Shown here: positions 1 to 64,000 of the stretch, one piece after another
Numbering within the stretch: the first letter of the stretch is position 1
Layout: each line of letters opens with the position of its first letter
Source of the DNA: Candidatus Moranbacteria bacterium UBA2282
GTDB lineage: Bacteria > Patescibacteriota > Minisyncoccia > Moranbacterales > UBA2206
Assembly: GCA_002345745.1 (NCBI GenBank)
Contig: DDWQ01000011.1
Coordinates: 85,995 to 149,994 of the forward strand
Length of the DNA stretch: 64,000 bases
Direction of reading: 5' to 3'
Notes under the pieces: generated by a model
Seen by the model: only the letters and a program-made list of their open reading frames with translations
Databases searched by the model: none
Told to the model about the DNA's origin: nothing
Program-made: the position numbers and the translations under genes

Positions 1-867
1 GGAATTGATGAGGTTCTAGTGCAAGTGATTGATGATGGCTCTAAAGATCAAACAATAGAAATTGCCAAAACTGCCGGAGCTGACTTTGTCTATACAAACG
101 GAATTAATCGTGGCATTGGTATAACTTTTAAACATGCGGCTGAGCGAGCTTTGGATAATGGTGCTGATATTATGGTCAATATGGACGCCGACGGACAATT
201 CAATCCGCAAGATATTACAAAGATTATTGCGCCAATTTTAAATAAAACAGCTGATATGGTTAGTGCTACTCGTTTTGGCGACAAGGAAGCCAAGGATATG
301 CCTAAGGCGAAATATTATCTGAATAAAATAGCTGCTAAGATAATCGGTAGTTTTATGGGATTTCCAATTGACGATCTGACTTGTGGTTTCCGTGCTTACA
401 GCCGAGAAACACTTGTTCGTCTAAACATCACTCCAGGATTTACTTACACTCAAGAAACAATTATCGACGCGATCGGAAAAAATTTGAAACTAGTTTGGAT
501 ACCAGTTGAAGTAACTTATTTCGCTGGTCGAAAATCAAGAGTGGTAAAAAGCATTTTTAATTATGTTAGTAACAGTGGAAAAATAATTCTAGAAGCTGTG
601 CGAGACGTTCGTCCAATGAAATTTTTTGGTTGGCCAGCACTAATTCTTCTTCTGTCTTCTTTTGGATTCTTTGTTTATTTTTTTGTCCTATATTTTCAAG
701 ATTTCAAAATATCACCTTACAAAAACATTTTACTTGTAGCAATCACGCTACTTATCGTTGGGATTCAATTCCTAATCTTCGCTTTCATTGCAGATATGAT
801 TAAATCTGCCCGCAAGCTCATCGAAGATCAAGCACACACTTTGAAAAAATGGCATTATAAAAAATAA
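1..867 (+). CDS. GT2-family glycosyltransferase (polyprenol-phosphate sugar synthase, DPM1/GtrB/ArnC-like); 5' end lies outside the window
   Basis: The reading frame is open from base 1 (GIDEVLVQVIDDGSKDQT). GT-A motifs DDGSKD and DADGQ are present, with C-terminal TM helices. ORF track 19..867. Confidence 0.75.
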   Translation, partial: GIDEVLVQVIDDGSKDQTIEIAKTAGADFVYTNGINRGIGITFKHAAERALDNGADIMVNMDADGQFNPQDITKIIAPILNKTADMVSATRFGDKEAKDMPKAKYYLNKIAAKIIGSFMGFPIDDLTCGFRAYSRETLVRLNITPGFTYTQETIIDAIGKNLKLVWIPVEVTYFAGRKSRVVKSIFNYVSNSGKIILEAVRDVRPMKFFGWPALILLLSSFGFFVYFFVLYFQDFKISPYKNILLVAITLLIVGIQFLIFAFIADMIKSARKLIEDQAHTLKKWHYKK

Positions 868-884
868 TCACGACATTAGCCTCT

Positions 885-915
885 AAAAACCCACTATTCA
901 AACGGTGGGTTTTTT
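885..915 (+). terminator. Rho-independent terminator-like hairpin after the GT2 gene
   Basis: Stem aaaaacccac/gtgggttttt with a 10-nt loop, followed by a T-rich run. Confidence 0.5.
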
Positions 916-961
916 ACTTGAAAAATAGTGTGCTTTGAGGTAGAATAAGAAGGTAAATTAA

Positions 962-2056
962 ATGATACATACTATGAAAATTCTATTCATTTCTCACGCC
1001 TATCCGCCCACTGTCGGCGGAGTTGAAAATCAAAATTTTGAACTTGCTTCGTGGCTCGGAAAAATTGCTGAAGTCCGTATAATGGCCAATGGTCGTGGTA
1101 AGAAAGTTTTACCGCTCTGGATGCCCTACACACTCCTCAAATGCTTTTTTGTTGCACCCAAATATGATGTCATCCTTTTGGGCAATGCTCTTTTGGCCCA
1201 TATGGGTTGGATTTTGAAAATTATTTATCGAAAGCCGGTCATTGTAGTAGCACATGGACTTGATCTGACTTTCAAAAATTGGATCTACCAAACTTTTTGG
1301 GTGGGTTTTTTCATCAAGAAAATGGATAAAATAATCTGTGTTGGCAACGAAACTATCCGTGTTGCCAAAGAAAAAGGCATTGATGCAGAAAAATTAGTTT
1401 TCATTCCTAATGGCGTCAACACTAACAAATTTATAGCAGAATATTCTTGGACTGACATAGAAAAAATTTTTGGAAAAAAATTAGCTCAGAAAAAAATTCT
1501 AATGACTTCTGGAAGACTAGCAAGAAGAAAAGGTGTGGCGTGGTTTATTCGCAATGTGATGCCAAAACTAGATCAAAATATTTTGTATATTGTCGCAGGT
1601 GATGGTGTTGATAAAGAGAATATTCAAGTTGCCATCCAAGAAAAAAATTTAGCTGACCGCGTGCAAATGATTGGCTATATGGGCGACCCAGTGCGAGATA
1701 TGCTTTTTCACACCTGTGATTTATTTATCCAACCCAACATTAAGACTGTTGGCGATATGGAAGGTTTTGGTCTATCAGTTATTGAAGCTGCTTATTGTGG
1801 CATTCCAGTTCTTGCTGCTAATCTTGAAGGGCTTAAAGATGCTATCAAGGATGGACAGGATGGTTTTTTAATTGAACCAGAAGATGTTGCTGGATATGTT
1901 GCCAAAATTAATGAACTTTTGTCCAATGATGAAAACCGAAAAGCTTTTGGACAAAAGGCTAGACAGTTTGTCATTGATAATTATAGTTGGGATAAAATAG
2001 CTGAAAAATATTTAACGGAAATAGAAAAGACAATCTCAAATCAAAAAAATATTTAA
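962..2056 (+). CDS. GT4-family (GT-B) glycosyltransferase
   Basis: C-terminal EGFGLSVIEAAYCGIPVLA...DGFL motif (E-x7-E-type GT4 signature). N-terminal YPPTVGG. Confidence 0.8.
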   Translation: MIHTMKILFISHAYPPTVGGVENQNFELASWLGKIAEVRIMANGRGKKVLPLWMPYTLLKCFFVAPKYDVILLGNALLAHMGWILKIIYRKPVIVVAHGLDLTFKNWIYQTFWVGFFIKKMDKIICVGNETIRVAKEKGIDAEKLVFIPNGVNTNKFIAEYSWTDIEKIFGKKLAQKKILMTSGRLARRKGVAWFIRNVMPKLDQNILYIVAGDGVDKENIQVAIQEKNLADRVQMIGYMGDPVRDMLFHTCDLFIQPNIKTVGDMEGFGLSVIEAAYCGIPVLAANLEGLKDAIKDGQDGFLIEPEDVAGYVAKINELLSNDENRKAFGQKARQFVIDNYSWDKIAEKYLTEIEKTISNQKNI

Positions 2057-2118
2057 ATATTTAGACTTCATTTTGAAATTTTAAATTTAGAATTTGAAAT
2101 TAAACAAAAAAATCTATA

Positions 2119-3999
2119 ATGCTACAACACATACTAAACCAAATAACTTTCTTCATCACACTAGCCTTTGTGTTATTTATTCCTGGCTATGTAATGCTTC
2201 TGGCAATTTTTGGCAAAAGCAAAATTTTGAGTACGCTAGAAAAATTTATTATTTCTTTTGGCTTGAGCATTGTTGGTGTTGATTTTATTTTCTTTGCCAT
2301 CGCAAAATTAAATATTCCTATCACTCGCCTATCATCTGTCATTAGTATTGCATTGTTTATTTTTATTTGTTGGATTATTTATAAATTTAGACATTTTTCA
2401 ACTTCAAATGAAAGCACACCATTATTCTCTTTTTCTAAAAATCAATTCATTCTAATTCTGCTTTTGCTATTTCTAACTCTTTTTATAAAAACAGCCTTTT
2501 TAACTGATACGGTTTTTCCAACAGCGACCGATATGGGACACCATATGTATTGGGCCAAGTGGATGGTAGAAAATCATCAATTGCCAACCTATGACGGTAT
2601 GCCGGATTTTATTATTGGTGAACACATCATATTTGCTACTATATCAACACTTAGTGGTGCCAGTTTTCTATCTGCTTTTCCAATTGTTGTTTTGTTTCTT
2701 ATAAATATGCTCAGTATTTTAACAGTATTTATCCTAACCCTGCGTATTTTTAAAGAGAAAAATATTGCTATTCTAACCTTATTATTTTTAGGTGTTTTGT
2801 ATGCAGTCGCTTCACCGCAAGCCAAATTTGTTTCTGGCGGCGTCATTGGCAACCTGATCGGAAATTTCCTACTACCATTGTCATTCTATTTCTATTATCG
2901 TGCTTTTAGTTTTTTTGAAACTGATGCGAAGTTAACGACTGATAATAAAACATTCCTAGCTCTGGCAATTTTCTCAACCTTTGGATTGTTCTATACACAT
3001 CATCTTACTTCTTTTATTTTTCTTTTTATTTTTACCTTGTTAGTGTTGATATTTTTGGTCGTCAATCGAAATCACTTAAAAAGTATCTTTTCAGCTTTGT
3101 TTAAAATTATTCTTTCTCCACAGGTGCTAGCAACGTTTTTCACTGGATTGCTATTTTTCTTTTTTATTTTCACACCAAACTACATCAAAAATAGTGCTGT
3201 CGAAACAGCCGTCGGCGCTCCTAGCAAAGAAACTCGCGTAGGGCTTACGATTGACAATTTACGTTCATCTGTTGGCGAAGCCAGAATCGCACTTGGCTTT
3301 CTGGGACTGCTCATTCTTGCAATTGGATTTAAGAAAAAAAATATTGGTTTCGCAATTGTCGCTGCTTGGGCGGTGATGATTTTCATTATGTCTACACAAC
3401 CCCAAATGTTGTTTATAAATCTGCCTAGCACGCGTATTGGTAACTATCTTTCCTATCCAATCGCAATTTTGAGTGCCTATGCTTTCTATGAAATTTTCAA
3501 GGCACGCCAAAATGATACCAAAAAAATAAATAACCTGCTTAAAATAAGTTTTGTCATTATTGCAACATTTTTTTTAGTGGATGGCATTTCCGATTCAGCC
3601 ACAAGTTTCAAAGTCAAGACTGATCTTAGTCCGCTGGCACAAACTTTTGATGCTTCCAATTATCTTGCAACTGTCACTACTGATACTGATGAAATACTAA
3701 AAGATCACAACTATATTACAGCTGATTCTTGGATGAAAATCTTTCTGATGCGTGGCTATAAATATCCACTGTCTCGCGGATATTTCAAACGCTATGATGA
3801 CCCAACAAAACCGCGCGAAATGTGTACGCTCAATATGATTTCCACACCAGCGAGTCCTGAGGCACAGCAGTGTTTCATTGAAACACAAACTAATTTCATT
3901 GTAGTCAATCCAAACTATGACAGCGCGCAGTTCATTAAATTGAAAAATTTTGATCAAGTCTATTCTAGTGTTGGAATAAATATTTATTACAAAAAATAA
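2119..3999 (+). CDS. Polytopic membrane protein with a large C-terminal extracytoplasmic domain; possibly a GT-C-type glycosyltransferase or polymerase
   Basis: About 12 predicted TM segments followed by a roughly 200-aa soluble tail. The ATG overlaps a TATAAT hexamer, so the start is uncertain. Confidence 0.45.
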   Translation: MLQHILNQITFFITLAFVLFIPGYVMLLAIFGKSKILSTLEKFIISFGLSIVGVDFIFFAIAKLNIPITRLSSVISIALFIFICWIIYKFRHFSTSNESTPLFSFSKNQFILILLLLFLTLFIKTAFLTDTVFPTATDMGHHMYWAKWMVENHQLPTYDGMPDFIIGEHIIFATISTLSGASFLSAFPIVVLFLINMLSILTVFILTLRIFKEKNIAILTLLFLGVLYAVASPQAKFVSGGVIGNLIGNFLLPLSFYFYYRAFSFFETDAKLTTDNKTFLALAIFSTFGLFYTHHLTSFIFLFIFTLLVLIFLVVNRNHLKSIFSALFKIILSPQVLATFFTGLLFFFFIFTPNYIKNSAVETAVGAPSKETRVGLTIDNLRSSVGEARIALGFLGLLILAIGFKKKNIGFAIVAAWAVMIFIMSTQPQMLFINLPSTRIGNYLSYPIAILSAYAFYEIFKARQNDTKKINNLLKISFVIIATFFLVDGISDSATSFKVKTDLSPLAQTFDASNYLATVTTDTDEILKDHNYITADSWMKIFLMRGYKYPLSRGYFKRYDDPTKPREMCTLNMISTPASPEAQQCFIETQTNFIVVNPNYDSAQFIKLKNFDQVYSSVGINIYYKK

Positions 4000-4004
4000 C
4001 TACT

Positions 4005-4370
4005 ATGCAACAACAAACTAAAATTATCTTATTTTTTCTGAGTCTGTTTCTAGCAAGCTCAGTCTATTTATTTTCCATTGATTCCAATTACAACAAAGCA
4101 GGAAATAACAATGACTGGTATGCACTATATTTCACCAATCCAAAATCAGATGACCTCAGCTTTGCTATTAAAAATTTTAGCAGCGAAACTAATTTTCACT
4201 GGGAAATTTTAGCTGACAATAAAAAAATAGCTGAACAAAATGTTAGCATTCAAACTGACGAAGAACTAGGATTCAATCCGACTGCAGTTGACACGGAAAT
4301 TAAAAAATATATCATCCGTGTTTCTGCTGGCAACATCACGCAAGAAATTTATAAAAATATAAAAAAATAA
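4005..4370 (+). CDS. Small hypothetical protein with an N-terminal signal/anchor
   Basis: 121-aa ORF with a hydrophobic N-terminus, tightly spaced between flanking genes. Confidence 0.35.
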   Translation: MQQQTKIILFFLSLFLASSVYLFSIDSNYNKAGNNNDWYALYFTNPKSDDLSFAIKNFSSETNFHWEILADNKKIAEQNVSIQTDEELGFNPTAVDTEIKKYIIRVSAGNITQEIYKNIKK

Positions 4371-4372
4371 TT

Positions 4373-5506
4373 ATGCCAACTCCTAAAAAAATTCTCCTCG
4401 TCACGCGTCCAATCGCTCCCCCTTGGGATGAAGCGTCCAAAAATTTCGCCTACGCCTTGGCTAGTGATTTGCGGTCAAACACAGACCTAGAATTACATTT
4501 GATGACCAACGGTTTTGTTTCGCAGCTGCCAACAGAGGTTATTCAAGAACAGATTTATACCCAATCACAAAATGACTTTAGTTTTTCACAAAAAATAAGA
4601 CTCTTTTGGTTTCTGTTGTGGAGTTCTCACAAATTCGATATCATTCATTTGCTTTTCACACCGACAAAAATAAACATTTTTTTTATTAAATTAGTCTTAG
4701 CATTCTCCAAAGTTAAAACCGTACAAACAGTAGCCACCTTGCGTGAGGATATTTTTTCGCCGGAAGAAATAAAAAAATTAATGTTTGCCGATATTATTGT
4801 TACCTATTCTGACTATGCAAAAAACAAACTACTCACATTAGGAATTGAAAACAGCCAGTGTATTTATCCAGGGATTAATTTGGAGGAATATTGCAAAAAA
4901 GAAAAAAATCCAGAACTCCTAGCTCAATATAATTTTACTGCTACGGACTTTATTATTAATTTCTCTGGTGAATACACGCGTCTCGGAGCAATGGATGATG
5001 TCATTGATTCTTTCATAGAAACCTCTGCCAAAATTCCAAATGTAAAGCTATCACTGGCAGTACGGGTAAAAAATGAACGAGATGCAAAGAAAAAGAAAGA
5101 GGTTGTAGAAAAATTACAAAAAAATGACTTACTTGCAAAAGTTGCCTTTCATGATGATGGAAAATATAATATGACTGATATTTATAATCTAGCTGACATT
5201 TCTATTTTTCCGGTGCAAAATATGCACGGCAAGTTTGATATTCCCTTGGTCGTAGTTGAAGCGATGGCATGTGAAAAAGCGGTTATTGTTTCCAATTTGC
5301 CGATCCTGCGAGAATTTACTTCGGAAATAACTGCAGTTACAATTACCAAAGGCAATGTGCCAGAATTAACTGTCGCGATTATTGACCTCTATGAAAACCC
5401 AGAGAAACGCAATTCTCTTGGGAAAAATGGACGAAAATTTTGTGAAGAACATTTTGATATTAAAAAAGTTTCCGCTAAATATGAACGCCTCTATAAAAAT
5501 TTATAA
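4373..5506 (+). CDS. GT-B glycosyltransferase (GT4-like)
   Basis: C-terminal PLVVVEAMACEKAVIVSNL motif typical of GT4 C-domains. Confidence 0.6.
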   Translation: MPTPKKILLVTRPIAPPWDEASKNFAYALASDLRSNTDLELHLMTNGFVSQLPTEVIQEQIYTQSQNDFSFSQKIRLFWFLLWSSHKFDIIHLLFTPTKINIFFIKLVLAFSKVKTVQTVATLREDIFSPEEIKKLMFADIIVTYSDYAKNKLLTLGIENSQCIYPGINLEEYCKKEKNPELLAQYNFTATDFIINFSGEYTRLGAMDDVIDSFIETSAKIPNVKLSLAVRVKNERDAKKKKEVVEKLQKNDLLAKVAFHDDGKYNMTDIYNLADISIFPVQNMHGKFDIPLVVVEAMACEKAVIVSNLPILREFTSEITAVTITKGNVPELTVAIIDLYENPEKRNSLGKNGRKFCEEHFDIKKVSAKYERLYKNL

Positions 5507-5515
5507 ACAAAAATT

Positions 5516-7024
5516 ATGAATAATCCCAAGGAAAATTTATCAGAAATAACACCACATCAATATGATTTTCAGACAGAAAAAATGTCTGTGCCAAGTCGCT
5601 TTTTTATGAGCTCAGATCTTTTGCCTGAAGAGCAAACATTTCTGCAAACAGAAGACATTGCTTCCAATAAAGATGTTTTTTTTCGCCATACTGTTGCTAT
5701 GCCAGATGTCTGTTCCAAACCAGGAAGGAAAAATGCGGCCGGAACCACTATCGTATCAGAAAAATATATTCTGCCACAGGTTAATGATTCTGATCCTAAT
5801 TGCGGTATGCGTCTAGTCAAAACAAATTTGACCGAGGACAACATTACGCCAACCGAAATTCATAAACTATTTGAATATTTGGTCGATGTTGTACCCACGA
5901 AAAAATTAATTGGAACTACAGTGCCTTTCAAAACTGTGGTGGACATTTGTCGCAAAGGGACGAGTGCTGTCATAGAACATTTTGGGGTTAAAACCAAAAA
6001 TGAATTAGAAAATACACAGTCAGGAGGAAATTTTTTCAGCAAAGAAATGACCCCGCAAGATATTTTTGATGCCATCCCGAAATTGTATTTGCATTTTGCA
6101 AAATATCGTCTTGGAATTCTTGGTGCAGCTGGTAATCATTTTCTTGATTTAGTTAAAGTCACTGAAATTATTGACCCTCTAATGGCTGAAAAATTTGGCG
6201 TAAAAAAAGGTCAGTATCTTTTTATGATACACACTGGTTCTGGCATTCTCGGACAATATACAATGTATTCCTACACTGCCAAAAAGAGAGAACATCTTTC
6301 TCAAGCAATTATGGTGAAACTTGGACAACTCACTTTCAATTCCAGAAAGAAAGATATCTACGACTCTATGCAAAAATCTATCGCCAAACATATGGCAGAT
6401 GATAATTCACTTTTGAAATATGATGCCAACGGACCGGACGGCGAACTCTATATGAATGCCCGTGCGGCCGCTTCTAACTTTGGCACCGCTAATCGTGCCG
6501 TTATCACACACAACATTTCCGAAGCTATTAAAAAAATTCTAGATCGTGATCCGGAAATGGATTTGATTTATGACATTCCACACATCTCGATTACAAAAGA
6601 AGAACATTTTAGCACGCCGGTGATGGTGCATCGCAATAACACCTCACGAGCCTTTGGACCAAGCAAGATGTCTGCTCATCCTCTTTACAAAGAAACTGGC
6701 GAGCCAGCATTTATTCCATCTTCAATGAGCACTTCAGCCTATCTTTGCGTCGGCACTGATGACAACGCTGAAAGTTTCTATTCTGCCCCGCACGGGACTG
6801 GAAAAGGTCAGAATGCTACGGAAAAGTCCATTACTAACAAAGAGGAGCTATTTGAAAAAATGAAGGAAAAAGGCGTGCATCTATATAACGCTAAATCGTC
6901 CATCGTCATGAACCAAGATTCTGCCAGATACAAAAACATCAATCAAGTAATCACTGGTGTCGAAGCTAATGGCATCGCCCACGTGGTGGCAAAAATGGAG
7001 CCTGTGGCAGTGTTAATGTATTAA
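5516..7024 (+). CDS. RtcB-family protein (RNA 3'-phosphate ligase family), divergent
   Basis: Motifs align with RtcB: AMPDVCSKPG (PDVH-like, but His is replaced by Cys), DPNCGM (DIGCGM), AAGNHFLD (GNHFIE), IHTGSGILG (HSGSRGLG), APHGTGKG (HGAGR). Confidence 0.6.
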   Translation: MNNPKENLSEITPHQYDFQTEKMSVPSRFFMSSDLLPEEQTFLQTEDIASNKDVFFRHTVAMPDVCSKPGRKNAAGTTIVSEKYILPQVNDSDPNCGMRLVKTNLTEDNITPTEIHKLFEYLVDVVPTKKLIGTTVPFKTVVDICRKGTSAVIEHFGVKTKNELENTQSGGNFFSKEMTPQDIFDAIPKLYLHFAKYRLGILGAAGNHFLDLVKVTEIIDPLMAEKFGVKKGQYLFMIHTGSGILGQYTMYSYTAKKREHLSQAIMVKLGQLTFNSRKKDIYDSMQKSIAKHMADDNSLLKYDANGPDGELYMNARAAASNFGTANRAVITHNISEAIKKILDRDPEMDLIYDIPHISITKEEHFSTPVMVHRNNTSRAFGPSKMSAHPLYKETGEPAFIPSSMSTSAYLCVGTDDNAESFYSAPHGTGKGQNATEKSITNKEELFEKMKEKGVHLYNAKSSIVMNQDSARYKNINQVITGVEANGIAHVVAKMEPVAVLMY

Positions 7025-7081
7025 TAATTGGTTTAAAGGTCTGTCACGTGCTATTATTTTGATGTAATAAAAAAATACGAT

Positions 7082-7684
7082 ATGAAAATAATTACTATTT
7101 CAGGTGTCGACGGCTCAGGAAAATCTACGCAAATTGAGCTTTTGAAAGAATATTTAGAATCGCAAAATAAGCGGGTTTTCTATTTTCACGCCATCGAGTT
7201 CGGTTTGGCTAATAAATTAGCGCGGTTCAAACATAGCTATTGTCTGCTCTGCAAAATCAAATCACCTTCTGCTACCAAAAGTGTCACCCGGGCTAATTGG
7301 CTACAAATCCAATTGCGCAAAATATTTCTAATTATTGATATTTGGCGATTTGATAAATTAGTTAAAAAATTAAACAAAGAAAATTTTGACTATCTTTTAA
7401 GCGATCGTTATTTCTACGATAGTATTATTAATATCAAATATTTATCTGAAACAACTTGGACACCCAGTGTCCAAGTGAAAAAACCAGATGTATCATTTTT
7501 TCTTGATATGAACCCGGAACAAATTATGCAACGCGAAAGAAAGCCAGATCAGGGTCTGGAATATTTACAGAAAAAAACAGCTCTATTCAAAGCTAAAATT
7601 GTTGAATGGAATATGAAAATTATTGATGCCAATCAGTCCAAAGAAGAACTTTTTAACACCATAAAAAATATTCTAGCTTTATAA
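7082..7684 (+). CDS. Thymidylate kinase (Tmk)-family P-loop kinase with an unusual insertion
   Basis: P-loop GVDGSGKST, DRYFYDS (Tmk DRY motif), and FLDMNPEQIMQRER lid-like region. A roughly 40-aa insert follows strand 2. Confidence 0.5.
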   Translation: MKIITISGVDGSGKSTQIELLKEYLESQNKRVFYFHAIEFGLANKLARFKHSYCLLCKIKSPSATKSVTRANWLQIQLRKIFLIIDIWRFDKLVKKLNKENFDYLLSDRYFYDSIINIKYLSETTWTPSVQVKKPDVSFFLDMNPEQIMQRERKPDQGLEYLQKKTALFKAKIVEWNMKIIDANQSKEELFNTIKNILAL

Positions 7685-7720
7685 ACTTTACGGACTTTAT
7701 AAACTTTTAACTTTATATAT
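7685..7720. repeat. Short array with 9-bp periodicity (ACTTTnnnn units)
   Basis: actttacgg actttataa actttttaa ctttatat, the same unit family as the other intergenic arrays. Confidence 0.4.
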
Positions 7721-9262
7721 ATGTCAAATACTATCGCCAAATCAGCCCTCTGGGTTACCATTTCCGAGATACTCTTTAATCTATCTGGATTCATTATCCA
7801 CAGCGTTCTGGGACGCGTTTTAGGGCCTGCAGACTATGGCCGCTATGGCCTAATTGTGACTTTGACCACGATGGTTATCGTACTCATCGGCAATGGCATT
7901 CCGACCGCTATGGCTAAATATATCAGTGAGATTTTTGAAACTGATCCACGGATGGTTTTGCAAATCAAAAAGCAAGCTATCAAATTGCAAATGATTATCG
8001 TTGGTGCCATCACAGTTATTTTCTATCTTTCCGCCGGACTAATTTCTAAAGCATTGGGAGATCCAACTCTGGCGCCACTCTTCCGTTTTTCAACCTTAAT
8101 CATCCCCGCTTTCGCCGCCGCATCTTTTTATTTTTCCTACTACACTGGTCTGCATAAATTTAATACTCAAGCCACACTCAAAACAATTCGCTCAGTGATG
8201 CGTATCGGCTTTGTCATTGGTATGGCTATCCTGTTTGGACTCAAAGGCTCTCTCTCTGGCTACATCATCGCGCCATTTTCTGTTTTCGCAATTGCCTTTC
8301 TGATTGATAAATTCAAAATTTCAAAAGAATTAAAATCCCACATCGCCGTAAAGACGCAAAATATTGCGTCTCTACCGAAGGAAACATCCTTTGATTGGAA
8401 AAAATTAGTCAATTATGGTTGGCAGATAGTGGTTTTTTTCCTGGCCTACGAACTACTCATCAGTATTGATTTATATATGGTCAAAGCCATTTTGCACGAC
8501 GATGTTTTAACTGGAATCTACAACGCCTCACTCACCGTCGGTCGCATTCCCTACTACATCTTCTATGCTATGACCGTCTTTCTTCTGCCAATGATGTCAA
8601 AATCAACTGCACAAAATAATCACAGTGAGACAACTAGAATCCTTGCTCAAGCACTGCGTATCATTTTAATTTTACTAGTGCCAATGATAATTCTGCTCTC
8701 AATTTTTTCTTTGCCAACTTTGGAACTGCTCTATGGTCAAAAATATTTAGCAGGAGCTGTGCCAATGTCAATTTTGGTTTTTGGCGTCGGGTTCCTCACT
8801 CTTTTCTATGTCTTGAGTTTTGCAATGAATGGTGCTGGCAAAACTAAACTTGTGATGTGGATTGCCTCGATTGGACTCGCAATAAACTCAACTTTAAATT
8901 ATTTTTTCATCCAAAAATACGGCATTCTTGGTTCAGCTATTGCCACTTCCGTTGCTTCGTTTGTCATAATGATCATTATGCTCTGTTATTTGCACCGTGA
9001 TTTCGGCGTTGCCTACAAAATCAGAAGTGTTTCATCTGTAGCATTGGCTGGACTTGGCATCTATATTTTTTCACTCATCATCCCATTGGATAAAAAATTC
9101 TTTATCATTGAATCAATCATTCTTTTGGGAGTCTATTTCGGTTCGCTTTGGCTTCTGCGGGAAATCAAAAAGGAGGACCTCACGATCCTCCAAAACCTTA
9201 TTCGCCGTAAGAAAGTCGTGGAAGTGGAACAAGAACTTTCCGGCAATGAACCCAGCGCCTAA
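7721..9262 (+). CDS. Polysaccharide biosynthesis protein, Wzx/MOP-superfamily flippase
   Basis: 513 aa, about 14 TM helices, typical Wzx/MurJ-like topology and length. Confidence 0.7.
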   Translation: MSNTIAKSALWVTISEILFNLSGFIIHSVLGRVLGPADYGRYGLIVTLTTMVIVLIGNGIPTAMAKYISEIFETDPRMVLQIKKQAIKLQMIIVGAITVIFYLSAGLISKALGDPTLAPLFRFSTLIIPAFAAASFYFSYYTGLHKFNTQATLKTIRSVMRIGFVIGMAILFGLKGSLSGYIIAPFSVFAIAFLIDKFKISKELKSHIAVKTQNIASLPKETSFDWKKLVNYGWQIVVFFLAYELLISIDLYMVKAILHDDVLTGIYNASLTVGRIPYYIFYAMTVFLLPMMSKSTAQNNHSETTRILAQALRIILILLVPMIILLSIFSLPTLELLYGQKYLAGAVPMSILVFGVGFLTLFYVLSFAMNGAGKTKLVMWIASIGLAINSTLNYFFIQKYGILGSAIATSVASFVIMIIMLCYLHRDFGVAYKIRSVSSVALAGLGIYIFSLIIPLDKKFFIIESIILLGVYFGSLWLLREIKKEDLTILQNLIRRKKVVEVEQELSGNEPSA

Positions 9263-10854
9263 TTTCTTAGAGATTTAATTAACCCAAAGCGACCGAAGGA
9301 TTTAAAATCTAAAACATTAGAATTTTTTTCTAGTGTTTTTATTTTATTGTCTTTTGATTCAGTGCTAATCAAGGTAAAGACGATGTTACCAGCGACGCTA
9401 TTTTTCTTATTTAATGGTTGCAAATGCACCCCTTGCTTTTCTGTCAAATAGATTAAACCCTTGGATGCCTTAAATAAATATTGACTGTTTCCATCCAACA
9501 AAACATCTTGCGATAAGTTATTTTGTGCAGTAATGTAGTTTGCCATCATTGCAAGCTCCCCCAGATATACATTATCAAATCCATCCATATTGCTACTTTC
9601 AGTATAATTATTCAAAGCAATAAAATTATCTCTAACCGTCCAGAGATTTAAAGCAATTAAAATTATCATAATAGTTAGCGTAATAACAACCTCATTGTTT
9701 TTAAATTTCTGTATTAAAAATTCTAGCCATAAACCTAAAAATATAAATGGTAAAAAGGTGATAATCAGAAAGTATCGCAATGAAAGTTCATAAGCGACAG
9801 GAGTCATAAAGAAAGCCATAAGCCCCGCATAGCTCAAAATTAGCCCTAGGAAGCGTTTTCTATCTTCACTAGTCTCTTTTACTAATCGCCAAATTCCCAG
9901 GCCTAGACCACCCAAAAACAACAGTCCGCCCAACAAAATATCCACAATATGACCTGCTGTTTTAACTGGCAAAAAGTTGCACTGATCCGATTCTCCTACC
10001 GATGAAATTGTAAAGGTCGTGGCAGTCATAAAGCATTCCCCCACGCGTCCAGCCTTCAGCAATAAATTTTCATCTTCTTTCTTAGTTGTCACACCGCTGA
10101 AAAGAGCTTTGACATTGTCACCGCCTGTTTTTGCTTCATTATATAACTGCGGAATATTTAAAAAAATTGAAACAACAAAAACAATCATAAAACTCTTCCA
10201 GAGATTATTTTTCTTAGGCACCTCAATTCTCAGATAAACAAAATACGCAATAGTCAGCAGTGGCATCACCACGAGCAAAAAAGTGTGCAACTGCACCCCG
10301 ACGCCTACAGCGACACCAGCCATCACTGACCAGAAGATTCGATGCTTGCCTTGAGATTCGGCTAATTGCAAAAGTGCATAGAGAAAAAGCATCGTCCAAA
10401 AAGGCGTTGAATTTGGATTCCAAGCAAAATGTGCATACTTAATGGCGTAAAAAGAAACGGCAAAGAGTGCAGTCAGTGCCAGTGCTAATTTTTCACTGAA
10501 ATATTTTTTTAGGAAAAAAAACAAAAGTGGAATAGATAGCAAAGAAAAGAATAAGTCTGGGTATGCTAATTTGTCAGGATAATTGCCAAATATTTTTCCA
10601 GCAATTATTTGAAATTCATAGAAAATTGGACCCAGACGAAAATCAGTTCCACCCGCTTTTGGTCCCAAAAGTGGCCAACCAGTTTCTCCATTGATAACTT
10701 CACCAACAAGCGTTGCATCTCGTGCTTGATCAGCGTTGAACCGCAAGCCATCGTGAAAATTGTAAGTACGCAAAAAAATTCCAACTAAAATTATTGCGAG
10801 GAGAATCCAGGTCTCTTTTTTTATATTTTTAACTATGTTTATCATTTTAACCAT
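9259..10854 (-). CDS. GT-C fold membrane glycosyltransferase (ArnT/PMT-like, GT39/GT83-type), paralog 1
   Basis: N-terminal loop RFNADQARDA...PLLGPKAGG resembles the DE-x-RYA/KPPL motifs of ArnT. It is polytopic and has paralogs at 11792..13444 and 16082..17836. Confidence 0.7.
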   Translation of the reverse strand: MVKMINIVKNIKKETWILLAIILVGIFLRTYNFHDGLRFNADQARDATLVGEVINGETGWPLLGPKAGGTDFRLGPIFYEFQIIAGKIFGNYPDKLAYPDLFFSLLSIPLLFFFLKKYFSEKLALALTALFAVSFYAIKYAHFAWNPNSTPFWTMLFLYALLQLAESQGKHRIFWSVMAGVAVGVGVQLHTFLLVVMPLLTIAYFVYLRIEVPKKNNLWKSFMIVFVVSIFLNIPQLYNEAKTGGDNVKALFSGVTTKKEDENLLLKAGRVGECFMTATTFTISSVGESDQCNFLPVKTAGHIVDILLGGLLFLGGLGLGIWRLVKETSEDRKRFLGLILSYAGLMAFFMTPVAYELSLRYFLIITFLPFIFLGLWLEFLIQKFKNNEVVITLTIMIILIALNLWTVRDNFIALNNYTESSNMDGFDNVYLGELAMMANYITAQNNLSQDVLLDGNSQYLFKASKGLIYLTEKQGVHLQPLNKKNSVAGNIVFTLISTESKDNKIKTLEKNSNVLDFKSFGRFGLIKSLRN

Positions 10855-11786
10855 AAATTTAATTTACCAATTTTCTTTTCAATCTCAAACTTTTGCGCAT
10901 ATTCACCGTGTTTTTCAATAATTATTTTCGCTTTTTTAGTACATTTATTATATTTAGCTTCCAATGATACAAAGTTTACCAAGGCCTGAGATGTCGCTAT
11001 GTTTCCAACAATAAGATAGTTTATTCCTTCAACATTTTCAAACCTATATCCTGGCTCATGTCCTGATATGACAAGCACTAAATTTTTATATTTTTTAAAA
11101 AAATTATGAACATCTATGCCATTGGAGAGATTTTTAAAATTAGAAACAAGTTCTCCATCAATCTTAGATGGAATTGAACTATGATGAGAAAAAATAATAG
11201 TCGGCTTTTCTGTATTAAGCACATCTTCAAGCCACTCAAATTCTGCCTTACTTACATATCCATTCACATAATAATCTGGACCAAAATCAGAACCATCTAT
11301 TTTGAAATTAGTATCCATTAATACAAATCTCCAATCACCTAAATCTATATAACTATGATTATCATTCATCGCAAGCATATCTCTTAACTCTTCTTTATTT
11401 AGATCACGAAGATCATGATTTCCAAAAACATATTCTCTCCTTGTTTCTAGTTTTGAGAAAATTGCATTTATCTTTTCAAACTGCTCAATAGTAGTTTTTT
11501 TCTTAGACAATGAACTCTCCACCATATCTCCACCCATAATCACAATTTCTGGATTAAATTTTTCGTTAAAAAAAGTCACAGCCTTTTCTAATGCATCAGG
11601 TGAATCCTTGGGTAGTTTATTGCCAACATTGTTTTTATACCCATATTCTAAATCAGTCACAAAACCAAATTTTAAATCAGTTTCAGTATTAATTTTATTC
11701 CAATATGTAGATCCCGCTAGAATAATAATACTTACGCAAATATACAATAAAATTTTATTAGATTCATTATTTGAATATTTTTTCAT
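10842..11786 (-). CDS. Membrane-anchored metallophosphoesterase (calcineurin-like), copy 1
   Basis: N-terminal TM anchor; motifs GGDMVE, GNHDLR, SGHEPG. Overlaps the upstream GT-C gene by 13 bp. Confidence 0.7.
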   Translation of the reverse strand: MKKYSNNESNKILLYICVSIIILAGSTYWNKINTETDLKFGFVTDLEYGYKNNVGNKLPKDSPDALEKAVTFFNEKFNPEIVIMGGDMVESSLSKKKTTIEQFEKINAIFSKLETRREYVFGNHDLRDLNKEELRDMLAMNDNHSYIDLGDWRFVLMDTNFKIDGSDFGPDYYVNGYVSKAEFEWLEDVLNTEKPTIIFSHHSSIPSKIDGELVSNFKNLSNGIDVHNFFKKYKNLVLVISGHEPGYRFENVEGINYLIVGNIATSQALVNFVSLEAKYNKCTKKAKIIIEKHGEYAQKFEIEKKIGKLNLWLK

Positions 11787-11791
11787 ACGCC

Positions 11792-13444
11792 TTATTTTAA
11801 ATTACTATTTTTTAAAATATAAACGTCCACTGAGTCGAAATGTTCACCGGCAACTACTTGATAATCACGAATTGATTTTGAAAAGCCATCTGTTTTGTTT
11901 TTAATATAAACAAATTTTTGCCCCGATGGTATTTTTTCCTTTACTTTGGTAATATCAACTTCAGCAACCTCCAGTCCTTGTCGATAAAGCATATAGTCGA
12001 TGGACCCAAAATACCTATCCAAATACTTACCCTCCCCACTCATATAAATAATCTTTGAGCCAAGATTATTTTCTCCCAAAAAATCGACTACATTTTCCAC
12101 CCAACCTAAATTTGAATTATTAATATTGTTATCAAGTCCCTTCTTATAAAAATAATATTTTTTAATGTCAGTTTGCAATAAAACAATGGCCATAATTACT
12201 GCTAAAATTAGCGCTAATATCTTTCCATTTTTTCTAAATTTTTGCTGGAAAAATTGCAATAAGAAACCTAGGAATATAAACGGGATAAAAAATAAAATAT
12301 TAAAATAACTAACAGAAATAGAAGAAATGACGGGTATAAAGACTAGAAGACCAATCGCATTAAAAAGACCCGCAACTAACAAGAATGTTTTTCTATTTCT
12401 ATCTTTTTCTTTAAGAAAATTAATAACAAGAATTGCATAGCCCAAGACATAAAAGATAAAAATAGATACAAAAGTTGAAATATAGACGACTTTTCTTAAT
12501 GTGCGATTTTTAATTTCTCCATACAATTCTTTCGAGCCATTTTTAACATCAATACTCACGCCATCGTAACACTTATCCAAAACTGGAGCATATAGAATTA
12601 TATTTGCATTTGATTTTGCTTGACAAATAATAACTAACGCTGCATTTTTAACTAAATTATTTTCATTACCTCCTTTATCAATTGTTCCTAGTATAAAATT
12701 TCTTGTATTTTCTCCCCGGGTATTAATCTCACTGATAATTTGTGTAACATTTACAGTAACAGCAATTAGGATAATGATTATAAAATATTGCAAATATTGC
12801 ATCTTGCTTCTTTTGAAAATATACGCAGAAATGACCAATGTAAATATAGGCATAATAACCATTAAAGTTGTGTGCAATTGAACTCCGATTCCCAATGATA
12901 ATCCTACTAAAATTGACCACCACAGATAATTTCTATTTTTAAAATTAGTAATTTTAAAAATAGAAAGCAAAAACAATAAAACAAAAAATGGAGCCAAATT
13001 TGGATTTGATGAAAAACGAGATGCTTCAATAAAGAAATATGAAAAACTCATTACGCCTGTAATGCTCAGTGAGATATGTTTACTAAAATATTCTCTCAAA
13101 AACAAAAAGAGCAGTGGTATAGCTAAGATTGAAAATATAAGACTTGGGTATGCCATTTTGTCTGGATAATTGCCAAATATCTTCGCAGAAAGAAGCGAAA
13201 AATAATAATATGCTGGTCCAAGATGAAAACTTGTTCCGCCAGCTAACGGACCAAGCAATGGGATTGCTGTTTTCCCATCCAACACATCACTAATAATAAA
13301 TGCATCGCGTGATTGATCCATACTAAAGCGCAACCAATCATGAAAATGATAGGTACGCAGAAAAATACCAACTACTATTATCACCAAAAGAATCCAAATA
13401 TGGATTGGTATTTTTTTTATTTTATTTTGCAAATACTTTAACAT
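11792..13444 (-). CDS. GT-C fold membrane glycosyltransferase (ArnT/PMT-like), paralog 2
   Basis: RFSMDQSRDA...PLLGPLAGG N-terminal loop. Co-linear similarity to 9259..10854. Confidence 0.7.
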   Translation of the reverse strand: MLKYLQNKIKKIPIHIWILLVIIVVGIFLRTYHFHDWLRFSMDQSRDAFIISDVLDGKTAIPLLGPLAGGTSFHLGPAYYYFSLLSAKIFGNYPDKMAYPSLIFSILAIPLLFLFLREYFSKHISLSITGVMSFSYFFIEASRFSSNPNLAPFFVLLFLLSIFKITNFKNRNYLWWSILVGLSLGIGVQLHTTLMVIMPIFTLVISAYIFKRSKMQYLQYFIIIILIAVTVNVTQIISEINTRGENTRNFILGTIDKGGNENNLVKNAALVIICQAKSNANIILYAPVLDKCYDGVSIDVKNGSKELYGEIKNRTLRKVVYISTFVSIFIFYVLGYAILVINFLKEKDRNRKTFLLVAGLFNAIGLLVFIPVISSISVSYFNILFFIPFIFLGFLLQFFQQKFRKNGKILALILAVIMAIVLLQTDIKKYYFYKKGLDNNINNSNLGWVENVVDFLGENNLGSKIIYMSGEGKYLDRYFGSIDYMLYRQGLEVAEVDITKVKEKIPSGQKFVYIKNKTDGFSKSIRDYQVVAGEHFDSVDVYILKNSNLK

Positions 13445-13453
13445 AAAATTTTC

Positions 13454-14323
13454 CTATTTAGCAAATTTGTAATCCACCTGATTATTTTCTAAGTTTATTG
13501 TGGCATACGCACCTTCACTACCCTCTCTTGTCAAAGCTGATTCACCATAATATTCAATTCCATTATATTCTTTTCGCCACGACATATGCCAATGTCCAGA
13601 CAGAACCATCTTTACATTATTACTTTCACTCAAAATGCCTTCCAACTCCGAAAATCTTTCCAAAACATCCTGGCTTAAACCAAAAAATTCACTCTTTAAA
13701 TCATAAGTATTGATGGCTTCAGTGTCTGAATCGAAAACTGGAATATGCATAGCAACAATAATTTCTTTATCAGTTTTCACTGCTTCTCGCAACCAAGCCA
13801 ATTGCTCAGGATTAACTCCTCCTTTATAGTCATATTCGCTATTCAAATATTCCGTAGTGTCCATGACGATAATCCTAGTGTTGCCATAATCATTGTAATA
13901 ATAATCTTCTACACCCAGAATACCCATCACTTCGTCATTGTCGTGATTGCCCCTTACCCAAAGTACCTCCATTTTTTTCTCATCTGCGATTCTCTTTAAA
14001 TCTCTTGCGTAATTATCATCGCCAGAATTAGTGTTGTCTCCAGTGGCAATGACTACATCAACACCCTCATCTTTCATAGCATCCAAAGTTTTTGGCAGAT
14101 ATTCCATATATTTTTTTGGATAAATAATTCCACTATCCACATCTCGTTTTTTGAAACGGTCAGCATGAATATCTGTCACCCAACCAATTTTTGTTTCACT
14201 TTGTATTAAATAGTGTAACCCATATTTTTTTACCAAAACAAAAAAAATACTGACCGCTAGAATAGCCACCATAATAACAATTAGCCACTTCTTTTTAGGT
14301 ATTCTTTTTAAATATTTTTTCAT
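13454..14323 (-). CDS. Membrane-anchored metallophosphoesterase (calcineurin-like), copy 2
   Basis: Motifs DIHAD, ATGDNTN, RGNHDN, SGHWH. N-terminal TM anchor. Confidence 0.8.
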   Translation of the reverse strand: MKKYLKRIPKKKWLIVIMVAILAVSIFFVLVKKYGLHYLIQSETKIGWVTDIHADRFKKRDVDSGIIYPKKYMEYLPKTLDAMKDEGVDVVIATGDNTNSGDDNYARDLKRIADEKKMEVLWVRGNHDNDEVMGILGVEDYYYNDYGNTRIIVMDTTEYLNSEYDYKGGVNPEQLAWLREAVKTDKEIIVAMHIPVFDSDTEAINTYDLKSEFFGLSQDVLERFSELEGILSESNNVKMVLSGHWHMSWRKEYNGIEYYGESALTREGSEGAYATINLENNQVDYKFAK

Positions 14324-16072
14324 TTAAGGTTTTCCTAAATCAGTAATTTGATAGGCCACGATATAATCATCTTCATATTTGCTATCATACTGTATATATT
14401 TTTCAATAAATCTCTCCGCATTAACCAAAACTTTCTCTTTCACAAATTTTTTGCTAATTGTTATATAGCCTATGTTGTTTTCATTTAATATCTTATTAGC
14501 CTGAGAAAAATATTCTTCTGGATTTGGAAATTTTGTATCTGGATCATTACCCTTGGGCAACGTATATAGCAATTGCTTGATTACGGGCGTGTTCTGTTGC
14601 ATATCAAATTGATCCTTGATTTTCCTAGCGAGTGGCATACCATTCACCAATTCCTTGTGATGCACTGTTTGCAATATCATTTCATAACTAGCAAAGTTAT
14701 AACTCGTACTACCAGGAATTTCTAGTAGTTTATAGCTTCCACCGTCAGCGCCAATTTTATTATAGAACTTAGAATATCCCATAGAATTCATTTCGATTGG
14801 GATAACAGAAAACTCGAGCATAATCAATAGAACAATTCCTGATGCTAGCAATTTTTTATTATTAGCATATTTTTTAAATATATAAACCAATGCATATCCG
14901 GCTAAAATAGAAATTCCAATAAGAGCAAAGACAAACAATCTTCCAGTGGTTCGGATATTTTCATAGAATGGAACAAGTTTATATAAAAGATAATATGGCA
15001 AGTAAATTTTTACTTTAAAAATAGAAAAATATGGTCCCATCGCTAAAATACAAAATACCAGCGTTTCCACGACCCAAAAATTCAAACTACTGGAAATTGA
15101 ACGCAATTTTTTCCCTGCTGTTTCTTTTTTCAGGAGCAAAAAACCGATGACAATTATCGTTATAACACTAAATCCTACGAAATATACATTATCACCAGAA
15201 CCAATCAACTTGCCAAAAAAATTCCAAATAGAATGTGCCTCCGGAGGTGAAATCGGATCTAACAAATTCATTGAATATTTTGAGGCCTTACCTATTCCCG
15301 CATCCAAAAAATTATTTTCCGAAGTTGCAACTTTTAACAATGGCTTAAATATTGTTAGCGCTAAGGTGACTAAAAATAAAAGAGATGAAACAGCATATAA
15401 CCATAATTTCTTATTTTTGAGAATTTCTCTTTCCGTGATTGCTTTATAAACAATGAAAAATACTGCAAAAATAACCGTGAAAGCCAGCAGCTGATGCTCA
15501 GTTATCGCAATTAAAAGTGCTGTACCAATCAAAGCGATAAAATATCTTAATTTTAATTTTTCAAAAAATTTAAACAGGAATAAAATGAAAAAAGGCAACA
15601 ATTCCTGATGCATTGTTCCGATATTTGTCGAAAGAGCTTGATGAAAATGAAAAGGCGAAAAAGCAAAGATAACCCCCGCAATGAAAGCCACTGTCTTATC
15701 TTTAATAAAATATAAAGTCAGTAAATACATTCCAACTCCGCTTAAAACGAAACTAGCCAGAAAAAGAAAATTATATGCAAAAAAATTGTTAGTGAAGAAA
15801 GCTAATATTGAATACGGCAAAAAGACATTGATTTGAAAAGTCTCCGCTAAATATTTCAGCCCAACTGAGAATCCACTCGCCTGCATAATTCCGACCTGAC
15901 TACTAATATTTCCAAAAGCCTGATAGACATCACTGCCCCACATTGGAACCATCGAATTTATATTAAAGATGACTGGATAGGTAAATATAACCACAAGCAT
16001 AGCATACAATCCAGTGATTGTTGTTATTGGATAGCACCTAAAAAAATCCAGTAGCAGTTTTTTAATTTTCAT
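14324..16072 (-). CDS. Polytopic membrane protein; possibly a YfhO/GT-C-like glycosyltransferase
   Basis: 582 aa with at least 12 TM helices. Lies inside the GT-C/phosphoesterase operon with no intergenic gaps. Confidence 0.45.
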   Translation of the reverse strand: MKIKKLLLDFFRCYPITTITGLYAMLVVIFTYPVIFNINSMVPMWGSDVYQAFGNISSQVGIMQASGFSVGLKYLAETFQINVFLPYSILAFFTNNFFAYNFLFLASFVLSGVGMYLLTLYFIKDKTVAFIAGVIFAFSPFHFHQALSTNIGTMHQELLPFFILFLFKFFEKLKLRYFIALIGTALLIAITEHQLLAFTVIFAVFFIVYKAITEREILKNKKLWLYAVSSLLFLVTLALTIFKPLLKVATSENNFLDAGIGKASKYSMNLLDPISPPEAHSIWNFFGKLIGSGDNVYFVGFSVITIIVIGFLLLKKETAGKKLRSISSSLNFWVVETLVFCILAMGPYFSIFKVKIYLPYYLLYKLVPFYENIRTTGRLFVFALIGISILAGYALVYIFKKYANNKKLLASGIVLLIMLEFSVIPIEMNSMGYSKFYNKIGADGGSYKLLEIPGSTSYNFASYEMILQTVHHKELVNGMPLARKIKDQFDMQQNTPVIKQLLYTLPKGNDPDTKFPNPEEYFSQANKILNENNIGYITISKKFVKEKVLVNAERFIEKYIQYDSKYEDDYIVAYQITDLGKP

Positions 16073-16081
16073 TATTTTAGA

Positions 16082-17836
16082 TTATTTTACATTAACCTTT
16101 GTTCCAAAAACATCTTTCCAAAAAAGCCTGTCTTCACTACCACTATCTTTTTTGACTTTAAACTCTGCTGAAACAGCACGTGTGGGAAAATTAATCTCTG
16201 CCACCAACAACTGTCCAACTTTTTCTCTAGAAAGAACATCGAAATCCAATTTATATTTATCTCCAACACTATCCAATCCATCTTTTTTATCAGGCACAAT
16301 CGCAAAATATTGCGCATTCGGATCTTTATTGATTTTTAAAGTTGAAAAATTAAAATTTGGATCGTGCTTTTCTTCCAACAGATATTGAATTGGTCGCTCA
16401 TGCTCTGGTTTAACGTAGTAATAGATATTAGCTCCTTCCTTATGCTTAATATAAATAAAATCGGCTACGCGTTGTAATTCACCTAATGTCACACCATCCT
16501 TTGCTTTGAGAATCAAAGTTCTTTTGACTTTTATTCTGGAATTTTGCGATGCGGACTGCTCGCTAAACCAAGCGTATGTTCCATACATATTGGAAATTAT
16601 AATCGCCATTGTAACCAACAGTGCAACAAAAAACATTTTTTTGCCATAACGATTTTCCAGAAACTCAAAAAGCAAACCCAGAAAAATAAATGGCACTGCG
16701 AACACAACAATAAAAAAACGCGGACGCAATTGAAAAGAAATCGGAATTGTCAGAATAAAAAACACACCAATCCAAATCATTAACAAAACAAGAAAATTTC
16801 TCTTTTTCTCATCTTTAATTTTTATAAAATTCCAAACCGACAAAAATAGACCTGCCATTAAAATCAATCCCGTTACTAAAACTGAGCCAGTGTTGTCTCC
16901 CAAGTCTCCTGCGTAACAATCTGATGTTGTTATTAAACAATAGTAATTTAAATTTTCCTCTAGGTTCTTGCCTATTTTTTCTATCAAAGGCTTATTAGTT
17001 GGTTTTGACCCTAAAGCCTCAATAAAATTATTCGCATTCTGACCTTTTTCAAAAACATCGCTTATAATAACTGGTGCATAGATAAACACAAAAATAATCG
17101 TCACAATCGCAAAATATTTAGAAAAATTCAATAAAGTTGTTTTTTGAAAATATTTTTTCCAGGATTCCTTGCTCCAAGGCTTTAGGCTATATAAAATTAC
17201 TAGTCCTGATATGCCCAATAAGCTGAAAAAGCCAAAAAAATGTAATTGTGAACCAATAGCTAACGCAAATGTCCATAATGCTATCCACCATTTTTTCTTT
17301 TTGGCATCTTCCTCGTTAATAAATTTCAATAAACCGAAAAAGGTTAATAGTAAGAAAAATTGCAAAGAATTCGGATTCCAAGCAAAACGTGAGTATTGGA
17401 TAATTATGAAGGAAAAAGCATACATCGCCATAATCATCAATGCGTGCTTTTGGGAAAAATATAGCCGACTGAAAAAATACACCAGTGCGATTGCCGCCAA
17501 TGAAAAAAATAAATCCGGATAAGCCATTACATATGGCTCAGTCGAATGAGCAATCAAAGCAGCTAGATATTGAAAATAGTAGTAAACTGGACCTAGACGC
17601 AAAAAACCACTTTCTAGTGTTGTTGCTCCGGCACGTGGCCCTAGGAGTGGCAAATAACCTGGATCAGCTATGGCTTTGCTAATCAGCATTGCATCCCTCG
17701 CTTGATCCATTTTGAAATATAACCAATCTTCGTGTTTATAAATTCTGACTGCAAAAGCAGCAATCATAATCGCCAAAATAAGCATTGGAACCACAAATTT
17801 TCTTTGTGCTAATGTTTCTATAAAATATTTTTTCAT
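16082..17836 (-). CDS. GT-C fold membrane glycosyltransferase (ArnT/PMT-like), paralog 3
   Basis: YFKMDQARDA...PLLGPRAGA N-terminal loop. First gene of the minus-strand operon. Confidence 0.7.
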   Translation of the reverse strand: MKKYFIETLAQRKFVVPMLILAIMIAAFAVRIYKHEDWLYFKMDQARDAMLISKAIADPGYLPLLGPRAGATTLESGFLRLGPVYYYFQYLAALIAHSTEPYVMAYPDLFFSLAAIALVYFFSRLYFSQKHALMIMAMYAFSFIIIQYSRFAWNPNSLQFFLLLTFFGLLKFINEEDAKKKKWWIALWTFALAIGSQLHFFGFFSLLGISGLVILYSLKPWSKESWKKYFQKTTLLNFSKYFAIVTIIFVFIYAPVIISDVFEKGQNANNFIEALGSKPTNKPLIEKIGKNLEENLNYYCLITTSDCYAGDLGDNTGSVLVTGLILMAGLFLSVWNFIKIKDEKKRNFLVLLMIWIGVFFILTIPISFQLRPRFFIVVFAVPFIFLGLLFEFLENRYGKKMFFVALLVTMAIIISNMYGTYAWFSEQSASQNSRIKVKRTLILKAKDGVTLGELQRVADFIYIKHKEGANIYYYVKPEHERPIQYLLEEKHDPNFNFSTLKINKDPNAQYFAIVPDKKDGLDSVGDKYKLDFDVLSREKVGQLLVAEINFPTRAVSAEFKVKKDSGSEDRLFWKDVFGTKVNVK

Positions 17837-17883
17837 ATAGCCATATTTTACCTTATTTACAGCTTGCGGTCAAAGCAAATTCG

Positions 17884-17913
17884 TTAGACTTATCTTGTGA
17901 CTTATTGTATAAT
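17884..17913 (+). promoter_or_regulatory. Sigma70-like promoter (TTAGAC, 18-nt spacer, TATAAT)
   Basis: The TATAAT at 17908-17913 overlaps the TTG start given by the ORF track, which implies the real start is the downstream ATG at 17947. Confidence 0.45.
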
Positions 17914-17946
17914 GAAAACCATAAATCAAGTCTAATATTCTATTTT

Positions 17947-19797
17947 ATGAACCAAAAAAATGTCCTTACGCTCACTATTATTTTTGCTATTTTTGCTATA
18001 AATATTTTTTTTGGCTTTCCGCGTATTTCCGAATATTCTTCCGTAGACGAACCCTATTGGACATATGATCGCACACCTGATTTTTGGAATGCTATTACTG
18101 AGAGAAAGTGGAAAAAAACTGATATAAACGACAAGCCAGGTATAACTGTAGCAGAAATCTCTGGGATTGGGCTTAGCAGCGGAATACAACCCTTAGAATA
18201 TAAATCTGTTCGTCAAGAAGCAAAAACCCCCCAAACTGTTGCTGAAATTATTAAAATAAATTTTTTTCTTCGACTACCTATCTATCTAGCGGGACTTCTT
18301 CTGCTTCTGACATTCTATTTCTTTCTGAAAAAACTTTTCAATCGCCCCATTGCCCTCCTATCTTTAACTTTCATTGGACTTTCTCCAATTATTCTGGGCA
18401 TTTCGCTCATAATTAACCCGGACTCGCTTCTCTGGGGATTTCTGCCACTCTCAATTATTGGTTTTTTAATTTACCAACGAGAAAATCAAAAAAAATATTT
18501 AGTTTTTTCAGGAATTTTATTAGGACTCGCATTGCTTACTAAATATGTAGCCAATATTTTATATGTATATCTATTGGGACTCCTTTTTCTGGAATATATC
18601 TATGCTGACAAAGGTACTCTGAATTTTGCTGTCTATCTCAAAAAAGCACTCTTAAATTATGCAATATTAATTATTATTTCTCTCGCCGTTTTTTTTATTC
18701 TTTATCCAAGTTGTTGGGTTAAGCCAGAAATGCTCCTTAAGGGAACCATCCTTAGTGCAGCTTTCGAAACAACCTGGCCAATTTTTGCCGGATTTATTGG
18801 ACTATTACTAGCTGATTTATTTTTCTTAAAAAGTCGCATTTCATCTTGGATTATGAATTTTCTTTCCAAATATAGTCAGCACTTTAAACTAGCAATTGGA
18901 GGTTTGTTTTTAGTAGGAATTATTTTTGTTTTGCTTAATACTTATACTAGTATGCAAATCTTTGACTTTGAAGGAGAGATGGCTTCCCCTAAGGGTGACA
19001 ATATACTTGCATTGTCGCATATTTTGAAAATTACAACTTCTGATTTATACGCACTTATTTTCGGACTCACTCCAATTGTTTTTATTTTTTTCGTCTGGTC
19101 AATTATTAAAAATACTTTTCAAACAGGCAAGATAACAAAAGAAGCTGCCGTTGTTTCCTATTTTTTGATTTTTATTTTACTATATTACATTGCTTCAACT
19201 ATAAATCAGGTTACAGCAACCGTCCGCTACCAAATTACTATCTATCCCCTAGCCTCAATTATTGCAGCCATTGGAGCATATCAATTCAGTCAATTAGAAA
19301 AAATAAAGAAATATTTTGATAATGGAATCTTCTATATTATAATCATCTTAATATCTGTCTCAAGCCTTTATTTATCCAGTCCGTTCTTTTTCAATTATTC
19401 CTCAGTCCTTTTGCCAGAAAAATATATTCTCAATCTAAAAGATATGGGCGATGGCAGTTTTGAAGCGGCGAAGTTTCTAAATCAACTGCCTGATGCAAAA
19501 AATCTTGTCATTTGGTCAGATAAAGGTGCAGTTTGTGAAACCTTTCTTGGAAAATGTAAAACCAGTTTTAATGAGAATGACACATTAACTTTTGATTTCG
19601 ACTACTTTGTTGTTTCCACTGGCAGAAAATCACGTTCTTTGAAACTAGAAAAGTCCACTGATTTCAAATATGAAATAGATTTTCCAAAATTGTATATGCC
19701 AAATATTGAGGATGCAGATTTTGAAATTAATTTTGGTGACAACCCAAATAATTTTGTAAGAGTAATTAAGACAGAAAAAATTATCCAGAATAATTAA
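17947..19797 (+). CDS. Polytopic membrane protein; likely a GT-C-type glycosyltransferase of a different subfamily
   Basis: VDEPYWTYDR loop after TM1 resembles the DE-x-x-Y motif of GT-C. About 12 TM helices. Start moved from 17905 (TTG) to the ATG at 17947 (MNQKNVL). Confidence 0.5.
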   Translation: MNQKNVLTLTIIFAIFAINIFFGFPRISEYSSVDEPYWTYDRTPDFWNAITERKWKKTDINDKPGITVAEISGIGLSSGIQPLEYKSVRQEAKTPQTVAEIIKINFFLRLPIYLAGLLLLLTFYFFLKKLFNRPIALLSLTFIGLSPIILGISLIINPDSLLWGFLPLSIIGFLIYQRENQKKYLVFSGILLGLALLTKYVANILYVYLLGLLFLEYIYADKGTLNFAVYLKKALLNYAILIIISLAVFFILYPSCWVKPEMLLKGTILSAAFETTWPIFAGFIGLLLADLFFLKSRISSWIMNFLSKYSQHFKLAIGGLFLVGIIFVLLNTYTSMQIFDFEGEMASPKGDNILALSHILKITTSDLYALIFGLTPIVFIFFVWSIIKNTFQTGKITKEAAVVSYFLIFILLYYIASTINQVTATVRYQITIYPLASIIAAIGAYQFSQLEKIKKYFDNGIFYIIIILISVSSLYLSSPFFFNYSSVLLPEKYILNLKDMGDGSFEAAKFLNQLPDAKNLVIWSDKGAVCETFLGKCKTSFNENDTLTFDFDYFVVSTGRKSRSLKLEKSTDFKYEIDFPKLYMPNIEDADFEINFGDNPNNFVRVIKTEKIIQNN

Positions 19798-19809
19798 TTT
19801 CTATAAAAA

Positions 19810-20751
19810 CTAGATGTTTTTTCGACGCACAACATACATCGGACGATTGATAACCTCACTGTGAATATTAGCAACATACATTGCCAAAAGACCTATTGAA
19901 ATCAGAATTATACCTACAAGAAAAAGAATAAGAATAGCTAAATTTTCTGCATCAGAAAAAGTTGAAGCAAAATTCGTACGAAAAACATATTTACCCAACA
20001 AAATATAGAAGCCTGCTACACCAGAAATTGTTGTTATAAAGATACCAAGTGATCCAGCCAGTTTCAACGGCACAAGGCTAAGTGACATAAAGCTATTAAC
20101 CGCAAGTTTAAATAATTTCCAAAAACCGTAGCTTGCTGTTCCATATAATCTTTCGTTAGCATTAAAATAAACACAAGTTCGCTGAAATCCCAGCCAATCA
20201 ATGAGAGCTCTGGTCATGCGATTTGTTTCCGTGAAACGATTAAATTCGGCAATAACAACCTTATCAATCAAGCGAAAATCAGTAGCACTCGGTATGATAT
20301 GCACATCTGCTATTTGATTTATAATTTTATAAAATATTTTTGAACCAATTTTCTTAATTAATTTATCACTTTTATTTTCTTTTCGCACACCGACGACAAC
20401 ATCATTACCCTCTTCCCATTTGGCAATAAATTCAGGAATAAGCTCTACTGGATGTTGCATATCTGCGTCCAACATAATACAAGCATCAGAGACACAATTA
20501 TTTATTCCAGCGGTAGTCGCCAGCTCCTTTCCAAAATTCCTAGAAAAATCAATGTATTTAACTGTCATATCCGATTTGGATAATTTCTCAATTTCAAAGA
20601 TTGTGTTGTCCGTGCTGCCGTCATTAATAAACAATATACTGAATTCGTATGACTTTCCCACAGAAACAAAGACCTTTTTAAGGGCATTATATATAGGAGC
20701 TATATTCTTCTCCTCATTATACGCTGGAATGACTATGGAAATTGACTTCAT
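19810..20751 (-). CDS. GT2 polyprenol-phosphate glycosyltransferase (GtrB/ArnC/DPM1-like)
   Basis: SIVIPAYNEEKNI, NDGSTDNT, DADMQH motifs. Two C-terminal TM helices. Confidence 0.85.
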   Translation of the reverse strand: MKSISIVIPAYNEEKNIAPIYNALKKVFVSVGKSYEFSILFINDGSTDNTIFEIEKLSKSDMTVKYIDFSRNFGKELATTAGINNCVSDACIMLDADMQHPVELIPEFIAKWEEGNDVVVGVRKENKSDKLIKKIGSKIFYKIINQIADVHIIPSATDFRLIDKVVIAEFNRFTETNRMTRALIDWLGFQRTCVYFNANERLYGTASYGFWKLFKLAVNSFMSLSLVPLKLAGSLGIFITTISGVAGFYILLGKYVFRTNFASTFSDAENLAILILFLVGIILISIGLLAMYVANIHSEVINRPMYVVRRKNI

Positions 20752-20898
20752 ATTGGTGATATTAATCCTAAGTTATCTTCTTTCAGTATAACAGCTATTT
20801 TCTTTTACTCAAATGATATTTATTATATAATAGCTATACAAGTAGTTTCTACCAGAAATAAAGACTAGTCAACCACTAACAATAAATAAAAATTTAAT

Positions 20899-21618
20899 AT
20901 GCTTAAAAAAAATAACAGCACTCTGATAATTTCCGTAGACGACTTTGGTATTAGCAAGTTAGCTAATGAAAATATTCTTCGACTCGCGAGATATGGCAAA
21001 ATTGACCGAGTAGAAATAATGATGAGTCAAAATATCATGCCTAGCCACGTCACGGAACTCCTAGCCTCTGGCGTTGCACTGGACATTCATCTGCATCTAG
21101 CCAAAGGTAGCTTGGATTTATGGCAAGATAATTTTAGAAAATCAAGTCCTGGAACAATACAAAGAATTTTTGCGTTTCTCTTCAGTTATTTTTTTGGTAA
21201 AAACAGACCCAAAGAAATTGCTAAAGAGTGGGAAGAACAAATACAGGAATTTAAAAGACTTTTTCAAAAAAATCCGGATGGGATAAGCTCTCATGAACAT
21301 ATTCATTTTTTCCCTTCCTATTTTTCGCTAGTCTTAAAACTTGCTAAAAAAAATAATATTCCGTATGTGCGTTTTGGAAAATATTGGGTCAAAGAAAAAA
21401 ATCCCGCTTGTCTGATTCTAAATTTTTTAAAAAAAATTAATAGTTTAATTTTTAATGAAACTAGATTTGACTCGACTGACCTGATGATTAGTTTCAACTG
21501 GATAACTGATTTTGATAAGTTTTTACAAAATTGTCCAAGCAATAAAAAAATTGAGCTTGTTTTTCATCCGGAGAAAACAAATGAATTTGAATTTCTAAAA
21601 AAACTTTCTTTAGAATAA
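20899..21618 (+). CDS. YdjC/ChbG-family carbohydrate deacetylase
   Basis: N-terminal ISVDDFGIS matches the YdjC NADDFG motif. About 240 aa. Confidence 0.65.
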   Translation: MLKKNNSTLIISVDDFGISKLANENILRLARYGKIDRVEIMMSQNIMPSHVTELLASGVALDIHLHLAKGSLDLWQDNFRKSSPGTIQRIFAFLFSYFFGKNRPKEIAKEWEEQIQEFKRLFQKNPDGISSHEHIHFFPSYFSLVLKLAKKNNIPYVRFGKYWVKEKNPACLILNFLKKINSLIFNETRFDSTDLMISFNWITDFDKFLQNCPSNKKIELVFHPEKTNEFEFLKKLSLE

Positions 21619-21626
21619 AAAAACTG

Positions 21627-22571
21627 CTATTTTTTGCTTCCCAAATAAACCGGCAAAGCAAAGAAGCTTAGTAGCATTTGCAAGAAGCGACTGAGAATTG
21701 CTACCGTAATAACAACCGTGGCACTGACTCCGAAAAACCCAAAAAAAGTTACATACGCCCATTCCTTCACGCCAATATTATTAATGCTAATTGGCAAGGC
21801 TGAAATAAAGCTAATTAGAAATATAACTGACAGATAATCCAGAATATTTATCTGAACTCCCAACGCCAGAAAAAGCACAAAATTAGTTGCAGCCAGACCA
21901 ATCAGCCCAAAGGCCATTGACCACGCCACAGCGCGTCCTAGCACGCCTGAGTCGCTATGATAGTGCGATAATTCCTTCACAAAGCTCCAAATTTTTTCCG
22001 GCACATACTTAGCAAAGCTCAAATTGCGTACTGTCATTTTTTCCCAAAATCGCATTTGTCTTGTAACAAAAAATAACAATACAATCATCACGCTCAATAA
22101 TACCCCCGCATTTAACACTAACAAGATATGCTTAGTGCTGATTGTGCTAAAATTTATAACAGAAAAAAACAGCGTCAAAAGCGTCGCGCCAAAAAGACCA
22201 GTTAATCGATCCATCACCACCGAAGAGGCGGCCTCCGCATATTTTTTCTCAACTTTACCAATTTGATAAGCACGAAAAGTATCGCCACCAATAAAAGATG
22301 GCATAAAATTATTAACAAAAGTTCCAGCTAAATAAAACTTAAAAAAAGCACCTAAGGACAGCTCGATGCCTTTAAACTTTGCCAGCATTCGCCACTTCTG
22401 TGCGGAAACAGCAATGCCGATAAGCAAGATAACGAAATATAATATAATATATCCTATTTTAATCTGAGCTAGCAACGTCAGAACCTCTTGCCAATTCACT
22501 CGATAAATAATCCACAGCAAAAACACCACACTAACAACCAGTTTAATAATAAATTTTGTATTTTTTTTCAT
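21627..22571 (-). CDS. Flippase-like membrane protein (LPG-synthase TM domain / UPF0104 family)
   Basis: N-terminal KLVVSVVFLLWIIYRVNW...AQKWRMLAK pattern typical of PF03706. About 8 TM helices. Confidence 0.65.
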   Translation of the reverse strand: MKKNTKFIIKLVVSVVFLLWIIYRVNWQEVLTLLAQIKIGYIILYFVILLIGIAVSAQKWRMLAKFKGIELSLGAFFKFYLAGTFVNNFMPSFIGGDTFRAYQIGKVEKKYAEAASSVVMDRLTGLFGATLLTLFFSVINFSTISTKHILLVLNAGVLLSVMIVLLFFVTRQMRFWEKMTVRNLSFAKYVPEKIWSFVKELSHYHSDSGVLGRAVAWSMAFGLIGLAATNFVLFLALGVQINILDYLSVIFLISFISALPISINNIGVKEWAYVTFFGFFGVSATVVITVAILSRFLQMLLSFFALPVYLGSKK

Positions 22572-23741
22572 TTACTTAGAAACTTCTTGATATAGTTCAA
22601 AATATTGTCGAGCCACTTCTTGCCAACTCATTTTTTCCGCTAGCTGGCGACTAACTTGGCTCATTTTCTCACATAGCTCTGGATTTAATATTAATCTTTC
22701 AATTCTTTCCGCCAAGTCTTCCCTGCTACCCATTGCAACTATGAAGCCATTTTCTCCTTCCGTCACCAGTTCTTTAGTTCCGCCCGTCTCTGTCGCGATA
22801 ATTGGAAGTCCAGTCGCCAAGGCTTCTAGCATCGCATTACTCATTCCTTCATTGAAGGATGGCAGAATAAAGACATTTGCTTCTTGATAGTAGTTCGCTG
22901 TTTCTTCTCTAGGAATGCGTCCTAAAAATTGCACATTATTTTCTAATTTTAACTTCTTTGCCAACATAACTAAATTTTCCTTTTCATCGCCATCCCCCAT
23001 TATTTTCAAAAGAATATTAGGATATTTTGGCAAAAGCTGTTTCACTGCTTTAATCAAAAATTCCAACCCCTTGCGTTTTGTCACGCGTGAAGCACCAGGA
23101 GTAATAACAAATTTATCCAATATTTTTTTATTCTGATTGGGTTTGAAATTATCAATGTCGATGCCATTGTGAATAACCCCGATTTTCTGACTCGGTCTTG
23201 CCTTGAGTGCCAAATCTTTCAAACCATCACTATTAGAAATAACAGCATCTGACTTTTTCCAAACATATCTAATAATTGGCAAGAGAATATAATATATCCA
23301 ACCAAACCTATCGCTATACCCCGGAACGTCTGAACCACGCAAAGACACAATGTAGTGCAGATTATATTGATATTTCAATAGTAGCGACAAAAAACCGCAC
23401 GGCACAGAAAAAAAGGAATGCGTTAAGTCATATTTATTTTTCTTAATCAGCTTCTTAGAAAAAAAATAAGCTTTCCAAGAATATACCAACAAATCTTTTT
23501 GCGACTGAAAATGCAGATTATTTTCATTTTTTCCAATCGGAAGCTTGTGAATTTGCACGTTGCTACCAATTTTTTCCAAATGATATTTATCATCGATTGA
23601 TGAGGTTACTAAATCGACTTCCAAATTTGGAATTTTCGCAAACTCGCCTAAAATATAGGCGGTTGCATTAGCTGCTCCTCCTCCAAGTGGTGGATATTCA
23701 TAGTTAAAAAAAAGTATTTTCATAAAATTCAGCGCTACCAA
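22572..23741 (-). CDS. GT4-family glycosyltransferase
   Basis: SFNEGMSNAMLEALATGLPIIATETGG...NGF motif. Confidence 0.85.
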   Translation of the reverse strand: MVALNFMKILFFNYEYPPLGGGAANATAYILGEFAKIPNLEVDLVTSSIDDKYHLEKIGSNVQIHKLPIGKNENNLHFQSQKDLLVYSWKAYFFSKKLIKKNKYDLTHSFFSVPCGFLSLLLKYQYNLHYIVSLRGSDVPGYSDRFGWIYYILLPIIRYVWKKSDAVISNSDGLKDLALKARPSQKIGVIHNGIDIDNFKPNQNKKILDKFVITPGASRVTKRKGLEFLIKAVKQLLPKYPNILLKIMGDGDEKENLVMLAKKLKLENNVQFLGRIPREETANYYQEANVFILPSFNEGMSNAMLEALATGLPIIATETGGTKELVTEGENGFIVAMGSREDLAERIERLILNPELCEKMSQVSRQLAEKMSWQEVARQYFELYQEVSK

Positions 23742-23905
23742 ATAATAAAAAACATAAAAGTTCTGTTTGGGAAGTCTTTGTTTCTCTGATATTTTCCTAG
23801 GGGCGTGTTGAATGAGGGAAAATATTAGCTAGAAACAAAGTGGTTCGAGTTAAGTTTTATGTTTTTTATTATTTGGCAATTTAGTTCTTACACGCTTTCA
23901 TTATA

Positions 23906-23936
23906 ACAAAAAAGAGGTGATGTTGCCATCACCTCT
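23906..23936 (-). terminator. Rho-independent terminator of ugd
   Basis: Hairpin agaggtgatg-ttgc-catcacctct; on the minus strand it is followed by TTTTTTG. Confidence 0.6.
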
Positions 23937-23943
23937 AGTTAAT

Positions 23944-25290
23944 TTACAGTTTATCTCCCCGGCCAATGGCATAATATTCAAATCCGGCCTTTTTTATGAA
24001 TGGAATATCAAACAAATTGCGACCGTCAAAAATCACTGGATTGATTAGCAATTTTTTCATACGCTCTAAATCAGGCGAGCGATATTCCTCGGTCTCAGTA
24101 GCAATTATAAGTGCTTCGCATCCATCTAGAAGGCTATATTTATCCATTTTTTCATAACTAATGCCCTCCCGATTAGCTAGATAAACATTTTTAGCTTCTT
24201 CAACTGCTAGTGGGTCATAAGCCACAATAGTAGCTCCGTGTTTGAGCAACTCTTCAACGATTGTAATTGCCGCAGATTCACGCATATCATTAGTCTCAGC
24301 CTTAAAAGCCAAACCCCAAAGAGCAAACTTTTGCCCAGTCAAATCCGCACCAAAACGTGCCACTACCTTGCTTGAAATAATGGTTTTCTGATAATCATTA
24401 ACATCTTCGATAGATTTCAAAAGATTGCGATATGGCTCTGGAACTCCAATTTTTTCCGCAAATTTAATGAGTGCTTTCACGTCTTTTGGAAAACAACTAC
24501 CGCCATATCCACAACTGGCATATAGAAATTTATTACCAATCCGCGGATCACTGCCCATTCCCTTGGCAATTTGCTTTACATCACCACCAATCATTTCACA
24601 AATTGCGGACATAGTATTAATATATGAAATCCTTTCCGCCAATATAGTGTTAGAGGCATATTTTATGAGTTCTGCCTCATGAACACCAACATGAATAAAA
24701 CGATCACCGCTCATCATAAAAGGCTTATATAGTTGATGTAATTTTTCAGCTACTTCAATATTGTCTGTGCCAACCACTACGCGACTTGGCTCCATCATAT
24801 CAGAAACAGCCCGACCTTCAGCCATAAATTCAGGATTACTAACGACATGAAATTCAATATTTTCTCCACGCTTATCCAATTCTGCTTGAATAATAGCTCG
24901 CACATTGTCAGCTGTTCCAACTGGCACAGTTGATTTATCCGCGATAATCAATGGTTTTTGCATTCGACTGCCGATTTCATATGCCACACTCTCCACAAAA
25001 CGCAAATCAGCACTACCATCTTGACCAGGAGGTGTCCCCACAGCCACAAAAACAATTTCAACATTACTAAGTGTTTCATCATAGTCTGTCGTAAAATGCA
25101 ACAATTTATGTTCCATTCCTTTTTTTACCAATTCTTCCAAGCCAGCCTCATCAATTGGCAAAATCCCTTGCTTGAGATTTTCAATTTTCTTCGCATCAGT
25201 ATCCAAGCAATAGACAGTATTTCCCATCTTGGCAAAAGCTGCTGCTAGTGGCAAGCCCACAAACCCAATTCCAATTACTCCGATTTTCAT
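23944..25290 (-). CDS. ugd: UDP-glucose 6-dehydrogenase (nucleotide-sugar dehydrogenase)
   Basis: MKIGVIGIGFVGLPLA Rossmann N-terminus. Catalytic GYGGSCFPKDV motif. 448 aa. Confidence 0.88.
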   Translation of the reverse strand: MKIGVIGIGFVGLPLAAAFAKMGNTVYCLDTDAKKIENLKQGILPIDEAGLEELVKKGMEHKLLHFTTDYDETLSNVEIVFVAVGTPPGQDGSADLRFVESVAYEIGSRMQKPLIIADKSTVPVGTADNVRAIIQAELDKRGENIEFHVVSNPEFMAEGRAVSDMMEPSRVVVGTDNIEVAEKLHQLYKPFMMSGDRFIHVGVHEAELIKYASNTILAERISYINTMSAICEMIGGDVKQIAKGMGSDPRIGNKFLYASCGYGGSCFPKDVKALIKFAEKIGVPEPYRNLLKSIEDVNDYQKTIISSKVVARFGADLTGQKFALWGLAFKAETNDMRESAAITIVEELLKHGATIVAYDPLAVEEAKNVYLANREGISYEKMDKYSLLDGCEALIIATETEEYRSPDLERMKKLLINPVIFDGRNLFDIPFIKKAGFEYYAIGRGDKL

Positions 25291-25390
25291 ATGTTTTAGT
25301 CTTTAAAGTCATAAAGCTGAAAGTCCATAAAGTCGATTTGAAAAAATGCTTTATGAACTTTATGAACTTGATAGACTTTTGACTTAATTG
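25291..25390. repeat. Intergenic palindromic array of 9-bp periodic units (AAAGTC half, then GACTTT half)
   Basis: gtctttaaa gtcataaag ctgaaagtc cataaagtc ... ctttatgaa ctttatgaa cttgataga cttttgact. Shares acttgatagacttt with the 53552 copy. Confidence 0.6.
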
Positions 25391-26353
25391 TTAATTATTG
25401 ATAATTGATTTGATTGAATAATTCATTTGGTCTCGATTTTTGTAATAATTCTTCACCAAGATATCTGCGAGCAATCCTGAAATAAAAAGTTGCATACCAG
25501 TCAAAATAAAAAATATCCCGATAAGTGGCCAGATTTTTTCCGCCAGAGAGGCATTAAAAAAGATTTTTTCGATAGCCATCCATATTAGAATAAATGTGCC
25601 TACAACTGAAAAAACTATTCCAGCACCACCAAACAGATGCAGTGGACGATTTGCATATTTTCTCCAAAACCAAATAGAAATCATATCTACAAAGCCTTTG
25701 ATAGCTCGCTTCCAATTATATTTCGTCACGCCATGAATTCTGGGATGATGCGAGACGACCACTTCACCAACTTTGTAACCTTGCATTTCCAAAATTGCTG
25801 GCATAAAGCGATGCATTTCACCAAACAAATCCACTTCCTCAAAACAACTTCTTTTGTATGCCTTCAAACTGCAACCACTATCATGAATCTTATCTTGAAT
25901 TAGAATCTTGCGTAAAAGATTTGCCGTGCGTGAAAAAAACTTTTTCATGAAAGTGTCTTTGCGATGAAAACGCCAACCGGAAACAACATCAAATAATCCT
26001 CTGTCCATTTCTTCTAGCAACAATTTAATATCCGCGGGGTCATTTTGCAAGTCGCCATCCATCGTCACAATAATTTCGCCCGTCGCTTCTTTAATACCGG
26101 CATCAAAAGCGGCTGTTTGTCCAAAATTTTTGCGGAATTGAATCAACTTCAAAGGCGAAAGATTAACAGCTTTCTCTACGGTCTTGTCTTTTGAACCATC
26201 ATCAATAAAAATTATTTCAAAGCTTTTTCCCAACGCCACACAAGCGTTTTTAATTCGCTCATGCAACAGTTCAACATTGCCTTCCTCATTATACAGCGGT
26301 ACGACAACTGATAAATAAATTTTGTCTGTTTTTAACTTTGCATCTTCTTCCAT
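25391..26353 (-). CDS. GT2 polyprenol-phosphate glycosyltransferase (ArnC/GtrB-like)
   Basis: LSVVVPLYNEEGNV, DDGSKDKT, DGDLQNDP motifs. C-terminal TM helices. Confidence 0.85.
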   Translation of the reverse strand: MEEDAKLKTDKIYLSVVVPLYNEEGNVELLHERIKNACVALGKSFEIIFIDDGSKDKTVEKAVNLSPLKLIQFRKNFGQTAAFDAGIKEATGEIIVTMDGDLQNDPADIKLLLEEMDRGLFDVVSGWRFHRKDTFMKKFFSRTANLLRKILIQDKIHDSGCSLKAYKRSCFEEVDLFGEMHRFMPAILEMQGYKVGEVVVSHHPRIHGVTKYNWKRAIKGFVDMISIWFWRKYANRPLHLFGGAGIVFSVVGTFILIWMAIEKIFFNASLAEKIWPLIGIFFILTGMQLFISGLLADILVKNYYKNRDQMNYSIKSIINN

Positions 26354-26402
26354 ATTTTTAGAATTCTAATAAGTTAGCTACTCTGTTATTTTACAGCGAA
26401 TC

Positions 26403-26423
26403 GCTAATATTGGCAATATTAGC
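26403..26423. promoter_or_regulatory. Operator-like palindrome in a divergent intergenic region
   Basis: GCTAATATTG-g-CAATATTAGC: 10-bp perfect arms with a 1-nt spacer. Confidence 0.35.
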
Positions 26424-26455
26424 CAAAATAGCCAAAAGAATATGTTTTTTTATTA

Positions 26456-26510
26456 CTTAGTCTACTTAGGACTCTACTTAGGACGGTCCTAAGTAGACCT
26501 AAGTAGATTA
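26456..26510. repeat. REP-A element (extended nested palindrome around the CTTAGGAC-G-GTCCTAAG core)
   Basis: tctacttaggactctacttaggac g gtcctaagtagacctaagtaga. Same core as the copies around RAYT-1. Confidence 0.7.
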
Positions 26511-26568
26511 GAAAAATTTTACGAAAACTGCTATACTTAATCTATATTAGATAAAAAACAAAAAAATA

Positions 26569-28023
26569 ATGCTTATCAAAATAAAATTTATCATATTCAT
26601 TCTCACTCTTTCTTTTCTACTGACCCCGCTTTTTGATGTTCACGCCTCCTTGTCTGATGACGCGAACGCTTACCAAAAATATCCTTTGCATGAAAAATAT
26701 GAAAAGAAAAAGAAATATAAGGAATACTTAAAAGCTAAAGAAAAATATGCTTTTGAAACCACTGAAGAAAAACTCGAATACAAGCAAGCTTATGATAATT
26801 ACAAACTATTTAAAAAAAATCCGGTAACCTATCGTCGATATGCTGTTCTTTTACCTGAATATAATAAATATAAGAAATATAAGGAAAAATATCTTCCCCT
26901 AAAAAAATATTCCACATACAAGAAATATAACAAAAAGGAATATGATAGATACAAAAATTACGGTTCTAATGGATATAAGGATGGCTACAACCGCTACAAG
27001 GTTTTTATGAATGACCTTGGAAATGTGACCACTAATCGTGGACCAGAAATAAAAGTTGGACTTTGGAGCTATTCCATTGCAGATCTTCAAAGCAGTCCAT
27101 TCAAGATTACTGCTAACAAACCATTTGATGTCACCAATTGTGATTCGACCAAAATAAATCCAACTCCTATTGCCATCGGTGAAAATGCCAGAGTAACATA
27201 TCTTGGTCCGGATGGAATACTTCAAGTCTATAACAGTAACATTCCTGAACTTTTTCCAATCACTGACAATCAGGACAAATTTTGTTTTGTGGCTTCTGAC
27301 GGCAACAATGATGATATGATTTTTGATGTTAATAGACCATCCTCTACTTACGATCAATACCGTGGAAAAATAAAAATTCAGCATAGCTATACCCAAGACA
27401 ATCAAGATCAAGAAGGAGATTTGCGACGCATTTGGGTTATCAATGAACTTCCACTTGAACATTATGTTTGGGGCTTTGGAGAAATTGGCGGAGGAGTCCA
27501 GCAACATTCACTCGCGATGTTAGTGACAGCTCGCACATACGCACGCTGGTATCTCCAACCAACTGTGACTAGGTGGAATGAAGAAGGTTTCAATGTTCTC
27601 TCAACTTCAGGTTCACAAATATATAGTGGCTATGACTACGAAAAAGATCATCTCACAATTCCGGATCTTGCACGCCAAACAAATGGAATCATAATGAGAA
27701 ATCAAGATGGCGATGTCGTGCTGGCAGCCTATAGCAGTTGGACAGATGGACGCACACGAAAATATGAAGATGGTCTTTTTGGCGGAAGTTGCAAGGCTGT
27801 TACCGCTGGAGATACATCATCTGCATATCCAGAACTCAGTGCTGTGTCTGACCCCTATGGAAAAAATTCAAGTCTAGACACTTGTGCCTTAGGTAGCGCT
27901 GGAAATCATATGGTCGGCCTCAGTGCCAACGGTTCACTTAATCTTGCCGCAAATTATGGCTGGTCTTGGACAAGAATTTTGAGTTATTACTATTCAGGCA
28001 TTAACATAGTCAAAGAATATTAA
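26569..28023 (+). CDS. Secreted SpoIID/LytB-domain protein with a Lys/Tyr-rich repetitive N-terminal region
   Basis: Signal peptide. YKKY-type low-complexity repeats. C-terminal HSLAMLVTARTYARWY resembles the SpoIID AQAVAARTYA motif. Confidence 0.5.
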   Translation: MLIKIKFIIFILTLSFLLTPLFDVHASLSDDANAYQKYPLHEKYEKKKKYKEYLKAKEKYAFETTEEKLEYKQAYDNYKLFKKNPVTYRRYAVLLPEYNKYKKYKEKYLPLKKYSTYKKYNKKEYDRYKNYGSNGYKDGYNRYKVFMNDLGNVTTNRGPEIKVGLWSYSIADLQSSPFKITANKPFDVTNCDSTKINPTPIAIGENARVTYLGPDGILQVYNSNIPELFPITDNQDKFCFVASDGNNDDMIFDVNRPSSTYDQYRGKIKIQHSYTQDNQDQEGDLRRIWVINELPLEHYVWGFGEIGGGVQQHSLAMLVTARTYARWYLQPTVTRWNEEGFNVLSTSGSQIYSGYDYEKDHLTIPDLARQTNGIIMRNQDGDVVLAAYSSWTDGRTRKYEDGLFGGSCKAVTAGDTSSAYPELSAVSDPYGKNSSLDTCALGSAGNHMVGLSANGSLNLAANYGWSWTRILSYYYSGINIVKEY

Positions 28024-28040
28024 ATAAATAATTACGACCT

Positions 28041-28586
28041 ATGAGCAAATTCTCCAAAATCTCTCTCACAATTTTCATTTTTGTACTAGCAGGATTATTG
28101 ATTTATAGTTTTCTCATTTTCCGTGACCGTAATTCCGTGCCAAACAAGGATGATTCTCAACAATCAGCAGAGCAAGAACAAGAAAATGCTCCTTCAACAG
28201 ATTCATCAACTGATTCAGTCACAGATAATTCAAGCATAGATTCCGAAGACGCCGATAACACAGAGGGAGAGTCTGAAAGTGTCACATCTGAAAATACTGA
28301 TTATATCAATATTTCACGCTCTGATTGTGACAACAATTGCCAGGATTTCACTGACCCAGACGATCTCAAATATTGTCAACAAGTTTGCGGGCTGACGGAA
28401 ATCAAAAAGGACGTCACAGAAAAAACTGGTTGCGACGCCCTGCAAGATTTGGAAAAAGACTATTGTCTCAAAGATTTGGCGATTACCAAAAAAGATATCA
28501 GCCTTTGCGCAAAAATCAGCGACACCAATGTCCTCAAGACTTGCAAAAATCGCATCGCCCAAGACCTACTGGAATCACAAAATTAA
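28041..28586 (+). CDS. Small secreted/anchored protein with an acidic Ser/Asp-rich region and a Cys-rich C-terminal domain
   Basis: N-terminal TM/signal segment, a low-complexity S/D/E stretch, and 8 Cys in the C-terminal half. Confidence 0.4.
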   Translation: MSKFSKISLTIFIFVLAGLLIYSFLIFRDRNSVPNKDDSQQSAEQEQENAPSTDSSTDSVTDNSSIDSEDADNTEGESESVTSENTDYINISRSDCDNNCQDFTDPDDLKYCQQVCGLTEIKKDVTEKTGCDALQDLEKDYCLKDLAITKKDISLCAKISDTNVLKTCKNRIAQDLLESQN

Positions 28587-28596
28587 ATAATAGATT

Positions 28597-28620
28597 TACT
28601 TAGGACGGTCCTGGGGAATA
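28597..28620. repeat. REP-A copy
   Basis: acttaggacggtcctggggaata. Confidence 0.65.
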
Positions 28621-28743
28621 TAACCGATTAGAAATCGCATATTTAGACTCAAACATAATACTTTAAGTTATATTCTATAGTCTTATTATAGACGATTGAT
28701 AGACGATTGTCAACCTCACTAGCCTACTGGCGGTTACGCATTT

Positions 28744-28785
28744 CATTGGCAGGTGAGTATTCACCAGTCAATACTCACCCCCAAT
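28744..28785. other. Nested stem-loop (CATTGG..GGTGAGTATT..AATACTCACC..CCAATG); possible terminator or small structured RNA
   Basis: 10-bp inner arms plus 6-bp outer arms; lies between convergent genes. Confidence 0.3.
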
Positions 28786-28832
28786 GCGAGTGAAATATTT
28801 TCAGGCTCCAATTTTTAAAAAATTTATAATGT

Positions 28833-29825
28833 CTACACTTCACTAATTACATCAAATCCCTTGAAGCTTCCGGTAATTGAGAGTCCAATAACCTTTTTTG
28901 CAATTCCCTTTTGCTTGATTTGCAAAGCAGTTTCATTGAGCGTCGCCCCTGACCCAACAGCATCATCAATCAACAGAACATTATCAAATACTCCACGCTC
29001 ATCCACAATAATCGTATTTCTGGCATTCTCAATACGATCACTCAATTTAGTGAGGGTTTTTTGCGGAACAATAATCTCAGTCTTGATTTTGACAATAGAA
29101 ACTCTGCGAACATGCTCATGTAGATTCTTTTCCAATTCTTTCATAAGTTGCACTTCACGTTTCACTGTCGGTGGAATAAATCCAATTCCATCAATTTTAT
29201 ATCTTACAATGAGTTCATCGATTCTTGATTTGACGTCACTTGTCAATTCACGCATCAATTTTTTATCCTGACTCTGTTTGGCATACAAAAGCAATTGTCC
29301 AAGTTTTGTTTTGCCGAATCTTTCAATACTATAAAAATCCAAATAAAAAACCTTATCCAGTCCAACTTTTTCAAATGTAGCTTTGAACTTTTCAATCCCA
29401 TCAATGACACTATTTTTCTTGAATGCATTATATTTTTCTAGAGTTTTGACATATTCAACGGCAGTTTTCTCAACTGACTGATTTGTTCTCCCGCACCAAT
29501 ATTCAAAACCATCCACTCCTTGCTTGCGTTCTCCTGAAGGCGAAATAAAAAGAAAATTTTCTTCTATAATTTTTTTAATATTATCACCAATAATAAAAGG
29601 ACTTTTTTTTGCAAAAAACTCGTCACTAATCATATAAAAAACCTTTGGTGACTTACCAATCTTACTCAGTGTGTTATCAGCAATCAAATTAGCCAACTGT
29701 TTGAAAACAGCTCTTTCGCTAATTAACAAATAATCAACAAGTTCACTAGCCGTTACTTGTTTTTTTGCCTGTATATATTCAACAATTTTTTCTGCAGTAG
29801 TTTTTTTCATAAGTTCATAGTTCAT
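28833..29825 (-). CDS. Winged-helix plus phosphoribosyltransferase (PRTase, type I)-domain protein
   Basis: C-terminal NVLLIDDAVGSGATL PRPP-binding motif. The N-terminal roughly 60 aa are wHTH-like. Confidence 0.6.
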   Translation of the reverse strand: MNYELMKKTTAEKIVEYIQAKKQVTASELVDYLLISERAVFKQLANLIADNTLSKIGKSPKVFYMISDEFFAKKSPFIIGDNIKKIIEENFLFISPSGERKQGVDGFEYWCGRTNQSVEKTAVEYVKTLEKYNAFKKNSVIDGIEKFKATFEKVGLDKVFYLDFYSIERFGKTKLGQLLLYAKQSQDKKLMRELTSDVKSRIDELIVRYKIDGIGFIPPTVKREVQLMKELEKNLHEHVRRVSIVKIKTEIIVPQKTLTKLSDRIENARNTIIVDERGVFDNVLLIDDAVGSGATLNETALQIKQKGIAKKVIGLSITGSFKGFDVISEV

Positions 29826-30010
29826 ACTTAACTATGAACCAATATAACATATTTATATCTTTTGTCAATACCTCAATTTTATGGCTTAATACAGCCCACT
29901 TTACCCAAGCCATCTTTTCCAAAATGGCTGGCGCAGAAAGGCAGGAGAGAAAAATTCGTCGTGGGTGAGATACTAACTTAGGCAAACTTAGGACGGTCCT
30001 AAGGAATATC
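29822..30010. repeat. Copy A of a roughly 185-bp repeated element ending in REP-A
   Basis: Near-identical to 30987..31175. Contains the GCCATcttttccaaaATGGC hairpin and ends gtgggtgagatactaacttaggcaaacttaggacggtcctaagg. Confidence 0.7.
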
Positions 30011-30060
30011 GTGGATGAGATACTAACTTAGGCGAACTTAGGACGGTCCTAAGGAATATT
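29961..30060. repeat. 50-bp tandem duplication carrying two REP-A cores
   Basis: The unit gtggDtgagatactaacttaggcRaacttaggacggtcctaaggaatat occurs twice. Confidence 0.7.
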
Positions 30061-30065
30061 ATCTT

Positions 30066-30285
30066 GCAGTTGTCAATACCTGAATTTTATGGCTTAAAAT
30101 TAGGATTTTTCTGCTCTTTTCACTGAGGACGATCCTAGAGAATAGCGACGCTTATCCAAGCCATCTTTTCCAAAATGGCTGGTGCAGAAAAGCAGGGGAG
30201 AAAAATTCATCGTGGGTGAGATACTAACTTAGGCAAACTTACTTAGGACTACGAACTTAGGACGGTCCTAAGTAAACTAAGTAAA
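30066..30285. repeat. Diverged copy B of the 185-bp element plus an extended REP-A
   Basis: Shares ttgtcaatacctSaattttatggcttaa and ccaagccatcttttccaaaatggctgg...gtgggtgagatactaacttaggcaaactta with copies A and C. Ends in acttaggactacgaacttaggacggtcctaagtaaactaagtaa. Confidence 0.6.
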
Positions 30286-30286
30286 T

Positions 30287-30916
30287 CTAATCTTCCAAAT
30301 AAAACTTGCTCATTTCTTTTCGCTCTTTCATGCCAACGACTTTTTCCATACAGAAAACACTGTAATCTTCCGCATTTTTGAATTGTCCAAGCACTTCATC
30401 TTTTTGACATCCAATCCCCGATTTTCCCATATATTCTGAGAAACTGCACCATGGATATTTTTCAGCTTTTTCAATGCCATGAATTTGACTATTGCAATTC
30501 ACATACGCCGACATATACAAAAGTAAATCATTTGAATTTATGTGCACAGACTTGAATCTTCCCTGAAATAAAACTCCTGATCGATTATATCTTTTGTTAA
30601 AATACATAGCATAGCCAGTGCCAATCTTTTTCATAAACATCGCAATACCGTTTTCTTTATTCTCTCTTAGAATGAGATGGAAATGATTTTGATTTAAGCA
30701 ATATGACACCACATCAACCAATCTTTCTTCTGGTCTTGGACGAACCTTATCCTCATCTCTCATTTGAATTGGATTTTCAGTATTAAAAAATATCAAAGAC
30801 CTAAGCAGACGGGTATAATCCGTATTCCGCTTGAATATTTGTCTTTTTTCTACTCCACGATTGAAGATATGATAATATTCGCCAATCGTGAAAAATTCTC
30901 TTCGTTGCATAAACAA
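30287..30916 (-). CDS. REP-associated tyrosine transposase (RAYT; IS200/IS605 TnpA-like HuH Y1 enzyme), copy 1
   Basis: EYYHIFNRG, the HuH motif NHFHLIL, and GRFKSVHINSNDLLLYMSAYVNCN (catalytic Tyr region). REP-A palindromes flank it on both sides. Confidence 0.75.
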   Translation of the reverse strand: MFMQRREFFTIGEYYHIFNRGVEKRQIFKRNTDYTRLLRSLIFFNTENPIQMRDEDKVRPRPEERLVDVVSYCLNQNHFHLILRENKENGIAMFMKKIGTGYAMYFNKRYNRSGVLFQGRFKSVHINSNDLLLYMSAYVNCNSQIHGIEKAEKYPWCSFSEYMGKSGIGCQKDEVLGQFKNAEDYSVFCMEKVVGMKERKEMSKFYLED

Positions 30917-30961
30917 ATTCTAGCACAAAGCGCCTTCTATACCTAGACTTACTTAGGCAAA

Positions 30962-30979
30962 CTTAGGACGGTCCTAGGG
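30962..30979. repeat. REP-A copy (upstream of RAYT-1)
   Basis: cttaggacggtcctaggg. Confidence 0.7.
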
Positions 30980-30986
30980 AATATAG

Positions 30987-31175
30987 TTCATACTTAACTA
31001 TGAACCAATATAACATATTTATATCTTTTGTCAATACCTCAATTTTATGGCTTAATACAGCCCACTTTACCCAAGCCATCTTTTCCAAAATGGCTGGCGC
31101 AGAAAGGCAGGAGAGAAAAATTCGTCGTGGGTGAGATACTAACTTAGGCAAACTTAGGACGGTCCTAGGGAATAG
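30987..31175. repeat. Copy C of the 185-bp element ending in REP-A
   Basis: Near-identical to 29822..30010. Confidence 0.7.
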
Positions 31176-31627
31176 TGGTAACAGTTTCGGCAAGGTTTCA
31201 TAAAAAGTTTGTCGACGATGATTGATACCAAAATATTCTTTGAGCAATTCAATTGATTGTAATTTTGATGCTGGCTGGATAATTCGCATAATTACCAAAT
31301 CATGCAAGAGTGTATTGCCAACAGCGGTAAATTTAAAACGATCAAGTAGTTTGATTAAAATTTCATAGATAAAATTGTAACGAAATCCGATGTATTCACA
31401 TTTATCCAAAATGGCAAAGCTGTGTTGTTCCTCAACTTTATCAAACAAGCTCTGTTGCTTGGTTGTTTTTTAACCCAAGCCCCGGCAATTTTTAGAAGTG
31501 CATCAATTTCTTCATTTGTGCGACCACTGCCAATATGCTTGGACAGTGTCATTTTGCGTTCAAGGTAACTTACAACTTGCACAGCTGTTGCTCCGGAAGC
31601 AGTTTTAGTTTTACGAATATGATACAT
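31176..31627 (-). pseudogene. IS1634/IS4-superfamily transposase remnant (N-terminal part, frameshifted and truncated by the 185-bp element)
   Basis: ORF 31355..31627 begins MYHIRKTKTASGATAVQVVSYLERK..HIGSG, as IS1634 transposases do. It continues in another frame (31176..31448); the C-terminal part of that frame is a translated repeat. Confidence 0.5.
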
Positions 31628-31785
31628 GGCAGTACATTACTACCCTTAGTATGACAAAAAACTCTTTTTTTCACAAATTATCCTTTAGTTTAGCTGAAAT
31701 ATTTTTTTGGAAAAATGAGGCGGACAAGTCGGGACCATGGATATTCGGCAATCCAGCCAATATTTTTCAAACTAAAAAACTTCTG

Positions 31786-31801
31786 CCGAGGACGGTCCTA
31801 G
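31786..31801. repeat. Degenerate REP-A copy
   Basis: gaggacggtcctaggg. Confidence 0.5.
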
Positions 31802-31813
31802 GGAATGTTAACT

Positions 31814-31894
31814 TTATCTTGCAATGTTTTTATCAAATCCACGATTAAAAATGTGATAATATTCGCCAATCGCGAAAAATTCTCTTCGTTGCAT
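31814..31894 (-). pseudogene. Duplicated 5' fragment of the RAYT-1 gene (26 codons then a stop)
   Basis: 31836..31963 duplicates 30858..30985. It encodes MQRREFFAIGEYYHIFNRGFDKNIAR*. Confidence 0.6.
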
Positions 31895-31932
31895 AAACAA
31901 ATTCTAGCACAAAGCGCCTTCTATACCTAGAC

Positions 31933-32412
31933 TTACTTAGGCAAACTTAGGACGGTCCTAGGGAATAAAGCGATATTTCCATAGGTTCTAAAAAAGGAAT
32001 ATCCGTACAATTTAGAATTTTTCATAAATCGAGATCCAAGAATGGCTGCTAGTTCATCATTTCGCTCAATTTCACTGATAAAATTGTTAATTTCCTGTGT
32101 TTTTGCCTGATCATCGCCATGCAAAATGATCACATAATCCATTCCATTTTCAAAGCCAAAATTGAAGGCAACCTTGTGAGATCCTCCTAAACCATAATTA
32201 TTATCATTTCTAAAGACATTAAATTTATCATGGCCAATTGTTTTTGTTTTTATCGCATTAATTGCTGAATTTATAGTATCATCCTTGCTTTGATTATCTA
32301 TGATAATCACTTTCTCAATCTTATCCAATAGATTTTCATCAAAACCAGCAATTACCCGCTTTATTTGGATTTCACAATTATAACAAGGAATCGCCACTAA
32401 TATTTTTGACAT
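31933..32412 (-). pseudogene. GT2 glycosyltransferase truncated after about 150 aa by the REP/RAYT-fragment insertion
   Basis: The N-terminus ILVAIPCYNCE...IIIDNQSKDDT...HGDD is a GT2 A-domain. The last 10 codons (FPRTVLSLPK) are a translated REP-A. There are no C-terminal TM helices. Confidence 0.5.
31946..31963. repeat. REP-A copy
   Basis: cttaggacggtcctaggg. Confidence 0.7.
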
Positions 32413-32413
32413 A

Positions 32414-33109
32414 TTATTTTATATTATTTGAGGTTAGTAAATCATAAGCGGATTTAAAGGAAACTGCACTAACTTCTAAAATAATCGGATCGGAAGAAAT
32501 TTTATGCCTCAATCCAATCATATCTTTTTTATAGTTTTTCAGAGCCTCCTCTTTATTTTGGGGCAATTTAGAAATTCTAGCAATACTTAGATGCAATATA
32601 TTTTTCATCTTAATCGGTTTTAATCCGCATTTCTCATATATGTGCCCCAATTCCAATCTTACTCTTTCAATTTCTTCTGGCATATCAGTCGAAGTCAACA
32701 AAACATTTTCCTTATCTATTAAAATATATTTAAATTGAATTTGAATGCCGGAAAGATTTTGAATGTTCTCTTTAAATTCACCGCTTTCAATAATTTCTTT
32801 AAAAATTTTTTCTCTATCTGAAACTTGAATGCCCTCAAATAATCCCTCTAGCAAAGTTGAGTGAAAAGGATAATCTTTACCGCCTAAAATAAAACCGACT
32901 TCATTTTCTTTCCCGATTATTTCTATATTAGATGCTATCCGTTGATTTATTTGGTCATTGGATTCATCAGAAAATAAGATAGCACAATTCAATCTATTTT
33001 TTAGATCCTCTGAAAATCCATTAAATATTTTAATGTTCTCGGCATCATTGAGAGACTTTCTCCCAGAATAATCTATGCCAGCATATTTTATTATTGTTTC
33101 TTTGAACAT
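32414..33109 (-). CDS. Putative 2H-phosphoesterase superfamily protein (LigT/CPDase-like)
   Basis: Two H-x-S/T-x motifs, PFHSTLLEG and ILHLSIARI, about 90 aa apart as in LigT. Otherwise unrecognised. Confidence 0.4.
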   Translation of the reverse strand: MFKETIIKYAGIDYSGRKSLNDAENIKIFNGFSEDLKNRLNCAILFSDESNDQINQRIASNIEIIGKENEVGFILGGKDYPFHSTLLEGLFEGIQVSDREKIFKEIIESGEFKENIQNLSGIQIQFKYILIDKENVLLTSTDMPEEIERVRLELGHIYEKCGLKPIKMKNILHLSIARISKLPQNKEEALKNYKKDMIGLRHKISSDPIILEVSAVSFKSAYDLLTSNNIK

Positions 33110-33122
33110 ACCCTTACTTTAT

Positions 33123-33479
33123 TTATTTAAAAACAAATTTTAATCTAAACCAAAAATTCCAGAAAAATGTAACAGCCATCGATATGAATTTTCCAATATA
33201 TGGCAATAATTTGAAATGCTCAACACAAATAATGGTAATAAAAATCTGCAATAAAACTCCAAAAATACTCCCAACAAAAATCATTATTATTTCCTTTCCA
33301 ATTTTTTCTGATCCATTTTTAAAAACAATCTTCTTACTAAAATACCAATTTAGAACTGTAGCTATCACAAAACTAATCACTATGGCAATAACATAATATA
33401 TCTGTAAATAACTATTCAAAAATATGAAAGCTTCCATCTCAAATGCGACAAGAACAAGTGCGACAGCAAAATATCTCAC
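33123..33479 (-). CDS. GtrA-family small membrane protein (polyprenol-P-sugar flippase-like)
   Basis: 118 aa with 4 TM helices and the C-terminal WNFWFRLKFVFK pattern of GtrA. The start is taken at the internal Met (MVRYFAV) to avoid overlapping the upstream gene. ORF track 33123..33575. Confidence 0.55.
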   Translation of the reverse strand: MRYFAVALVLVAFEMEAFIFLNSYLQIYYVIAIVISFVIATVLNWYFSKKIVFKNGSEKIGKEIIMIFVGSIFGVLLQIFITIICVEHFKLLPYIGKFISMAVTFFWNFWFRLKFVFK

Positions 33480-33516
33480 CATCTTTTCATAAATAAAATT
33501 AAATTTATTCACATAA

Positions 33517-35682
33517 TTATATAATATCTTCATGTATAAAATCATCGTAAAATTCATTAAGTAACCTAATTGCAACGCTATAGAATGCTAAAAAAGTTTC
33601 TGGGTTTATCTTTGCTCGGTATGTTAACATTCTGAAATAATGGATAGCTTCATGAAATTTTATCAACTTTAACCTATCATGTGTTAAATTTTCAGATAGT
33701 ATTTTTTCTAAATGCAGGAATAACTCAGAATATTTTGAAGAAATATTCTCTTCAAAATAAATCTCATTTCCATTGTATCGAACACTTTCCAACATGCATA
33801 AAAATTCATACCCAGAATGCAATGATTGATAGAGCTTTGCATAGTCAACTAATGGATCGGAGATATAATTTTCATTATTAGGATCCAATAATATAAACTT
33901 GCCCTCATTTACTATAATATTATCAACTGTCAAATCTCCATGCAACGAGGTTTGATAATATCTTGAGATAGATTGCATTATCCTTTCATTGCTGGTTATT
34001 TTTTCCATTATTATAGAAAAATTATCATACTCCTTTCCATTTATAATTATTTTTGGATAATCTATAATTTGAGGAAGTTGATGATTTAAAACCAAGCAAT
34101 CATTAACTTTATCAAATATCTTTGTTTTTATATAATAATCTAGATTTTTAACTGATTCAATAATTTCTCCACTAGAATATAGCTCCTTATTAACAAAAAT
34201 TATAACGTCCTCTAATATTTTTTTGCTTACATCTATATTACTTGAGTGAATAAAATCAAAAAATGGAATATATTCTTTATTATATTCTATATCAATTGAA
34301 TAAGATACTTCGTCTTTTTCACATCCAATTATATTGGGAATATTTTCCAAATGCTGCCGTTCCTTTATCCAATTATATTGATCTTCTAATTTAGCTGCGT
34401 GCTGTAAGAGAGTTATCTTTCGTACACACTCTCTCTCACCATTCCACGCCAAGATAGTAACCGCATTCGACCCGCCCTTAAACGTTTTCAAAAGTCGTGT
34501 TTTATCCGATATTTCTTGCAAACTAATAATCCGTGCGATTTCTAGATTTTTAAAATATGCATCTAAAAAATAGCTCATTTCATTCGAAATATCCTCATAT
34601 CTAAATAACTTATTCATATATTTACCACTCGCATCCCCAGCTATCTCCTTCGCGCTAAAAAAATCAAATATTCCATATTGTCTAAGACCATTACCAAAAA
34701 GAAATAGTGCTCCAATTATGGATATCGGAATAACAAGAATCACCCACGAAATCAGAGAGAAAGATAATATATTTTCTTTCTGAGATATTATATTGCTCAC
34801 TATAATTGTCAAATAATAATGATATGTCCCAACATACGCTGGCCCAGATGGAATAGAGGCGCTAATGTATGAGGCAAGTGATATCAATAAATTCTTAGCA
34901 ACATCTCCATTTTTAAATACTACCTTTGCCAATAACAGGAGGGACTCCACATAAAATATCCACATCAATACAGACAAGGCTACATATTTTTTAATACTTA
35001 CTTTTTGGTATATTGTATTTATTCCATAAATAACAGACCAGATAATAAATCTTAACTTATCTTTTATTTTATTATTAAAAAGATTTGTTAATTTATAAAA
35101 GAATTTAAGAAGCATTTTGTTTTGAACATATAATTCAAATATTACAATCAATATAACCAGAGAAATCGCAATCATAGCAATAATAAACGGAAGCAGGATG
35201 GATATAAAATTCAGAGCTACTTTAACATTTCCACCCACAAGAAGCGCAACGGCAACTCCAGCCAACACGATAATCACATCAATTGATCTTTCAAATAAAA
35301 TCGTTATAAAAACGACTGTGCGGCTAATATTGAGCTTTTTTCCGATTACATGCGCCCGCATAAGCTCTCCCATTCTAAAAGGTAATATGGAATTAAATAG
35401 AAAACCTATCCCTAGGGACTTAAATAAAAATAAACTATTTGTGTTTTTAATTGGATTAATTAATAATGATGACTTGTATGCTCTTAAATAATGACCGACC
35501 ATTTGAAGCAACACGATTAAAATAAGCAGTAAAATACTAGGGTGAAAAAAATTTTCGTCCCGTAGATCAATATTAAATTGGCTAAAAAATCTAATTAGGT
35601 AAAATAGACTTACCACTGTGCCAATAAAAAAAATGCTCAATAATAGTTTTTTGCTTTTTAACATCATATTTATACCATTCAA
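33517..35682 (-). CDS. Fusion protein: N-terminal flippase-like LPG-synthase-TM domain plus C-terminal APH/choline-kinase-like phosphotransferase domain
   Basis: The N-terminal 330 aa are polytopic and carry the ILPFRMGELMRAHVI (P-x-R-x-GE-x-x-R) hallmark. The C-terminal part carries HGDLTVDNIIV and LLDPNN (the APH catalytic and Mg-binding loops). Confidence 0.6.
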   Translation of the reverse strand: MNGINMMLKSKKLLLSIFFIGTVVSLFYLIRFFSQFNIDLRDENFFHPSILLLILIVLLQMVGHYLRAYKSSLLINPIKNTNSLFLFKSLGIGFLFNSILPFRMGELMRAHVIGKKLNISRTVVFITILFERSIDVIIVLAGVAVALLVGGNVKVALNFISILLPFIIAMIAISLVILIVIFELYVQNKMLLKFFYKLTNLFNNKIKDKLRFIIWSVIYGINTIYQKVSIKKYVALSVLMWIFYVESLLLLAKVVFKNGDVAKNLLISLASYISASIPSGPAYVGTYHYYLTIIVSNIISQKENILSFSLISWVILVIPISIIGALFLFGNGLRQYGIFDFFSAKEIAGDASGKYMNKLFRYEDISNEMSYFLDAYFKNLEIARIISLQEISDKTRLLKTFKGGSNAVTILAWNGERECVRKITLLQHAAKLEDQYNWIKERQHLENIPNIIGCEKDEVSYSIDIEYNKEYIPFFDFIHSSNIDVSKKILEDVIIFVNKELYSSGEIIESVKNLDYYIKTKIFDKVNDCLVLNHQLPQIIDYPKIIINGKEYDNFSIIMEKITSNERIMQSISRYYQTSLHGDLTVDNIIVNEGKFILLDPNNENYISDPLVDYAKLYQSLHSGYEFLCMLESVRYNGNEIYFEENISSKYSELFLHLEKILSENLTHDRLKLIKFHEAIHYFRMLTYRAKINPETFLAFYSVAIRLLNEFYDDFIHEDII

Positions 35683-35698
35683 CCTAAAAATTTTATAG

Positions 35699-36859
35699 TT
35701 ATTTTTTAATTATTATTTCAAGAATTTTCTCTATATTTTCAACTTGTTTTTTTGGAGAATATTTTTCAAGACAATAATCATTTGCAGATAAAATCAAAGA
35801 TTGATCTATCCCCTTTTCATATACAGTCTTAATGGTTGAATACCAATCACCTTCCTCACATAAATATCCATTTTTTTCATTATTAATATTTTCTTTATAT
35901 ACAAAGGTAGGTATTGCACATGTTATCGTTCCAACCACAGCAGCTTCAAAAAATTTTAATTCTGACTTGCAATTGGTAAATTCATTGTCCACTAATGGTA
36001 CAATATTAACATCAACTTCTGATATCTTTCTTTGTAATGTCAAAAAATCAACAAAGGGACGGTGAATTATTCTTTTTTTATTAGCTAAATCTTTCATATT
36101 ATCAGGAAATTCCATATAGCCAGTTACTTCCAATGTAATATTAGGACAATCCTCGAGCAATCTAATCATCTCACTTGAAATTTTTTTAAAATCATTTATA
36201 TGGGAAGGTGTTCCACTAAAATATCCAACTCTAAAAAATTTCTTTTTCTGAATTCTCTCTTTACTTTTTTGTGAAAACAACCTAGCTGAAATTTTAATCT
36301 GCTCATTATTTAAAAAATTGTTTACAATAAAAACTGGTTTCTTAAACGTATTTTCGATTTTATCACACAAAAATTTATTTGTACCTATAAAAAAATCACA
36401 TTTCTTCCCCATAAGCCACAACCTAGAAACATAAGAAAACCAATAGGAATAATTTTCTGGATTGTTAAAATCAATATTTAACGTATTCATTATTAGTGGG
36501 ATCTTTTCAACATCAAAAACTAAATCATCGGTATCAAATACTATTGGTTTTGTTGCTTTTTTAATCTTATTTATGAATTCATCTATCCGTATTGACCATC
36601 TCGTTCGCACAAAAATGAATATATCAACTTTTTCAATATATTCACCTAATAACGGTAATTCATCTTCAAAGAAATACGAACCCACCCATTTGGAGCTATA
36701 GTCTAGGGATTGGCACATATTGTACACACGATATCTAAATGTACTTGAATCGGCTTTTTCATAAATATAAACAACTCTTTGTTTGATATTTTCTTTTTTT
36801 AATATCTCTAATCTTTCCCAAAAAGAAATATTCCAAGGCTCACTATTAATCTTTTCCAT
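35699..36859 (-). CDS. Putative GT-B glycosyltransferase (GT4-like), paralog of 52370..53551
   Basis: Shares FDTDDLVFD, RVGYFSGTPSH and SELKFFEAAVVG motifs with the paralog. C-terminal E..EA..G pattern. Confidence 0.5.
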   Translation of the reverse strand: MEKINSEPWNISFWERLEILKKENIKQRVVYIYEKADSSTFRYRVYNMCQSLDYSSKWVGSYFFEDELPLLGEYIEKVDIFIFVRTRWSIRIDEFINKIKKATKPIVFDTDDLVFDVEKIPLIMNTLNIDFNNPENYSYWFSYVSRLWLMGKKCDFFIGTNKFLCDKIENTFKKPVFIVNNFLNNEQIKISARLFSQKSKERIQKKKFFRVGYFSGTPSHINDFKKISSEMIRLLEDCPNITLEVTGYMEFPDNMKDLANKKRIIHRPFVDFLTLQRKISEVDVNIVPLVDNEFTNCKSELKFFEAAVVGTITCAIPTFVYKENINNEKNGYLCEEGDWYSTIKTVYEKGIDQSLILSANDYCLEKYSPKKQVENIEKILEIIIKK

Positions 36860-36885
36860 ATTATTTTTTTATAACAGCTTCTTAA

Positions 36886-38256
36886 CTATTTATTTTCATG
36901 CATAAATTCAAGAACTTTTTCAAAACTTTTTCCCCAATCTCTCTCTATATTATTTTTTTGAAAATTAACTTCCCTTTTCTGTTCGTCTTTTACCAACGCA
37001 ACCGCCTTGACGAATCCATCCAAAATCGAAGGGGTGTCAAGATCTGAACATATAATGTTTTCAGAATAATATAAGGACTGCTTATTTAAAAATTTATTTG
37101 TTAAAACCACCCCGCCTGAGGCAGCGATGTCTAGCGGTGGATAGCTTGGATGAGGAGTGCTCATAAGACACAATCCCAAATCAACATTTTTTATAAATTC
37201 TGAATATTGCAACCATGTCATCTGTCCTAGAGATATCGATTTCATCCCATTTGAAAATACAACGGAATCGATTTCGGATCCAGCAAAATAAATATCCCAA
37301 TCATCCTTATTGATTATTCCAGCTGAAATAGCCTCTTCTAAAATTTTTATTCCAGTGTAAAACATGTTTCTGGGATTATTTGGTCTTGCGTAAAAAAATA
37401 ATTTATATTTATTTTTTTTATCAATATTTTTAGTATTTCCTGATGAATATATATCTTCCGGAAAAGCTGGTTCAAAATAAATTCCATTCTCTGTCACATT
37501 GTTATGATTATTTTGCAAATAATAATCATAGAGAAGTTTGGAGTTTATAATATATTTAACATTTTTTTTCAATAAGGTAGTTGTACATAAAATCTGCTCG
37601 TCACCACTTGGATAAAAAAATGATTCTACCTCTTGGAGGATATAGAAAAAATCTTTTCTAAAATTAATTTCTTCCACGACTTTTGTTGTCCACCACGATG
37701 TTGATAGATAAATATCTTTATCCGATGTTTCAATGCCAGAATACCTGCCAGAATTATTCCTGTCATAATCAGAAAAATATTCTACCTCTTTTGGGATTGA
37801 GATATTCATTAATTTTAAAAAATCCTCAAAATCAATAGGATTGTTTTCTGTCTCTCGAGTGACTATTCGTAAAGAAAAATTGTATTTATTGGCAAATAAA
37901 GTAGCAAGAATCAATGATGTTGCTACGCCCCCAAATAAACTTTCCTTTTTAACGCTATCTGTGACAATATTTATTCGGTATTTTTCTCTTTCAACTTTTA
38001 TATACTTTATGGGCTGAATATTTCTGAACCTTTCATTATATAAATCACTTGCCATTACCTCCCTCTTAATTAACACATTCACATTTTTTGGGAATGAGAC
38101 AATCTTTAATTGGAGGAAATCTAATGATTTATATAGAAAAGCCTTCAATCCGTATTTTTTCAACACCAAAATCGCTGCGCGAGGAACATCTTTCAGTCGT
38201 ATAGATGGGTTTTTTATTTTATAATTATTGTTCTGCATTTTTTTATTATTATTCAA
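36886..38256 (-). CDS. Hypothetical protein, possibly a GT-B-like glycosyltransferase (RgpF/WsaF-like)
   Basis: FFYARPNNPRNMF and C-terminal MSTPHPSYPPLDIAASGGVVLTNKF resemble rhamnosyltransferase-type GT-B C-domains. Weak call. Confidence 0.35.
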   Translation of the reverse strand: MNNNKKMQNNNYKIKNPSIRLKDVPRAAILVLKKYGLKAFLYKSLDFLQLKIVSFPKNVNVLIKREVMASDLYNERFRNIQPIKYIKVEREKYRINIVTDSVKKESLFGGVATSLILATLFANKYNFSLRIVTRETENNPIDFEDFLKLMNISIPKEVEYFSDYDRNNSGRYSGIETSDKDIYLSTSWWTTKVVEEINFRKDFFYILQEVESFFYPSGDEQILCTTTLLKKNVKYIINSKLLYDYYLQNNHNNVTENGIYFEPAFPEDIYSSGNTKNIDKKNKYKLFFYARPNNPRNMFYTGIKILEEAISAGIINKDDWDIYFAGSEIDSVVFSNGMKSISLGQMTWLQYSEFIKNVDLGLCLMSTPHPSYPPLDIAASGGVVLTNKFLNKQSLYYSENIICSDLDTPSILDGFVKAVALVKDEQKREVNFQKNNIERDWGKSFEKVLEFMHENK

Positions 38257-38259
38257 TAT

Positions 38260-39315
38260 TTAACCAAAATAATTCTTAATCTGTTTATATTTTTTATATA
38301 AAAAATTTGGAATTTTCCAACGCAGAGAATTGACGACGGAGGACAATTGTTTTTCTTTTTGAATAATTTCATCTTTTAGATGTTGTACTTTTTCTTCCCC
38401 AGCCTCTATTTCTCGCTCATTAGCTTGTGTTTTTTGCTTTTCATTCAATACCTCTTTAGTTTTTATTTCAATACTAATTTTATTTTCTATATTTATTTTA
38501 TTCATCATATCCATCGCATTTTTTATCGTTTTCAAGAAAAGATTATCATCAATCAAGCTTTTAGCTATTTCTAAATCCTTTAATTCATTGCTTTTCTTAA
38601 TAAAATATATTTTTCTATAAGATGGGTCTTGATTATCAAAAGGAAAAACCTCTGTATTATAAAAATAATTAAATTTCTGGTGATTACTATGGAGTTCATC
38701 TGACATATTTTCTTCAATCAAAAATTCCATCCCTAATAATAATTGCCACAAAAACAATCTGTTATTTTGTAGCTTCTGAAATGATACTGCCTTTTCTTCT
38801 AACAAATTTTCAAATTCAATCATTTCTGGCAAACCATTTTCTATATGCTCCTTGAGCCAAATATGATCCTCTCCATTATGTAGCATTTTATAATTTTCAT
38901 TTGCATTTATTTCTGCTTGCGCAACCGCTGGAGAGTAGAAAGGTGCCACTAGGACAACTCCTAATTTTGCAACTCGCAAGTTTTCCTCTAAAAAATTTTT
39001 TCTTTTTTCTTTTGGTATATGTTCAAAAACATCAGTAGAAACAACCCAGTCAAAACTTTCATCAACCAATGGCATATTGCAGCCATCCCCCTTGATAAAA
39101 TTTTCGTCCTCAGAATCAAGAAACGGATCGAGATAAAAGACATCATCCTCTGGAAAAAATTTTTTCATCCAGTTACCCCTACCACCCACATCAAGAATTT
39201 TTAATTTTTCATTACCTTTGCGATTTTTTTCTACAATATTCTGAATAGGTGCAAATCGTCCATACAAATGGAAAACCATTTCTTTTTTAAATTGTTCTTC
39301 TGCTATTTTTTCCAT
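38260..39315 (-). CDS. Class I SAM-dependent methyltransferase with a C-terminal coiled-coil region
   Basis: LDVGGRGNWM (motif I), DESFDWVVSTDVFEHIP, LRVAKLGVVLV. The C-terminal roughly 80 aa are K/E-rich and predicted helical. Confidence 0.7.
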   Translation of the reverse strand: MEKIAEEQFKKEMVFHLYGRFAPIQNIVEKNRKGNEKLKILDVGGRGNWMKKFFPEDDVFYLDPFLDSEDENFIKGDGCNMPLVDESFDWVVSTDVFEHIPKEKRKNFLEENLRVAKLGVVLVAPFYSPAVAQAEINANENYKMLHNGEDHIWLKEHIENGLPEMIEFENLLEEKAVSFQKLQNNRLFLWQLLLGMEFLIEENMSDELHSNHQKFNYFYNTEVFPFDNQDPSYRKIYFIKKSNELKDLEIAKSLIDDNLFLKTIKNAMDMMNKINIENKISIEIKTKEVLNEKQKTQANEREIEAGEEKVQHLKDEIIQKEKQLSSVVNSLRWKIPNFLYKKYKQIKNYFG

Positions 39316-40601
39316 AATGTTTCTATTTTTATTAATCCATTTTGGTTCTCTTCTTGAGAAATTATTTTAAATCCATAAAACCTATCCTTAAAATCAATTG
39401 GAGTTACACAATCCCAATTAAATAATGCTGCGGTAAATCTATAACTACCCGTGAAAAATTTATTTTCAATAATTACAAAATCAAAAGAGCCAAGACCTTC
39501 GATATAATCTATTATAAATTTAGAAGTTTTTGTATTTGGACCGGAAATATGAATTCCGTCTTGTGTATAAATAGCAACACCGAAGACAGGTTTTTCTATT
39601 TTCTTTTTTGCATTGTAATATATCCGCGCTACAATATCATCCCCTGTCTCAAAAACATTCTTTGCTTTCCCGTCCTTATCCAAAAATTCAACCTTAGTTA
39701 TTTCTATGACTTTACTTTTTCTTTCTTCGCTATCTTCTTTATTGATATTTTTTTTACCATCTTCTTCCTTTTTTTGCTCATCATACATCCTCTTTTCCTC
39801 ATCCGACATATTCTGATAGACATATTCATTGCCAACTTCTTCCGCTTTGCCAATTTTAACAATTTTTCCATTACGAAGCAACATTGCCCGATCGCAATAT
39901 CTTTGCACTACGGCGATATCATGAGTGACAATTATTACTGTTCTCCCCATACCTCGATATCTATTAAATTCTTCCAGACATTTCGATTGAAAATTTGAAT
40001 CTCCCACCGCCAAAACCTCATCCATAAGTAGTATATCACGATTAGCGTGAATGGACACCGAAAAAGCCAACCTCACCTGCATGCCGGAAGAATAGTTTTT
40101 CAATTTTTGGTCAATGAAGCGTTCCAGTTCAGAAAATTTCACAATGGAATCGAATTTCTTGTCGATTTGCTTTTTGGTCATCCCCAGCACTGTGGCGTTC
40201 AAATAGACATTATCCCGTCCGGAAAGCTCGGGATTGAAACCGATGCCCAACTCCAAAAAGGGTGAAATCATGCCATCAATCTTTACCCCGTGAAATTCCG
40301 CCTTAGGCGGACGGGCTCCGCCCGATTTCACTGGGGTGCCTTTCTTGGGTTTATCCGCCTGATAAATCCCCGCCAAAACCTTCAACAGCGTCGATTTTCC
40401 GCTGCCATTCCGACCAATGATGCCAAAAAATTCGCCCTTTTTCACCTCAAAAGAAACATCGTCTAATGCTTTGAATTCTTCGTAACCCCTCTTTTTACTA
40501 AAAACCGAAATAGCAGCTCCTCTTAGCGAGGAGATTTTTTCATGTGGTATTTTAAACGTCTTACTGACGTTTTTTACACTAATTGCGATGTCTTTATCCA
40601 T
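39303..40601 (-). CDS. wzt: ABC transporter ATP-binding protein of Wzt type, with a C-terminal carbohydrate-binding domain
   Basis: Walker A GRNGSGKST, signature SSGMQ, Walker B LLMDEVLAVGD. A roughly 170-aa C-terminal beta-rich extension. A roughly 20-aa GC-rich insertion lies after Walker A. Confidence 0.8.
   Translation of the reverse strand: MDKDIAISVKNVSKTFKIPHEKISSLRGAAISVFSKKRGYEEFKALDDVSFEVKKGEFFGIIGRNGSGKSTLLKVLAGIYQADKPKKGTPVKSGGARPPKAEFHGVKIDGMISPFLELGIGFNPELSGRDNVYLNATVLGMTKKQIDKKFDSIVKFSELERFIDQKLKNYSSGMQVRLAFSVSIHANRDILLMDEVLAVGDSNFQSKCLEEFNRYRGMGRTVIIVTHDIAVVQRYCDRAMLLRNGKIVKIGKAEEVGNEYVYQNMSDEEKRMYDEQKKEEDGKKNINKEDSEERKSKVIEITKVEFLDKDGKAKNVFETGDDIVARIYYNAKKKIEKPVFGVAIYTQDGIHISGPNTKTSKFIIDYIEGLGSFDFVIIENKFFTGSYRFTAALFNWDCVTPIDFKDRFYGFKIISQEENQNGLIKIETLWKK
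40287..40336. repeat. GC-rich nested-hairpin element inserted in frame in the wzt ATPase domain
   Basis: ccccgtgaaat tccgcc tta ggcgga cgggc tcc gcccg atttcactgggg. It encodes the extra KPKKGTPVKSGGARPPKAEF segment. Confidence 0.55.
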
Positions 40602-40652
40602 TGCTTAATAATACCTAATAAATGCCGAAAATACAATGATCCCTTACTTAAA

Positions 40653-40800
40653 AACCAAGATACAAGATAGTTAGTGAAGAAACAAGGTACAAGATACAAA
40701 CATCAAACAATATTCAATAATCAAATTTCAATATTCAAACTTTTTTGGTTATTGTCTTTTGGAATTTGTATCTTGTTTGGTACCTGTTTCTTGGTTATTG
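40653..40800. repeat. Long imperfect palindrome built from CCAAGATACAA/TTGTATCTTG units
   Basis: Left half ccaagatacaagata...caaggtacaagatacaaac; right half tttgtatcttgtttggtacctgtttcttgg. Confidence 0.55.
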
Positions 40801-40812
40801 GTAATTATTAGC

Positions 40813-41172
40813 CTATTTACCCTCTATTTTGTTTATGATGGTTGATAATATATTTTTTATCTCGTTTGCTTCTCGCTTGATGTCTTGCATACAATCTTTT
40901 AGCTCTGGGTTTGCTTCTTCAATAAGGTCTAGCCAGTGAATTGTTTCCTTGGCTTCTTTTCTAGCAATCTTCATTCGCATTATCAAATCTTTTTTGCCTA
41001 AAGAATCATTTGCTTCTCGATAATTTGCTCCAACAGAACCAGCCGAGCCTACAGCTTGCCCTGTTAGGCGATTGTTTATTGAATTTTTTGGCAAAGAAAT
41101 ACACAATCTAACTACCCGTTTTCCGAATTCAGTAGTTCTTTCCTCTAAATCAAATTTGCGATTATTTTCCAT
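40813..41172 (-). CDS. Four-helix-bundle protein (23S rRNA intervening-sequence protein family)
   Basis: 119 aa. AVGSAGSVGANYREA and KETIHWLDLIEE segments typical of this family. Confidence 0.7.
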   Translation of the reverse strand: MENNRKFDLEERTTEFGKRVVRLCISLPKNSINNRLTGQAVGSAGSVGANYREANDSLGKKDLIMRMKIARKEAKETIHWLDLIEEANPELKDCMQDIKREANEIKNILSTIINKIEGK

Positions 41173-41229
41173 AGATATTTTTTTAATGTTTGTTTTTTGT
41201 ATTTTGATGCTTGAAATTTGTTTGGTTAT

Positions 41230-41300
41230 TGTATCTTGGTGTTTGTATCTTATTTTTGCGTTTGTATCTTGCTTAGCGTTTGTATCTTAAGCATTATTTG
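41230..41300. repeat. Iteron-like direct repeats: 4 copies of GTTTGTATCTT spaced 15-18 bp apart
   Basis: ttgtatcttggt, gtttgtatcttat, gcgtttgtatcttgc, gcgtttgtatcttaa. Confidence 0.6.
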
Positions 41301-41321
41301 ATATTTCTTAGATATTATAGC

Positions 41322-42662
41322 CTATTTTTTAATAATTTTCCAATATCCTCCCTTGTCGGGACCAACCCTTTTTAGCAAATCTTTTTCCTTTAATTTTGAG
41401 ATATCTCTTTTAATAGTTTTTTCATTAACACCTGCCTTTTTGGCTATTTCTGGAATTGTAATTCTATTATTATTTCTAATAATTTCCACAACAATATCTT
41501 CTCGATTTTCAGGGACATTTTCAGGGACATTTTCAGGGACATTTTCTAATGCCATTCTTTTGAAAATTATAGAGAACCAATTCTCGTTGGTTTCAATTTT
41601 TGGATTTGGAAGACCATATTCTTTCATGGCTTTTTTCATCCGCAGAATTCCAGACCCTATTTTCTCCACCAAATCCATTCTCTGCATCAAGCCAAATAGA
41701 AGATTATTTCTGGACAAACTTCTTTTACCCAATTCTTTTATCGTCATTCCCCGCACTAGCCCTCCGGGATTAGTTATTTCAACTCGATCAGAAAAAATAT
41801 AAATCTGAATATTCGCACCTGTCACGAAATAGTTTCTGTGCGCAATTGCATTCAGGATTGCTTCGCGCAATGCGTCTTCTGGTAGTTCTAATTTTTCTTC
41901 TCGCGGTCCACCTTTTATGATAAATTCTGTGTTCAACTTTGAACGCAGATAATCCATGGCATTCTCATAATTGCTAAATAGGTCAGCATCAAATTCTTTT
42001 CGGTCCAATATTCTGTATTTTGTCCTTCCATAAAAAAGCACGCATGTAATCGTTGACTGCAAAAGAAACTTTGTAATATCATTGGAAAAAAGAAGTACAC
42101 CGGCATTTTTCATTTTATCATCAGAGACCAAATTAAGATTTGTCAAAATGTCGCGTGTTGGCAAAATTTTTCTTATATGAGATAGTCGTAAAAAGTTATT
42201 AAAAGATTTTTTATTTAAATCCTTTTTGATATCAAATTTTTCATTAACCCTCTCATCAAAAAGAACCAGGCCTTCTTTTTGAAAAAAATATTTGATTTCA
42301 TTTCTCGTAAGTTGCTGACTATTGGCTCCTTGGCGCAAGTAAAATTTTCCCACAATTGAATATGGTTTTTCTTTGCCCTCTGGGACATCAACAATCAAAA
42401 TACCCTCAATTTCTTGCAAATGTATGGTCATTTTCGGATCAAGATTTCTGCCAATAACCTGAATTTCTGATTTTAATTTGTTGGTAATTTTGATTTCTTT
42501 TTTTATTCCGGAATCAGTAATTCCAATAAATATCTTTCCCCCAGAAGCATTGGCAAAAGCACACATTTCTTTTCCAATTGTGGAACTATGCGACTCTTTA
42601 AATTCAATATTATAGCCTTCTCCTTGGCTGATATAAAATTCTAATTCTTTTTTCATTAACAT
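41322..42662 (-). CDS. AlbA_2 (Schlafen-like) plus HATPase_c_4 (RecG-C-like) plus wHTH putative ATP-dependent DNA-binding regulator
   Basis: N-terminal YNIEFKES...CAFANASGG (AlbA_2/divergent AAA). The C-terminal wHTH is RITIPEIAKKAGVNEKTIKRDISKLKE. It contains an ENVPENVPENVPEN repeat. Confidence 0.6.
   Translation of the reverse strand: MLMKKELEFYISQGEGYNIEFKESHSSTIGKEMCAFANASGGKIFIGITDSGIKKEIKITNKLKSEIQVIGRNLDPKMTIHLQEIEGILIVDVPEGKEKPYSIVGKFYLRQGANSQQLTRNEIKYFFQKEGLVLFDERVNEKFDIKKDLNKKSFNNFLRLSHIRKILPTRDILTNLNLVSDDKMKNAGVLLFSNDITKFLLQSTITCVLFYGRTKYRILDRKEFDADLFSNYENAMDYLRSKLNTEFIIKGGPREEKLELPEDALREAILNAIAHRNYFVTGANIQIYIFSDRVEITNPGGLVRGMTIKELGKRSLSRNNLLFGLMQRMDLVEKIGSGILRMKKAMKEYGLPNPKIETNENWFSIIFKRMALENVPENVPENVPENREDIVVEIIRNNNRITIPEIAKKAGVNEKTIKRDISKLKEKDLLKRVGPDKGGYWKIIKK
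41507..41546. repeat. 12-bp tandem repeat (3 units) inside a CDS, encoding (VPEN)n
   Basis: agggacattttc repeated three times. Confidence 0.8.
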
Positions 42663-42684
42663 TTTTTTACTTCTAATTTTTATT

Positions 42685-43548
42685 TTAGTTGCTTAGTGTC
42701 ACATTCACCTCTTTCAACTCATTGAAATCTTCCCATTCGATTAGATTGGTTTTTGAGAGAATTTTTTCAGCCTCCCTATTCTTCAGATGATAATTACAGC
42801 CGATATCATAATTAGGAACAGTCAATGAGGGAAATTCTTTAATAAAATAGAGTTTATTGTCATCACTATATAAAAACAAAAAGGATTTTATTGGTTTTAT
42901 TTTATTTATCAAACTAAGCCCGAAAATAAATTTGGAGTTTGTTTCGCGACCACCTGATGATCCGCCTCCACCTTTGCGAAAAACCTTCCTATCATCCTCC
43001 TCCCAAACAAAAATAGTATCATATGGATTTCGCCAATCCACATGATTCAAGGGAGACGGTAAATTATAATATCGACTCTTTTTAATTTCTACTCGTGGCT
43101 TAAACAACTTTTCATGATTTTTATATTTTTTCAATATTTTTTCTCTATATCGAGGCTCCAATTCGTTCTTGATGATATAGTCATCCAGTTCCTTTTTCAT
43201 TTCTTCTTTTTTCCAAACGGCCGTGTATTTATCCAGCCATTTTGCATACACCTCATTTCCCTCGCGATGATCAAATTCAGTAAAAAAATACTCATACAAG
43301 AGTTCCATATAGTGGGACTGAATTGGCATTCGTGTCTTTTCAACGTATTTCTTATTATTCCAAAATTTTGGATCGAGATTATCAATAATGATAGTAATGG
43401 TATATGGATTTTTATTTTTTAGTTTTTGAGCAATTGTTTTGTGATCATTAAGCACATCAAATGCATGCTCAGATATCGAAAAAATTTCCGGATTATATTC
43501 CTGACTCAGCTTGGATTTATTAATTTTAATGCTTTTATTTACTAACAC
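42685..43548 (-). CDS. Hypothetical protein (two-lobed, with an internal GGGGSSGG linker)
   Basis: 287-aa ORF with no recognisable motifs. The Gly-linker codons are locally GC-rich. Confidence 0.4.
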   Translation of the reverse strand: MLVNKSIKINKSKLSQEYNPEIFSISEHAFDVLNDHKTIAQKLKNKNPYTITIIIDNLDPKFWNNKKYVEKTRMPIQSHYMELLYEYFFTEFDHREGNEVYAKWLDKYTAVWKKEEMKKELDDYIIKNELEPRYREKILKKYKNHEKLFKPRVEIKKSRYYNLPSPLNHVDWRNPYDTIFVWEEDDRKVFRKGGGGSSGGRETNSKFIFGLSLINKIKPIKSFLFLYSDDNKLYFIKEFPSLTVPNYDIGCNYHLKNREAEKILSKTNLIEWEDFNELKEVNVTLSN

Positions 43549-43675
43549 ATTAATTGATAAGTTTGTTATAATGATATTATATCACCATACACAAAAACTG
43601 TCTAGTTCCAATTTTTTATATATTCAGGTTGAGAAGCACAGTGCTTAATTTGAAAGTTTAAATACGCTTGAAATA

Positions 43676-43745
43676 ACCAAGATACAATACTTAATTTAAA
43701 ATTTATAATTTAAAATTACTCTTTGGTTTATTGTATTTGTTTGAT
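43676..43745. repeat. Right-hand copy of the AACCAAGATACAA repeat plus a degenerate inverted partner
   Basis: aaccaagatacaatac ... attgtatttgtttg. The same 13-mer occurs at 40653. Confidence 0.5.
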
Positions 43746-43800
43746 AATTGATCCATTGAAAATTTATTCCGCATGTATTTTTCTGATATTGGGTCATTTT

Positions 43801-44190
43801 TTATTTTCTCTTTGAAAGATGATATATGATTATGTATACGCTGATGGCTCCATAGATAATTGACGAAAAGAATGCCACCGTGCCTTTTTCAATGGGAATC
43901 ATCCAATTGCTGGAATACGATGGAGCCATTAGAATCATCAGCATAGAAAGCGGAATCCAAACACGGGAAAATTTCCACCAAGTTTGATATACATCTTCTT
44001 TCATTTTATAGGTGATGAGAGAGAAAATAAATAATGGAATGATTATAACAAATATAAGCATAGCATCATGCATAGTATCCATGCAGTTGCTATATCCCTT
44101 GCCACCACATAAACCAAAAGTCCCAATCAAATTAAGAATAATCAGTAACGCGGAACCAACAAAAGAAGCTAGTATTGTCATTATTTTCAT
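43801..44190 (-). CDS. Small membrane protein (4 TM), hypothetical
   Basis: 129-aa hydrophobic ORF. Confidence 0.35.
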   Translation of the reverse strand: MKIMTILASFVGSALLIILNLIGTFGLCGGKGYSNCMDTMHDAMLIFVIIIPLFIFSLITYKMKEDVYQTWWKFSRVWIPLSMLMILMAPSYSSNWMIPIEKGTVAFFSSIIYGAISVYIIIYHLSKRK

Positions 44191-44213
44191 ATTTTTTATT
44201 TATTTTTAAAAAT

Positions 44214-44825
44214 TTAAAATTTTTTAAACATCCCAATTCCCCACCGCCTAATTCCAAAAATAATAATTATAAAGAGGACAACCAAGCTAACAAAAATTTC
44301 TCTTATAATCTGATTTTTATTTTTTTCATCACTCATTCTATTCTCCCATCTATTTTCTTTTTTATCAATAGCGTCCTTCACTACCTCAGCATAGGCAGTT
44401 GTTTTGGGGATAATGAAGGCATCCGCCAGTTTTGCTCCAATGGGAAATCTTGGAGCAATTTTTCTTGTCTCCGCAATCGAAGTGGCTTTATTTTTTTTGT
44501 GACTATGATTATCATTATCGCCATCACTTTGCGAATCATTTTCAATTCTAATCAAATCACTACTTGTCACTATACCATTGAGGATTGGCGCCACCTCATA
44601 TCCATCTCCATCCTCATCAATGCTCATTTTTGACGCACTGGCAAGATTGCTCGAAATATCTAACATCACTTTTGTTTTCGGAGTGGTGGGCATATTTTGA
44701 AAAGTGATTTTGTTGAGGAGTTCATCACCCCGCAATTCATCTACCGAAAAAGTGAACGTGCCATCGCCATAACCATCCATCATGATATTTTGAGTTGATC
44801 CTTCCTCAGAAAAAATATACTTCAC
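44214..44825 (-). CDS. Hypothetical protein with a C-terminal TM anchor
   Basis: 203-aa ORF with an acidic D/G-rich middle region and a C-terminal hydrophobic segment. Confidence 0.35.
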   Translation of the reverse strand: MKYIFSEEGSTQNIMMDGYGDGTFTFSVDELRGDELLNKITFQNMPTTPKTKVMLDISSNLASASKMSIDEDGDGYEVAPILNGIVTSSDLIRIENDSQSDGDNDNHSHKKNKATSIAETRKIAPRFPIGAKLADAFIIPKTTAYAEVVKDAIDKKENRWENRMSDEKNKNQIIREIFVSLVVLFIIIIFGIRRWGIGMFKKF

Positions 44826-44905
44826 ATCGCCGAATTGTTGATAGTATGTCCCCGGAATTTGTTCTTCAATTTGACCATCTTTATCAATGCCCGTGTGATT
44901 ACCAT

Positions 44906-44937
44906 AAAAAAAATCGGAGTCGAACTCCGATTTTTTG
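44906..44937 (-). terminator. Rho-independent terminator (bidirectional-capable)
   Basis: aaaaaaaatcggagt-cgaa-actccgatttttt: perfect 13-bp stem with A and T runs on both sides. Confidence 0.75.
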
Positions 44938-44956
44938 TATATTCAAGAAATTTTGA

Positions 44957-45289
44957 CTACGCACTTACCAAAGATGCTTTTTCTAATTTCACAATGCGAG
45001 TTTCATGATTGTCAGTGACGGTCTTTTTGGCCTTGTTTTCTAATTTTTCATCAATATTATCAAGACGGAGTTTTATATCCACAATATCTGTTTTTATATA
45101 CACAATATCCGACTTCATATCCACAATGTCAGACTTTATTTCATCAATATCTTCCAAAATCAAGTCAACAGTTTTCTTCACATCATTCAAGCCTTCACCA
45201 AAAACCTTGAAATCACTGCGAATATCCTCAAGCATTATTTCTACTTGAGCTTTAGGCATAAAGTCTTTATTTTCTACTTGTTCTTCCAT
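44957..45289 (-). CDS. Heptad-repeat coiled-coil protein
   Basis: DIDEIKS/DIVDMKS/DIVYIKT/DIVDIKL heptads encoded by 21-bp tandem DNA repeats. Confidence 0.45.
   Translation of the reverse strand: MEEQVENKDFMPKAQVEIMLEDIRSDFKVFGEGLNDVKKTVDLILEDIDEIKSDIVDMKSDIVYIKTDIVDIKLRLDNIDEKLENKAKKTVTDNHETRIVKLEKASLVSA
45075..45158. repeat. Four 21-bp tandem repeats inside a CDS
   Basis: atatccacaatatctgttttt, atatacacaatatccgacttc, atatccacaatgtcagacttt, atttcatcaatatcttccaaa. Confidence 0.75.
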
Positions 45290-45327
45290 ATCTCAATTTT
45301 ATCACATAAAAAATTCATGTCAAACTA

Positions 45328-47829
45328 CTATACTTTTGTCAAAAAGAAAATCAAACCTTTGCGCGCTACAAAAACCGCTATCAGTGAGGCAAAGATTTCG
45401 AAGACAATTTTTCCACTGCCACTGCCAGTTTCACTATTTTTCTTGATCACCTCTTCCGCCTGGGCAGTTTTAGCTAATTCAATATCCTGGCTCAACTTAT
45501 CAAAACCATTCTTCAAATTGGCAACGATTGAATTTTCATCACGACTATCATTACTACCGCTAACTTGCGGTTCACTGCTCTCAACAATTGCAAGTTGATT
45601 GTCATCTTCCTTCGAAGATTCTTGCTGATGTTTCTCGGTTTTTTTCTCGTGACTACTCTCAGCGACGACTTCTTGATTTTCTTCAATCACAGGCTCTTGC
45701 TCCTCCTGAATGTCTTGTGAGTCAGAATCTTGCTCGTCCTGAACCTCATTTTGAACAGTGGGATCAATTACCGTTTCGCCCGCAACTTCCACTGTGAATG
45801 CTTTTTGCGCGTCTGGCGTGGTCTTGCCAACAAGTGCCACCGTCGATTCCTGCGCGCTACCGTCCTCTTGTTCAGAGATTTCAGTTGTCTCAACCTTGAA
45901 ATCACCCTCGCCAGTTCCTTGGGTTAAAATTTTGTATTCACCGTCTATCGGATTGGGAATGGTCAAAAATTCATTCTCCGTCGCATAGCCGGAATAATAG
46001 GCGCCTTCAATTTCATCAAAAACCTCACCCGTCACAAAATCCTTCCCGACCCTTTTCCCATCCGGCGCAATGACTTGAATGTCGATTGGGGAGAAAACTT
46101 GCGTAATAAATATATTTTTAATCAAACCACTCTCAACTTTGATATCAGGTCTAATAGTTGTCAGAAGTTCCAACACATCTTTTTGTGCATCTGTTACAAT
46201 ACTTCGATGATCTGACGGCAGTTCAATTAAATTATCCGATGGTACATTTTCACTTTTGGATGAACTTAAAGGAACCGTGACATCTCCAGCATCATATCGA
46301 ATACCTCTATCACCAACAAAAACTTCAAATCCTAATGGATAACCATCAACCCAATATTTACCCATATCAGCACTTACAACATTTATTCCGCTAATTGTAT
46401 CTTTCCCCTTTGTGTTACCAATAATTTTATCATATTCAACCGCAGAAGTAAGCTTGAGAGCATTATTATTTAGCTTTTCCAAAAACTCATTATGAGGATA
46501 ACCAATTGGATATGATTTTAAATCATATCCATTATCGGCTTCATATAAATAATCATAGACTGGCAAAAGTTCCTGCAGAGAAGCAATTGGCCGATTGTGC
46601 ATATAATCAAATCTATCGGCAAAACCACCTTCCTCAGCTTCTTGAGTTACAATATGCTTCATAAAAATGTCCACCAGACTGAAAAACCAGCCATCACCAT
46701 CCCACTTCATATACGATTCAGGTGCACCAAGATTTGGAGTAGCCAGAGTAACCAGCTGGTCAACATCTCCCTGATAATAATCTGATTCAATATATTCTCG
46801 CACCAAAAGTCCACCCATCGAATGTGCTACGACATCAACTTTAGGCCAGTTAGTTACGATTTTTATCTCAGCAATTTTGCTTTTTAATTTCTTGGCATTT
46901 TCTATATTGCTATCTCGCCATTCGTAAGGAAAGATAAATAAATCTTTATCCGGTACATATCCATTATTAGCAAATTCGGTGTAGAGATTGTCATAGGTGT
47001 GAAAAACTGGATCGAGTTGCAATTTCCCATCTTTTTCCCAAGAGCCAAAAATTCCTGGAACAATTACAACTGGGTCGTGAAAACTTTTTTCTGGCAAAAA
47101 ATTAGAAAAATCAATATCGCCATCAATTTTTTCATAATAGCAAGACTGTCCACTGTAACATTTCTGCTGTGGTCCGTTAGCATCTCCCCACCAATTATAT
47201 TGAAAGTTTGGCAATGAATCTCCATCACCACGATAGACAACATCAGCAATTGCATTATTTTCAAATGTTGATCGATTCACTTTCACATCAGCAGAATTAA
47301 CATCGCCAATAAACATCACGACATCATTATCATGAAAATCACAACCTTCCGCATCTAGTGATCCACTATTTAGTTTAATGCCGCCATTATAAAAAGCATT
47401 CACAGCATTTATAATTGAATTGCCTTTCATCAGTTGAATAGAAGCACCCGCTCCGCTCATGTCCGTATTACGCATCACAATTTTACCGCCATCAACAGCA
47501 ATGGAATAGCTAGGTGCCCCGTCAGATTTTCTCAACTTCACATTATCTTTCAATGTTCCTGCAATAATCAAACTTCCATACACATCTACACCTCCGCCAT
47601 CGAAAGTTATTGTAACTCCTTTTTTTATTACTAAAGTTGCACCCTCATCAATAGACACATAAGATGTTATGGATTTATCAGTAGTCCATTCTTCATACCC
47701 AGTGATATGCTCGTTTCCATATTCATCAATTGTCTGCGAATGCACAATAAAATTCAGAGGTGAGATCGGAGCGAGGACAAGAACGATAACCAGAAAAACT
47801 CCGCAAAAAAAATTATTTATTCTTTGCAT
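45328..47829 (-). CDS. Large secreted protein: parallel beta-helix region plus LCAT/PGAP1-like alpha/beta-hydrolase (lipase/esterase) domain plus acidic low-complexity tail with a C-terminal anchor
   Basis: Signal peptide. Repeated G-x-I/V beta-helix rungs. VVIVPGIFGSW and the AHSMGG nucleophile elbow. The tail QDEQDSDSQDIQEEQE... ends in a hydrophobic segment. Confidence 0.6.
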   Translation of the reverse strand: MQRINNFFCGVFLVIVLVLAPISPLNFIVHSQTIDEYGNEHITGYEEWTTDKSITSYVSIDEGATLVIKKGVTITFDGGGVDVYGSLIIAGTLKDNVKLRKSDGAPSYSIAVDGGKIVMRNTDMSGAGASIQLMKGNSIINAVNAFYNGGIKLNSGSLDAEGCDFHDNDVVMFIGDVNSADVKVNRSTFENNAIADVVYRGDGDSLPNFQYNWWGDANGPQQKCYSGQSCYYEKIDGDIDFSNFLPEKSFHDPVVIVPGIFGSWEKDGKLQLDPVFHTYDNLYTEFANNGYVPDKDLFIFPYEWRDSNIENAKKLKSKIAEIKIVTNWPKVDVVAHSMGGLLVREYIESDYYQGDVDQLVTLATPNLGAPESYMKWDGDGWFFSLVDIFMKHIVTQEAEEGGFADRFDYMHNRPIASLQELLPVYDYLYEADNGYDLKSYPIGYPHNEFLEKLNNNALKLTSAVEYDKIIGNTKGKDTISGINVVSADMGKYWVDGYPLGFEVFVGDRGIRYDAGDVTVPLSSSKSENVPSDNLIELPSDHRSIVTDAQKDVLELLTTIRPDIKVESGLIKNIFITQVFSPIDIQVIAPDGKRVGKDFVTGEVFDEIEGAYYSGYATENEFLTIPNPIDGEYKILTQGTGEGDFKVETTEISEQEDGSAQESTVALVGKTTPDAQKAFTVEVAGETVIDPTVQNEVQDEQDSDSQDIQEEQEPVIEENQEVVAESSHEKKTEKHQQESSKEDDNQLAIVESSEPQVSGSNDSRDENSIVANLKNGFDKLSQDIELAKTAQAEEVIKKNSETGSGSGKIVFEIFASLIAVFVARKGLIFFLTKV

Positions 47830-48097
47830 TTTTTCTTTGATTATATTTAATTATTAAAAAGATATTTATAATTGGCCAAATTATTAGTGAAAAATATTGC
47901 AACCATAACAAGTCAAAACTAATAAACATTCTTGATCCAATATTAACCAAAAAAGACAAGTTAGCTAAAACTGAAAAAACAACAAGTGTTTTAAATATTT
48001 TTTTAGACAAAGCAAAAACAATTACCGCCACTATCGCCGACAATATTAGTAGTGCCATTGTTATTTGCATGTCCAGCACCGGATTCGAAAAAAACAT
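47813..48097 (-). CDS. Small membrane protein, hypothetical
   Basis: 94 aa with 3 TM helices. Confidence 0.3.
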   Translation of the reverse strand: MFFSNPVLDMQITMALLILSAIVAVIVFALSKKIFKTLVVFSVLANLSFLVNIGSRMFISFDLLWLQYFSLIIWPIINIFLIIKYNQRKNAKNK

Positions 48098-48187
48098 ATT
48101 TTTTTATTTTAATTTAATTACATTTTTATTATACTCCATCCCTCAAAAATACAAAACGCTTAAACACGCTTTGCCACACATATATTC

Positions 48188-48208
48188 TGTAGGGGTTTCA
48201 CCCCTACA
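48188..48208. repeat. REP-B copy (TGTAGGGGT-TTC-ACCCCTACA), immediately 3' of RAYT-2
   Basis: 9-bp perfect arms with a 3-nt loop. Confidence 0.75.
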
Positions 48209-48210
48209 GA

Positions 48211-48849
48211 TTATTCTTCCAGCAAATATCTTCTCATTTCATTTCTGCGTTGATTTATTTCCTTCGCATTTACATCAACAAATTTACCATAATCACTTTT
48301 ATTCTTAAACTGATTTAGAATTATTTCTGGATTGCATAACTTTTCAACATCATCACCCAAATAGCTTTTCAAACTTGACCTAAATTCTTTTACATCATGA
48401 ATAACATTATTACCATTCACATAAGCTGACAGATGCAATAAATATTCATTACTATTTATATGTATAGCCTTAAATCTTCCTTGAAATAATGAACCATTTC
48501 TTTTATTTCTATGATTAAAATATCCTGTATATCCACCGCCTATGCGTTTCATAAATTCCGATATACCACCATCACTCAACTGCTTTAGTATAAAATGAAA
48601 ATGATTTGGAAGCAGATTGTAGACAATTATTTCCACTAACGCACCATTCTGTAGGGGTTTCACCCCTACATCATTTACTTTACTTTTTATATATAAACTA
48701 ATGATGGGTTCGATTTCATTAAATTCTTTCATTGATTTAAGAAACCTGGCATAATCATATTTATCCAAAAAAATATCTCGCTTCTCCACTCCACGATTAA
48801 ACACGTGATAATATTCGCCATTTACAAATTCAAAAGAAAAGTTTCCCAT
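48211..48849 (-). CDS. REP-associated tyrosine transposase (RAYT), copy 2
   Basis: EYYHVFNRG, PNHFHFILK (HuH), GRFKAIHINSNEYLLHLSAYVNGN. Flanked by REP-B copies, and contains one REP-B in frame. Confidence 0.75.
   Translation of the reverse strand: MGNFSFEFVNGEYYHVFNRGVEKRDIFLDKYDYARFLKSMKEFNEIEPIISLYIKSKVNDVGVKPLQNGALVEIIVYNLLPNHFHFILKQLSDGGISEFMKRIGGGYTGYFNHRNKRNGSLFQGRFKAIHINSNEYLLHLSAYVNGNNVIHDVKEFRSSLKSYLGDDVEKLCNPEIILNQFKNKSDYGKFVDVNAKEINQRRNEMRRYLLEE
48650..48670. repeat. REP-B copy inside the RAYT-2 coding sequence, in frame
   Basis: tgtaggggtttcacccctaca encodes ...VGVKPLQNG... within the protein. Confidence 0.75.
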
Positions 48850-48874
48850 CTTTTTTGTTTTAGTTTTTTATATC

Positions 48875-48895
48875 TGTAGGGGTGAAACCCCTACA
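48875..48895. repeat. REP-B copy (inverted-loop orientation), 5' of RAYT-2
   Basis: tgtaggggtgaaacccctaca. Confidence 0.75.
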
Positions 48896-48934
48896 TTATT
48901 CCACTATTTAAGTTCTACTCCCTGAAGACATATC

Positions 48935-50107
48935 TCAATCATTGATCTTTTCAACTTCATCCTTCCCACAATTTGGACAATGCGATAAATATTTTATTTT
49001 AAACTCCCCACAATGTTTGCATCTTTCTTTTAACTGAAGTCCGCAATTAGGACAAAAGGTGTGTTGCGAATCTAAAGAAAAAGAGCATTTGGGACATTTT
49101 TTATCCTTCAGTCTTCTGATTGCAATTTTTGCAGAACTAAAAACTTTCTTTTGGATATAATAGACAATTCCACCAAAAATCACAATTACGATAATCACGG
49201 AACCATAATAAATTACATACCGCAAAAATGGCACTTCCATAAAGAATTTAAAAATCCTCTCCAACCATTCTTTCGGCAGGATATCATAAAGAAAAACGCC
49301 AACCACCTGCAAAAACAGTATAGCAAATGCTGTCGTTGTTGCGGTTAGAATTATCGTATAGGGACTATTCTTTCTTTTCAATTTAAAATAGAAAAACACG
49401 GAGAATGCGAAAAATGGCAGAACAAATACTAATGTAAGCAAAAATACCTTAAATTTAAGCCAAGCAACTTTATTTAAAAAATAATCTGTTGCTTCTTTGT
49501 GACTCTGCTCAATTGATTTAATAGAATCACTTATTTGGGAAATAAAAATACTTTTTTTGCTTTCCAAGGATTTGGTTTCTTCTTGAATGGCGCTAGCTTT
49601 GGCTCTCGTGCTTGTGATTTCATTTTTGATATTCTCCTTGTTCGCTATTGCCTTTTCACCAGCCATTTTCTCTTGCAAACTCAGATCATATTCTTTGATT
49701 AACTTTTGGATACTGTTTTCCAAGCCCCTAACCTCGCTTTTATTCGATTCTATGCCAGTATTTAATAAAACTATTTCCTGCAATTGCGGCTTTATGCCAT
49801 CATACTTCTCATCTAATCCAAATTTTCTATCGACATCATTGAATGAATTTTGGCAGATCGAATATTTTGTCAGGTTTTTGGGATTATGTATGGAATTCAT
49901 AACACATCCAGATGGAGCAATCGGTTTTTCAGGAATTCTCGCCAAATCAGAAAAAATTGTCTCCCCGACACCAATCACAAAAGTTACCATCACAATTAAG
50001 AGAATATATCCTAATTTTGAAGTTCTTTTTTCACTTATTTCTTCATAAGAATTTTGATCATTTTTGCCAATCTTTTTTTCTAATTGTTTTTCATTTTGCA
50101 GATTCAT
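48935..50107 (-). CDS. Membrane protein with a coiled-coil N-terminal region and a C-terminal double zinc-ribbon
   Basis: CPKCSFSL...CPNCG...CKHCG...CPNCG (four CxxC pairs). 4-5 TM helices. Confidence 0.5.
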   Translation of the reverse strand: MNLQNEKQLEKKIGKNDQNSYEEISEKRTSKLGYILLIVMVTFVIGVGETIFSDLARIPEKPIAPSGCVMNSIHNPKNLTKYSICQNSFNDVDRKFGLDEKYDGIKPQLQEIVLLNTGIESNKSEVRGLENSIQKLIKEYDLSLQEKMAGEKAIANKENIKNEITSTRAKASAIQEETKSLESKKSIFISQISDSIKSIEQSHKEATDYFLNKVAWLKFKVFLLTLVFVLPFFAFSVFFYFKLKRKNSPYTIILTATTTAFAILFLQVVGVFLYDILPKEWLERIFKFFMEVPFLRYVIYYGSVIIVIVIFGGIVYYIQKKVFSSAKIAIRRLKDKKCPKCSFSLDSQHTFCPNCGLQLKERCKHCGEFKIKYLSHCPNCGKDEVEKIND

Positions 50108-50139
50108 TTTTTTATTGCTATTTAATAAATTAGTAATTT

Positions 50140-50160
50140 TGTAGGGGTGAAACCCCTACA
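50140..50160. repeat. REP-B copy
   Basis: tgtaggggtgaaacccctaca. Confidence 0.75.
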
Positions 50161-50181
50161 AAATTATTTCTTGCTTCGATC

Positions 50182-50958
50182 CTAGATATCTTCCGCAATG
50201 CGTGGTGCTAATTTGCGGTAGGACCAGATGCTGAAGCCGAAAGCTCCGAAGACAATCGAAACAAAAACAGCATACTGATTAAAGCTGGCGAAATGATTAT
50301 TGATGAGTGATTCTTTGGTGAAATGGATGATGAAGGCCAAAGGATTAAGCAGAATTAGAGTGTGATATTTGGCTGGCAAAGTTGACAAGGGATAGATGAT
50401 TGGTGAGCCATACATAATAATCATCAAAAGCACCTCCCAAATCATTGAGAGGTCGCGAAATTTCACATAGAGCGGTGCGGTTATTAGAGCAAAAGATAGG
50501 ACGATAATATAGATGAAGATTGAAAACAGCAGGAACATTCCAATGGCTGGAAGACTTGGCATAAAACCCTTAACCGCAAAAAAGAAAATAATCACTACCA
50601 GATTCATCAAAAATATCATCGTGGCATTGATAGTTGACGCTAAAATGATAGTCCAACGCGGGACATAAATTTTCGTCACTAATTGCGACTTGCTCAATAA
50701 TGAATTCATACCAGCATTAGTGCCTTCGGCAAAAAAATAGAACATCATCAGAGCCACAAGAAGTTGCAAAGAATAGGTGTCCACACCTCCCGTTCTTGGA
50801 TTGAAAACAGATGAGAAAACAAAATTCAAAATCGCAAAAGTTAAAAGCGGTTTAAGCAATGCCCACAAATAACCCAAAAAACTACCATGATAGCGTAGCT
50901 TGAAATCAGTCTTTGCTAACATCCAGATTAGCTCTTTATAATTTTCGTGATGACGCAT
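50182..50958 (-). CDS. wzm: ABC-2 type polysaccharide exporter permease (Wzm/KpsM/TagG-like)
   Basis: LAKTDFKLRYHGSFLGYLWALLKP N-terminal signature. 6 TM helices. 258 aa. Confidence 0.75.
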   Translation of the reverse strand: MRHHENYKELIWMLAKTDFKLRYHGSFLGYLWALLKPLLTFAILNFVFSSVFNPRTGGVDTYSLQLLVALMMFYFFAEGTNAGMNSLLSKSQLVTKIYVPRWTIILASTINATMIFLMNLVVIIFFFAVKGFMPSLPAIGMFLLFSIFIYIIVLSFALITAPLYVKFRDLSMIWEVLLMIIMYGSPIIYPLSTLPAKYHTLILLNPLAFIIHFTKESLINNHFASFNQYAVFVSIVFGAFGFSIWSYRKLAPRIAEDI

Positions 50959-51020
50959 AGCGTCTAGTCTATAAAGCCTATAAAGTCTATAAAGTCCTTA
51001 AAGCCTTACTAATTAAATTA
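50959..51020. repeat. 9-bp periodic array (GTCTATAAA-type units)
   Basis: gtctataaa gcctataaa gtctataaa gtccttaaa gccttac. Confidence 0.6.
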
Positions 51021-51368
51021 TTATTTCAATTGCTTGATGAAACCCGAAAGCATCTTAGAAATTTCTAATGATTTCCCGTACATAGTTTCGAAACTTATTT
51101 TATCAATATAGTCTAAATCTGAAGCTAAGTAAAGCATTGAGCGAACTTCACCACAAGATCCCTTTGCTATGAATAAAAATCTTCCAAGTTCTTTGTCACC
51201 TTTACGTTCATATCCCTCTGCAATGTTATTCATTATTGAAACCGCAGCTCTTTGAATTTGATCTCTAAAGGAAAAGTCCCTACTTAATTTAAAAGCCCTA
51301 TAAACATCCAGCGTGAGTACGCGCGCCTTTTGCCAAGCGATAATATCTTCAAATTTTTCTATTGCCAT
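51021..51368 (-). CDS. Four-helix-bundle protein (23S rRNA IVS protein family), second copy
   Basis: 115 aa. IAEGYERKGDKE and GSCGEVRSMLYLA motifs. Confidence 0.7.
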   Translation of the reverse strand: MAIEKFEDIIAWQKARVLTLDVYRAFKLSRDFSFRDQIQRAAVSIMNNIAEGYERKGDKELGRFLFIAKGSCGEVRSMLYLASDLDYIDKISFETMYGKSLEISKMLSGFIKQLK

Positions 51369-51410
51369 TCTTTTGACTTTATGAACTTTATGGGCTTGAT
51401 GGACTTTCTA
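51369..51410. repeat. 9-bp periodic array (GACTTT-type units)
   Basis: cttttgact ttatgaact ttatgggct tgatggact ttc. Confidence 0.55.
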
Positions 51411-52364
51411 ATAATTTTGTTTATTTTTCTGATACCACTCTACAAAATTCTTCATCCCATCTTCAATTTTGGTTTTAGGATTATAGTCCAGCATTTTTCT
51501 AGCTTTTGTAATGTCGGCATAAGTTATTGGAACATCACCAGAAAACATTGGGTATTCTTTGATGTTGGCTTTTTTGCCAAGACATTTTTCCACCACTGCG
51601 ATGAAGCTATTGAGATCAATCGTATCAGAATTTCCGAGATTAAAAATTTCATAACCAAAAATTCGATCAATAGCAGAAATGACGCCGTCCACAATATCAT
51701 CAATATAGGTATAGTCACGTCTGGTTGAGCCGTCGCCAAATCTTTTCACTTCTGTGCCTTCGTCAATCCACTTGGTGCACAAAAACGGAAACATATCTGG
51801 TCGTCCACCTGGTCCATAGACAGTGAATGGTCGCACGATGTTGACATTCAATTTGTGCAGATAGTGATAGGCGTGCGCCATCAGTTCGGTGGCTTTTTTG
51901 GTCGCTGCATAGGGTGAGATGGGAAAATCAACATTATCAGTTTCGGAAAATGGAACTTTTTTGTTTTCACCATAGACTGAAGATGAACTGGTCAAGACGA
52001 AATTTTCAATCCCGAAGTCTTTTGATAAATCTAGCAAATTCAATGTGCCGATATAGTTGGTGTCGGCATAGATGAATGGATCAGCAATGCTAGGTCGCAC
52101 ACCAGCACGTGCGGCTGGATGAAAAACACGCTCAAACTTTTCCATCGCAAAAATATTTTTCATAAAGTCATAGTCAGCAATGTCGCCACGATATAATTTG
52201 TAATTTGGATTTTGTGCAAATTGTGCCACGTTTGCCTCCTTCACTTTCGGCGAATAATAATCATTGAAACTATCCACGCAAACCACGCTATCGCCTCTTT
52301 CTAATAATTTTTTGGTAACAGCTGACCCAATGAAACCTGCTCCTCCTGTGACTAATATTTTCAT
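51408..52364 (-). CDS. NAD-dependent UDP-glucuronate 4-epimerase-like SDR (epimerase/dehydratase family)
   Basis: MKILVTGGAGFIGS and the YAATKKATELMAHAYHYL (YxxxK) motif. Strong co-linearity with Cap1J/LpsL-type UDP-GlcA 4-epimerases. Confidence 0.8.
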   Translation of the reverse strand: MKILVTGGAGFIGSAVTKKLLERGDSVVCVDSFNDYYSPKVKEANVAQFAQNPNYKLYRGDIADYDFMKNIFAMEKFERVFHPAARAGVRPSIADPFIYADTNYIGTLNLLDLSKDFGIENFVLTSSSSVYGENKKVPFSETDNVDFPISPYAATKKATELMAHAYHYLHKLNVNIVRPFTVYGPGGRPDMFPFLCTKWIDEGTEVKRFGDGSTRRDYTYIDDIVDGVISAIDRIFGYEIFNLGNSDTIDLNSFIAVVEKCLGKKANIKEYPMFSGDVPITYADITKARKMLDYNPKTKIEDGMKNFVEWYQKNKQNY

Positions 52365-52369
52365 ATTTT

Positions 52370-53551
52370 TTATAATTTAGATCTTAAATAATTATAATAT
52401 TCTTCGTTATGGCTATTTTTATTGGTATATTTTTTTAAAACAGTAACTCGAGCTTGCTTTCCCATTCTAACACGAAATTCCTTATCGACAATTAATTTTT
52501 CTAATTTCTCCACCCATTCCGTGGTGCCATTCGCCACAAAGCCATCAACACCATCGGAAATCGCTTCACAAAAGACTTGTGTCGCACTAGCTACGGTTGG
52601 AACATTCATAATTCCGGCCTCAAAAAATTTAAGCTCTGATTTTGATTCACAATATGGATCACCAATTTCAAGCGGCGCTAAATTTATATCAACGTTAGAA
52701 ATATTTTCGAAATGTTTATCCCTTGGCACAAATGGAGATTGTTCGATTCTATCCTTGAATTTATTTAATTTATTTTCAACTTCTAGCGGACCAGCCAAAA
52801 TTAATTTTGTTTGCGGATATTTTTCCATGATTTCCAATAATGCATCGGCGATTGTGGCAAAATCACGATTATGACTCATAGTTCCACTGAAATATCCGAT
52901 TCTAATAAAACTATTCTTTAAATTTTTATTATTGCAAATAATTTTTTCTGTAACTTCCAAATCATGATCAGAAATTTTATTCTTAACGATAAAAACTTTT
53001 TTATTATAACCCGCTAAGATATTCGCAAGATATTTTGTCGAAGTTGAACAAACCTTAATATATTCGTCTCTTAATATTTCTTCACCCACACCTTTAGCAT
53101 ATTGTTTTTTTTCAAAATAACTCATTTTTTCATAGCTACCCGTTGCATGCATATATTTTGTGTCAAAAACCAAATCATCAGTTTCAAAAATAATTTCTTT
53201 ATTTTGTTTTTTTATATTTTTGATTAACTTTTTTACGCTTGAAGTTACAAGTGTTCGATGAAAAACAAACACGCTAAACTTATTTGCAAATAATGGAAGA
53301 AATGGATTATCTTGCATTGTGACTTCTGCATTAATACCATGTAAATTTAATTCCTCCGCAACTCTGTGCGAACGATAGTCCGCACTATCACCAACTCCTC
53401 CAGTAATAAACAAAACATCTCCTGATTTGAAACTTAAAGCAGTTTTAAAAAAAGTCCTCAAATAACTCAATGATCTTCTTCCGCCAACAATAATTCCATC
53501 TCTTTGCACCGCCGCGATTGCCTTGCCTAATTTTATCAAATATAGATTCAT
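52370..53551 (-). CDS. Putative GT-B glycosyltransferase (GT4-like), paralog of 35699..36859
   Basis: FETDDLVFD, RIGYFSGTMSH, ESKSELKFFEAGIMNVP. Confidence 0.5.
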   Translation of the reverse strand: MNLYLIKLGKAIAAVQRDGIIVGGRRSLSYLRTFFKTALSFKSGDVLFITGGVGDSADYRSHRVAEELNLHGINAEVTMQDNPFLPLFANKFSVFVFHRTLVTSSVKKLIKNIKKQNKEIIFETDDLVFDTKYMHATGSYEKMSYFEKKQYAKGVGEEILRDEYIKVCSTSTKYLANILAGYNKKVFIVKNKISDHDLEVTEKIICNNKNLKNSFIRIGYFSGTMSHNRDFATIADALLEIMEKYPQTKLILAGPLEVENKLNKFKDRIEQSPFVPRDKHFENISNVDINLAPLEIGDPYCESKSELKFFEAGIMNVPTVASATQVFCEAISDGVDGFVANGTTEWVEKLEKLIVDKEFRVRMGKQARVTVLKKYTNKNSHNEEYYNYLRSKL

Positions 53552-53663
53552 AATAATGTAGTCTTTAAAGTCATAAAGTTGAAAGTCCTTAAAGTCTATA
53601 AAGTCGAAAGCTTTACGGGCTTGACGGACTTTTGGACTTGATAGACTTTACAGACTTTTAGAC
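53552..53663. repeat. Intergenic palindromic array of twelve 9-bp units (AAAGTC half, then GACTTT half)
   Basis: gtctttaaa gtcataaag ttgaaagtc cttaaagtc tataaagtc gaaagcttt acgggcttg acggacttt tggacttga tagacttta cagactttt agactt. Confidence 0.65.
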
Positions 53664-54839
53664 TTAGTTAACTTTCCTATAAATTTCATCAATCTTTTGC
53701 GCCGAATTTTTCCAACTAAATGAGGCGGCGCGTTTTTTATTATTTTCACCTTTCACACGTGCCTCCTGTGGATTTTGTGCTAAATACAAAATACCCTCCG
53801 TAATTCCTTCGGCTGACGGCGCGCAGAAATAGCCACCCTCGCCCAGATAATTGCGATTGTTAGCTTTATCAAAACACACCACTGGCAATCCCGCGGACAT
53901 ATAATTCAACATTTTACCGCTGGCTTGATTAGTATCGGAATTCTTCGGATCAATCGCCACGTCAGCTACACAATTAAAAGCTGGCAAGTCGAAATAATTT
54001 AGTGGGCTCACCACTCGTACAAATTTTTCCAACTTATTCTCCCGCACAAACTGGACAGCATAATGATCTGGAAAGCCACCAATCAAAAAGAAAATGTTCG
54101 AATTTTGTTTCACTGTCAATTCAATCGCTCGAAAAAGATAGTCGATGCCTTTGTTTGGCACCAATCCTCCCGAATAGACCACAACAAATTTATCAGCTGG
54201 AATTTCCAGCTCTTTTCGAAGTTCATTTTTGTCCTGCTTTAAATTAAAACTATCTAGATTAGTTCCGTCCAGTATCACTTCGACGCTTTCCTTGTTTTTT
54301 CTGGCATCTTTTATGGTTGCTAAATTTTCCCAAGAACTGACCACCGCCCAATCTCCCAGACTATTGATGAATCTTTCAACTATCTGAAAAAACCATTTCA
54401 AGCCTTTTTTTAGATAACCATGAGAAACCATCTCACCAGTCAAACTGCCATGAAAATCAGCTACTAATTTTATTTTTCTCCAAAAAAGAATTTTCTGTAC
54501 AAGGAAGCCGATCAAAACTCCTTCATGCAAATGACCGTGAATAATGTCTGGCTTTTGTGTACGTGCCAAAAAAAGAACTTTTTTAATAAGCATCAGATCC
54601 AAAATGATTTTTTGCCAATCCGGACCAGCTTCCAATTTTTTATACCAAAAAAGCAAGCGACGGATTCTCCGCACATCAATTTTGGTTTCAATTTCAGCTG
54701 AAATATCTTTACCAATATGATAGGTGGCAATTGTAATTTGATTGCCCAGCTTTTCCAAAGCCAGTGCTTCTTCCAAAATCCGAATATGTGTTCCGCGATC
54801 AGAAAAAAATGGCGTAGGAGCAATAACAAGAATTTTCAT
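53664..54839 (-). CDS. GT4-family glycosyltransferase
   Basis: MKILVIAPTPFFSDRGTHIR N-terminus. C-terminal GKMLNYMSAGLPVVCFD. Confidence 0.8.
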   Translation of the reverse strand: MKILVIAPTPFFSDRGTHIRILEEALALEKLGNQITIATYHIGKDISAEIETKIDVRRIRRLLFWYKKLEAGPDWQKIILDLMLIKKVLFLARTQKPDIIHGHLHEGVLIGFLVQKILFWRKIKLVADFHGSLTGEMVSHGYLKKGLKWFFQIVERFINSLGDWAVVSSWENLATIKDARKNKESVEVILDGTNLDSFNLKQDKNELRKELEIPADKFVVVYSGGLVPNKGIDYLFRAIELTVKQNSNIFFLIGGFPDHYAVQFVRENKLEKFVRVVSPLNYFDLPAFNCVADVAIDPKNSDTNQASGKMLNYMSAGLPVVCFDKANNRNYLGEGGYFCAPSAEGITEGILYLAQNPQEARVKGENNKKRAASFSWKNSAQKIDEIYRKVN

Positions 54840-54951
54840 AAGGATTATATATATTAAGTCAAAAATTCATAAGCTTTATGAACTTATACCAATTTTACCC
54901 CATAAATATCCATTTGGCAAAAGCCTATTTAGGCTATATAATTAAGTAACT
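54840..54951. repeat. Divergent promoter region containing a short 9-bp periodic array
   Basis: ttcataagc tttatgaac ttatacc. Confidence 0.4.
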
Positions 54952-56772
54952 ATGAAACTACAAATACCAGAGATAACTTTAAATAGATACCAACTATTCA
55001 CAATCTTTGCCCTGTTTTGGATAGGATTGGGATGGCTTGGTTTGGCATTGTCTCTTTTGGGTATTTTTTATAATATCTTTCTTGTCAGTTATATAGTCCT
55101 TGGTGTAATAACGTTGGTATATTTAATCAATTTCAATAAAACCAAAATTGAAATTAATCCGCGTTTCTTTTTGATGTTATTTCTCACCCTGACAGCAATT
55201 TTTATTTTTTCCACCTACACCACACCTAGCATCTTTTCTGGACGGGACCAAGGATCACTCAGTGAAGCAGCAATTCGATTGTCACAAAACCATCACATTT
55301 CTTTTTCTTCTCCCGTTTCAGAAGAATTTTTCAAAATTTATGGTCCTGGCAAAGCCTTAAATTTTCCTGGCTTCAACTATACGGCATCCGGAAATATGTC
55401 AACCCAATTTCCACTCGGCTATATTTCTTGGCTGGCGATTTTTTATTCTTTATTTGGACTAAATGGTTTTATTGTTGCCAATAGCATTACGTTTTTCATA
55501 TTTATTTTTTCTTTTTATTTAGTTACTAGATATTATCTGCGAGCTTCTTCCGCAATTGCCGCGGTTGCTCTAGTGTTGACTTCCTTTGTTTTTTCTTGGT
55601 TTTTCAAATTCACCCTCAGTGAAAATCTCGCGTTGATGCTAACTTGGTTTGGAATTTATGAATTCGTACTCTTCACTAAAAATAGATCGCGTTTTTATTT
55701 ACTTTCCTCTCTCACAGCTTTTCTATTGCTGTTTTTTACCCGTGTAGAAGCACTCGGATTTCTAGCGATTATTTTTGCGATGCTTATTATCAAATACAAA
55801 GATTGGAAATATCTCCTGTTTGTTGTTATTGGGAAAAAAGCACTGTTATTTATTGGCTGTTTTCTTTTACTGCATATTTTTCATTTAACAATCGATAGTC
55901 CATCATATTTCTCAATGTTGAAAAGCATCCTCAGTCCATTTATCTCCCTTGGTTCCGGACTTAAGGATTATTCACAAACTGATTCCGTACCATTTCTAGC
56001 AACGTCTTTCTATGTGCTTAAAGTTTTTTCTGTCTACGCTCTTTTCAATTTCCTTCTTTTCGGTTTCATTGGTTTTGTCTATTTATGGAAACACAAAAAA
56101 TTTGAAATTCTTGTTCCGTTTCTGATTGTCTTGCCAACCCTTGTTTATCTTGTTCATCCTAGTATTTCCGCCGATCATCCCTGGATGTTGCGCCGTTTTG
56201 TTTTTTCGATTATTCCCATCAGCATTCTCTATAGTATTTGGTTTTTCGATTCCTGCCTGCCGGCAGGCAGAGGTTTTTTCAAAAGAATTTATTTTTACAT
56301 TGCTATCTCCATGCTACTTGTTACCAATCTAATTGTTTCCGTGCCATTTCTGACAGTTTCACCTGACAAAAATCTGCTGCCGCAAATCAAAGCCATCAGT
56401 GGAAATTTCCAAGACTCCGATTTGATTCTGGTGGATCGCGATGCTACGGGAGATGGCTGGTCGATGATGACCGGTCCGATGAATTTTCTATTTAACAAAC
56501 AGGCAGTGTATTTTTTTAATCCGAAAGATCTAGCTCAAATTGACCGCAACAAATTCAGCGCGATTTATTTCATTATTCCCGATACTAAACTAGATTTTTA
56601 TCGCTCCAACGGAATTCTTGAAAAACTGGCTCCTATCAAAAATTACTCTATTGCTACAGAAATTTTAGCTATAAAAACCGGAGAAAAACAAGAAATGTTT
56701 ACCGCTCCAATTGAATTGCCTTCTGTGCAAGACGTCACAATTTATGGTAAAATTTATTTATTAACCGATTAG
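54952..56772 (+). CDS. Polytopic membrane protein; possibly a GT-C-type glycosyltransferase
   Basis: 606 aa with at least 13 TM helices. The first extracytoplasmic loop is FSGRDQGSLSEAAIRL (DE-x-x-x-A-like). Confidence 0.45.
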   Translation: MKLQIPEITLNRYQLFTIFALFWIGLGWLGLALSLLGIFYNIFLVSYIVLGVITLVYLINFNKTKIEINPRFFLMLFLTLTAIFIFSTYTTPSIFSGRDQGSLSEAAIRLSQNHHISFSSPVSEEFFKIYGPGKALNFPGFNYTASGNMSTQFPLGYISWLAIFYSLFGLNGFIVANSITFFIFIFSFYLVTRYYLRASSAIAAVALVLTSFVFSWFFKFTLSENLALMLTWFGIYEFVLFTKNRSRFYLLSSLTAFLLLFFTRVEALGFLAIIFAMLIIKYKDWKYLLFVVIGKKALLFIGCFLLLHIFHLTIDSPSYFSMLKSILSPFISLGSGLKDYSQTDSVPFLATSFYVLKVFSVYALFNFLLFGFIGFVYLWKHKKFEILVPFLIVLPTLVYLVHPSISADHPWMLRRFVFSIIPISILYSIWFFDSCLPAGRGFFKRIYFYIAISMLLVTNLIVSVPFLTVSPDKNLLPQIKAISGNFQDSDLILVDRDATGDGWSMMTGPMNFLFNKQAVYFFNPKDLAQIDRNKFSAIYFIIPDTKLDFYRSNGILEKLAPIKNYSIATEILAIKTGEKQEMFTAPIELPSVQDVTIYGKIYLLTD

Positions 56773-56779
56773 CAAAAAT

Positions 56780-58120
56780 ATGTGGTTTGATTTAACTCAA
56801 GAAGTTCAACTTCCAGAAAAAAAATATATGCTTTATAAAAAGCTACAGACCATGCTCTATGTTGTGGCCTTTTTGCTTGCTATCATTATGGCCTTGCGTG
56901 TAATATTTGATTCACAAAATTTTTATTCATCTCTTACTAATCTAGATTCAAACAAAAACACTCTTGATTTACTTCAATATCAAGGTACGGACTCACCTAC
57001 AAACGGCAATATAGTTGCTGGAAGTGCATTATATTTTGATACGGTGCCTGTGGGAACTTTTTCCAAAGCCGTTATCAAATTTCCTCAAGACAATCAATCA
57101 CAAAAAATAACCACGGGTGAAATCACAATCAGAAAATCGCACCAAGCGTTTCTCTACCCCGAAGGCGGATCACTTGGATTCAAAGATGGCACGCTACTAA
57201 AAAACAAATCTGCCTATTACATAGTTTCCAAAGGAGAACTTCGTAAATTCGAAACATCCACTGTCTCTGCATTTGGTTATCCGCTCAATGCTTTCGTTGA
57301 GGTTACGACTGAAGAATTGCAATATAATCCCGCAGGACAATTAGTTGAAGACGCTACAGTCTATCCAGAATCTTCGCTCTTCAAGATTGATAGTGATTAT
57401 TATATCCTGCAAAATTCCCAATTAAAAAAATTTACAAGTGAATATGCTTTCCTTAGTCAATACAAGGCAGTGCAAGCTATCCAAAAAGATCAAACATTTT
57501 TTACCCAATACGCTCTAGCTGATGATGTTGTTGGTTTTAGTGATGGATCACTCGTCTCCTTTGGTGATTCAATTTATATCATTAGCAGTGGTAAATATTT
57601 TCCTATCAACAACCCCGAAACTTTTATTGAGAAGGGCTATAGCTGGGATGATGTAATTCCTGCCGGTTCTGATGAAATAGCACTCTACGAAAAAACAGCC
57701 CTGTTCACAATCAGACGTGATCATCCAAATGGCACAATTTTCAAAACCATCGAGAGTGGCAAATATTTCATCGTTAATAATTTAAAAAAACAATTTCTGC
57801 CATCTCAAAATATCGTCGACTCATGGTCTAATCGCTCTCCCATTCTCGTTTCAGAAAAAAGTCTAGAAACCACCAGCCAATGTGCTATTAAAAAATCTTT
57901 CTTTGGTTCATACTCTTGTGAAATCGGAATTGATAATCTTCAGAATCTTATTGGCGTCAATTATGAATTCATTATGAAATTAAATAATGATACTACAATT
58001 GCAGACTTAAATGTTTCTTTCAAAAAAGACATAAACCGCACAAATCTAATGGTATTTCTACGTAATATTTATAATAAAATTACAAATAAGTATGTTGCAA
58101 AAATTACTCCAACTCAATAA
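56780..58120 (+). CDS. Hypothetical protein with an N-terminal TM anchor and a large extracytoplasmic domain
   Basis: 446-aa ORF. Confidence 0.4.
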   Translation: MWFDLTQEVQLPEKKYMLYKKLQTMLYVVAFLLAIIMALRVIFDSQNFYSSLTNLDSNKNTLDLLQYQGTDSPTNGNIVAGSALYFDTVPVGTFSKAVIKFPQDNQSQKITTGEITIRKSHQAFLYPEGGSLGFKDGTLLKNKSAYYIVSKGELRKFETSTVSAFGYPLNAFVEVTTEELQYNPAGQLVEDATVYPESSLFKIDSDYYILQNSQLKKFTSEYAFLSQYKAVQAIQKDQTFFTQYALADDVVGFSDGSLVSFGDSIYIISSGKYFPINNPETFIEKGYSWDDVIPAGSDEIALYEKTALFTIRRDHPNGTIFKTIESGKYFIVNNLKKQFLPSQNIVDSWSNRSPILVSEKSLETTSQCAIKKSFFGSYSCEIGIDNLQNLIGVNYEFIMKLNNDTTIADLNVSFKKDINRTNLMVFLRNIYNKITNKYVAKITPTQ

Positions 58121-58484
58121 TCAAGATAAGACTATGATCGCCTATAAACTTCTCCATGATTTTCTATTTCTGTGGATGATTTTTTTCGTCTTCGCTTTGA
58201 TTGCTGATGGTTTGATTGCGGGAATAGTATCAGCGCGGATGGGGCTTTATGCAATTGCATTAATATTACTTGTTAATGTTTTTTTAATTCATCAGTTGAG
58301 AATTAGCACTCAAATAGAAAACATTGGTAAAGTAAACAAAAAAATAGCTGGGTTGCTATTTTTCATATTTGGTCTATTAATTTTCAACAGCTTGATTAAA
58401 CTGCCAATATTTTTAAGTTTATTTATTTTAATCATTGTCTTCGTAATTTTTTATTTTCTACTTAAAGTGTTTCAAGAAGAATAA
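58092..58484 (+). CDS. Small membrane protein, hypothetical
   Basis: 130 aa with 4 TM helices. Overlaps the upstream ORF by 29 bp. Confidence 0.35.
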   Translation: MLQKLLQLNNQDKTMIAYKLLHDFLFLWMIFFVFALIADGLIAGIVSARMGLYAIALILLVNVFLIHQLRISTQIENIGKVNKKIAGLLFFIFGLLIFNSLIKLPIFLSLFILIIVFVIFYFLLKVFQEE

Positions 58485-58491
58485 TAGACTC

Positions 58492-59646
58492 CTAGTTCTT
58501 CAAATATTCCAGAGTCTCTTGCGCGCATTTTTCCCAAGAGAATTCTTTTAATTGCTCACGCCCTTTTGCAATCAACTCAATTTGCAGATCTTTAGAAATC
58601 AAAACTTGTTCTATTTGTGTACTGAGTTGTGCTGTATTCTGTGCATCAAAATATAGTGCACCTTCTCCACCAATTTCTCGCAAAGAAGAATTATCCGCTG
58701 TTATCAAAGGCACACCAGCGGCATATGCCTCTAGGATTGTGATGCCAAAGCCCTCATAAAGTGAAGGATAGACAAATACACTAGCCCCCCGAAACAAACA
58801 CCCTACATCGCAAAATTTGAGCCTGCCAGGCATTATGATGTCTTTAGAATAGACGCTATTTCTAGCCTTTTTTTCTATAGATTCCGCGAGCCATGCCTTT
58901 TCTCCCGCTAAAACCAATTTGAGAGCGCAAAAGGAGCTAAGCTCCCAAGCTTGGGAGCTTAGCTCCTTTTGCTTCCGGCTTTTTAATAAGTCAAATGCCT
59001 CAATCAATTTTTCAATATTTTTTCTCGGCTGTAACGCACCAGAATACAAAATATACTCTCCTACTATTCCAAGTTTATTTTTCAATTCTTGCTCTTTGCC
59101 ATGATCACGTGCTTGAGAAAAAACATCTGGACTAAAGCCATGATAGATGACCTGGATTTTATTGGCGTCAATTTCCGGATAAAATTTTATGATGTCATGC
59201 TTGGTCGCCTGTGAAATGGCAATAATTTTGTCTGCCTGCCTAATTGAGTAGTCCGCAAATAAATTTAGTTTGCGTAAATCTTTTGGAGGAAAATATTGTG
59301 GAAAATATTTAAAAGCCAAGTCATGAATAGTCACCACTGTTTTCAAATTTTTTCGACGTAGATATGGCAGAGCCGCCATCGGCATCCACAAAACAGTTGG
59401 TTTTTCTTTCCACACTTCCCATGCAAATCTAATTTGCGTCCACAGGATTGGAAAAGACTTTTGAATAATTTTATAATTTGAAAATTCCGGCGGAGTGAGT
59501 TCCGGATTAAATTTACTTTTGTGATAAATTAAAAACTCGCTCTGTAAATCTAGCTTGCCAAAGTGTTTTAGCAAGTTAAAAATATAGACGCGAGTTCCAT
59601 CAATGCGCTCGTGATCAAGGTCAGCTGCAGAAATTGCAATTTTCAT
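58492..59646 (-). CDS. GT4-family glycosyltransferase carrying an in-frame 46-bp perfect palindrome at the inter-domain linker
   Basis: YPSLYEGFGITILEAYAAGVPLITAD motif. Inserted peptide KELSSQAWELSSF. Confidence 0.8.
   Translation of the reverse strand: MKIAISAADLDHERIDGTRVYIFNLLKHFGKLDLQSEFLIYHKSKFNPELTPPEFSNYKIIQKSFPILWTQIRFAWEVWKEKPTVLWMPMAALPYLRRKNLKTVVTIHDLAFKYFPQYFPPKDLRKLNLFADYSIRQADKIIAISQATKHDIIKFYPEIDANKIQVIYHGFSPDVFSQARDHGKEQELKNKLGIVGEYILYSGALQPRKNIEKLIEAFDLLKSRKQKELSSQAWELSSFCALKLVLAGEKAWLAESIEKKARNSVYSKDIIMPGRLKFCDVGCLFRGASVFVYPSLYEGFGITILEAYAAGVPLITADNSSLREIGGEGALYFDAQNTAQLSTQIEQVLISKDLQIELIAKGREQLKEFSWEKCAQETLEYLKN
58927..58972. repeat. Perfect 46-bp palindrome inside the GT4 CDS
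   Basis: GCAAAAGGAGCTAAGCTCCCAAG|CTTGGGAGCTTAGCTCCTTTTGC. Confidence 0.9.
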
Positions 59647-60504
59647 TTATTTCTTAGATTGAATAAATTCATCTAGTGTGTCCTTCAAATCTTCTCTATC
59701 TGAAGCATAGGCCAAGATGGTTTTCAAATAATTTGCTGGATCACCTGTCGTAAACCATTGTCCATCTTTAATTTCTTTAGCGACAAAAACGCCACCTCTT
59801 CGGATATATTCTTTGATGGCATCGGTAATCCAAAGCTCATTGCCCTTACCAAGACTCGTGGTTCTTAGAATATCAATAATTTCTTGATTCAAAATATATC
59901 TTCCAAATCCAGCCAAGCGAGAAGGTGCTTCTTCAACGGAGGGTTTTTCAATAATATCTTCCATCTGGTTTGTTCCTTCTTTTAATTTAACTATTCCATA
60001 TCTAACAACATCTTTTTTATCCACCTCTTGCACGCCCAAAATCAAATTACCATTCTTTTCATAGTCCTCCACCATTTGTTTTGTGAAAGATGTTTTTGAT
60101 TTGACAAGGTCATCTCCGAAACAAAAAACAAATGGCTCATCATTAACAAGGCTGGCTGCTGATAGAATTGGCGTTCCATTACCATATGGACCCTTTTGAC
60201 GCACGTGTATAAAATTTGCCATTTCAGCAATTTTAGAAATACTATCAGCTGCCTCATTTTTGCCATTTTTTCTCAGATCATTTTCCAAGGCAACACTATG
60301 ATCAAAATGATCCTCCAATGGTTTCTTGTCCCAACGAGTTACAAAAATAATATCTTCAATACCAGCCTCAACCAATTCTTCAACAACCAACTGAATGATT
60401 GGTTTGTCTACGATTGGCAACATTTCTTTGGGCATTGATTTTGTGGCTGGCAACAATCTTGTGCCCGAACCAGCAACTGCAATTACAGCTTTTTTGATTT
60501 TCAT
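59647..60504 (-). CDS. galU: UTP-glucose-1-phosphate uridylyltransferase
   Basis: AVIAVAGSGTRLLPATKSMPKEMLPIVDKP N-terminus. 285 aa. Confidence 0.85.
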   Translation of the reverse strand: MKIKKAVIAVAGSGTRLLPATKSMPKEMLPIVDKPIIQLVVEELVEAGIEDIIFVTRWDKKPLEDHFDHSVALENDLRKNGKNEAADSISKIAEMANFIHVRQKGPYGNGTPILSAASLVNDEPFVFCFGDDLVKSKTSFTKQMVEDYEKNGNLILGVQEVDKKDVVRYGIVKLKEGTNQMEDIIEKPSVEEAPSRLAGFGRYILNQEIIDILRTTSLGKGNELWITDAIKEYIRRGGVFVAKEIKDGQWFTTGDPANYLKTILAYASDREDLKDTLDEFIQSKK

Positions 60505-60543
60505 AATGAGATAAATTTAAAAATAAAAAAATGAATAGTTAAA

Positions 60544-61341
60544 TTAATTTAATCTTTTTTTAGCTATAATTTTTAATTCTTCATTAAATTCAGCAATGGC
60601 AGTATCAATAATTGGATCAAAATTTTTATAGATTTCCTTGTTCTTCACAATGTTACTTGCCTCCAATAATGAATCGAATGTTCCAGCATCCAGCCATTCG
60701 CCAGAAACTGTTGTTACTTGCAATTCACCTAATTGCAAATAATAATTTTGCAAAGAGGTTATTTCAATCTCGCCTCGCTCTGATGGCACAGCACTTTTTG
60801 CCACTTTCACCACGCGATTATCATAGATATACAATCCCGTTACGGCGTAATCACTAATCCATTCGCTTGGTTTTTCAATAACTTCTACTGCTTTATTATT
60901 TTCATCGAACTTAACCACCCCAAATCTTTCTGGATCCTGCACTTTTTTCGCGAAGACATGCCCGCCTGATTTGAAATTTTTAATTTCCTCCGAAAAATCA
61001 TCTTCAAAAATATTATCACCCAAAATCATTGTAACATTGTCCTGACCGATAAAAGATTCTCCCAGAATAAAGGCATCGGCCAATCCGCGCGGAACTTTTT
61101 GCACTTCAAAATAAATATTAATACCAAATTTTTTCATCGTCGAGCCCAACAAATTCAAATATTGTCCGCTGTGTTCCGGCGAAACAATCATTAAAATATC
61201 TTTGATACCAGCCTTAATTAGTGTATTCAAAGGATAGAAAATCATCTGCCGATTATAGACCGGCAATAGTTGCTTGCTTGTGGTGGCTGTTAGTGGAAAA
61301 AGTCGAGTGGCTGTTCCACCGGAAAGTATAATCCCCTTCAT
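60544..61341 (-). CDS. rmlA: Glucose-1-phosphate thymidylyltransferase (short form)
   Basis: MKGIILSGGTATRLFPLT...SKQLLPVYNRQMIFYPL...PRGLADAF...LGDNIF. Confidence 0.8.
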   Translation of the reverse strand: MKGIILSGGTATRLFPLTATTSKQLLPVYNRQMIFYPLNTLIKAGIKDILMIVSPEHSGQYLNLLGSTMKKFGINIYFEVQKVPRGLADAFILGESFIGQDNVTMILGDNIFEDDFSEEIKNFKSGGHVFAKKVQDPERFGVVKFDENNKAVEVIEKPSEWISDYAVTGLYIYDNRVVKVAKSAVPSERGEIEITSLQNYYLQLGELQVTTVSGEWLDAGTFDSLLEASNIVKNKEIYKNFDPIIDTAIAEFNEELKIIAKKRLN

Positions 61342-61351
61342 AAAATTATTT

Positions 61352-62680
61352 TTACCAATTTAAATCTTTATACAATGGAAATTTTTTGCACAAATTTTTA
61401 ATTTCACTTTTTATGCTTTTTAATTTTTTATTTTTTCCAATGTATGCTTTAAATTTTTTCAAAGCCGCTATTCTTTCTTCTTTGTCTTCTGGAAATTCAA
61501 AGGTTTTGATTTCTTCCATTACTTCCGCAATCCATCCAGCTATTTTTTTCATCTCTTTTTCTTTCATACCTCGCACAGTAAGTGATGGAGTTCCCAGTCT
61601 AACTCCGCTTGGATAAAAAGGAGTCGAGGGATCTAGCGGTATAGTATTTTTATTAACTGTCATTCCCGCCATTCCCATGGCATCTTGCAAAAGCACTCCT
61701 CTGCCCTTACCGCAGTCAATAAGCATCAGGTGATTATCTGTGCCATTACTTACTAATTTTATACCTGATTTCATCAACTCAGCGGCCAGAGCTTTGGCAT
61801 TTTTAACAACTTGCTGTCCATATTTTTTAAACGAAGGTTTCATCGCTTCACCCAAGGCTACCGCGATTGCGGCTGTCTGATGATTATGCGGTCCGCCTTG
61901 AAGATTAGGAAAAATGGCACGATCAATTTTTTGCGCCAATTCCGGATCTTTTTTCAATCCCTTAGTAGTAACCATTATCATTCCACCTCTCGGTCCGCGA
62001 AGTGTTTTGTGAGTTGTTGTCGTAATAATATGTGCATATTTTGCAGGACTCTTATGCACTCCAGCTATTACTAGTCCAGCGATATGAGCGATATCCGCAG
62101 CTAAATATGCGCCAACTTTGTCAGCTATTTTAGCTATTTTTTCAAAAGGAAATTCTCGAGCATATGCAGTGGCACCGACCCAAATCAATTTTGGTTTGTG
62201 TTTCAATGCTAATCTTTCAATTTCCTCTAAATCAAGTCGTCCATCTGGTTTCACGTGATATGGGATTGTATTATAGAACATACTAGTCGCGCTAGCTTTC
62301 CAACCATGAGTTAGGTGACCGCCATCCAAAAGATTCAATCCCATCACAGTGTCCCCTGGTTTGCAGACAGCAACATAAACTGCCAAATTAGCTGGACTGC
62401 CAGAATAGGGTTGCACATTAGCGTGCGGAACACCAAATAATTTTTTCGCTCTTTCAATCGCAATGCTTTCCACAATATCCGTGTTTTCTTGTCCTCCATA
62501 ATATCTTTTATATGGATAACCCTCGCTATATTTATTAGTCAAAACAGATCCCAAGGCTTCCATCACTGGAATTGATGCGGCAATTTCTGATGGAATAAGT
62601 TCTAGACCTTCTTCTTGTCTTTTGATTTCATTTTTAATCGCATTATAAATTTTTGGATCCTGTTTTTTTAAATTTTTCAT
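61352..62680 (-). CDS. glyA: Serine hydroxymethyltransferase
   Basis: LELIPSEIAAS..., TTTTHKTLRGPRGGMI (PLP-Lys motif). 442 aa. Confidence 0.92.
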   Translation of the reverse strand: MKNLKKQDPKIYNAIKNEIKRQEEGLELIPSEIAASIPVMEALGSVLTNKYSEGYPYKRYYGGQENTDIVESIAIERAKKLFGVPHANVQPYSGSPANLAVYVAVCKPGDTVMGLNLLDGGHLTHGWKASATSMFYNTIPYHVKPDGRLDLEEIERLALKHKPKLIWVGATAYAREFPFEKIAKIADKVGAYLAADIAHIAGLVIAGVHKSPAKYAHIITTTTHKTLRGPRGGMIMVTTKGLKKDPELAQKIDRAIFPNLQGGPHNHQTAAIAVALGEAMKPSFKKYGQQVVKNAKALAAELMKSGIKLVSNGTDNHLMLIDCGKGRGVLLQDAMGMAGMTVNKNTIPLDPSTPFYPSGVRLGTPSLTVRGMKEKEMKKIAGWIAEVMEEIKTFEFPEDKEERIAALKKFKAYIGKNKKLKSIKSEIKNLCKKFPLYKDLNW

Positions 62681-62714
62681 ATCAATTATATTTTAGCTTA
62701 TTATTTTTAAACTC

Positions 62715-62795
62715 CTCAAAGGTTAAGCCTTTGCATCGCTTAAACTCCGTAAAGGCTTAACCTTGGAAACTCTCAGTGAAAGTAATAAAGTAATT
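62715..62795. other. Tandem roughly 30-bp units, each with a small hairpin, between the rmlD 3' end and the glyA start
   Basis: aaactcc tcaaaggttaagcctttg ... aaactcc gtaaaggcttaaccttgg aaactct. Confidence 0.35.
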
Positions 62796-62837
62796 TAATA
62801 AACTTAGATCATACAATTTATTTTTAAATATTTTGAT

Positions 62838-63857
62838 TTATGATTTTTTCAAATATTCTTTCAAGGCATCTTTATAACTTCGCAACGGATTGAGTTTGGT
62901 GTTAAGTAACACTGAATAATATGGTCGCTTAGCCGGACGGGGAAATTCCGCTCCATCCACAGGAATGACTTTCGTCTTCAATTTCGCCTGCTGATATAAT
63001 TCTAGAACAGCTTCGTACCAAGTGCAAGGGTCGCCATTTACAATATGATAGATGCCAAATGGCTTCTCGGCTTCAACAATTTCCTTAGTTTTCTTCGCCA
63101 AATCAGGTGCATAAGTGAAACAACTCGTTTCTTCATCCACCGCCTTTACCATTTTATTCTTTTTACCTGCTTCCAGCATCACATCAAAAAAACTGCGTTT
63201 GGCATTTTCTGCCTGAGCTGGTTTTCCAAAAATTTTAGATGGTCGAATAATATAAAAATTCTTAGTATTTTTCTGCACTTCTTTTTCACCCAGCACTTTA
63301 GACTTGCCATAGTTAGAAATCGGATTAGTTTTTGCCTCTTCATCAAAGCCAATTTGTGGCCAGCCTCGCATCGACGAGCGGTCGTCTCCGCGAGTCGAGG
63401 CGGGCACGAAATCAGTATGCAGACTGCAAGAACCGCAAGAATGTGTGCATCCAGTTGGCTCAGGAATTTCAGGCTCGCCGTCAAAAACATAATCAGAAGA
63501 ATAATTCACAAAAACAGCCTTGATTTTCTTTGCCACTTTGGCAAGATACCCCGGTGCTTTGCCATTTAGTTTTTTCGCCAACTCATATTCTTTTTTATCT
63601 TCTTCGCATTTATCCACGGCGTTATAACCCGTAGCATTGATAATAATAGCTGGTTTAAGTTTTGTCACTTTAGCAATTACTTGCTTTTCAGAAGTGATGT
63701 CAATGTCATCTCGATCCCACGCCACAACTTCATAGGCTGTGTCTTTTTTAAAAGCTATTACTAGTTCTTGACCCAACATTCCCCGCGCACCGATTATTAA
63801 AACTTTTTTCTTCTCCGAAGGTTGAGCCTTCGGAAGACTAATTTTTTTATTCACCAT
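62838..63857 (-). CDS. rmlD: dTDP-4-dehydrorhamnose reductase with a roughly 35-aa GC-rich in-frame insertion
   Basis: VLIIGARGMLG, YSSDYVFDG, NPISNYGKSK (YxxxK). The start is taken at MVNKK (63857), where ATGGTGAATAA overlaps the rmlB stop. ORF track 62838..63917. Confidence 0.75.
   Translation of the reverse strand: MVNKKISLPKAQPSEKKKVLIIGARGMLGQELVIAFKKDTAYEVVAWDRDDIDITSEKQVIAKVTKLKPAIIINATGYNAVDKCEEDKKEYELAKKLNGKAPGYLAKVAKKIKAVFVNYSSDYVFDGEPEIPEPTGCTHSCGSCSLHTDFVPASTRGDDRSSMRGWPQIGFDEEAKTNPISNYGKSKVLGEKEVQKNTKNFYIIRPSKIFGKPAQAENAKRSFFDVMLEAGKKNKMVKAVDEETSCFTYAPDLAKKTKEIVEAEKPFGIYHIVNGDPCTWYEAVLELYQQAKLKTKVIPVDGAEFPRPAKRPYYSVLLNTKLNPLRSYKDALKEYLKKS
63364..63470. repeat. GC-rich structured insertion within rmlD (nested hairpins)
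   Basis: GCCTCGCatcGACGAgcggTCGTCtccGCGAGtCGAGGC ... tgcagactgca. It encodes PTGCTHSCGSCSLHTDFVPASTRGDDRSSMRGWP, which Salmonella RmlD lacks. Confidence 0.5.
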
Positions 63858-64000
63858 ATTGTTTTTTATAATAATTTTGATAATCCCCACTCTTGATATT
63901 TTTCCACCACGATTCATTGTTTTGAAACCAAGCTAACGTCTGAGCAATGCCTTCTTCAAAAGTCACTTGTGGTTCGAAACTCAGTTCATTTTTAATTTTT
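63853..64000 (-). CDS. rmlB: dTDP-glucose 4,6-dehydratase, C-terminal 49 codons (gene continues beyond the window)
   Basis: Minus-strand translation ...EEGIAQTLAWFQNNESWWKNIKSGDYQNYYKKQYGE* matches the RmlB C-terminus (WY.N..WW..vksG.Y). Confidence 0.6.

Follow-up and report, generated by a model that had tools for sequence, protein, structure and literature searches.

The region described here is an ordinary 'cap-and-export' system for a cell-wall sugar polymer, next to a separate decoration gene set. The membrane kinase of the region belongs to the latter set, which serves sugar decoration, is widespread and unstudied and, in this genome, is broken. Overall, we think it probable that two functionally separate modules, one for export and capping and one for decoration, share one operon. 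All of the open reading frames named in the original prediction are present, at the coordinates it gave, on the minus strand of the window (the whole 64,000-nucleotide stretch of DNA that was analysed), and the genes from wzt through to a family 2 glycosyltransferase (GT2) follow one another closely, overlapping or separated by ≤26 nt. The export and capping genes, and the insert that separates the first two, are as follows.

50182..50958, minus strand: wzm candidate (ABC-2 permease; Pfam ABC2_membrane, E 1.8e-14)
40813..50107, minus strand: unrelated cargo between wzm and wzt (Pfam)
39303..40601, minus strand: wzt, nucleotide-binding domain (ABC_tran, E 3e-19) and C-terminal carbohydrate-binding module (Wzt_C, E 4.4e-21)
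39327..39728, minus strand: Wzt_C carbohydrate-binding module, residues 292-425 (PF14524, E 4.4e-21, model positions 3-142 of 143)
38260..39315, minus strand: predicted chain terminator, a SAM methyltransferase with ruler stalk (13-nt overlap between its start and the end of wzt)
38596..39315, minus strand: class-I methyltransferase catalytic head, residues 1-240 (invariant residues, Foldseek)
38332..38547, minus strand: single 72-residue helix, residues 257-328, a coiled-coil-type spacer (AlphaFold pLDDT >90)
38266..38325, minus strand: basic aromatic C-terminal helix, residues 331-350 (alignment; conserved S-x-x-W-K/R motif)
36886..38256, minus strand: WsaF-like GT-B glycosyltransferase (WsaF_C, E 2e-41; WsaF_N, E 2e-11)
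35699..36859, minus strand: second GT-B-like glycosyltransferase (weak GT1_4 match, PF13692, E 1.5e-4, below the curated cut-off)

In the 432-aa Wzt, the C-terminal extension that had been proposed to recognise a capped glycan end is a true Wzt_C module by its Pfam match. The best solved relative of the protein is full-length Aquifex aeolicus Wzt (8dku/7k2t, E 3e-58), and the module itself gives a weak direct match to the A. aeolicus CBD (6o14/8dky). The wzm candidate, which also matches an NCBIfam Wzm/RfbD-type galactan permease (E 2e-12), is displaced to a position 9.6 kb upstream of wzt, behind the cargo genes; in the relatives L062, L074 and L099, wzm is directly upstream of wzt. The cargo comprises 23S_rRNA_IVP, AlbA_2+HATPase_c_4+HTH, an 833-aa lipase-like protein, Y1_Tnp, a zinc-ribbon protein and unknowns, with REP-like repeats at 48184-50160. 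Three of four independent metagenome contigs have its wzt-proximal part (AlbA_2/HATPase_c_4, 23S_rRNA_IVP) ahead of wzt, and L001 carries the insert back as far as the lipase-like gene. On the other side of the methyltransferase, the WsaF-like enzyme is probably the rhamnosyltransferase of the polymerase, while the second GT-B enzyme has a homologue in only 3 methyltransferase loci. RmlD (62838-63917), two NTP_transferase genes (59647-61341) and several GT-C proteins are also present in the window.

The Wzt and methyltransferase genes form a co-conserved pair whose stop and start codons often overlap. Of the 46 metagenome loci that match the methyltransferase best (L063-L108), 24 have wzt upstream on the same strand, and in 16 of these linked loci it overlaps the methyltransferase or lies within 60 nt of it; several of the remaining loci begin at a contig edge. 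Matches of the 351-aa window methyltransferase to Methyltransf_11/25 are weak and partial (E 1e-7). Nevertheless, motif I (D42-G44-G45) and other invariant residues are kept across the family (105 homologues), with D42, G44, G45, D63, D89, D95, E98 and H99 invariant in the alignment of the head. The AlphaFold model (pLDDT 95) has a class-I core (1-240), a continuous helix (257-328) and a terminal helix (331-350), in line with the predicted methyltransferase with a C-terminal coiled coil next to wzt. Across 41 homologues the spacer measures 69-115 aa, and in 23 of them its length is an exact multiple of 7, compared to about 6 by chance; the stalk lengthens or shortens by whole heptads, as does the ruler of E. 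coli O8 WbdD. The tail carries a net charge of +6 (family median +7) with a hydrophobic moment of about 0.5, and is predicted to contact the membrane or the polymerase. The data support a chain-terminator anatomy of catalytic head, heptad-quantised helical spacer and basic C-terminal tail. All described terminators have this coiled-coil ruler architecture of head, coiled coil and basic tail (PMC11231755).

The best Foldseek matches of the methyltransferase are the sugar O-methyltransferases AtmM (6uvq) and RebM (3bus), both with E about 2e-8. Overall, the matches are generic class-I enzymes, phosphoethanolamine N-methyltransferases included, and WbdD is absent from the top 50. Such matches would suit an enzyme that methylates internal residues or a non-glycan substrate, its helix being only an oligomerisation or localisation device, as would the 9 of 24 methyltransferase-linked Wzt proteins that are only about 230-280 aa long, i.e. 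lack the CBM. We regard this alternative as quite unlikely: the methyltransferase is translationally coupled to wzt in many genomes, its spacer varies by heptads, and its anatomy is that of the terminators. We infer that methylation is terminal rather than internal and that the stalk functions as a ruler.

The kinase is part of a fusion protein encoded directly after the glycosyltransferases.

33517..35682, minus strand: PplT/MprF-flippase-type membrane domain fused to a divergent APH-like kinase, 721 aa
34711..35628, minus strand: PF03706 (LPG_synthase_TM / PplT) polytopic domain, residues 19-324 (Pfam, E 1.3e-26)
33520..34629, minus strand: protein-kinase-like (APH-type) domain, residues 352-721 (catalytic set K422, D583, N588, D600)

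The predicted fusion of an LPG-synthase-TM domain to an APH-type kinase is real. PF03706 is matched by all 43 members of the fusion family and APH (PF01636) by 22 of them. In AglD, PF03706 has been proposed to act as the flippase domain for lipid-linked sugars, and in archaea it adjoins GT2 and GT-C genes (PMC5898192). By sequence, the C-terminal 370 aa of the window protein have no Pfam or PDB match; the domain is assigned as a kinase because of the APH matches in homologues, the AlphaFold/Foldseek comparison and the invariant catalytic residues. The AlphaFold model (pLDDT 90, pTM 0.85) resembles fructosamine-3-kinase, APH(3') and ethanolamine kinase (Foldseek: 3jr1, 1j7l, 2qg7), with a linker of about 20 residues tying the kinase to the membrane domain. 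The G403-G404-S405 loop, K422, D583, N588 and D600 are invariant across the 43 sequences, so the catalytic residues are intact, as the prediction required, and the HGDLxxxN...DP stretch aligns to the protein-kinase HRDLKxxN...DFG. No characterised kinase is close in sequence (PDB profile matches E 0.4 or worse). The kinase is covalently fused to a PplT domain in about two thirds of family representatives, and stand-alone kinases of 320-350 aa account for 35 of the best 147 additional representatives.

The original prediction joined these proteins into a split version of WbdD. By analogy with the O9a type, the membrane kinase would phosphorylate the glycan terminus, the methyltransferase would methylate the phosphate and Wzt_C would read the methyl-phosphate cap. 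The Wzt/methyltransferase pair survives from this scheme, with its co-conserved and overlapping genes, but the kinase is not supported as the third member. In its favour, the kinase and methyltransferase genes share an operon and a strand in the window, as the fusion does in L061 and L062; the kinase active site is complete; methyl-phosphate caps made by a kinase and a methyltransferase are known, one with an APH-like kinase (PMC11231755, PMC3482155); and the fusion open reading frame has been kept although the GT2 is broken. However, co-conservation of the trio fails at the kinase. The fusion occurs in 0 of 80 loci of the window methyltransferase family. Conversely, only 2 of 61 fusion loci have the methyltransferase, at least 7.6 kb away and on the opposite strand, only 4 have a Wzt_C detectable with the window module, and none has wzt within 3 kb. 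L061 and L062 retain the fusion but have a different methyltransferase family beside wzt, and Actinobacteria and Myxococcota have the fusion while a window-like Wzt_C and methyltransferase were not detected there. The kinase is also common as a stand-alone protein beside HAD and nucleotidyltransferase genes, and the constant partners of the fusion are a HAD hydrolase, a nucleotidyltransferase and a GT2. [quoted passage not shown] In the window, the kinase would be held at the membrane by its short linker and the methyltransferase head about 105 Å away, making it difficult for them to share a chain end. Taken together, a capping role for the kinase of this kind appears highly improbable.

The gene neighbourhoods of the fusion point instead to a decoration module. 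A HAD hydrolase is present in 58/61 fusion loci, always on the same strand (median gap 156 nt), a sugar-1-P nucleotidyltransferase in 55/61, an AglJ/PpgS-like GT2 in 51/61 and a 450-620-aa membrane protein in 25/61, and GtrA directly follows the fusion in 22/61 (median gap 38 nt). The fusion and its partners span Patescibacteria, Myxococcaceae (Myxococcota), Geodermatophilaceae (Actinobacteria), Planctomycetota, Fibrobacteres and Paenibacillus. A DPANN archaeal locus has, in a row, a GT2, a stand-alone kinase, a HAD and a nucleotidyltransferase; in Paenibacillus and Saccharibacteria the module sits within rmlABCD rhamnose-glycan clusters; and in the closest relatives, L061 and L062, it is intact, right behind the Wzt cluster. 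Among NCBIfam models, the HAD scores with the MupP and beta-phosphoglucomutase families (far below curated cut-offs) and the nucleotidyltransferase scores weakly with MurU, HddC, RmlA and GlmU. A GmhA-like SIS gene is present in 2 fusion loci, and the large membrane protein finds no match among the GT-C families of Pfam or NCBIfam. We infer from this company, enzyme substrates and flipping direction included, that the role of the set is side-chain decoration, for which it would make and flip a lipid-linked sugar.

Alternatively, the substrate of the kinase might be a lipid that the PplT domain holds, and not a soluble sugar, with phosphorylation coupled to translocation. Polyprenol might be converted to polyprenyl phosphate, or a polyprenyl-P-sugar might be phosphorylated and later dephosphorylated by the HAD. 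Covalent fusion to a lipid-translocating domain in most representatives would be consistent with this, as would the fixed arrangement of the two domains suggested by the model's pTM. MprF likewise pairs a cytoplasmic lipid-modifying domain with the same membrane domain (bioRxiv 10.1101/2022.03.11.483950; PMC11980842), and pentofuranose pathways have lipid-linked sugar-phosphate intermediates that are dephosphorylated later (PMC11127046). Yet stand-alone soluble kinases are frequent and keep their HAD and nucleotidyltransferase neighbours, and the nucleotidyltransferase needs a soluble sugar-1-phosphate, the classic product of a kinase and HAD pair; HddA/GmhB/HddC and MupP/AmgK/MurU are precedents for this logic (PMC5371407). 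We consider a lipid substrate unlikely and retain the soluble-sugar reading.

In the window itself, the genes after the fusion are:

33123..33575, minus strand: GtrA-family small membrane protein (PF04138, E 2e-15)
32414..33109, minus strand: 231-aa protein, no assigned function (no Pfam or NCBIfam match)
31933..32412, minus strand: AglJ/PpgS-like GT2 that breaks off near residue 147 (full length about 255)
28598..31979, no strand given: field of REP-like repeats (ACTTAGGACGGTCCTRGGGAATA, 9 copies) that also contains gene fragments and a Y1_Tnp gene

What is left of the widely conserved module is its 5' part, namely the fusion, GtrA, the 231-aa protein and the GT2. The only homologue found for the 231-aa protein is the product (235 aa, E 1.6e-53) of the gene in the corresponding position of L062. 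The GT2, which ends the operon, is 59% identical to residues 1-147 of the L002 GT2, and homology ends where the repeat starts, with about 105 C-terminal residues lost. The decoration module is disrupted in this genome: the GT2 is cut by a REP/RAYT-type element, and the repeat field stands in place of the 3' part of the module. An identical 159-aa GT2 product is found in four metagenome assemblies, and every metagenome contig breaks at the repeat field.

The remnant could be a non-functional relic of a recent mobile-element insertion, leaving only the Wzt/methyltransferase/glycosyltransferase part active. This would account for the truncated GT2 and the contig breaks, and no module-type nucleotidyltransferase, HAD or large membrane transferase was found within the 64-kb window. 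However, the fusion, GtrA and 231-aa open reading frames are all full length, the missing genes could be elsewhere in the genome, and the NTP_transferase genes (59647-61341) and GT-C proteins of the window might substitute. We treat the relic as a possibility to be taken seriously, though not the one we expect.

In the mechanism that we propose, the displaced wzm, wzt with its Wzt_C, the methyltransferase, and the WsaF-like and second GT-B enzymes would form the export module and, at the cytoplasmic face, assemble a polyprenyl-linked glycan that probably contains rhamnose. The helical stalk, about 105 Å long, would hold the methyltransferase off the membrane-proximal polymerase, anchored by the basic tail. 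Once the chain was long enough, the enzyme would O-methylate the non-reducing terminal sugar, and Wzt_C would then read the capped end and license export. Capping would need no kinase, just as with the WbdD of E. coli O8 / K. pneumoniae O5 and with Geobacillus WsaE. The full decoration set would consist of the kinase, HAD, nucleotidyltransferase, AglJ/PpgS-like GT2, a flippase (PplT, GtrA or both) and the large polytopic transferase. In relatives with an intact set, a sugar-1-phosphate would be made from a sugar or its phosphate by the cytoplasmic kinase domain together with the HAD; the nucleotidyltransferase would convert this to an NDP-sugar; the GT2 would put the sugar onto polyprenyl phosphate; the PplT domain and/or GtrA would flip the lipid-linked sugar; and the large membrane protein would add it to the exported glycan outside the cell (three-component side-chain glycosylation).

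Some observations run counter to a strict two-module view. The fusion directly follows the Wzt/methyltransferase/glycosyltransferase genes on the same strand in the window and in L061 and L062, so a physical linkage with the capping genes exists in this lineage, and wzt lies within 10 kb in 17/61 fusion loci. The K. pneumoniae O7 terminator has an APH-fold (AmiN-like) kinase (PMC11231755), and the fold is thus compatible with a capping role. As the fusion open reading frame is intact despite the missing presumed pathway partners, it could have another role in this organism.

Compared to known systems, the decoration set resembles the three-component systems (GtrA/GtrB/GtrC; mycobacterial PpgS with GtrA-like Rv3632; archaeal AglD; Citrobacter youngae pentofuranose) in its AglJ/PpgS-type GT2, GtrA, PF03706 and, in intact relatives, large polytopic protein, all beside an ABC-transporter-dependent glycan cluster (PMC11127046, PMC5898192). 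It differs in that the flippase-type domain is fused to a kinase, with its own kinase/HAD/nucleotidyltransferase set for donor synthesis, in the lack of a GT-C family match for the large membrane protein, and in the truncation of the window copy. The MupP-AmgK-MurU and GmhA-HddA-GmhB-HddC routes also have the three enzyme classes side by side, and AmgK is an APH-type anomeric kinase (PMC5371407). Nonetheless, the module kinase is membrane-tethered in most members, and as all NCBIfam scores are far below curated cut-offs, no module enzyme is orthologous to MupP/AmgK/MurU or the Gmh/Hdd enzymes. Like MprF / PplT, the fusion has a clear N-terminal PF03706 followed by a cytoplasmic enzyme domain but, unlike MprF, no aminoacyl-PG synthase domain. 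A survey of PplT architectures includes kinase and phosphotransferase fusions (bioRxiv 10.1101/2022.03.11.483950); in the literature searched, we found no description or test of a C-terminal APH-like PplT fusion with this gene neighbourhood.

For the capping module, E. coli O9a / K. pneumoniae O3 WbdD and K. pneumoniae O7 ORF6 likewise bring a kinase, a methyltransferase and a Wzt-CBM into one glycan cluster, with an APH-like (AmiN-like) kinase fold in ORF6 (PMC11231755, PMC3482155). There, one coiled-coil protein contains both a kinase and a methyltransferase domain, whereas the window kinase sits on a polytopic membrane domain, shows no co-conservation with either the methyltransferase or Wzt_C, and is accompanied by a HAD, a nucleotidyltransferase and a GT2 of its own. 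The WbdD of E. coli O8 / K. pneumoniae O5, which makes a methyl-only cap without kinase activity, shares several features with the window: an N-terminal SAM methyltransferase head, helical spacer and C-terminal basic membrane-proximal helix, encoded beside wzt with Wzt_C (PMC11231755). The window enzyme shares no detectable sequence with it beyond the class-I fold and, with 351 aa and a stalk of no more than about 72 residues, falls well short of it in size. As the host is low-GC, Patescibacteria-like and without LPS, its product would, unlike that of the WbdD systems, be a cell-wall or S-layer-type glycan. In the slg cluster of Geobacillus stearothermophilus NRS 2004/3a, WsaE makes a 2-O-methyl cap, its gene overlaps in the series wzm-wzt-wsaE, and WsaF is encoded next to it (PMC2943079). 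WsaE joins its methyltransferase to two rhamnosyltransferase domains, whereas the window methyltransferase is a separate stalked protein, and wzm in the window is displaced by 9.6 kb of cargo. Otherwise the two clusters agree in the order wzt, methyltransferase and WsaF-type glycosyltransferase, in overlapping stop and start codons, in low GC and nearby rml-type genes, and in the model of a methyl cap that is read by Wzt (PMC2943079).

Between 31.9 and 40.6 kb, eight tightly packed open reading frames lie on the minus strand of the window, in a stretch with a GC content of 0.29-0.30 versus 0.35-0.37 in the flanks. In the order of transcription they are:

39303-40601, minus strand: wzt (Pfam ABC_tran and Wzt_C)
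38260-39315, minus strand: methyltransferase, its start overlapping the wzt stop by 13 nt
36886-38256, minus strand: WsaF-like glycosyltransferase (Pfam WsaF_N and WsaF_C)
35699-36859, minus strand: second GT-B-like glycosyltransferase
33517-35682, minus strand: 721-aa membrane protein, here the fusion (Pfam LPG_synthase_TM)
33123-33575, minus strand: GtrA-family protein (Pfam PF04138, E 2e-15)
32414-33109, minus strand: 231-aa protein without a family match
31933-32412, minus strand: GT2 of 159 aa (Pfam Glycos_transf_2)

When 31.5-41.4 kb was scanned for promoters, the scores were no better than those of shuffled sequence, and the combined promoter and terminator scan of the same stretch gave no convincing operon boundary.

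The nucleotide-binding domain of Wzt is of the Wzt/TagH type (Pfam ABC_tran, E 3e-19). Its best solved relative is a full-length O-antigen transporter subunit from Aquifex aeolicus (E 3e-58), and TarH/TagH also match (E about 1e-48). The C-terminal extension had been likened to the one that reads the capped glycan end in E. coli O8/O9a Wzt, and by HMM search it is a genuine Wzt_C module of the beta-sandwich type (PF14524, E 4.4e-21, whole model covered). The wzm candidate at 50182-50958 is the sole ABC-2 permease gene (ABC2_membrane) and lies ~9.5-9.6 kb upstream of wzt with unrelated inserted genes between them; in relatives, wzm adjoins wzt. The cargo that splits the pair (40813-50107) encodes a 23S_rRNA_IVP four-helix protein, an AlbA_2+HATPase_c_4+HTH protein, an 833-aa LCAT/lipase-like protein bearing a beta-helix, and several unknowns; shortly before wzm, at 51021-51368, there is a second 23S_rRNA_IVP gene. 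The cargo genes nearest to wzt stand in the same order ahead of wzt in three of the four metagenome contigs compared. Within the Wzt nucleotide-binding domain, a 21-residue insertion, KPKKGTPVKSGGARPPKAEFHG, directly follows the Walker A helix (window 40290-40360, Wzt residues about 83-105); among five aligned relatives it is shared only by the closest, at homologous locus L064 (81% identity).

The adjacent methyltransferase scores weakly against Pfam (E 1e-7). Its family comprises no fewer than 105 proteins, and the SAM-binding residues are invariant in the alignment. Its AlphaFold model (pLDDT 95.3), read together with the alignment, has an N-terminal class-I head with a conserved SAM motif (residues 1-240). 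This is followed in the model by a single unbroken 72-residue helix (residues 257-328, pLDDT above 90; about 105 Å if straight) and a last helix (residues 331-350). The tail, a candidate membrane-associating or polymerase-recruiting amphipathic helix, is conserved, basic and aromatic (net charge +6, family median +7; hydrophobic moment about 0.5). The spacer, taken to run from the invariant R234 to the tryptophan conserved in the C-terminal S-x-x-W-K/R motif, varies from 69 to 115 residues across 41 sequences. In 23 of them its length is exactly divisible by seven (70, 77, 84, 91, 98 or 105), where ~6 would be expected by chance. This whole-heptad variation fits a putative coiled-coil ruler.

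A search of metagenomes with the methyltransferase alignment gave 80 loci, and linkage of this family to wzt was counted on the 46 (L063-L108) whose methyltransferase matches were strongest. A same-strand wzt precedes the methyltransferase gene in 24 of the 46; several of the remaining loci start at a contig edge. The two genes overlap or are separated by ≤60 nt in 16 of the 24 (e.g. -27, -12, -3, +8, +17 nt), and some half of the Wzt proteins encoded there have a length of 410-470 aa, i.e. they include a C-terminal module. By Foldseek, AtmM and RebM, both sugar O-methyltransferases, have the folds closest to the methyltransferase head. WbdD is not among the top 50 Foldseek matches to the model, a profile search of PDB sequences returned generic methyltransferases only, with no WbdD homology, and neither Pfam nor the AlphaFold model gave any kinase domain in the protein. 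The lack of a WbdD match speaks for a methyltransferase that is not a terminator, the spacer and the linkage to wzt against it; we consider this reading improbable.

The fusion was correctly predicted to join a membrane flippase-like domain to a kinase. Residues 19-324 match PF03706 (LPG_synthase_TM; E 1.3e-26, model positions 2-302 of 302). The C-terminal 370 residues had no match in Pfam, NCBIfam or PDB sequences. There are 45 full-length homologues (28-55% identity), and in a 43-sequence alignment a G-G-S loop (403-405), K422, an H-G-D motif with D583, N588 and D600 are invariant. Among these, K422, D583, N588 and D600 are likewise invariant in 22 kinase-domain sequences, with the spacing of the beta3 Lys, catalytic Asp, Asn (+5) and metal-binding Asp of APH and protein kinases; the catalytic residues are present. 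The Pfam APH model does not match the window protein and matches 22 of the 43 homologues at E ≤0.1 (best 1.7e-6). An AlphaFold model built on the alignment (pLDDT 90.3, pTM 0.85) gives the C-domain a bilobal, APH-type PKL fold (Foldseek 3jr1, 1j7l, 4ej7 and 2qg7, probability 1.00, target-normalised TM about 0.6), its matches including fructosamine-3-kinase, APH(3') and ethanolamine kinase. Because the catalytic residues are invariant, homologues match APH and the predicted fold agrees, we conclude that the kinase-like domain is genuine but very divergent. A profile of the 22 kinase-domain sequences gave only sub-threshold catalytic-loop matches in the PDB (E 0.4 or worse). The domain could be assigned to none of the named families AmgK, NahK, LicA, WbdD, WaaP and Kdo kinase.

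An exhaustive search placed the kinase domain in 777 clusters at 50% identity, 237 of them at E 1e-30 or better. The 147 top representatives newly recovered by this search include 91 fusion proteins (600-800 aa) and 35 full-length stand-alone kinases (320-350 aa). For PplT, fusions to kinases and phosphotransferases are on record only as entries in a domain-architecture survey (bioRxiv 10.1101/2022.03.11.483950); PF03706 has been proposed as the AglD flippase domain (PMC5898192), and MprF has been reported as a broad-specificity scramblase (PMC11980842). With many fusions on one side of the count and stand-alone kinases on the other, a lipid-directed kinase acting on a substrate in the PplT cavity appears unlikely. 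The more specific proposal of a membrane-embedded kinase whose ATP-dependent phosphorylation of a lipid-linked substrate in the flippase-type domain is coupled to translocation appears more doubtful again. Such a kinase might act on a polyprenyl-P-sugar or on the glycan while it is linked to polyprenyl-PP, and in Patescibacteria it might be the phosphate source for a methyl-phosphate cap read by Wzt_C. If true, this would be a new form of enzyme-flippase coupling, conserved from DPANN archaea to Actinobacteria.

To identify the partners of the fusion, we combined 59 loci from a one-genome-per-species scan with the fusion alignment and two further contigs (61 loci). The 59 fall in Saccharibacteria, Gracilibacteria, Shapirobacteria and Doudnabacteria, in a Micrarchaeota MAG, and in Myxococcus, Corallococcus, Pyxidicoccus, Geodermatophilaceae, Planctomycetota, Fibrobacteres, Bdellovibrionales and Paenibacillus.

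Table. Genes found with the fusion, as loci out of 61.
HAD / beta-phosphoglucomutase-family hydrolase: 58/61; on the strand of the fusion in every case, at a median gap of 156 nt
NTP_transferase (sugar-1-P nucleotidyltransferase): 55/61; 53 within 3 kb
AglJ/PpgS-like GT2, about 255 aa: 51/61
Unannotated 450-620-aa polytopic protein: 25/61
GtrA: 22/61; median gap 38 nt
Any wzt: 17/61; never within 3 kb, at a median distance of 7.6 kb
Wzt_C detectable with the window's module: 4/61
Methyltransferase family of the window: 2/61; opposite strand, at least 7.6 kb away

Conversely, the fusion was found in none of the 80 methyltransferase loci. By these counts the kinase has its functional partners in the HAD, nucleotidyltransferase and GT2; neither Wzt_C nor the methyltransferase is one of them. 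We refer to the set, with the large membrane protein and with or without GtrA, as the decoration module. The closest relatives of the fusion, proteins P0003 (54% identity) and P0006 (48%), are on contigs that share one super-operon order with each other: first wzm, then wzt with its Wzt_C module, one or more methyltransferases and glycosyltransferases (a WsaF type among them), and then the fusion, GtrA, GT2, nucleotidyltransferase, membrane protein and HAD. In both, the wzt-adjacent methyltransferases come from other families (a 197-aa Methyltransf_23 protein; a 543-aa double methyltransferase). The methyltransferase is thus swapped beside a constant kinase module, so that each part varies without the other.

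The original prediction had made Wzt_C, the stalked methyltransferase and the membrane kinase one capping set, a WbdD split between proteins. Its wzt-methyltransferase pairing is upheld by the same-strand linkage in the strongest loci; co-conservation of the kinase with that pair is not, and the counts in both directions contradict a role for the kinase as chain terminator. The operon adjacency of the fusion and the capping genes is in favour of the split, as is the APH-like terminator kinase that exists in K. pneumoniae O7 (PMC11231755). The co-conservation data and the geometry are against it, and we see very little chance that it applies, even if confined to the lineage of the window. That the decoration-module kinase is not a cap kinase we hold with considerable confidence.

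Against NCBIfam, the GT2 family of the module matches AglJ (E 2e-12) and PpgS (E 1e-4), both far under the curated cut-offs, and the 450-620-aa membrane protein has no match to a GT-C family in Pfam or NCBIfam. Orthology to MurU, HddC or MupP is not supported (19-40 bits versus cut-offs of 250-370). We set aside a choline/ethanolamine (LicA/LicC-like) kinase role, as the constant partner is a GT2 of the polyprenyl-P-sugar-synthase type; no LicD-like gene was seen among the scanned neighbours of the fusion. The module also occurs inside rmlABCD rhamnose-glycan clusters in Saccharibacteria (L013) and Paenibacillus (L060). In the Micrarchaeota MAG (JACROM010000001.1, L058 2497-6386) an archaeal module has an unfused kinase, the gene row being a GT2-like 510-aa protein, a 393-aa kinase, HAD and NTP_transferase. 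Other intact modules have additions: an inositol-monophosphatase-family protein in 8 loci (query of the type at L061, which with L062 is one of the two closest relatives with an intact module), a 210-aa protein without assignment in 10 and a GmhA-like SIS isomerase in 2 (examples at L061 11598-13330, and L062 12601-13401 and 18222-18809). Such extra genes may hint at which sugar is involved. The same-position gene of L062 is also the sole homologue detected for the 231-aa protein of the window (E 1.6e-53). A literature search found no paper describing the fusion/HAD/nucleotidyltransferase/GT2 neighbourhood.

In the window, the decoration module is broken. Homology of the GT2 to its relatives ends at residue 147 of about 255, exactly at the start of a repeat. 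The region 28598-31979 carries the REP-like, partly palindromic motif ACTTAGGACGGTCCTRGGGAATA nine times, along with longer duplicated blocks (90-192 nt) and an IS200-like Y1 transposase gene (30287-30916), of which a 5' fragment lies at about 31828-31970. The pattern resembles a REP/RAYT system, and metagenome assemblies break in this region. An apparent extension of the GT2 alignment to 31804 passes three stop codons and is spurious. Neither the missing 3' half of the GT2 nor a module-type nucleotidyltransferase, HAD or large membrane protein was found within the 64 kb. We rejected an assembly artefact because the same truncated 159-aa product and the same gene order are present in four separate metagenome assemblies, which may represent one population; three of these contigs break off roughly 50-100 nt beyond the stop of the GT2, the fourth some 900 nt later. 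A module remnant that is simply inactive in the window, which would be compatible with our main model, is less likely than not. Beside wzm (48184-50160), four copies of a different hairpin repeat, CTGTAGGGGTTTCACCCCTACA, flank two genes, one for another Y1 transposase (48211-48849) and one for a zinc-ribbon protein (48935-50107).

Most simply, the genes read as a single large locus for a cell-surface glycan, in which an ABC-transporter-dependent backbone pathway sits beside a module that decorates the exported polymer. Glycosyltransferases would lengthen a polyprenyl-linked, probably rhamnose-containing chain; the stalked methyltransferase would O-methylate the terminal sugar once the chain reaches its head; and Wzt_C would bind the methyl cap, followed by export. 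On our analysis, this capping and export half is fairly likely. For the decoration module, the kinase and HAD would work in the manner of the HddA/GmhB or MupP/AmgK routes (PMC5371407) and yield a sugar-1-phosphate, which the nucleotidyltransferase would activate. The GT2 would then form a polyprenyl-P-sugar, the PF03706 domain and/or GtrA would flip it, and the large membrane protein would glycosylate the exported polymer, as in extracytoplasmic three-component systems (PMC11127046). We rate this enzymology at about even, with all of its substrates putative. The window also holds an RmlD-like gene (62838-63917), two NTP_transferases (59647-61341) and several GT4/GT2 genes.

The capping and export half would carry the WbdD/Wzt-CBM 'ruler, cap and checkpoint' strategy into the tiny-genome Patescibacteria, and a 351-aa stand-alone stalked methyltransferase with whole-heptad stalk variation offers a compact model for relating stalk length to chain length. 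Of greater use as a lead is the kinase fusion, the marker of an uncharacterised gene set that probably makes a sugar and delivers it to cell-surface glycans. Its kinase domain spans several phyla, including the cultivable Myxococcus, Geodermatophilus and Paenibacillus, and the set would give the PF03706 'flippase' domain outside MprF a concrete, testable role. For annotation of the window, the kinase should not be labelled a chain terminator.

In a second glycan or glycolipid gene group (9259-26353), the gene of a stand-alone PF03706 (PplT) protein (21627-22571) abuts that of a GT4 (22572-23741). The group also encodes a UDP-glucose dehydrogenase (23944-25290), two GT2s (19810-20751 and 25391-26353) and at least three PMT_2-type GT-C proteins (9259-10854, 11792-13444, 17905-19797). 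It can be likened to the GT + PplT glycolipid operons gpgSDF and hexSDF and to archaeal AglD neighbourhoods.

Cap-and-export logic is established for E. coli O8 and K. pneumoniae O5 (PMC11231755, PMC3482155) and has been proposed for G. stearothermophilus (PMC2943079). The window's methyltransferase resembles WbdD-type terminators in its N-terminal catalytic head, long spacer of varying length and linkage to wzt; unlike the O9a/O3/O7 methyl-phosphate terminators, which have the kinase in the same protein, it has no kinase domain. The Wzt_C and stalked methyltransferase pair falls within this known kind, as an additional member. The three enzyme classes of an AmgK/MupP/MurU- or HddA/GmhB/HddC-like route occur together in relatives, whereas no module-type HAD or nucleotidyltransferase was found in the window; compared with three-component glycosylation, the window has predicted flippase parts (GtrA, PF03706) and a truncated GT2 but no homologue of the large membrane protein of the module. 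The PplT-kinase/HAD/nucleotidyltransferase/GT2 set is an undescribed variant of the polyprenyl-P-sugar decoration systems.

Follow-up and report, generated by a model that had tools for sequence, protein, structure and literature searches.

Palindromic 'selfish DNA' lying in frame within genes has been seen as a peculiarity of Rickettsia and of a few REP-rich genomes. As summarized from Ogata et al. (2000) in PMC10969869 and PMC3733652, the Rickettsia palindromic elements (RPEs) are confined to Rickettsia and its relatives, RPE-1 measuring ~100-150 bp and the short RPE-4 and RPE-6 carrying a CGTC tag. REPs are single hairpins of 20-40 nt with 8-9-bp stems and an unpaired GTAG or CGTC tag, located mostly just downstream of genes (PMC3733652), and those of the CGTC class lack a dedicated transposase (Di Nocera et al., 2013, PMC3733652). 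MITEs (Correia/NEMIS, Nezha, QMITE) usually measure 70-300 bp, lie between target-site duplications and are traceable to an IS whose ends match theirs; in-frame fusions of MITEs with host ORFs are occasionally known (PMC10969869). In tigRNA units, palindromic stems flank two 9-nt spacers with box C (CNA) and box D (YG), and the arrays lie beside tas (bioRxiv 10.64898/2026.09.09.750476). The segment of wzt described here belongs to a family of palindromes that is best filed as new but of the known REP/RPE/MITE-like kind; a literature search on its arms and on palindromic or MITE elements in CPR yielded no description of it. We propose that the segment is probably a copy of this dispersed short palindromic repeat family, lying in a permissive loop of Wzt and translated in frame.

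The window, by which we mean the whole 64 kb stretch of DNA analysed, contains wzt at 39303..40601 on the minus strand, an intact ORF of 432 amino acids encoding a polysaccharide/O-antigen ABC exporter ATPase with a C-terminal carbohydrate-binding domain and adjoined by a methyltransferase gene and a WsaF-like glycosyltransferase gene. The product matches Pfam ABC_tran (3.1e-19) and Wzt_C (4.4e-21), both beyond the cut-offs, and among solved structures the closest to it is that of Aquifex Wzt (8dku, E = 3.4e-58). Together with the Wzt_C domain it has all the ABC motifs of a Wzt protein, starting at residues 63 (Walker A), 171 (signature SSGMQ), 191 (Walker B LLMDE) and 225 (H-loop THD). Walker A is separated from FLELG by 57 residues, as against 38 in canonical homologs and in Aquifex Wzt 8DKU (+19), and the alignment to 8dku is gapped at this position. 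In agreement with the original claim of about 20 residues not present in canonical Wzt, 20 extra codons at 40290..40349 on the minus strand (amino acids 85-104, PKKGTPVKSGGARPPKAEFH) would be read through in frame, outside the catalytic motifs of Wzt. AlphaFold assigns a pLDDT below 50 to residues 87-100, between a helix (69-76) and a strand (106-108), and the prediction for amino acids 85-104 is of a disordered loop at the protein surface, joining the post-Walker A helix to the next beta strand. At 20 residues or 57 nt the insert is far smaller than an intein or a group I/II intron, and it matched no ribozyme family.

In the orientation of the family consensus, which is the plus strand and antisense to wzt, the palindromic element spans 40282..40336 (55 nt) and reads TTTA-CCCCGTGAAAT-(28 nt)-ATTTCAC-T-GGGG. 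The TTTA 5' end (40282-40285) is followed by the left conserved arm (40286..40296), composed of CCCC (40286-40289) and GTGAAAT (40290-40296) and giving F-H-G on the coding strand, and then by two inner hairpins, TCCGCC-tta-GGCGGA at 40297..40311 and CGGGC-tcc-GCCCG at 40312..40324. The right conserved arm (40325..40336) consists of ATTTCAC (40325-40331), an unpaired T (40332) and GGGG (40333-40336), and on the coding strand gives (T)P-V-K-S. Directly upstream of the element on the coding strand (minus strand, 40337..40349) are the extra codons CCC AAG AAA GGC A, encoding P-K-K-G. The letters, the arms and both hairpins of a GC-rich nested-hairpin segment in frame within the ATPase domain are as first claimed, and so is the core of the element; its ends had been set too narrowly, the conserved unit being slightly longer and including the 5' TTTA.

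Positions 40282-40336 fold as a three-way nested hairpin, with a single-stranded DNA energy of -22.5 kcal/mol (z = -5.6) that none of 200 shuffles attained; the coding-strand RNA folds at -32.7 kcal/mol (z = -2.8). The GC content of the insert is 0.62 vs 0.36 in the rest of wzt, and GC3 is 0.60 vs 0.35, in line with the claim of codon usage unlike that of the AT-rich host; no other 60-nt stretch of the gene is as rich in GC. The window has a single GTGAAAT-N(15-45)-ATTTCAC in its 64 kb, where 0.06 would be expected, and searches of the window with exact, one-mismatch and relaxed patterns and with the peptide in six frames gave no second copy. In Rfam, nothing came near a gathering score for the window element at permissive thresholds, and 18 element-bearing loci gave RNase P and tRNAs only.

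Since the source organism is uncultivated and assembly errors can generate palindromes, the element could have arisen in a metagenome contig by misassembly, chimera formation or faulty sequencing. However, the same gene with an identical 50-nt element is present in three independent assemblies (JGI 3300002702, ENA ERZ27315057 and Logan SRR1313259), and related copies occur at the same wzt site in many other assemblies. The identity of the three assemblies at the element leads us to dismiss an artefact, to which we give practically no weight.

About 20 of the 120 closest Wzt homologs have an insert at the same loop, and about 95 have the 38-residue spacing between Walker A and FLELG, as do the solved Wzt structures. 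Where the insert is absent the ATPase domains align throughout and the proteins are uninterrupted. The Wzt tree was built on the ATPase domain alone, because the C-terminal domain is mosaic and makes a full-length tree misleading. Insert presence differs between close relatives: the ATPase domains of P0003 (filled) and P0103 (empty) are 97.5% identical, those of P0005 and P0016 94.3% identical (91.7% at the DNA level), and those of P0002 and P0088 94.3% identical. Filled and empty alleles differ in DNA by a 48- or 54-nt insertion and a separate 9-nt insertion; the P-K-K-G stretch is a short second indel that accompanies the element in several wzt alleles, and a PKKG, PKRG or PRKF stretch stands ahead of the element in P0001, P0002, P0003, P0005, P0061 and P0068. 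Remnants were also found, reading KRKFNGV and retaining TTTAACGGGGTGAAA in P0009 and P0010, and reading NHGV and retaining CACGGGGTAAAG in P0043. The exact insertion point shifts by several bases among alleles, three different points being represented by L037/L217-A, L001/L217-B and L015.

What the bearers have in common is the DNA architecture of arms and hairpins and not the peptide. Every wzt insert for which DNA was compared keeps either CCCC-GTGAAAT...ATTTCAC-GGGG or the doubly changed GTTAAAT...ATTTAAC. At locus L001, the wzt allele has the same inner hairpin 1, while its hairpin 2, CGGGC-gaa-GCCCG (coding strand), differs in the loop alone. The homologous inserts do not, then, appear as ordinary codons free of structure; they preserve the palindrome with compensatory changes. 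A different explanation is that the segment is a lineage-specific protein loop selected for its amino acids, for example a basic loop touching the membrane, Wzm or the polymer, with the palindrome incidental. It is in frame within the ATPase domain and rich in Lys, Pro and Gly, and PVKS...FHGV is common to several homologs, but these shared residues are exactly the ones encoded by the complementary DNA arms, and the interior peptides are unrelated between alleles. In the doubly changed form the synonymous GTG to GTT substitution is paired with CAC to AAC, which keeps the pairing and leaves PVKS unchanged while FHG becomes LTG. In addition, the same DNA is found in other genes and in both orientations, yielding a different peptide (PREI...ISQG), and AlphaFold predicts no structure for the loop. 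Selection for the amino acids is therefore very improbable, and the alignment, the composition and the copies elsewhere support the suggestion that a palindromic element was inserted and that the segment is not native to Wzt.

The insert is also found beyond the wzt gene of this genome. A scan of species genomes with one exact arm pattern returned at least 137 non-redundant copies at 120 or more loci in many phyla, both intergenic and in frame, in addition to the GTGAAAT/ATTTCAC pair that is single in the window. About a dozen phyla are represented, with copies in Patescibacteria, Desulfobacterota, Bacteroidota, Cloacimonadota, Chlorobium and others, and several assemblies (for example E14_maxbin.173, GMC6.maxbin2.173, KR11_N3.mb.38 and SO_2017_GW1_11) contain two to four copies on separate contigs. 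The copies thus lie at unrelated loci within and between genomes and have conserved inverted ends and hairpins, as is expected of a dispersed repeat. Viral contigs gave only eight matches to the element pattern, and a protein-database search with a composite of three element-encoded peptides returned three candidates, none of them informative. The family consensus is (G)YTTR-CCCCGTKAAAT ... ATTTMAC-(N)-GGGG, with inverted arms of 11-15 nt, a total length of ~45-65 nt, an inter-arm spacing of 10 to 40 nt and a variable interior that usually holds one or two small hairpins.

Several features that were not imposed by the search pattern point to conservation of structure. The two pattern-free arm positions are complementary in 126 of the 137 copies (G..C in 67, T..A in 59) and mismatched in 11. 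Across the same 137 copies, the 5' flank, which the pattern did not cover, is TTTA in 53, TTCA in 22, CTTG in 15 and CCTG in 14, and the unpaired or mismatched right-arm base is T in 51, A in 40 and C in 18, and absent, making a perfect palindrome, in 28. Copy interiors fold better than shuffles (-0.170 vs -0.079 kcal/mol per nt). The alignment of subfamily A2 comprises eight copies, from wzt (three loci), a GT1 glycosyltransferase gene, a gene with a Wzy_C domain and, in two cases, DNA outside long ORFs, with a mean column identity of 89%; 92.8% of its cells are paired, three pairs have changes on both sides, and its covariation score of 0.150 vs 0.067 for shuffled alignments was reached by none of 500 shuffles. 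Maintenance of the hairpins by compensatory changes could reflect selection on structure rather than neutrality.

Most copies are intergenic and, among the matches listed, ~15% are in frame in unrelated genes. Hosts identified by Pfam for the in-frame copies are ribosomal protein L18, DNA polymerase I (PolA), triosephosphate isomerase (TIM), UvrB, a Mur ligase, TatD, a MalK-like ATPase, a radical-SAM/UPF0004 (MiaB-like) enzyme, GT1 and Wzy_C; the ORFs of hosts other than wzt are uninterrupted, with Pfam domains matched on both sides of the element. Polarity relative to neighbouring genes shows no bias (16 same, 14 opposite), and the settings between genes (35 tandem, 11 convergent and 11 divergent) do not show the element favouring the ends of genes. 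These results lend no support to a terminator or 3'-UTR function, and this candidate was rejected.

The nearest counterparts of this family are the RPEs, which in the accounts of PMC10969869 and PMC3733652 are likewise dispersed non-coding palindromes, many of them inserted without frameshift into various housekeeping genes of a bacterium with a small genome, read through as fold-compatible extra peptide and with no linked transposase known; uvrB and polA are among the hosts in both cases. To judge from its sequence, the wzt copy would be RPE-like in the same respects, being in frame at an apparently fold-compatible site that homologs have without the segment. The present family differs from the RPEs in its length of 45-65 nt, its CCCCGTKAAAT arms, its variable interior, its range of about a dozen phyla and its mostly intergenic position. 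With REPs it shares short GC-rich hairpins that occur singly, as dimers or in clusters, mostly between genes and in a minority within them, often in DNA repair genes (PMC3733652), but it has long conserved outer arms enclosing separate inner hairpins and no 3'-end preference, and neither the family consensus nor its flanks contain the GTAG or CGTC tag of classic RAYT-associated REPs. Terminal inverted repeats of ~11-15 nt, a variable interior, subfamilies and the lack of any coding capacity of its own recall MITEs (PMC10969869); at 45-65 nt, with no detectable target duplication and no parent IS found, the family nevertheless stands apart from them. By analogy, read-through of the element would resemble that of Rickettsia palindromic elements and of intragenic REPs.

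Direct repeats at offsets 0 to 7 and lengths of 2 to 5 are not in excess at the copies, giving no sign of a target-site duplication. No transposase lies between the paired copies in L144 and L194, where ordinary genes are found, and no full-length parent element or parent IS was found at the element loci. When the 2,916 ORFs of 120 loci were clustered all against all, no recurrent neighbour emerged except polysaccharide genes and 23S-IVS four-helix proteins, and phmmer searches of the 120 loci with approximate RAYT and IS200 TnpA queries produced one weak-to-moderate RAYT-like match, 4 kb from an element. As duplication, transposase, recurrent neighbour and parent are all missing, it is from the distribution alone that we infer mobility.

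Several host phyla carry chromosomal integrons, and another possibility is that the arms are the target of a site-specific recombinase, attC- or Xer/dif-like, and mark the junction of a cassette or of a recombination event. The attC core GTTRRRY is matched by GTTAAAT and its inverse RYYYAAC by ATTTAAC, GTTAAAT also ends the XerD arm of dif, and one arm has an extrahelical base; an imperfect palindrome with conserved outer boxes, a variable and possibly branched centre and extrahelical bases is what the element has in common with attC sites. However, the present boxes run GTTRRRY...RYYYAAC, opposite to the attC order 5'-R''(RYYYAAC)-L''...L'-R'(GTTRRRY)-3', the spacing of the arms varies, the element lies inside essential genes, and at the element loci there are neither cassette arrays nor a recurrent integrase-like or recombinase-like neighbour, the genes between paired copies being ordinary ones. 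We accordingly think it highly unlikely that the arms are a recombination site. Inspection by eye of both strands of the window interior and of the L172 and L115 arrays revealed no box C-spacer-box D intervals, and the present element further differs from TIGR units in that its interior self-pairs and that it stands alone in the window. We rejected attC, Xer/dif, parS, CRISPR repeats and TIGR arrays as identities for the element on the grounds of box order, spacing, internal self-pairing and the lack of a recurrent neighbour.

The loop of Wzt is a hot spot, occupied by tandem copies, by remnants and also by hairpins of a second, unrelated family. No second copy of the element was found in ~165 kb flanking insertion-bearing wzt genes; CPR loci found by the pattern have seven extra copies in 184 kb. 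Given that the filled wzt genes and the window have no second copy nearby, the element behaves in these lineages like a feature specific to wzt, so that either site-specific targeting or a wzt-linked function is conceivable. The hairpin may on this account be a functional cis element of wzt, in mRNA or DNA and perhaps recruited from a mobile repeat, that might act as a translational pause aiding folding of the ATPase, as an RNase or antisense target, or as a site that serves recombination or phase variation of the polysaccharide locus. Its solitary state, the occurrence of its architecture at one wzt loop across diverged CPR lineages with compensatory changes, and the presence of two unrelated hairpin families in the same loop would fit this model. 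Most close homologs, even near-identical ones, do without the insert, however, the insertion point is not fixed among wzt alleles, decayed copies are tolerated (L054, P0013, P0009), and members of the family in unrelated genes and intergenic DNA have no bias of orientation or towards gene ends, so that we consider a cis function unlikely.

We therefore favour the explanation that the segment is a copy of the dispersed repeat. A copy would have landed in a permissive loop on the surface of the nucleotide-binding domain of Wzt, or have reached it by recombination, where a length that preserves the frame and the lack of a stop codon would allow it to be transcribed and translated with wzt. With the frame kept and no stop, it would be read as a flexible Lys/Pro/Gly-rich loop that leaves the ATPase intact; the loop appears to be translated and tolerated. 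The wzt copy is probably old and now immobile. Copies seem to be kept or lost neutrally, and within the wzt lineages the element would spread mainly with its allele, by homologous recombination in the highly conserved ATPase DNA, and not by active transposition.

More broadly, and only tentatively, since we hold it to be somewhat less probable than its opposite, several families of GC-rich palindromes of ~20-65 nt may be routinely present in frame in essential genes of uncultivated small-genome bacteria (CPR/Patescibacteria and some others), with an enzyme for the arms that is shared among hosts and with the Wzt loop as a hot spot. If this is true, the family would be a far broader counterpart of the Rickettsia RPE phenomenon, and the conservation of the arms across about a dozen phyla would imply a widely shared enzyme that recognizes or propagates them, which could be a new way of mobilizing hairpin DNA. 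It would also make the Wzt ATPase loop a genuine insertion hot spot, at which the native GGN-GTG-AAA (G-V-K) resembles the arm and end of the element. A family with no target duplication, linked transposase or known tag raises the question of how it spreads. Unexplained low-confidence loops in CPR proteins such as L18, PolA, TIM and UvrB may be repeat insertions and not lineage-specific adaptations. The series of presence, absence and remnants at the wzt loop is a natural system for the study of gain, decay and recombinational spread in polysaccharide loci, and could serve as a strain-level marker.

Three more small palindromes are located in, or at the start of, coding genes of the window, two of them belonging to rmlD and one to a GT1 gene, and the second hairpin family in rmlD had no match in Rfam. 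With the element of wzt included, this CPR window displays the behaviour of in-frame palindromes four times.

A 55-nt palindromic repeat lies at 40282-40336 (+), antisense to wzt, and reads TTTA CCCCGTGAAAT TCCGCCttaGGCGGA CGGGCtccGCCCG ATTTCAC T GGGG, folding as two small hairpins within one outer stem. As single-stranded DNA the element reaches -22.5 kcal/mol (z = -5.6; 0/200 shuffles equally stable), and its coding-strand RNA folds with z = -2.8. The arm pattern GTGAAAT-N(15-45)-ATTTCAC has one match in the 64 kb window compared with 0.06 expected. The host ORF (39303..40601, -) encodes 432 aa comprising a Wzt-type ABC ATPase and a Wzt_C domain, nearest to Aquifex Wzt (8dku); its extra residues 85-104, PKKGTPVKSGGARPPKAEFH, are encoded by 40290-40349, where GC is 0.62 and GC3 0.60, against 0.36 and 0.35 for the remainder of wzt. 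The sequence of the element is identical in three independent assemblies, and the reading frame and every catalytic motif of Wzt are intact despite the insert. These coordinates, fold scores, compositional contrasts and assemblies confirm the original prediction of a GC-rich nested hairpin of atypical composition in frame in wzt. In the AlphaFold model, residues 87-100, which follow helix 69-76 and precede strand 106-108, have pLDDT < 50 and the rest is confident; the insert is probably translated as a flexible loop.

Wzt was aligned with its 120 closest proteins, from Moranbacteria, Minisyncoccota and other CPR groups. The spacing from Walker A to FLELG is 38 residues in most of these, which have no insert, and is longer in about 20 owing to an insert at exactly the loop that holds the element. 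The inserts have only their ends in common, (V/I)(H/Y)PVKS ... (E/Q)F(H/N)GV, and the DNA behind these shared peptide ends consists of two complementary arms. Where the left arm is GTTAAAT rather than GTGAAAT, a synonymous change (Val), it pairs with a right arm ATTTAAC in place of ATTTCAC; the CAC to AAC change turns FHG into LTG, so that the arms still pair although the peptide has changed. Interiors vary, with one or two hairpins and a whole insert of 39-63 nt. One homolog (P0008, locus L217) has two element copies 6 nt apart, and others hold remnants only, TTTAACGGGGTGAAA in P0009 and P0010 and CACGGGGTAAAG in P0043. We also note two wzt paralogs 3 kb apart on one contig (L026, 6953-7123 and 10184-10354) with different element subtypes at the same loop, SAKGGAKQFHG and SRLLSGNLTG.

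The family extends well beyond wzt. A scan of a 596-Gb collection of species genomes with CCCCGTKAAAT-N(10-40)-ATTTMAC-N-GGG returned at least 120 matching loci; a few tens of chance matches are expected, by a rough hand estimate that assumes uniform base composition. Among the matches listed, 137 non-redundant copies were used for feature counts, and three properties not imposed by the pattern were found: the K and M arm positions are complementary in 126/137, the 5' flank is TTTA, TTCA, CTTG or CCTG in 104/137, and the interiors fold better than shuffles. Hosts among the matches listed are Patescibacteria (Parcubacteria, Moranbacteria, Nomura-, Taylor- and Kuenenbacteria) together with Desulfobacterales, Bacteroidales, Saprospiraceae, Cloacimonadota, Chlorobium, Gammaproteobacteria, Verrucomicrobiota, Omnitrophota, WOR-3, Calditrichaceae and Neomarinimicrobiota. 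Copies are spread over 2-4 contigs in several assemblies and stand in tandem or next to one another at some loci; arm-like hexamers are 3.6-fold enriched in element flanks. Most copies are outside long ORFs, 12-20 of about 135 listed being within them, depending on the criterion. ORF hosts include ribosomal protein L18, DNA polymerase I, triosephosphate isomerase, UvrB, a Mur ligase, TatD, a MalK-like ATPase, a radical-SAM/UPF0004 (MiaB-like) enzyme, a GT1 glycosyltransferase and a Wzy_C-domain protein, and both orientations occur, one read as PVKS...F(H/N)GV and the other as PREI...IS(Q/R)G. One subfamily of eight copies, from wzt (three loci), GT1, a Wzy-like gene and two sites outside long ORFs, has 89% mean column identity, with 92.8% of alignment cells paired and compensatory changes at three pairs. 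Since such similar copies occur in all these settings, the element is not an invention of wzt. The shared DNA arms of the homolog inserts and the copies beyond wzt thus support the view, also part of the original prediction, that this is an inserted element rather than native Wzt sequence: a dispersed palindromic repeat has inserted in a loop of the Wzt ATPase domain.

One of the loci carries further insertions and another may do so. The UvrB gene of uncultured bacterium MJ-2014-D5_bin-329 (L133; 57-160, 700-800) has a wzt-type element into which a second copy is nested, read as PVKSP[PSEI..NFTG]Q..QFHGV, as well as a tandem repeat of QNPNSK and an rmlD-type element (STRGDDPSSIRGG), so that several palindromic or repeat insertions are found in this one essential gene. 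In L191 a match to RNase P RNA is 597 nt long (1603-2199) compared with a 367-position model, and the RNA may itself contain inserted segments; the same contig bears two wzt-type elements.

To follow gain and loss at the wzt loop, the tree was restricted to the ATPase domain because the C-terminal domain is mosaic. The TPVK[YC]AKG...EFHG subtype forms a near-clade, which also contains two remnants and one empty allele, in keeping with vertical descent with loss. The remaining filled alleles adjoin empty ones, with ATPase-domain identities of 97.5% for P0003 (filled) and P0103 (empty) and 94.3% both for P0005 and P0016 and for P0002 and P0088. The filled allele L001 differs from the empty alleles L011, L040 and L057 by a 54-nt insertion between GGCAG and GGTGAAAGTAAAC and by a second insertion of 9 nt further upstream; about 50 nt downstream of the former are identical and a patch just upstream is highly divergent, the pattern that a recombination tract would leave. 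Similarly, L205 has insertions of 48 nt and 9 nt relative to L204 (91.7% nt identity). The elements of L037 and L217-A interrupt the sequence between AAR and GGN, those of L001 and L217-B follow GGCAG, and that of L015 replaces the K-G-K codons. These differing insertion points therefore indicate at least three independent events in one 12-nt window. The same loop in P0019 (L216) holds an unrelated hairpin, CCGAAGG-ttgaa-CCTTCGG, twice in frame (10259, 10282), and this occurs once more in a truncated, frameshifted fragment of wzt nearby (L216 8107-8406). Native codons at the insertion site are often GGN GTG AAA, and their likeness to the arm and end of the element may explain the hot spot.

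Neither the 64 kb window nor about 165 kb surrounding filled wzt genes contained a second copy, whereas CPR loci found by the pattern had 7 extra copies in 184 kb. The window copy therefore looks like a relic travelling with a wzt allele rather than an actively transposing element, and it probably spread with wzt alleles as their highly conserved ATPase-coding DNA recombined. Element copies have asymmetric flanks, and their arms are conserved across phyla; from this we speculate that the arm or hairpin is recognised in a strand-specific way.

Several known identities were considered. No Rfam family matched the element, either in the window or in 18 element-bearing loci, where only RNase P and tRNAs were detected. 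A classic REP was rejected, as the element has no GTAG or CGTC tag (definitions from PMC3733652), and no RAYT association was found in the listed loci. A MITE was not demonstrable, as no target duplication, parent IS or recurrent neighbour gene was found in the listed loci; the boxes are in reverse order for an attC site; a TIGR unit was rejected; and a terminator-like 3' element was dismissed in view of the lack of bias in position or orientation relative to genes. The pattern was rare in viral contigs (8 matches). The closest analogues are Rickettsia palindromic elements and intragenic REPs (PMC3733652, PMC10969869), which share with this family tolerated in-frame insertions, the lack of a linked transposase and frequent hosts among DNA repair and replication genes. 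However, family members are 45-65 nt, compared with 100-150 bp for Rickettsia palindromic elements and tagged 20-40-nt hairpins for REPs, and differ from both in sequence, in an architecture of variable inner hairpins enclosed by conserved arms, and in a very wide taxonomic range. The element is a new family within the known REP/RPE/MITE-like palindromic repeats able to sit in frame in genes; no published description was found in the literature searched, although absence there is not proof of novelty. The cross-phylum family, the wzt hot spot and the presence of four palindromes inside genes or at gene starts in one 64 kb CPR window are out of the ordinary, and computational follow-up would be cheap.

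The window has three more small palindromes, inside coding genes or at their start (rmlD twice, GT1). A GC-rich palindrome of 37 nt from a second family (63362-63400; coding strand CTCGACTCGCGGAGACGACCGCTCGTCGATGCGAGGC, encoding ASTRGDDRSSMRGW) is in an rmlD-like gene (62838..63917, -), within an insertion of about 38 residues relative to solved RmlD structures (1vl0); copies about 80-90% identical occur in the L133 UvrB gene, a long ORF of L168, L217 and other loci. The 5' end or N-terminal extension of this gene (-) carries a hairpin of a third family, CCGAAGG-ttgag-CCTTCGG (63815-63833), the same family as that filling the L216 wzt loop. A perfect 46-nt palindrome (58927-58972), two GGAGCTAAGCTCC hairpins head to head encoding KQKELSSQAWELSSFC, is in frame in a GT1 glycosyltransferase gene (58492..59646, -) between the conserved LIEAF helix and LVLAGE strand motifs, by sequence inspection the position of the wzt-type element in the L137 GT1; a related dimer is intergenic in L216 (9905), about 90 nt upstream of wzt. 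Elsewhere, the 29987-30053/53582-53658 repeats include a 17-nt palindrome, CTTAGGACGGTCCTAAG, in two copies 33 nt apart inside a longer direct repeat, and a 28-nt imperfect inverted repeat of AAAGTC/GACTTT units.

Directly upstream of wzt (region 40602-41320) is a gene for a 119-aa protein of the 23S_rRNA_IVP four-helix-bundle family (40813..41172, -), with AT-rich inverted repeats AACCAAGATACAAG ... CTTGTTTGGTACCTGTTTCTTGGTT on its wzt side (about 40650-40800); other members are found close to elements in 4/120 listed loci and in L216. Upstream of it is a Schlafen/AlbA_2-like ATPase gene (41322..42662), and in other loci wzm directly adjoins wzt where the window has this gene.

Follow-up and report, generated by a model that had tools for sequence, protein, structure and literature searches.

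The window analysed here, a stretch of 64,000 nucleotides, derives from a Moranbacteria-like (CPR) genome and carries the polysaccharide ABC-exporter genes wzt and wzm, between which lies a hypervariable island (Table 1). Next to wzt, three genes occupy about 3 kb of the minus strand, and HMM searches bore out the original description of their products: a four-helix-bundle protein of 119 aa with a PF05635 match (4HB1), a 446-aa protein with SLFN_AlbA_2, HATPase_c_4 and HTH domains (AlbA_2) and a 287-aa protein without any match (p287). 4HB1 matches PF05635 with 1.2e-14 and TIGR02436 with 2.3e-21, and by inspection against PMC3936711 its segment SVGANYRE corresponds to the SxxxNxxE core of the S23p family motif. 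The island is rich in toxin-antitoxin and mobile genes and also holds a RAYT-like Y1 transposase and REP palindromes. In the relative L113, whose Wzm is 90% identical, p287, AlbA_2 and 4HB1 are all missing from the wzm-wzt interval and the repeat motif described below is missing along with them, while in L008 the three genes are found in a different arrangement. The region is accessory DNA in a variable island, in line with part of the original interpretation.

Table 1: Features of the wzm-wzt island and its surroundings (window coordinates).
Feature	Position	Strand	Basis
Hypervariable island, from wzt (39303-40601) to wzm (50182-50958)	40602..50181	-	locus comparison
Region A, 3' repeat block of the 4HB1 cassette	40644..40812	-	repeat search, fold, profile
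4HB1, 119-aa four-helix-bundle protein (23S_rRNA_IVP / S23p / TIGR02436)	40813..41172	-	HMM matches
Region B, 5' repeat block of the 4HB1 cassette	41173..41300	-	repeat search, folds
Promoter-like TTGGAA-18-TATAAT just upstream of the 4HB1 cassette 5' repeats	41314..41343	-	10/12 positions
AlbA_2 (Schlafen-like) + HATPase_c_4 + wHTH protein, COG2865 type, 446 aa	41322..42662	-	HMM matches
12-nt tandem repeat, 3.5 copies, coding for (ENVP)n in the AlbA_2 linker before the wHTH	41505..41546	.	repeat search
p287, 287-aa uncharacterised enzyme-like family with GGSGSSGxRE motif	42685..43548	-	alignment, model
Sigma-70-type promoter TAGACA-17-TGaTATAAT before p287	43576..43604	-	11/12 positions + TG
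Region C, degenerate ORF-less inverted pair of 4HB1-type repeat units	43660..43750	-	repeat search, fold
Second cassette, 4HB2 (51021-51368, 115 aa) with inverted arrays of CATAAAGTC / GACTTTATAG	50959..51407	-	folds, empty site
ORF-less hairpin of 4HB2-type units, p391-GT393 spacer	53552..53668	-	-29.6 kcal/mol, z -4.73

Repeat blocks of the 4HB cassettes

The region had originally been delimited by two direct copies of the 13-mer AACCAAGATACAA. Both are exact and in direct orientation (40653-40665 and 43675-43687, the second starting one position before the predicted 43676), and the inverted versions predicted at 40766-40800 are present as well. At up to one mismatch the 13-mer occurs five times against 0.15 expected, and its core AAGATACAA is present nine times in the window where 1.29 copies would be expected; eight of these nine fall within 40657-43687, in both orientations and in three spacers, and six or seven bracket the 4HB1 gene. 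The "bounding direct repeats" were thus a selective pick of two exact 13-mers from a family of at least eight copies in both orientations. The iteron-like repeats do exist as four tandem copies at 41229-41288, but they are terminal repeats of the 4HB1 cassette rather than iterons, and neither HMM searches of the three proteins nor the annotation of the near-identical contig L001 gave a Rep-family match pointing to an iteron-controlled replicon.

The 5' block of the cassette, region B, comprises four tandem AAGATACAAAC units (41229, 41243, 41262 and 41280) in a CA-rich leader and is unstructured by itself (-4.2 kcal/mol). On the sense (minus) strand, the 3' block, region A, holds a second copy of the 5'-type units (~40745-40800), followed by a loop and an inverted arm (~40650-40717) that contains the 13-mer at 40653; it forms a local hairpin (40645-40790, -32.1 kcal/mol, z -3.25) and is matched by the 3'-IR profile at 40678-40717 with an E value of 5e-7. 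The minimum-energy and centroid folds of 40640-41300 (z -3.74) show the two blocks paired with each other, and in whole-cassette folds of 4HB1 and 4HB2 a terminal stem closes around the ORF. The flanks of the 4HB1 cassette are complementary, with a z-score of -9.5 for the flank duplex in the window and of -3.6 to -9.7 for the 5'/3' flank duplex in 7 of 11 cassettes. As a control, 53 genes of the window gave a median z of -0.33, and only the two REP-flanked genes among them fell below -3.5. The 4HB1 cassettes of L121 and L008 fail this fixed-window duplex test because their 3' arms are located further downstream. The TTGGAA-18-TATAAT sequence next to region B is a weak candidate for a promoter.

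More than 3500 homologs of 4HB1 were found, and the best 120 listed are all at least 71% identical. Purifying selection on the protein is strong (dN/dS 0.04-0.09), and the non-coding flanks are still recognisable despite a dS of 0.9 to >2, at which synonymous sites are near saturation. In other CPR genomes, 4HB1 homologs with this repeat family on their flanks occupy at least five clearly distinct gene neighbourhoods, in a small sample of about eight, of which three or four are related islands or AlbA_2 neighbourhoods. With 73-91% aa identity and with the 5' and 3' repeat family kept, these homologs occur in the atpA-atpG spacer (L114), between an NYN and a Laminin_G gene (L096), within a DGR locus with the target gene and bAvd on either side (L104), amid giant Laminin_G proteins (L121), adjoining AlbA_2 paralogs (L088) and in a different version of the wzt-lipase island (L120). 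In L008 the 4HB1 ortholog is flanked by the repeat units of the window, which also bracket an inserted MNT-HEPN pair. An alignment of five loci (window, L008, L088, L096 and L104) loses its similarity at the repeat blocks, and over 1.03 Mb (121 loci and the window) the 3' repeat profile matched only beside 4HB1 genes or in ORF-less hairpins of 4HB1 loci. The ORF and both repeat blocks are therefore conserved jointly across unrelated gene contexts.

The 13-mer at 43675 is part of region C, where it has a partner, TTGGTTTATTGTATTTG, at ~43724-43745, and where the 14-nt inverted repeat I18 is 100% complementary to 41227-41240. Region C folds weakly (-8.5 kcal/mol, z 0.37), is missed by the 3' repeat profile and is absent from the corresponding place upstream of p287 in the alignment with L008. 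We interpret it as a remnant of the 4HB1 repeat family, in which the 13-mer would belong to a degenerate ORF-less hairpin; intact and near-identical ORF-less hairpins of this family are present within one locus in L088. A 3-kb integrated element or defence cassette with the 13-mers at 40653 and 43675 as att-like ends or as a target duplication, as originally predicted, would account for two exact direct copies enclosing accessory genes that are missing from L113. We nevertheless regard it as very improbable, as the copies number at least eight in both orientations and move with the 4HB gene alone, p287/AlbA_2 pairs occur elsewhere without them and L008 has no copy upstream of p287. Moreover, when all genes of the near-identical contig were annotated with Pfam, no integrase or recombinase turned up in or beside the region (the only transposase-like gene nearby, Y1_Tnp, is 5 kb away), there is no compositional break across it and no lone 13-mer marking an empty site was seen among the relatives. 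The 13-mers are thus not the ends of a small integrated element.

It is also quite unlikely that the repeats are operators bound by the wHTH of AlbA_2 and controlling 4HB1, wzt and p287. Spaced tandem units do separate AlbA_2 from the next gene, the 4HB1 cassettes of the window, L008 and L088 have AlbA_2 genes or fragments beside them, and in L088 ORF-less hairpins come after AlbA_2 paralogs. However, the repeats flank 4HB1 without AlbA_2 nearby in the atp operon of L114 and in L096, L104, L120 and L121, and their arrangement is one of long complementary arms and not of a promoter-proximal operator.

The second cassette, 4HB2, has the same architecture as 4HB1 with repeats of unlike sequence, and different 4HB subfamilies possess different repeats, each of them self-complementary. 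Its closing stem is seen in the minimum-energy and centroid folds (flank duplex z -3.6); for the 4HB2-like gene in L071 the duplex test gave no flank pairing. L112 has a precise empty site with 5 nt between Epim and Wzm, and the site is filled in L113. Because neither a target-site duplication nor a transposase was identified for the cassettes, their mobility is deduced from their distribution and this one clean presence/absence case. The ORF-less hairpin in the p391-GT393 spacer has shorter or longer versions in the orthologous spacers of L112 and L113, and its occurrence in three relatives indicates that repeat-built hairpins can also be stable and vertically inherited. This variation by gain and loss of tandem units, together with the stable hairpin of region A downstream of a stop codon, would suit ordinary intergenic punctuation, namely terminators or RNA-processing or stabilising hairpins made of short tandem units, with 4HB genes beside or inside them and nothing mobile. 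We consider this unlikely, since one specific repeat sequence goes with a single 4HB subfamily in unrelated operons across different CPR lineages with synonymous sites saturated, 4HB2 is cleanly inserted when compared with L112 and the self-complementary repeats differ between 4HB subfamilies.

p287 and the AlbA_2 gene

The promoter-like sequence before p287 is the best sigma-70-type match of the region and is kept in the alignment with L008. p287 and AlbA_2 are co-directional and 22 nt apart, and the pair recurs in another context in L005 with 71% and 33% identity; the 4HB1 repeat family is absent from this and other p287/AlbA_2 loci (L005, L010/L051 and L039). Judged from these sequences, both genes (42685-43604 including the promoter, plus 41322-42662) appear to have a promoter of their own, and they occur elsewhere without 4HB1-type repeats. 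In our opinion the 3-kb region is probably a merger of two independent accessory units, the 4HB1 cassette and p287/AlbA_2, in the hypervariable wzm-wzt island. The first (~40650-41300) would be a discrete, seemingly selfish cassette of ~650 bp made up of a tandem CAAGATACAA-type 5' block, the S23p ORF and a 3' inverted complement, with the 13-mer and the supposed iterons as its terminal repeats, and the second would be p287 followed by the AlbA_2-HATPase_c_4-wHTH gene under its own sigma-70 promoter.

The 287-aa protein had been described as free of recognisable motifs, and HMM searches of Pfam, NCBIfam, PADLOC and PHROGs indeed gave no domain match. What had been taken for a GGGGSSGG linker, by contrast, is actually the most conserved segment of the p287 family, GGSGSSGxRE; G193, S198 and R201 of p287 are invariant in 59 diverse members. 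In the structure model (pLDDT 94.8) this segment is located between a beta-strand and the N-terminus of a helix, and Foldseek found no significant match to the model in PDB or BFVD. In 62 non-redundant loci the neighbours of p287 are AbiEii (13), AAA_14/DUF4143 (12), Fic (7) and AlbA_2 (6). The p287 homologs stand directly downstream of AbiEii in these 13 loci, with reading frames that often overlap or nearly abut, and a gene of ~200 aa upstream of AbiEii has no Pfam match. Distant homologs from other phyla also adjoin AbiEii-type nucleotidyltransferases (L036, L044). With AbiE (AbiEi/AbiEii, type IV toxin-antitoxin/abortive infection) p287 shares this neighbourhood, but it is not a described AbiE component and the window contains no AbiEi or AbiEii genes. 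p287 is not a housekeeping gene, a point that the original prediction had put up for testing. With low confidence we propose that it is a putative phosphate- or nucleotide-binding enzyme in a conflict module of the toxin-antitoxin or defence type whose partners are interchangeable, most often the AbiEii nucleotidyltransferase, then AAA_14/DUF4143 ATPases, Fic or, as here, AlbA_2. Being conserved, confidently modelled, without a match in domain libraries and Foldseek and linked to AbiE, p287 is a good target for structural and functional work.

Compatible with the cassette interpretation of the repeats, p287 and AlbA_2 might together constitute a dedicated anti-phage system of two genes, in which AlbA_2 would be the ATPase that senses nucleic acids and p287 the effector; we rate this as a possibility of rather modest weight. 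The co-directional, closely spaced arrangement with its own promoter, the recurrence of the pair in L005, the surrounding toxin-antitoxin and mobile genes and the fast divergence of AlbA_2 argue for it. Against it, AlbA_2 homologs follow p287 in only 6 of 62 loci and in only about half of the closest relatives, and AlbA_2 stands in tandem without p287 in L088. Also, the defence or abortive-infection module proposed earlier found no counterpart in a PADLOC HMM scan, which gave no match to a defined system: with PADLOC-DB 2.0, p287 and 4HB1 had no meaningful match and AlbA_2 matched only at the domain level (pAgo-associated and CARF/wHTH models).

AlbA_2 shows a full-length match to phrog_12156 (8e-80) and has the same full architecture as the COG2865-type AlbA_2/HATPase_c_4/wHTH proteins, which are annotated as 'RecG-like' or 'putative transcriptional regulator'; we know of no member with an established function. 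It diverges faster than p287 and 4HB1, with an aa identity between window and L008 of 66% compared to 83-85% for the other two. Its length is 446 aa in the window and 442 aa in the near-identical contig, and the (ENVP)n repeat is likely the site of this difference; the L005 homolog carries an (EKVG)n run at the same position.

Relationship to rRNA intervening sequences and other elements

S23p-type 23S rRNA intervening sequences (IVSs) have been described in Leptospira, Coxiella burnetii, Xanthomonas and Brucella, and that of Coxiella combines an S23p ORF with a terminal stem that RNase III cuts and with tandem heptamers of variable copy number upstream of the ORF (PMC4990558). The 4HB1 cassette was classed as an IVS-like variant with this architecture in mRNA spacers, and not as a member, because both cassettes sit between protein-coding genes and not in 23S or 16S rRNA. 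Common to both are the PF05635 ORF, terminal inverted repeats whose stem encloses it, tandem arrays of short direct repeats immediately before the start codon (the four units upstream of 4HB1 being comparable to the GACAGAT heptamers of Coxiella), short ORF-less beside long ORF-containing versions and a sporadic distribution suggesting horizontal spread. In contrast, IVSs sit in rRNA helices and the cassettes in the spacers of operons that encode proteins (at polysaccharide export, ATP synthase, DGR and surface-protein loci), the cassette ORF is under strong purifying selection (dN/dS <0.1) while that of Coxiella is decaying and probably untranslated (PMC4990558), and RNase III excises the IVSs, whereas the stems of the cassettes are predicted ones. 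ORFs of the 23S_rRNA_IVP type are known from rRNA insertions in CPR (PMC11270868) and from inside cas operons (PMC3936711). In the transcript, the cassette flanks would form a long stem around the ORF that RNase III may cleave as in rRNA IVSs, and such cleavage could allow the element to reside inside operons at low cost; the local hairpin 3' of the ORF would compete for the 3' arm.

Where rRNA IVSs and their S23p ORFs come from, and what purpose they have, has been a question for more than 30 years (PMC4990558). If cassettes with conserved terminal repeats and a constrained protein inhabit housekeeping-operon spacers such as atpA-atpG, the element does not depend on rRNA as its site, the 4HB protein is functional, and defined pairs of filled and empty sites offer a test of mobility and RNA processing. 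For the annotation of CPR genomes it follows that such repeats should not be read as island boundaries or iterons. More speculatively, and in our view rather improbably, S23p/4HB cassettes could be a widespread family of semi-autonomous mobile elements in CPR bacteria, with the intergenic hairpins of operons as their targets in addition to rRNA genes. The 4HB protein, a relative of Avd, would then help the element to spread or persist, for instance through binding of the terminal stem or recruitment of a reverse transcriptase. The rRNA IVSs would then be a special case of an 'operon-spacer parasite', and p287 would be the founder of a new enzyme fold working with AbiEii-type nucleotidyltransferase toxins.

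With the bAvd proteins of DGRs, 4HB1 shares the four-helix-bundle fold family, and in L104 its cassette directly adjoins the bAvd gene and the reverse transcriptase. However, this bAvd gene (PF22296) is a dedicated one separate from 4HB1, the 4HB copies of the window have neither a reverse transcriptase (no RVT gene in the 21 kb surrounding the region) nor a template/variable pair nearby, and by inspection the eight mismatches of direct repeat D1 lack the adenine-specific pattern. An integron-like cassette array with the hairpins as attC-like sites after each ORF is hardly conceivable, even if successive ORFs of L088 and L008 (AlbA_2, MNT-HEPN, 4HB and an AlbA_2 fragment) have a hairpin or repeat block behind them, since an integron integrase is absent from all loci examined and by inspection the hairpin ends are unlike the attC R'/R'' consensus (GTTRRRY / RYYYAAC). 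To our knowledge, integrons are not known in CPR. REP/RAYT systems and MITEs resemble the repeat family in being short, hairpin-forming and intergenic, as well as in the near-identical ORF-less copies within the L088 locus. Nevertheless, the CAAGATACAA repeats are long arrays of ~10-nt units linked to a 4HB gene and not to the Y1 transposase, and they are unrelated to the local REP GTAGGGGTnnnACCCCTAC, which is one compact palindrome with four copies around 48189-50159. A genuine REP/RAYT pair is present in the wzm-wzt island as well, 5 kb off.

Repeats of the wzm-wzt island

Between 36.8 and 51.4 kb every gene of the window lies on the minus strand, and a near-identical contig together with the Pfam annotation of its genes places the region inside a polysaccharide locus, with no break in GC content. 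Transcription starts with an epimerase gene, 4HB2 (a four-helix-bundle gene) and the exporter gene wzm, continues through genes for a DZR protein, a RAYT-like Y1 transposase, an 833-aa lipase-like protein, three small proteins, the 287-aa protein p287, AlbA_2 and the four-helix-bundle gene 4HB1, and then reaches wzt, a methyltransferase gene and onward. Wzm homologues with 90-94% identity carry the annotation Candidatus Moranbacteria. The wzt product has a Wzt_C carbohydrate-binding domain, and its gene overlaps the start of the following methyltransferase gene, which fits an ABC-transporter-dependent glycan pathway with terminal modification.

The 13-mer AACCAAGATACAA has exact copies at 40653 and 43675, in direct orientation. 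The original prediction, which had the first of these positions right and the second one base off (43676), took them as the repeats bounding a cassette of roughly 3 kb. Allowing up to one mismatch, five copies are found in the window against 0.15 expected, and the 9-mer core AAGATACAA occurs nine times against 1.29 expected in 64 kb. Eight of these nine copies fall within 40657-43687, where the repeats occupy three intergenic regions (A, B and C, see the table) in both orientations. Regions A and B are joined by a direct and an inverted repeat, and region C holds a single unit with an imperfect inverted partner. The fold of region C is no more stable than that of shuffled sequence, L008, a related locus, has no counterpart of it, and it looks like a degenerate ORF-less hairpin member of the repeat class. 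An Rfam search of 40400-44000 with E up to 1 gave nothing but a chance snoRNA match, and a pattern scan found no canonical intrinsic terminators at regions A or C.

Comparison with relatives showed that the content between wzm and wzt differs. In L008 the interval is a 14-kb island that holds p287, AlbA_2, 4HB1 and an additional MNT-HEPN pair, besides wzt remnants and a fragment of AlbA_2. The relative L113 keeps the lipase-like gene and the RAYT among other genes, with p287, AlbA_2 and 4HB1 absent and no enrichment of the motif. The genes for p287, AlbA_2 and 4HB1 are thus accessory. The accessory, defence-like character proposed for the region is right in a looser sense. Neither L008 nor L113 offers an exact empty site in which one 13-mer is left. 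While the repeats and genes described originally are real and the domain assignments for the three proteins correct, the boundaries of the 3-kb cassette were misplaced and such a cassette with att-like ends is rejected. The repeats had also been read as iterons, which is wrong, and an iteron replicon is rejected as a Rep gene is missing. A DGR was discarded as well, since a reverse transcriptase is missing and the differences between the repeat copies show no adenine specificity.

Past the cassette of L008, a remnant of the wzt leader is followed by more insertions and wzt fragments ahead of an intact wzt. The RAYT gene and the adjoining DZR gene are flanked by REP-like palindromes, one of which lies inside the RAYT ORF; L008 and L113 keep the RAYT in this island as well.

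Coordinates of the features (positions of the window unless a locus is named)
Feature	Position	Remarks
wzt/Methyltransf_11 overlap	39303-39315	13 nt
Region A	40644-40812	flank of 4HB1
Region B	41173-41300	other flank of 4HB1
Region C	~43660-43750	intergenic, contains second 13-mer (43675)
Direct repeat, A/B	40734-40778 and 41211-41255	45 nt, 82% identity
Inverted repeat, A/B	40677-40743 and 41185-41251	67 nt
4HB1 gene	40813-41172 (-)	119 aa
AlbA_2 gene	41322-42662 (-)	446 aa
AlbA_2 tandem repeat	41505-41546	perfect 12-nt unit, 3.5 copies, encodes (ENVP)n
p287 gene	42685-43548 (-)	287 aa
p287 promoter match	43604-43576	TAGACA-17-TATAAT with upstream TG
RAYT-like gene	48211-48849 (-)	Y1_Tnp, 212 aa
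REP-like palindromes	48189-48207, 48651-48669, 48876-48894, 50141-50159	four exact, GTAGGGGT(TTC/GAA)ACCCCTAC
4HB2 gene	51021-51368 (-)	115 aa
ORF-less hairpin	53552-53668	4HB2-type units
L008, MNT (95 aa) and HEPN (131 aa)	10420-11430	inserted between AlbA_2 and 4HB1, repeat block each side
L008, wzt remnant	11950-12000	leader and first codons
L088, locus with 4HB1 cassette	817-5215	cassette behind tandem AlbA_2 paralogues (460 and 457 aa), followed by 187-aa C-terminal AlbA_2 fragment
L096, 4HB1 homologue		between NYN and Laminin_G genes
L104, DGR locus with 4HB1 cassette	2763-6400	cassette with terminal repeats, between Lcl_C-type target gene and separate bAvd, beside reverse transcriptase
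L114, two small extra genes	537-818 and 3001-3381	ATP synthase operon: GIY-YIG ORF between atpF and atpH, 4HB1 cassette between atpA and atpG
L120, 4HB1 homologue		different arrangement of wzt-lipase island
L121, 4HB1 homologue		amid giant Laminin_G proteins
L113, 4HB2-type units	19280-19330	AAGTCCATAAAGTC, upstream of wzt, no 4HB gene at this site
L025 and L027, PDDEXK_3 gene	~8850-9290	overlaps p287 stop codon

Four-helix-bundle cassettes and rRNA intervening sequences

In L008 the repeat units of the window are found on both flanks of the 4HB1 ortholog and on either side of the MNT-HEPN insertion, but not upstream of p287, and other p287/AlbA_2 loci lack this motif. We compared 4HB1 homologues with 73-91% identity from other contigs, which lie in different contexts (table). 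All of these carry CAAGATACAA/AATAACCAAG-type units in the 5' flank and the complement of such units, TTTGTATCTTGGTTATT-type, in the 3' flank. In a five-locus alignment (window, L008, L088, L096 and L104) similarity stops at the repeat blocks, and a profile of the 3' block, run against 1.03 Mb of collected CPR DNA, gave matches only next to 4HB1 genes and in those hairpins of 4HB1 loci that lack an ORF. We conclude with high confidence that the repeats belong to the four-helix-bundle cassette. With dN/dS values of 0.04-0.09 at dS from 0.9 to saturation, 4HB1 is under strong purifying selection, and that its flanks are still recognisable across the same divergence argues that they are functional too.

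The extra genes of L114 break the conserved order of the ATP synthase operon. In L088 near-identical CAAGATACAA-type ORF-less hairpins directly follow the first AlbA_2 paralogue and the AlbA_2 fragment, the stop codon TAA forming part of the first repeat unit.

The 4HB2 cassette is a second, independent example within the window. Its protein has no BLASTP-detectable similarity to 4HB1, and the arrays on its two sides are inverted and built from another unit, CATAAAGTC/GACTTTATAG. In the relative L112 the epimerase-wzm gap is 5 nt, a clean empty site for this cassette, which in L113 is present with conserved flanks; in L008 the position is taken by an unrelated spacer of 95 nt. The next spacer upstream contains an ORF-less hairpin of 4HB2-type units (-29.6 kcal/mol, z -4.7), and L112 and L113 have length variants of it in their orthologous spacers. 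Such units also precede wzt in L113.

In 7 of 11 cassettes the 5' and 3' flanks were far more complementary to each other than shuffled sequences were (z -3.6 to -9.7), compared to a median z of -0.33 for 53 control genes of the window, among which only the two REP-flanked genes were comparable. Minimum-energy and centroid folds of the whole cassettes show the ORF closed by a terminal stem for both 4HB1 and 4HB2, with an overall z of -3.74 for the 4HB1 cassette and of -0.83, not significant, for 4HB2. Region B by itself is unstructured and region A by itself forms a local hairpin (-32 kcal/mol), so that together with the whole-cassette stem the 3' arm has two alternative partners.

This architecture matches that of the S23p-type intervening sequence (IVS) in the 23S rRNA of Coxiella, which consists of a PF05635 ORF with short tandem direct repeats just upstream and their inverted complement downstream, exists in ORF-less and ORF-containing forms, and is cut in its stem by RNase III, the heptamers upstream of the ORF varying in copy number (PMC4990558). 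The ORF, the direct repeats, the inverted complement and the occurrence of both forms all have their match here. Location in rRNA, one defining feature of an IVS, does not apply to these cassettes, and we therefore name them an IVS-like variant and not a member. They also differ in that the Coxiella S23p ORF is decaying whereas 4HB1 is conserved. We have moderate confidence in an RNA-stem mechanism, by which RNase III would process the cassette stem. The cassettes may also move, by whatever mechanism; the idea of IVS as mobile elements is cited from Ralph and McClelland in PMC4990558. Earlier work has reported 23S_rRNA_IVP ORFs from CPR rRNA insertions (PMC11270868) and from within cas operons (PMC3936711), and in the open-access literature we found no description of non-rRNA four-helix-bundle cassettes with conserved terminal repeats. 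We regard these IVS-like cassettes in operon spacers across CPR bacteria and the uncharacterised, well-modelled p287 family linked to AbiE-type modules as the two results of most interest.

The p287 family and its neighbours

Among the promoter matches in the region, the best one precedes p287 and is kept in L008, and 22 nt separate the p287 stop codon from the AlbA_2 start. The p287 family comprises about 120 clusters, most of them from CPR lineages; MAGs of other phyla contain distant relatives. Its most conserved segment is GGSGSSGxRE; R159, G193, S198 and R201 are invariant and D122, P164, Y227, N231 and N252 nearly so. In the AlphaFold model, which is confident (pLDDT 94.8, pTM 0.86), the motif lies between a beta-strand and a helix N-terminus, a placement that would be typical of anion or phosphate binding. 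The p287 of the window gave no match in Pfam, NCBIfam, PADLOC or PHROGs, nor did 59 family members in Pfam, PADLOC or PHROGs. Nothing below E 0.36 was found with the profile against PDB sequences, and Foldseek gave nothing significant against PDB (best E 0.23, TM 0.16) or BFVD (best E 0.014, probability 0.12). EEP nucleases, Rai1/DXO and RtcA recur among these insignificant matches and serve as leads only; our confidence in any specific function is low.

Neighbours were counted in 62 non-redundant loci, using the closer set A2 for the locus scan because alignment A1 was too diverse. AbiEii preceded by a ~200-aa gene lies directly upstream in 13 loci, AAA_14/DUF4143 ATPases are adjacent in 12 and Fic in seven, and downstream we found AlbA_2 in six and PDDEXK_3 in three. 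The p287-AlbA_2 pairing is lineage-restricted. One homologue sits within a PIN/MazE/AbiEii/transposase cluster, distant ones adjoin AbiEii-type nucleotidyltransferases (L036, L044), another a cas gene and yet another a phage-type YopX gene. These neighbourhoods make p287 a mobile accessory gene of toxin-antitoxin/defence neighbourhoods with interchangeable partners. That it is instead a glycan-pathway enzyme, as its position between or beside wzm/wzt in about 10 of the 62 loci might suggest, is less likely, since toxin-antitoxin genes intervene there and many of the remaining contexts have nothing to do with glycan synthesis.

The dS between the window and L008 is 0.90 for both p287 and 4HB1, whereas AlbA_2 is far more diverged (66% amino acid identity, dS 2.1), suggesting rapid evolution or paralogue replacement of this partner. 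The tandem repeat of AlbA_2 is located in its linker, where the L005 homologue has an (EKVG)n run, and the protein, 446 aa long in the window, has 442 aa in L001, the near-identical contig; this could reflect slippage-prone variation in linker length. In L025, L027 and L028 a small PDDEXK_3 (PF13366) gene takes the place of 4HB1 between p287 and wzt and may represent another small hitchhiker gene family.
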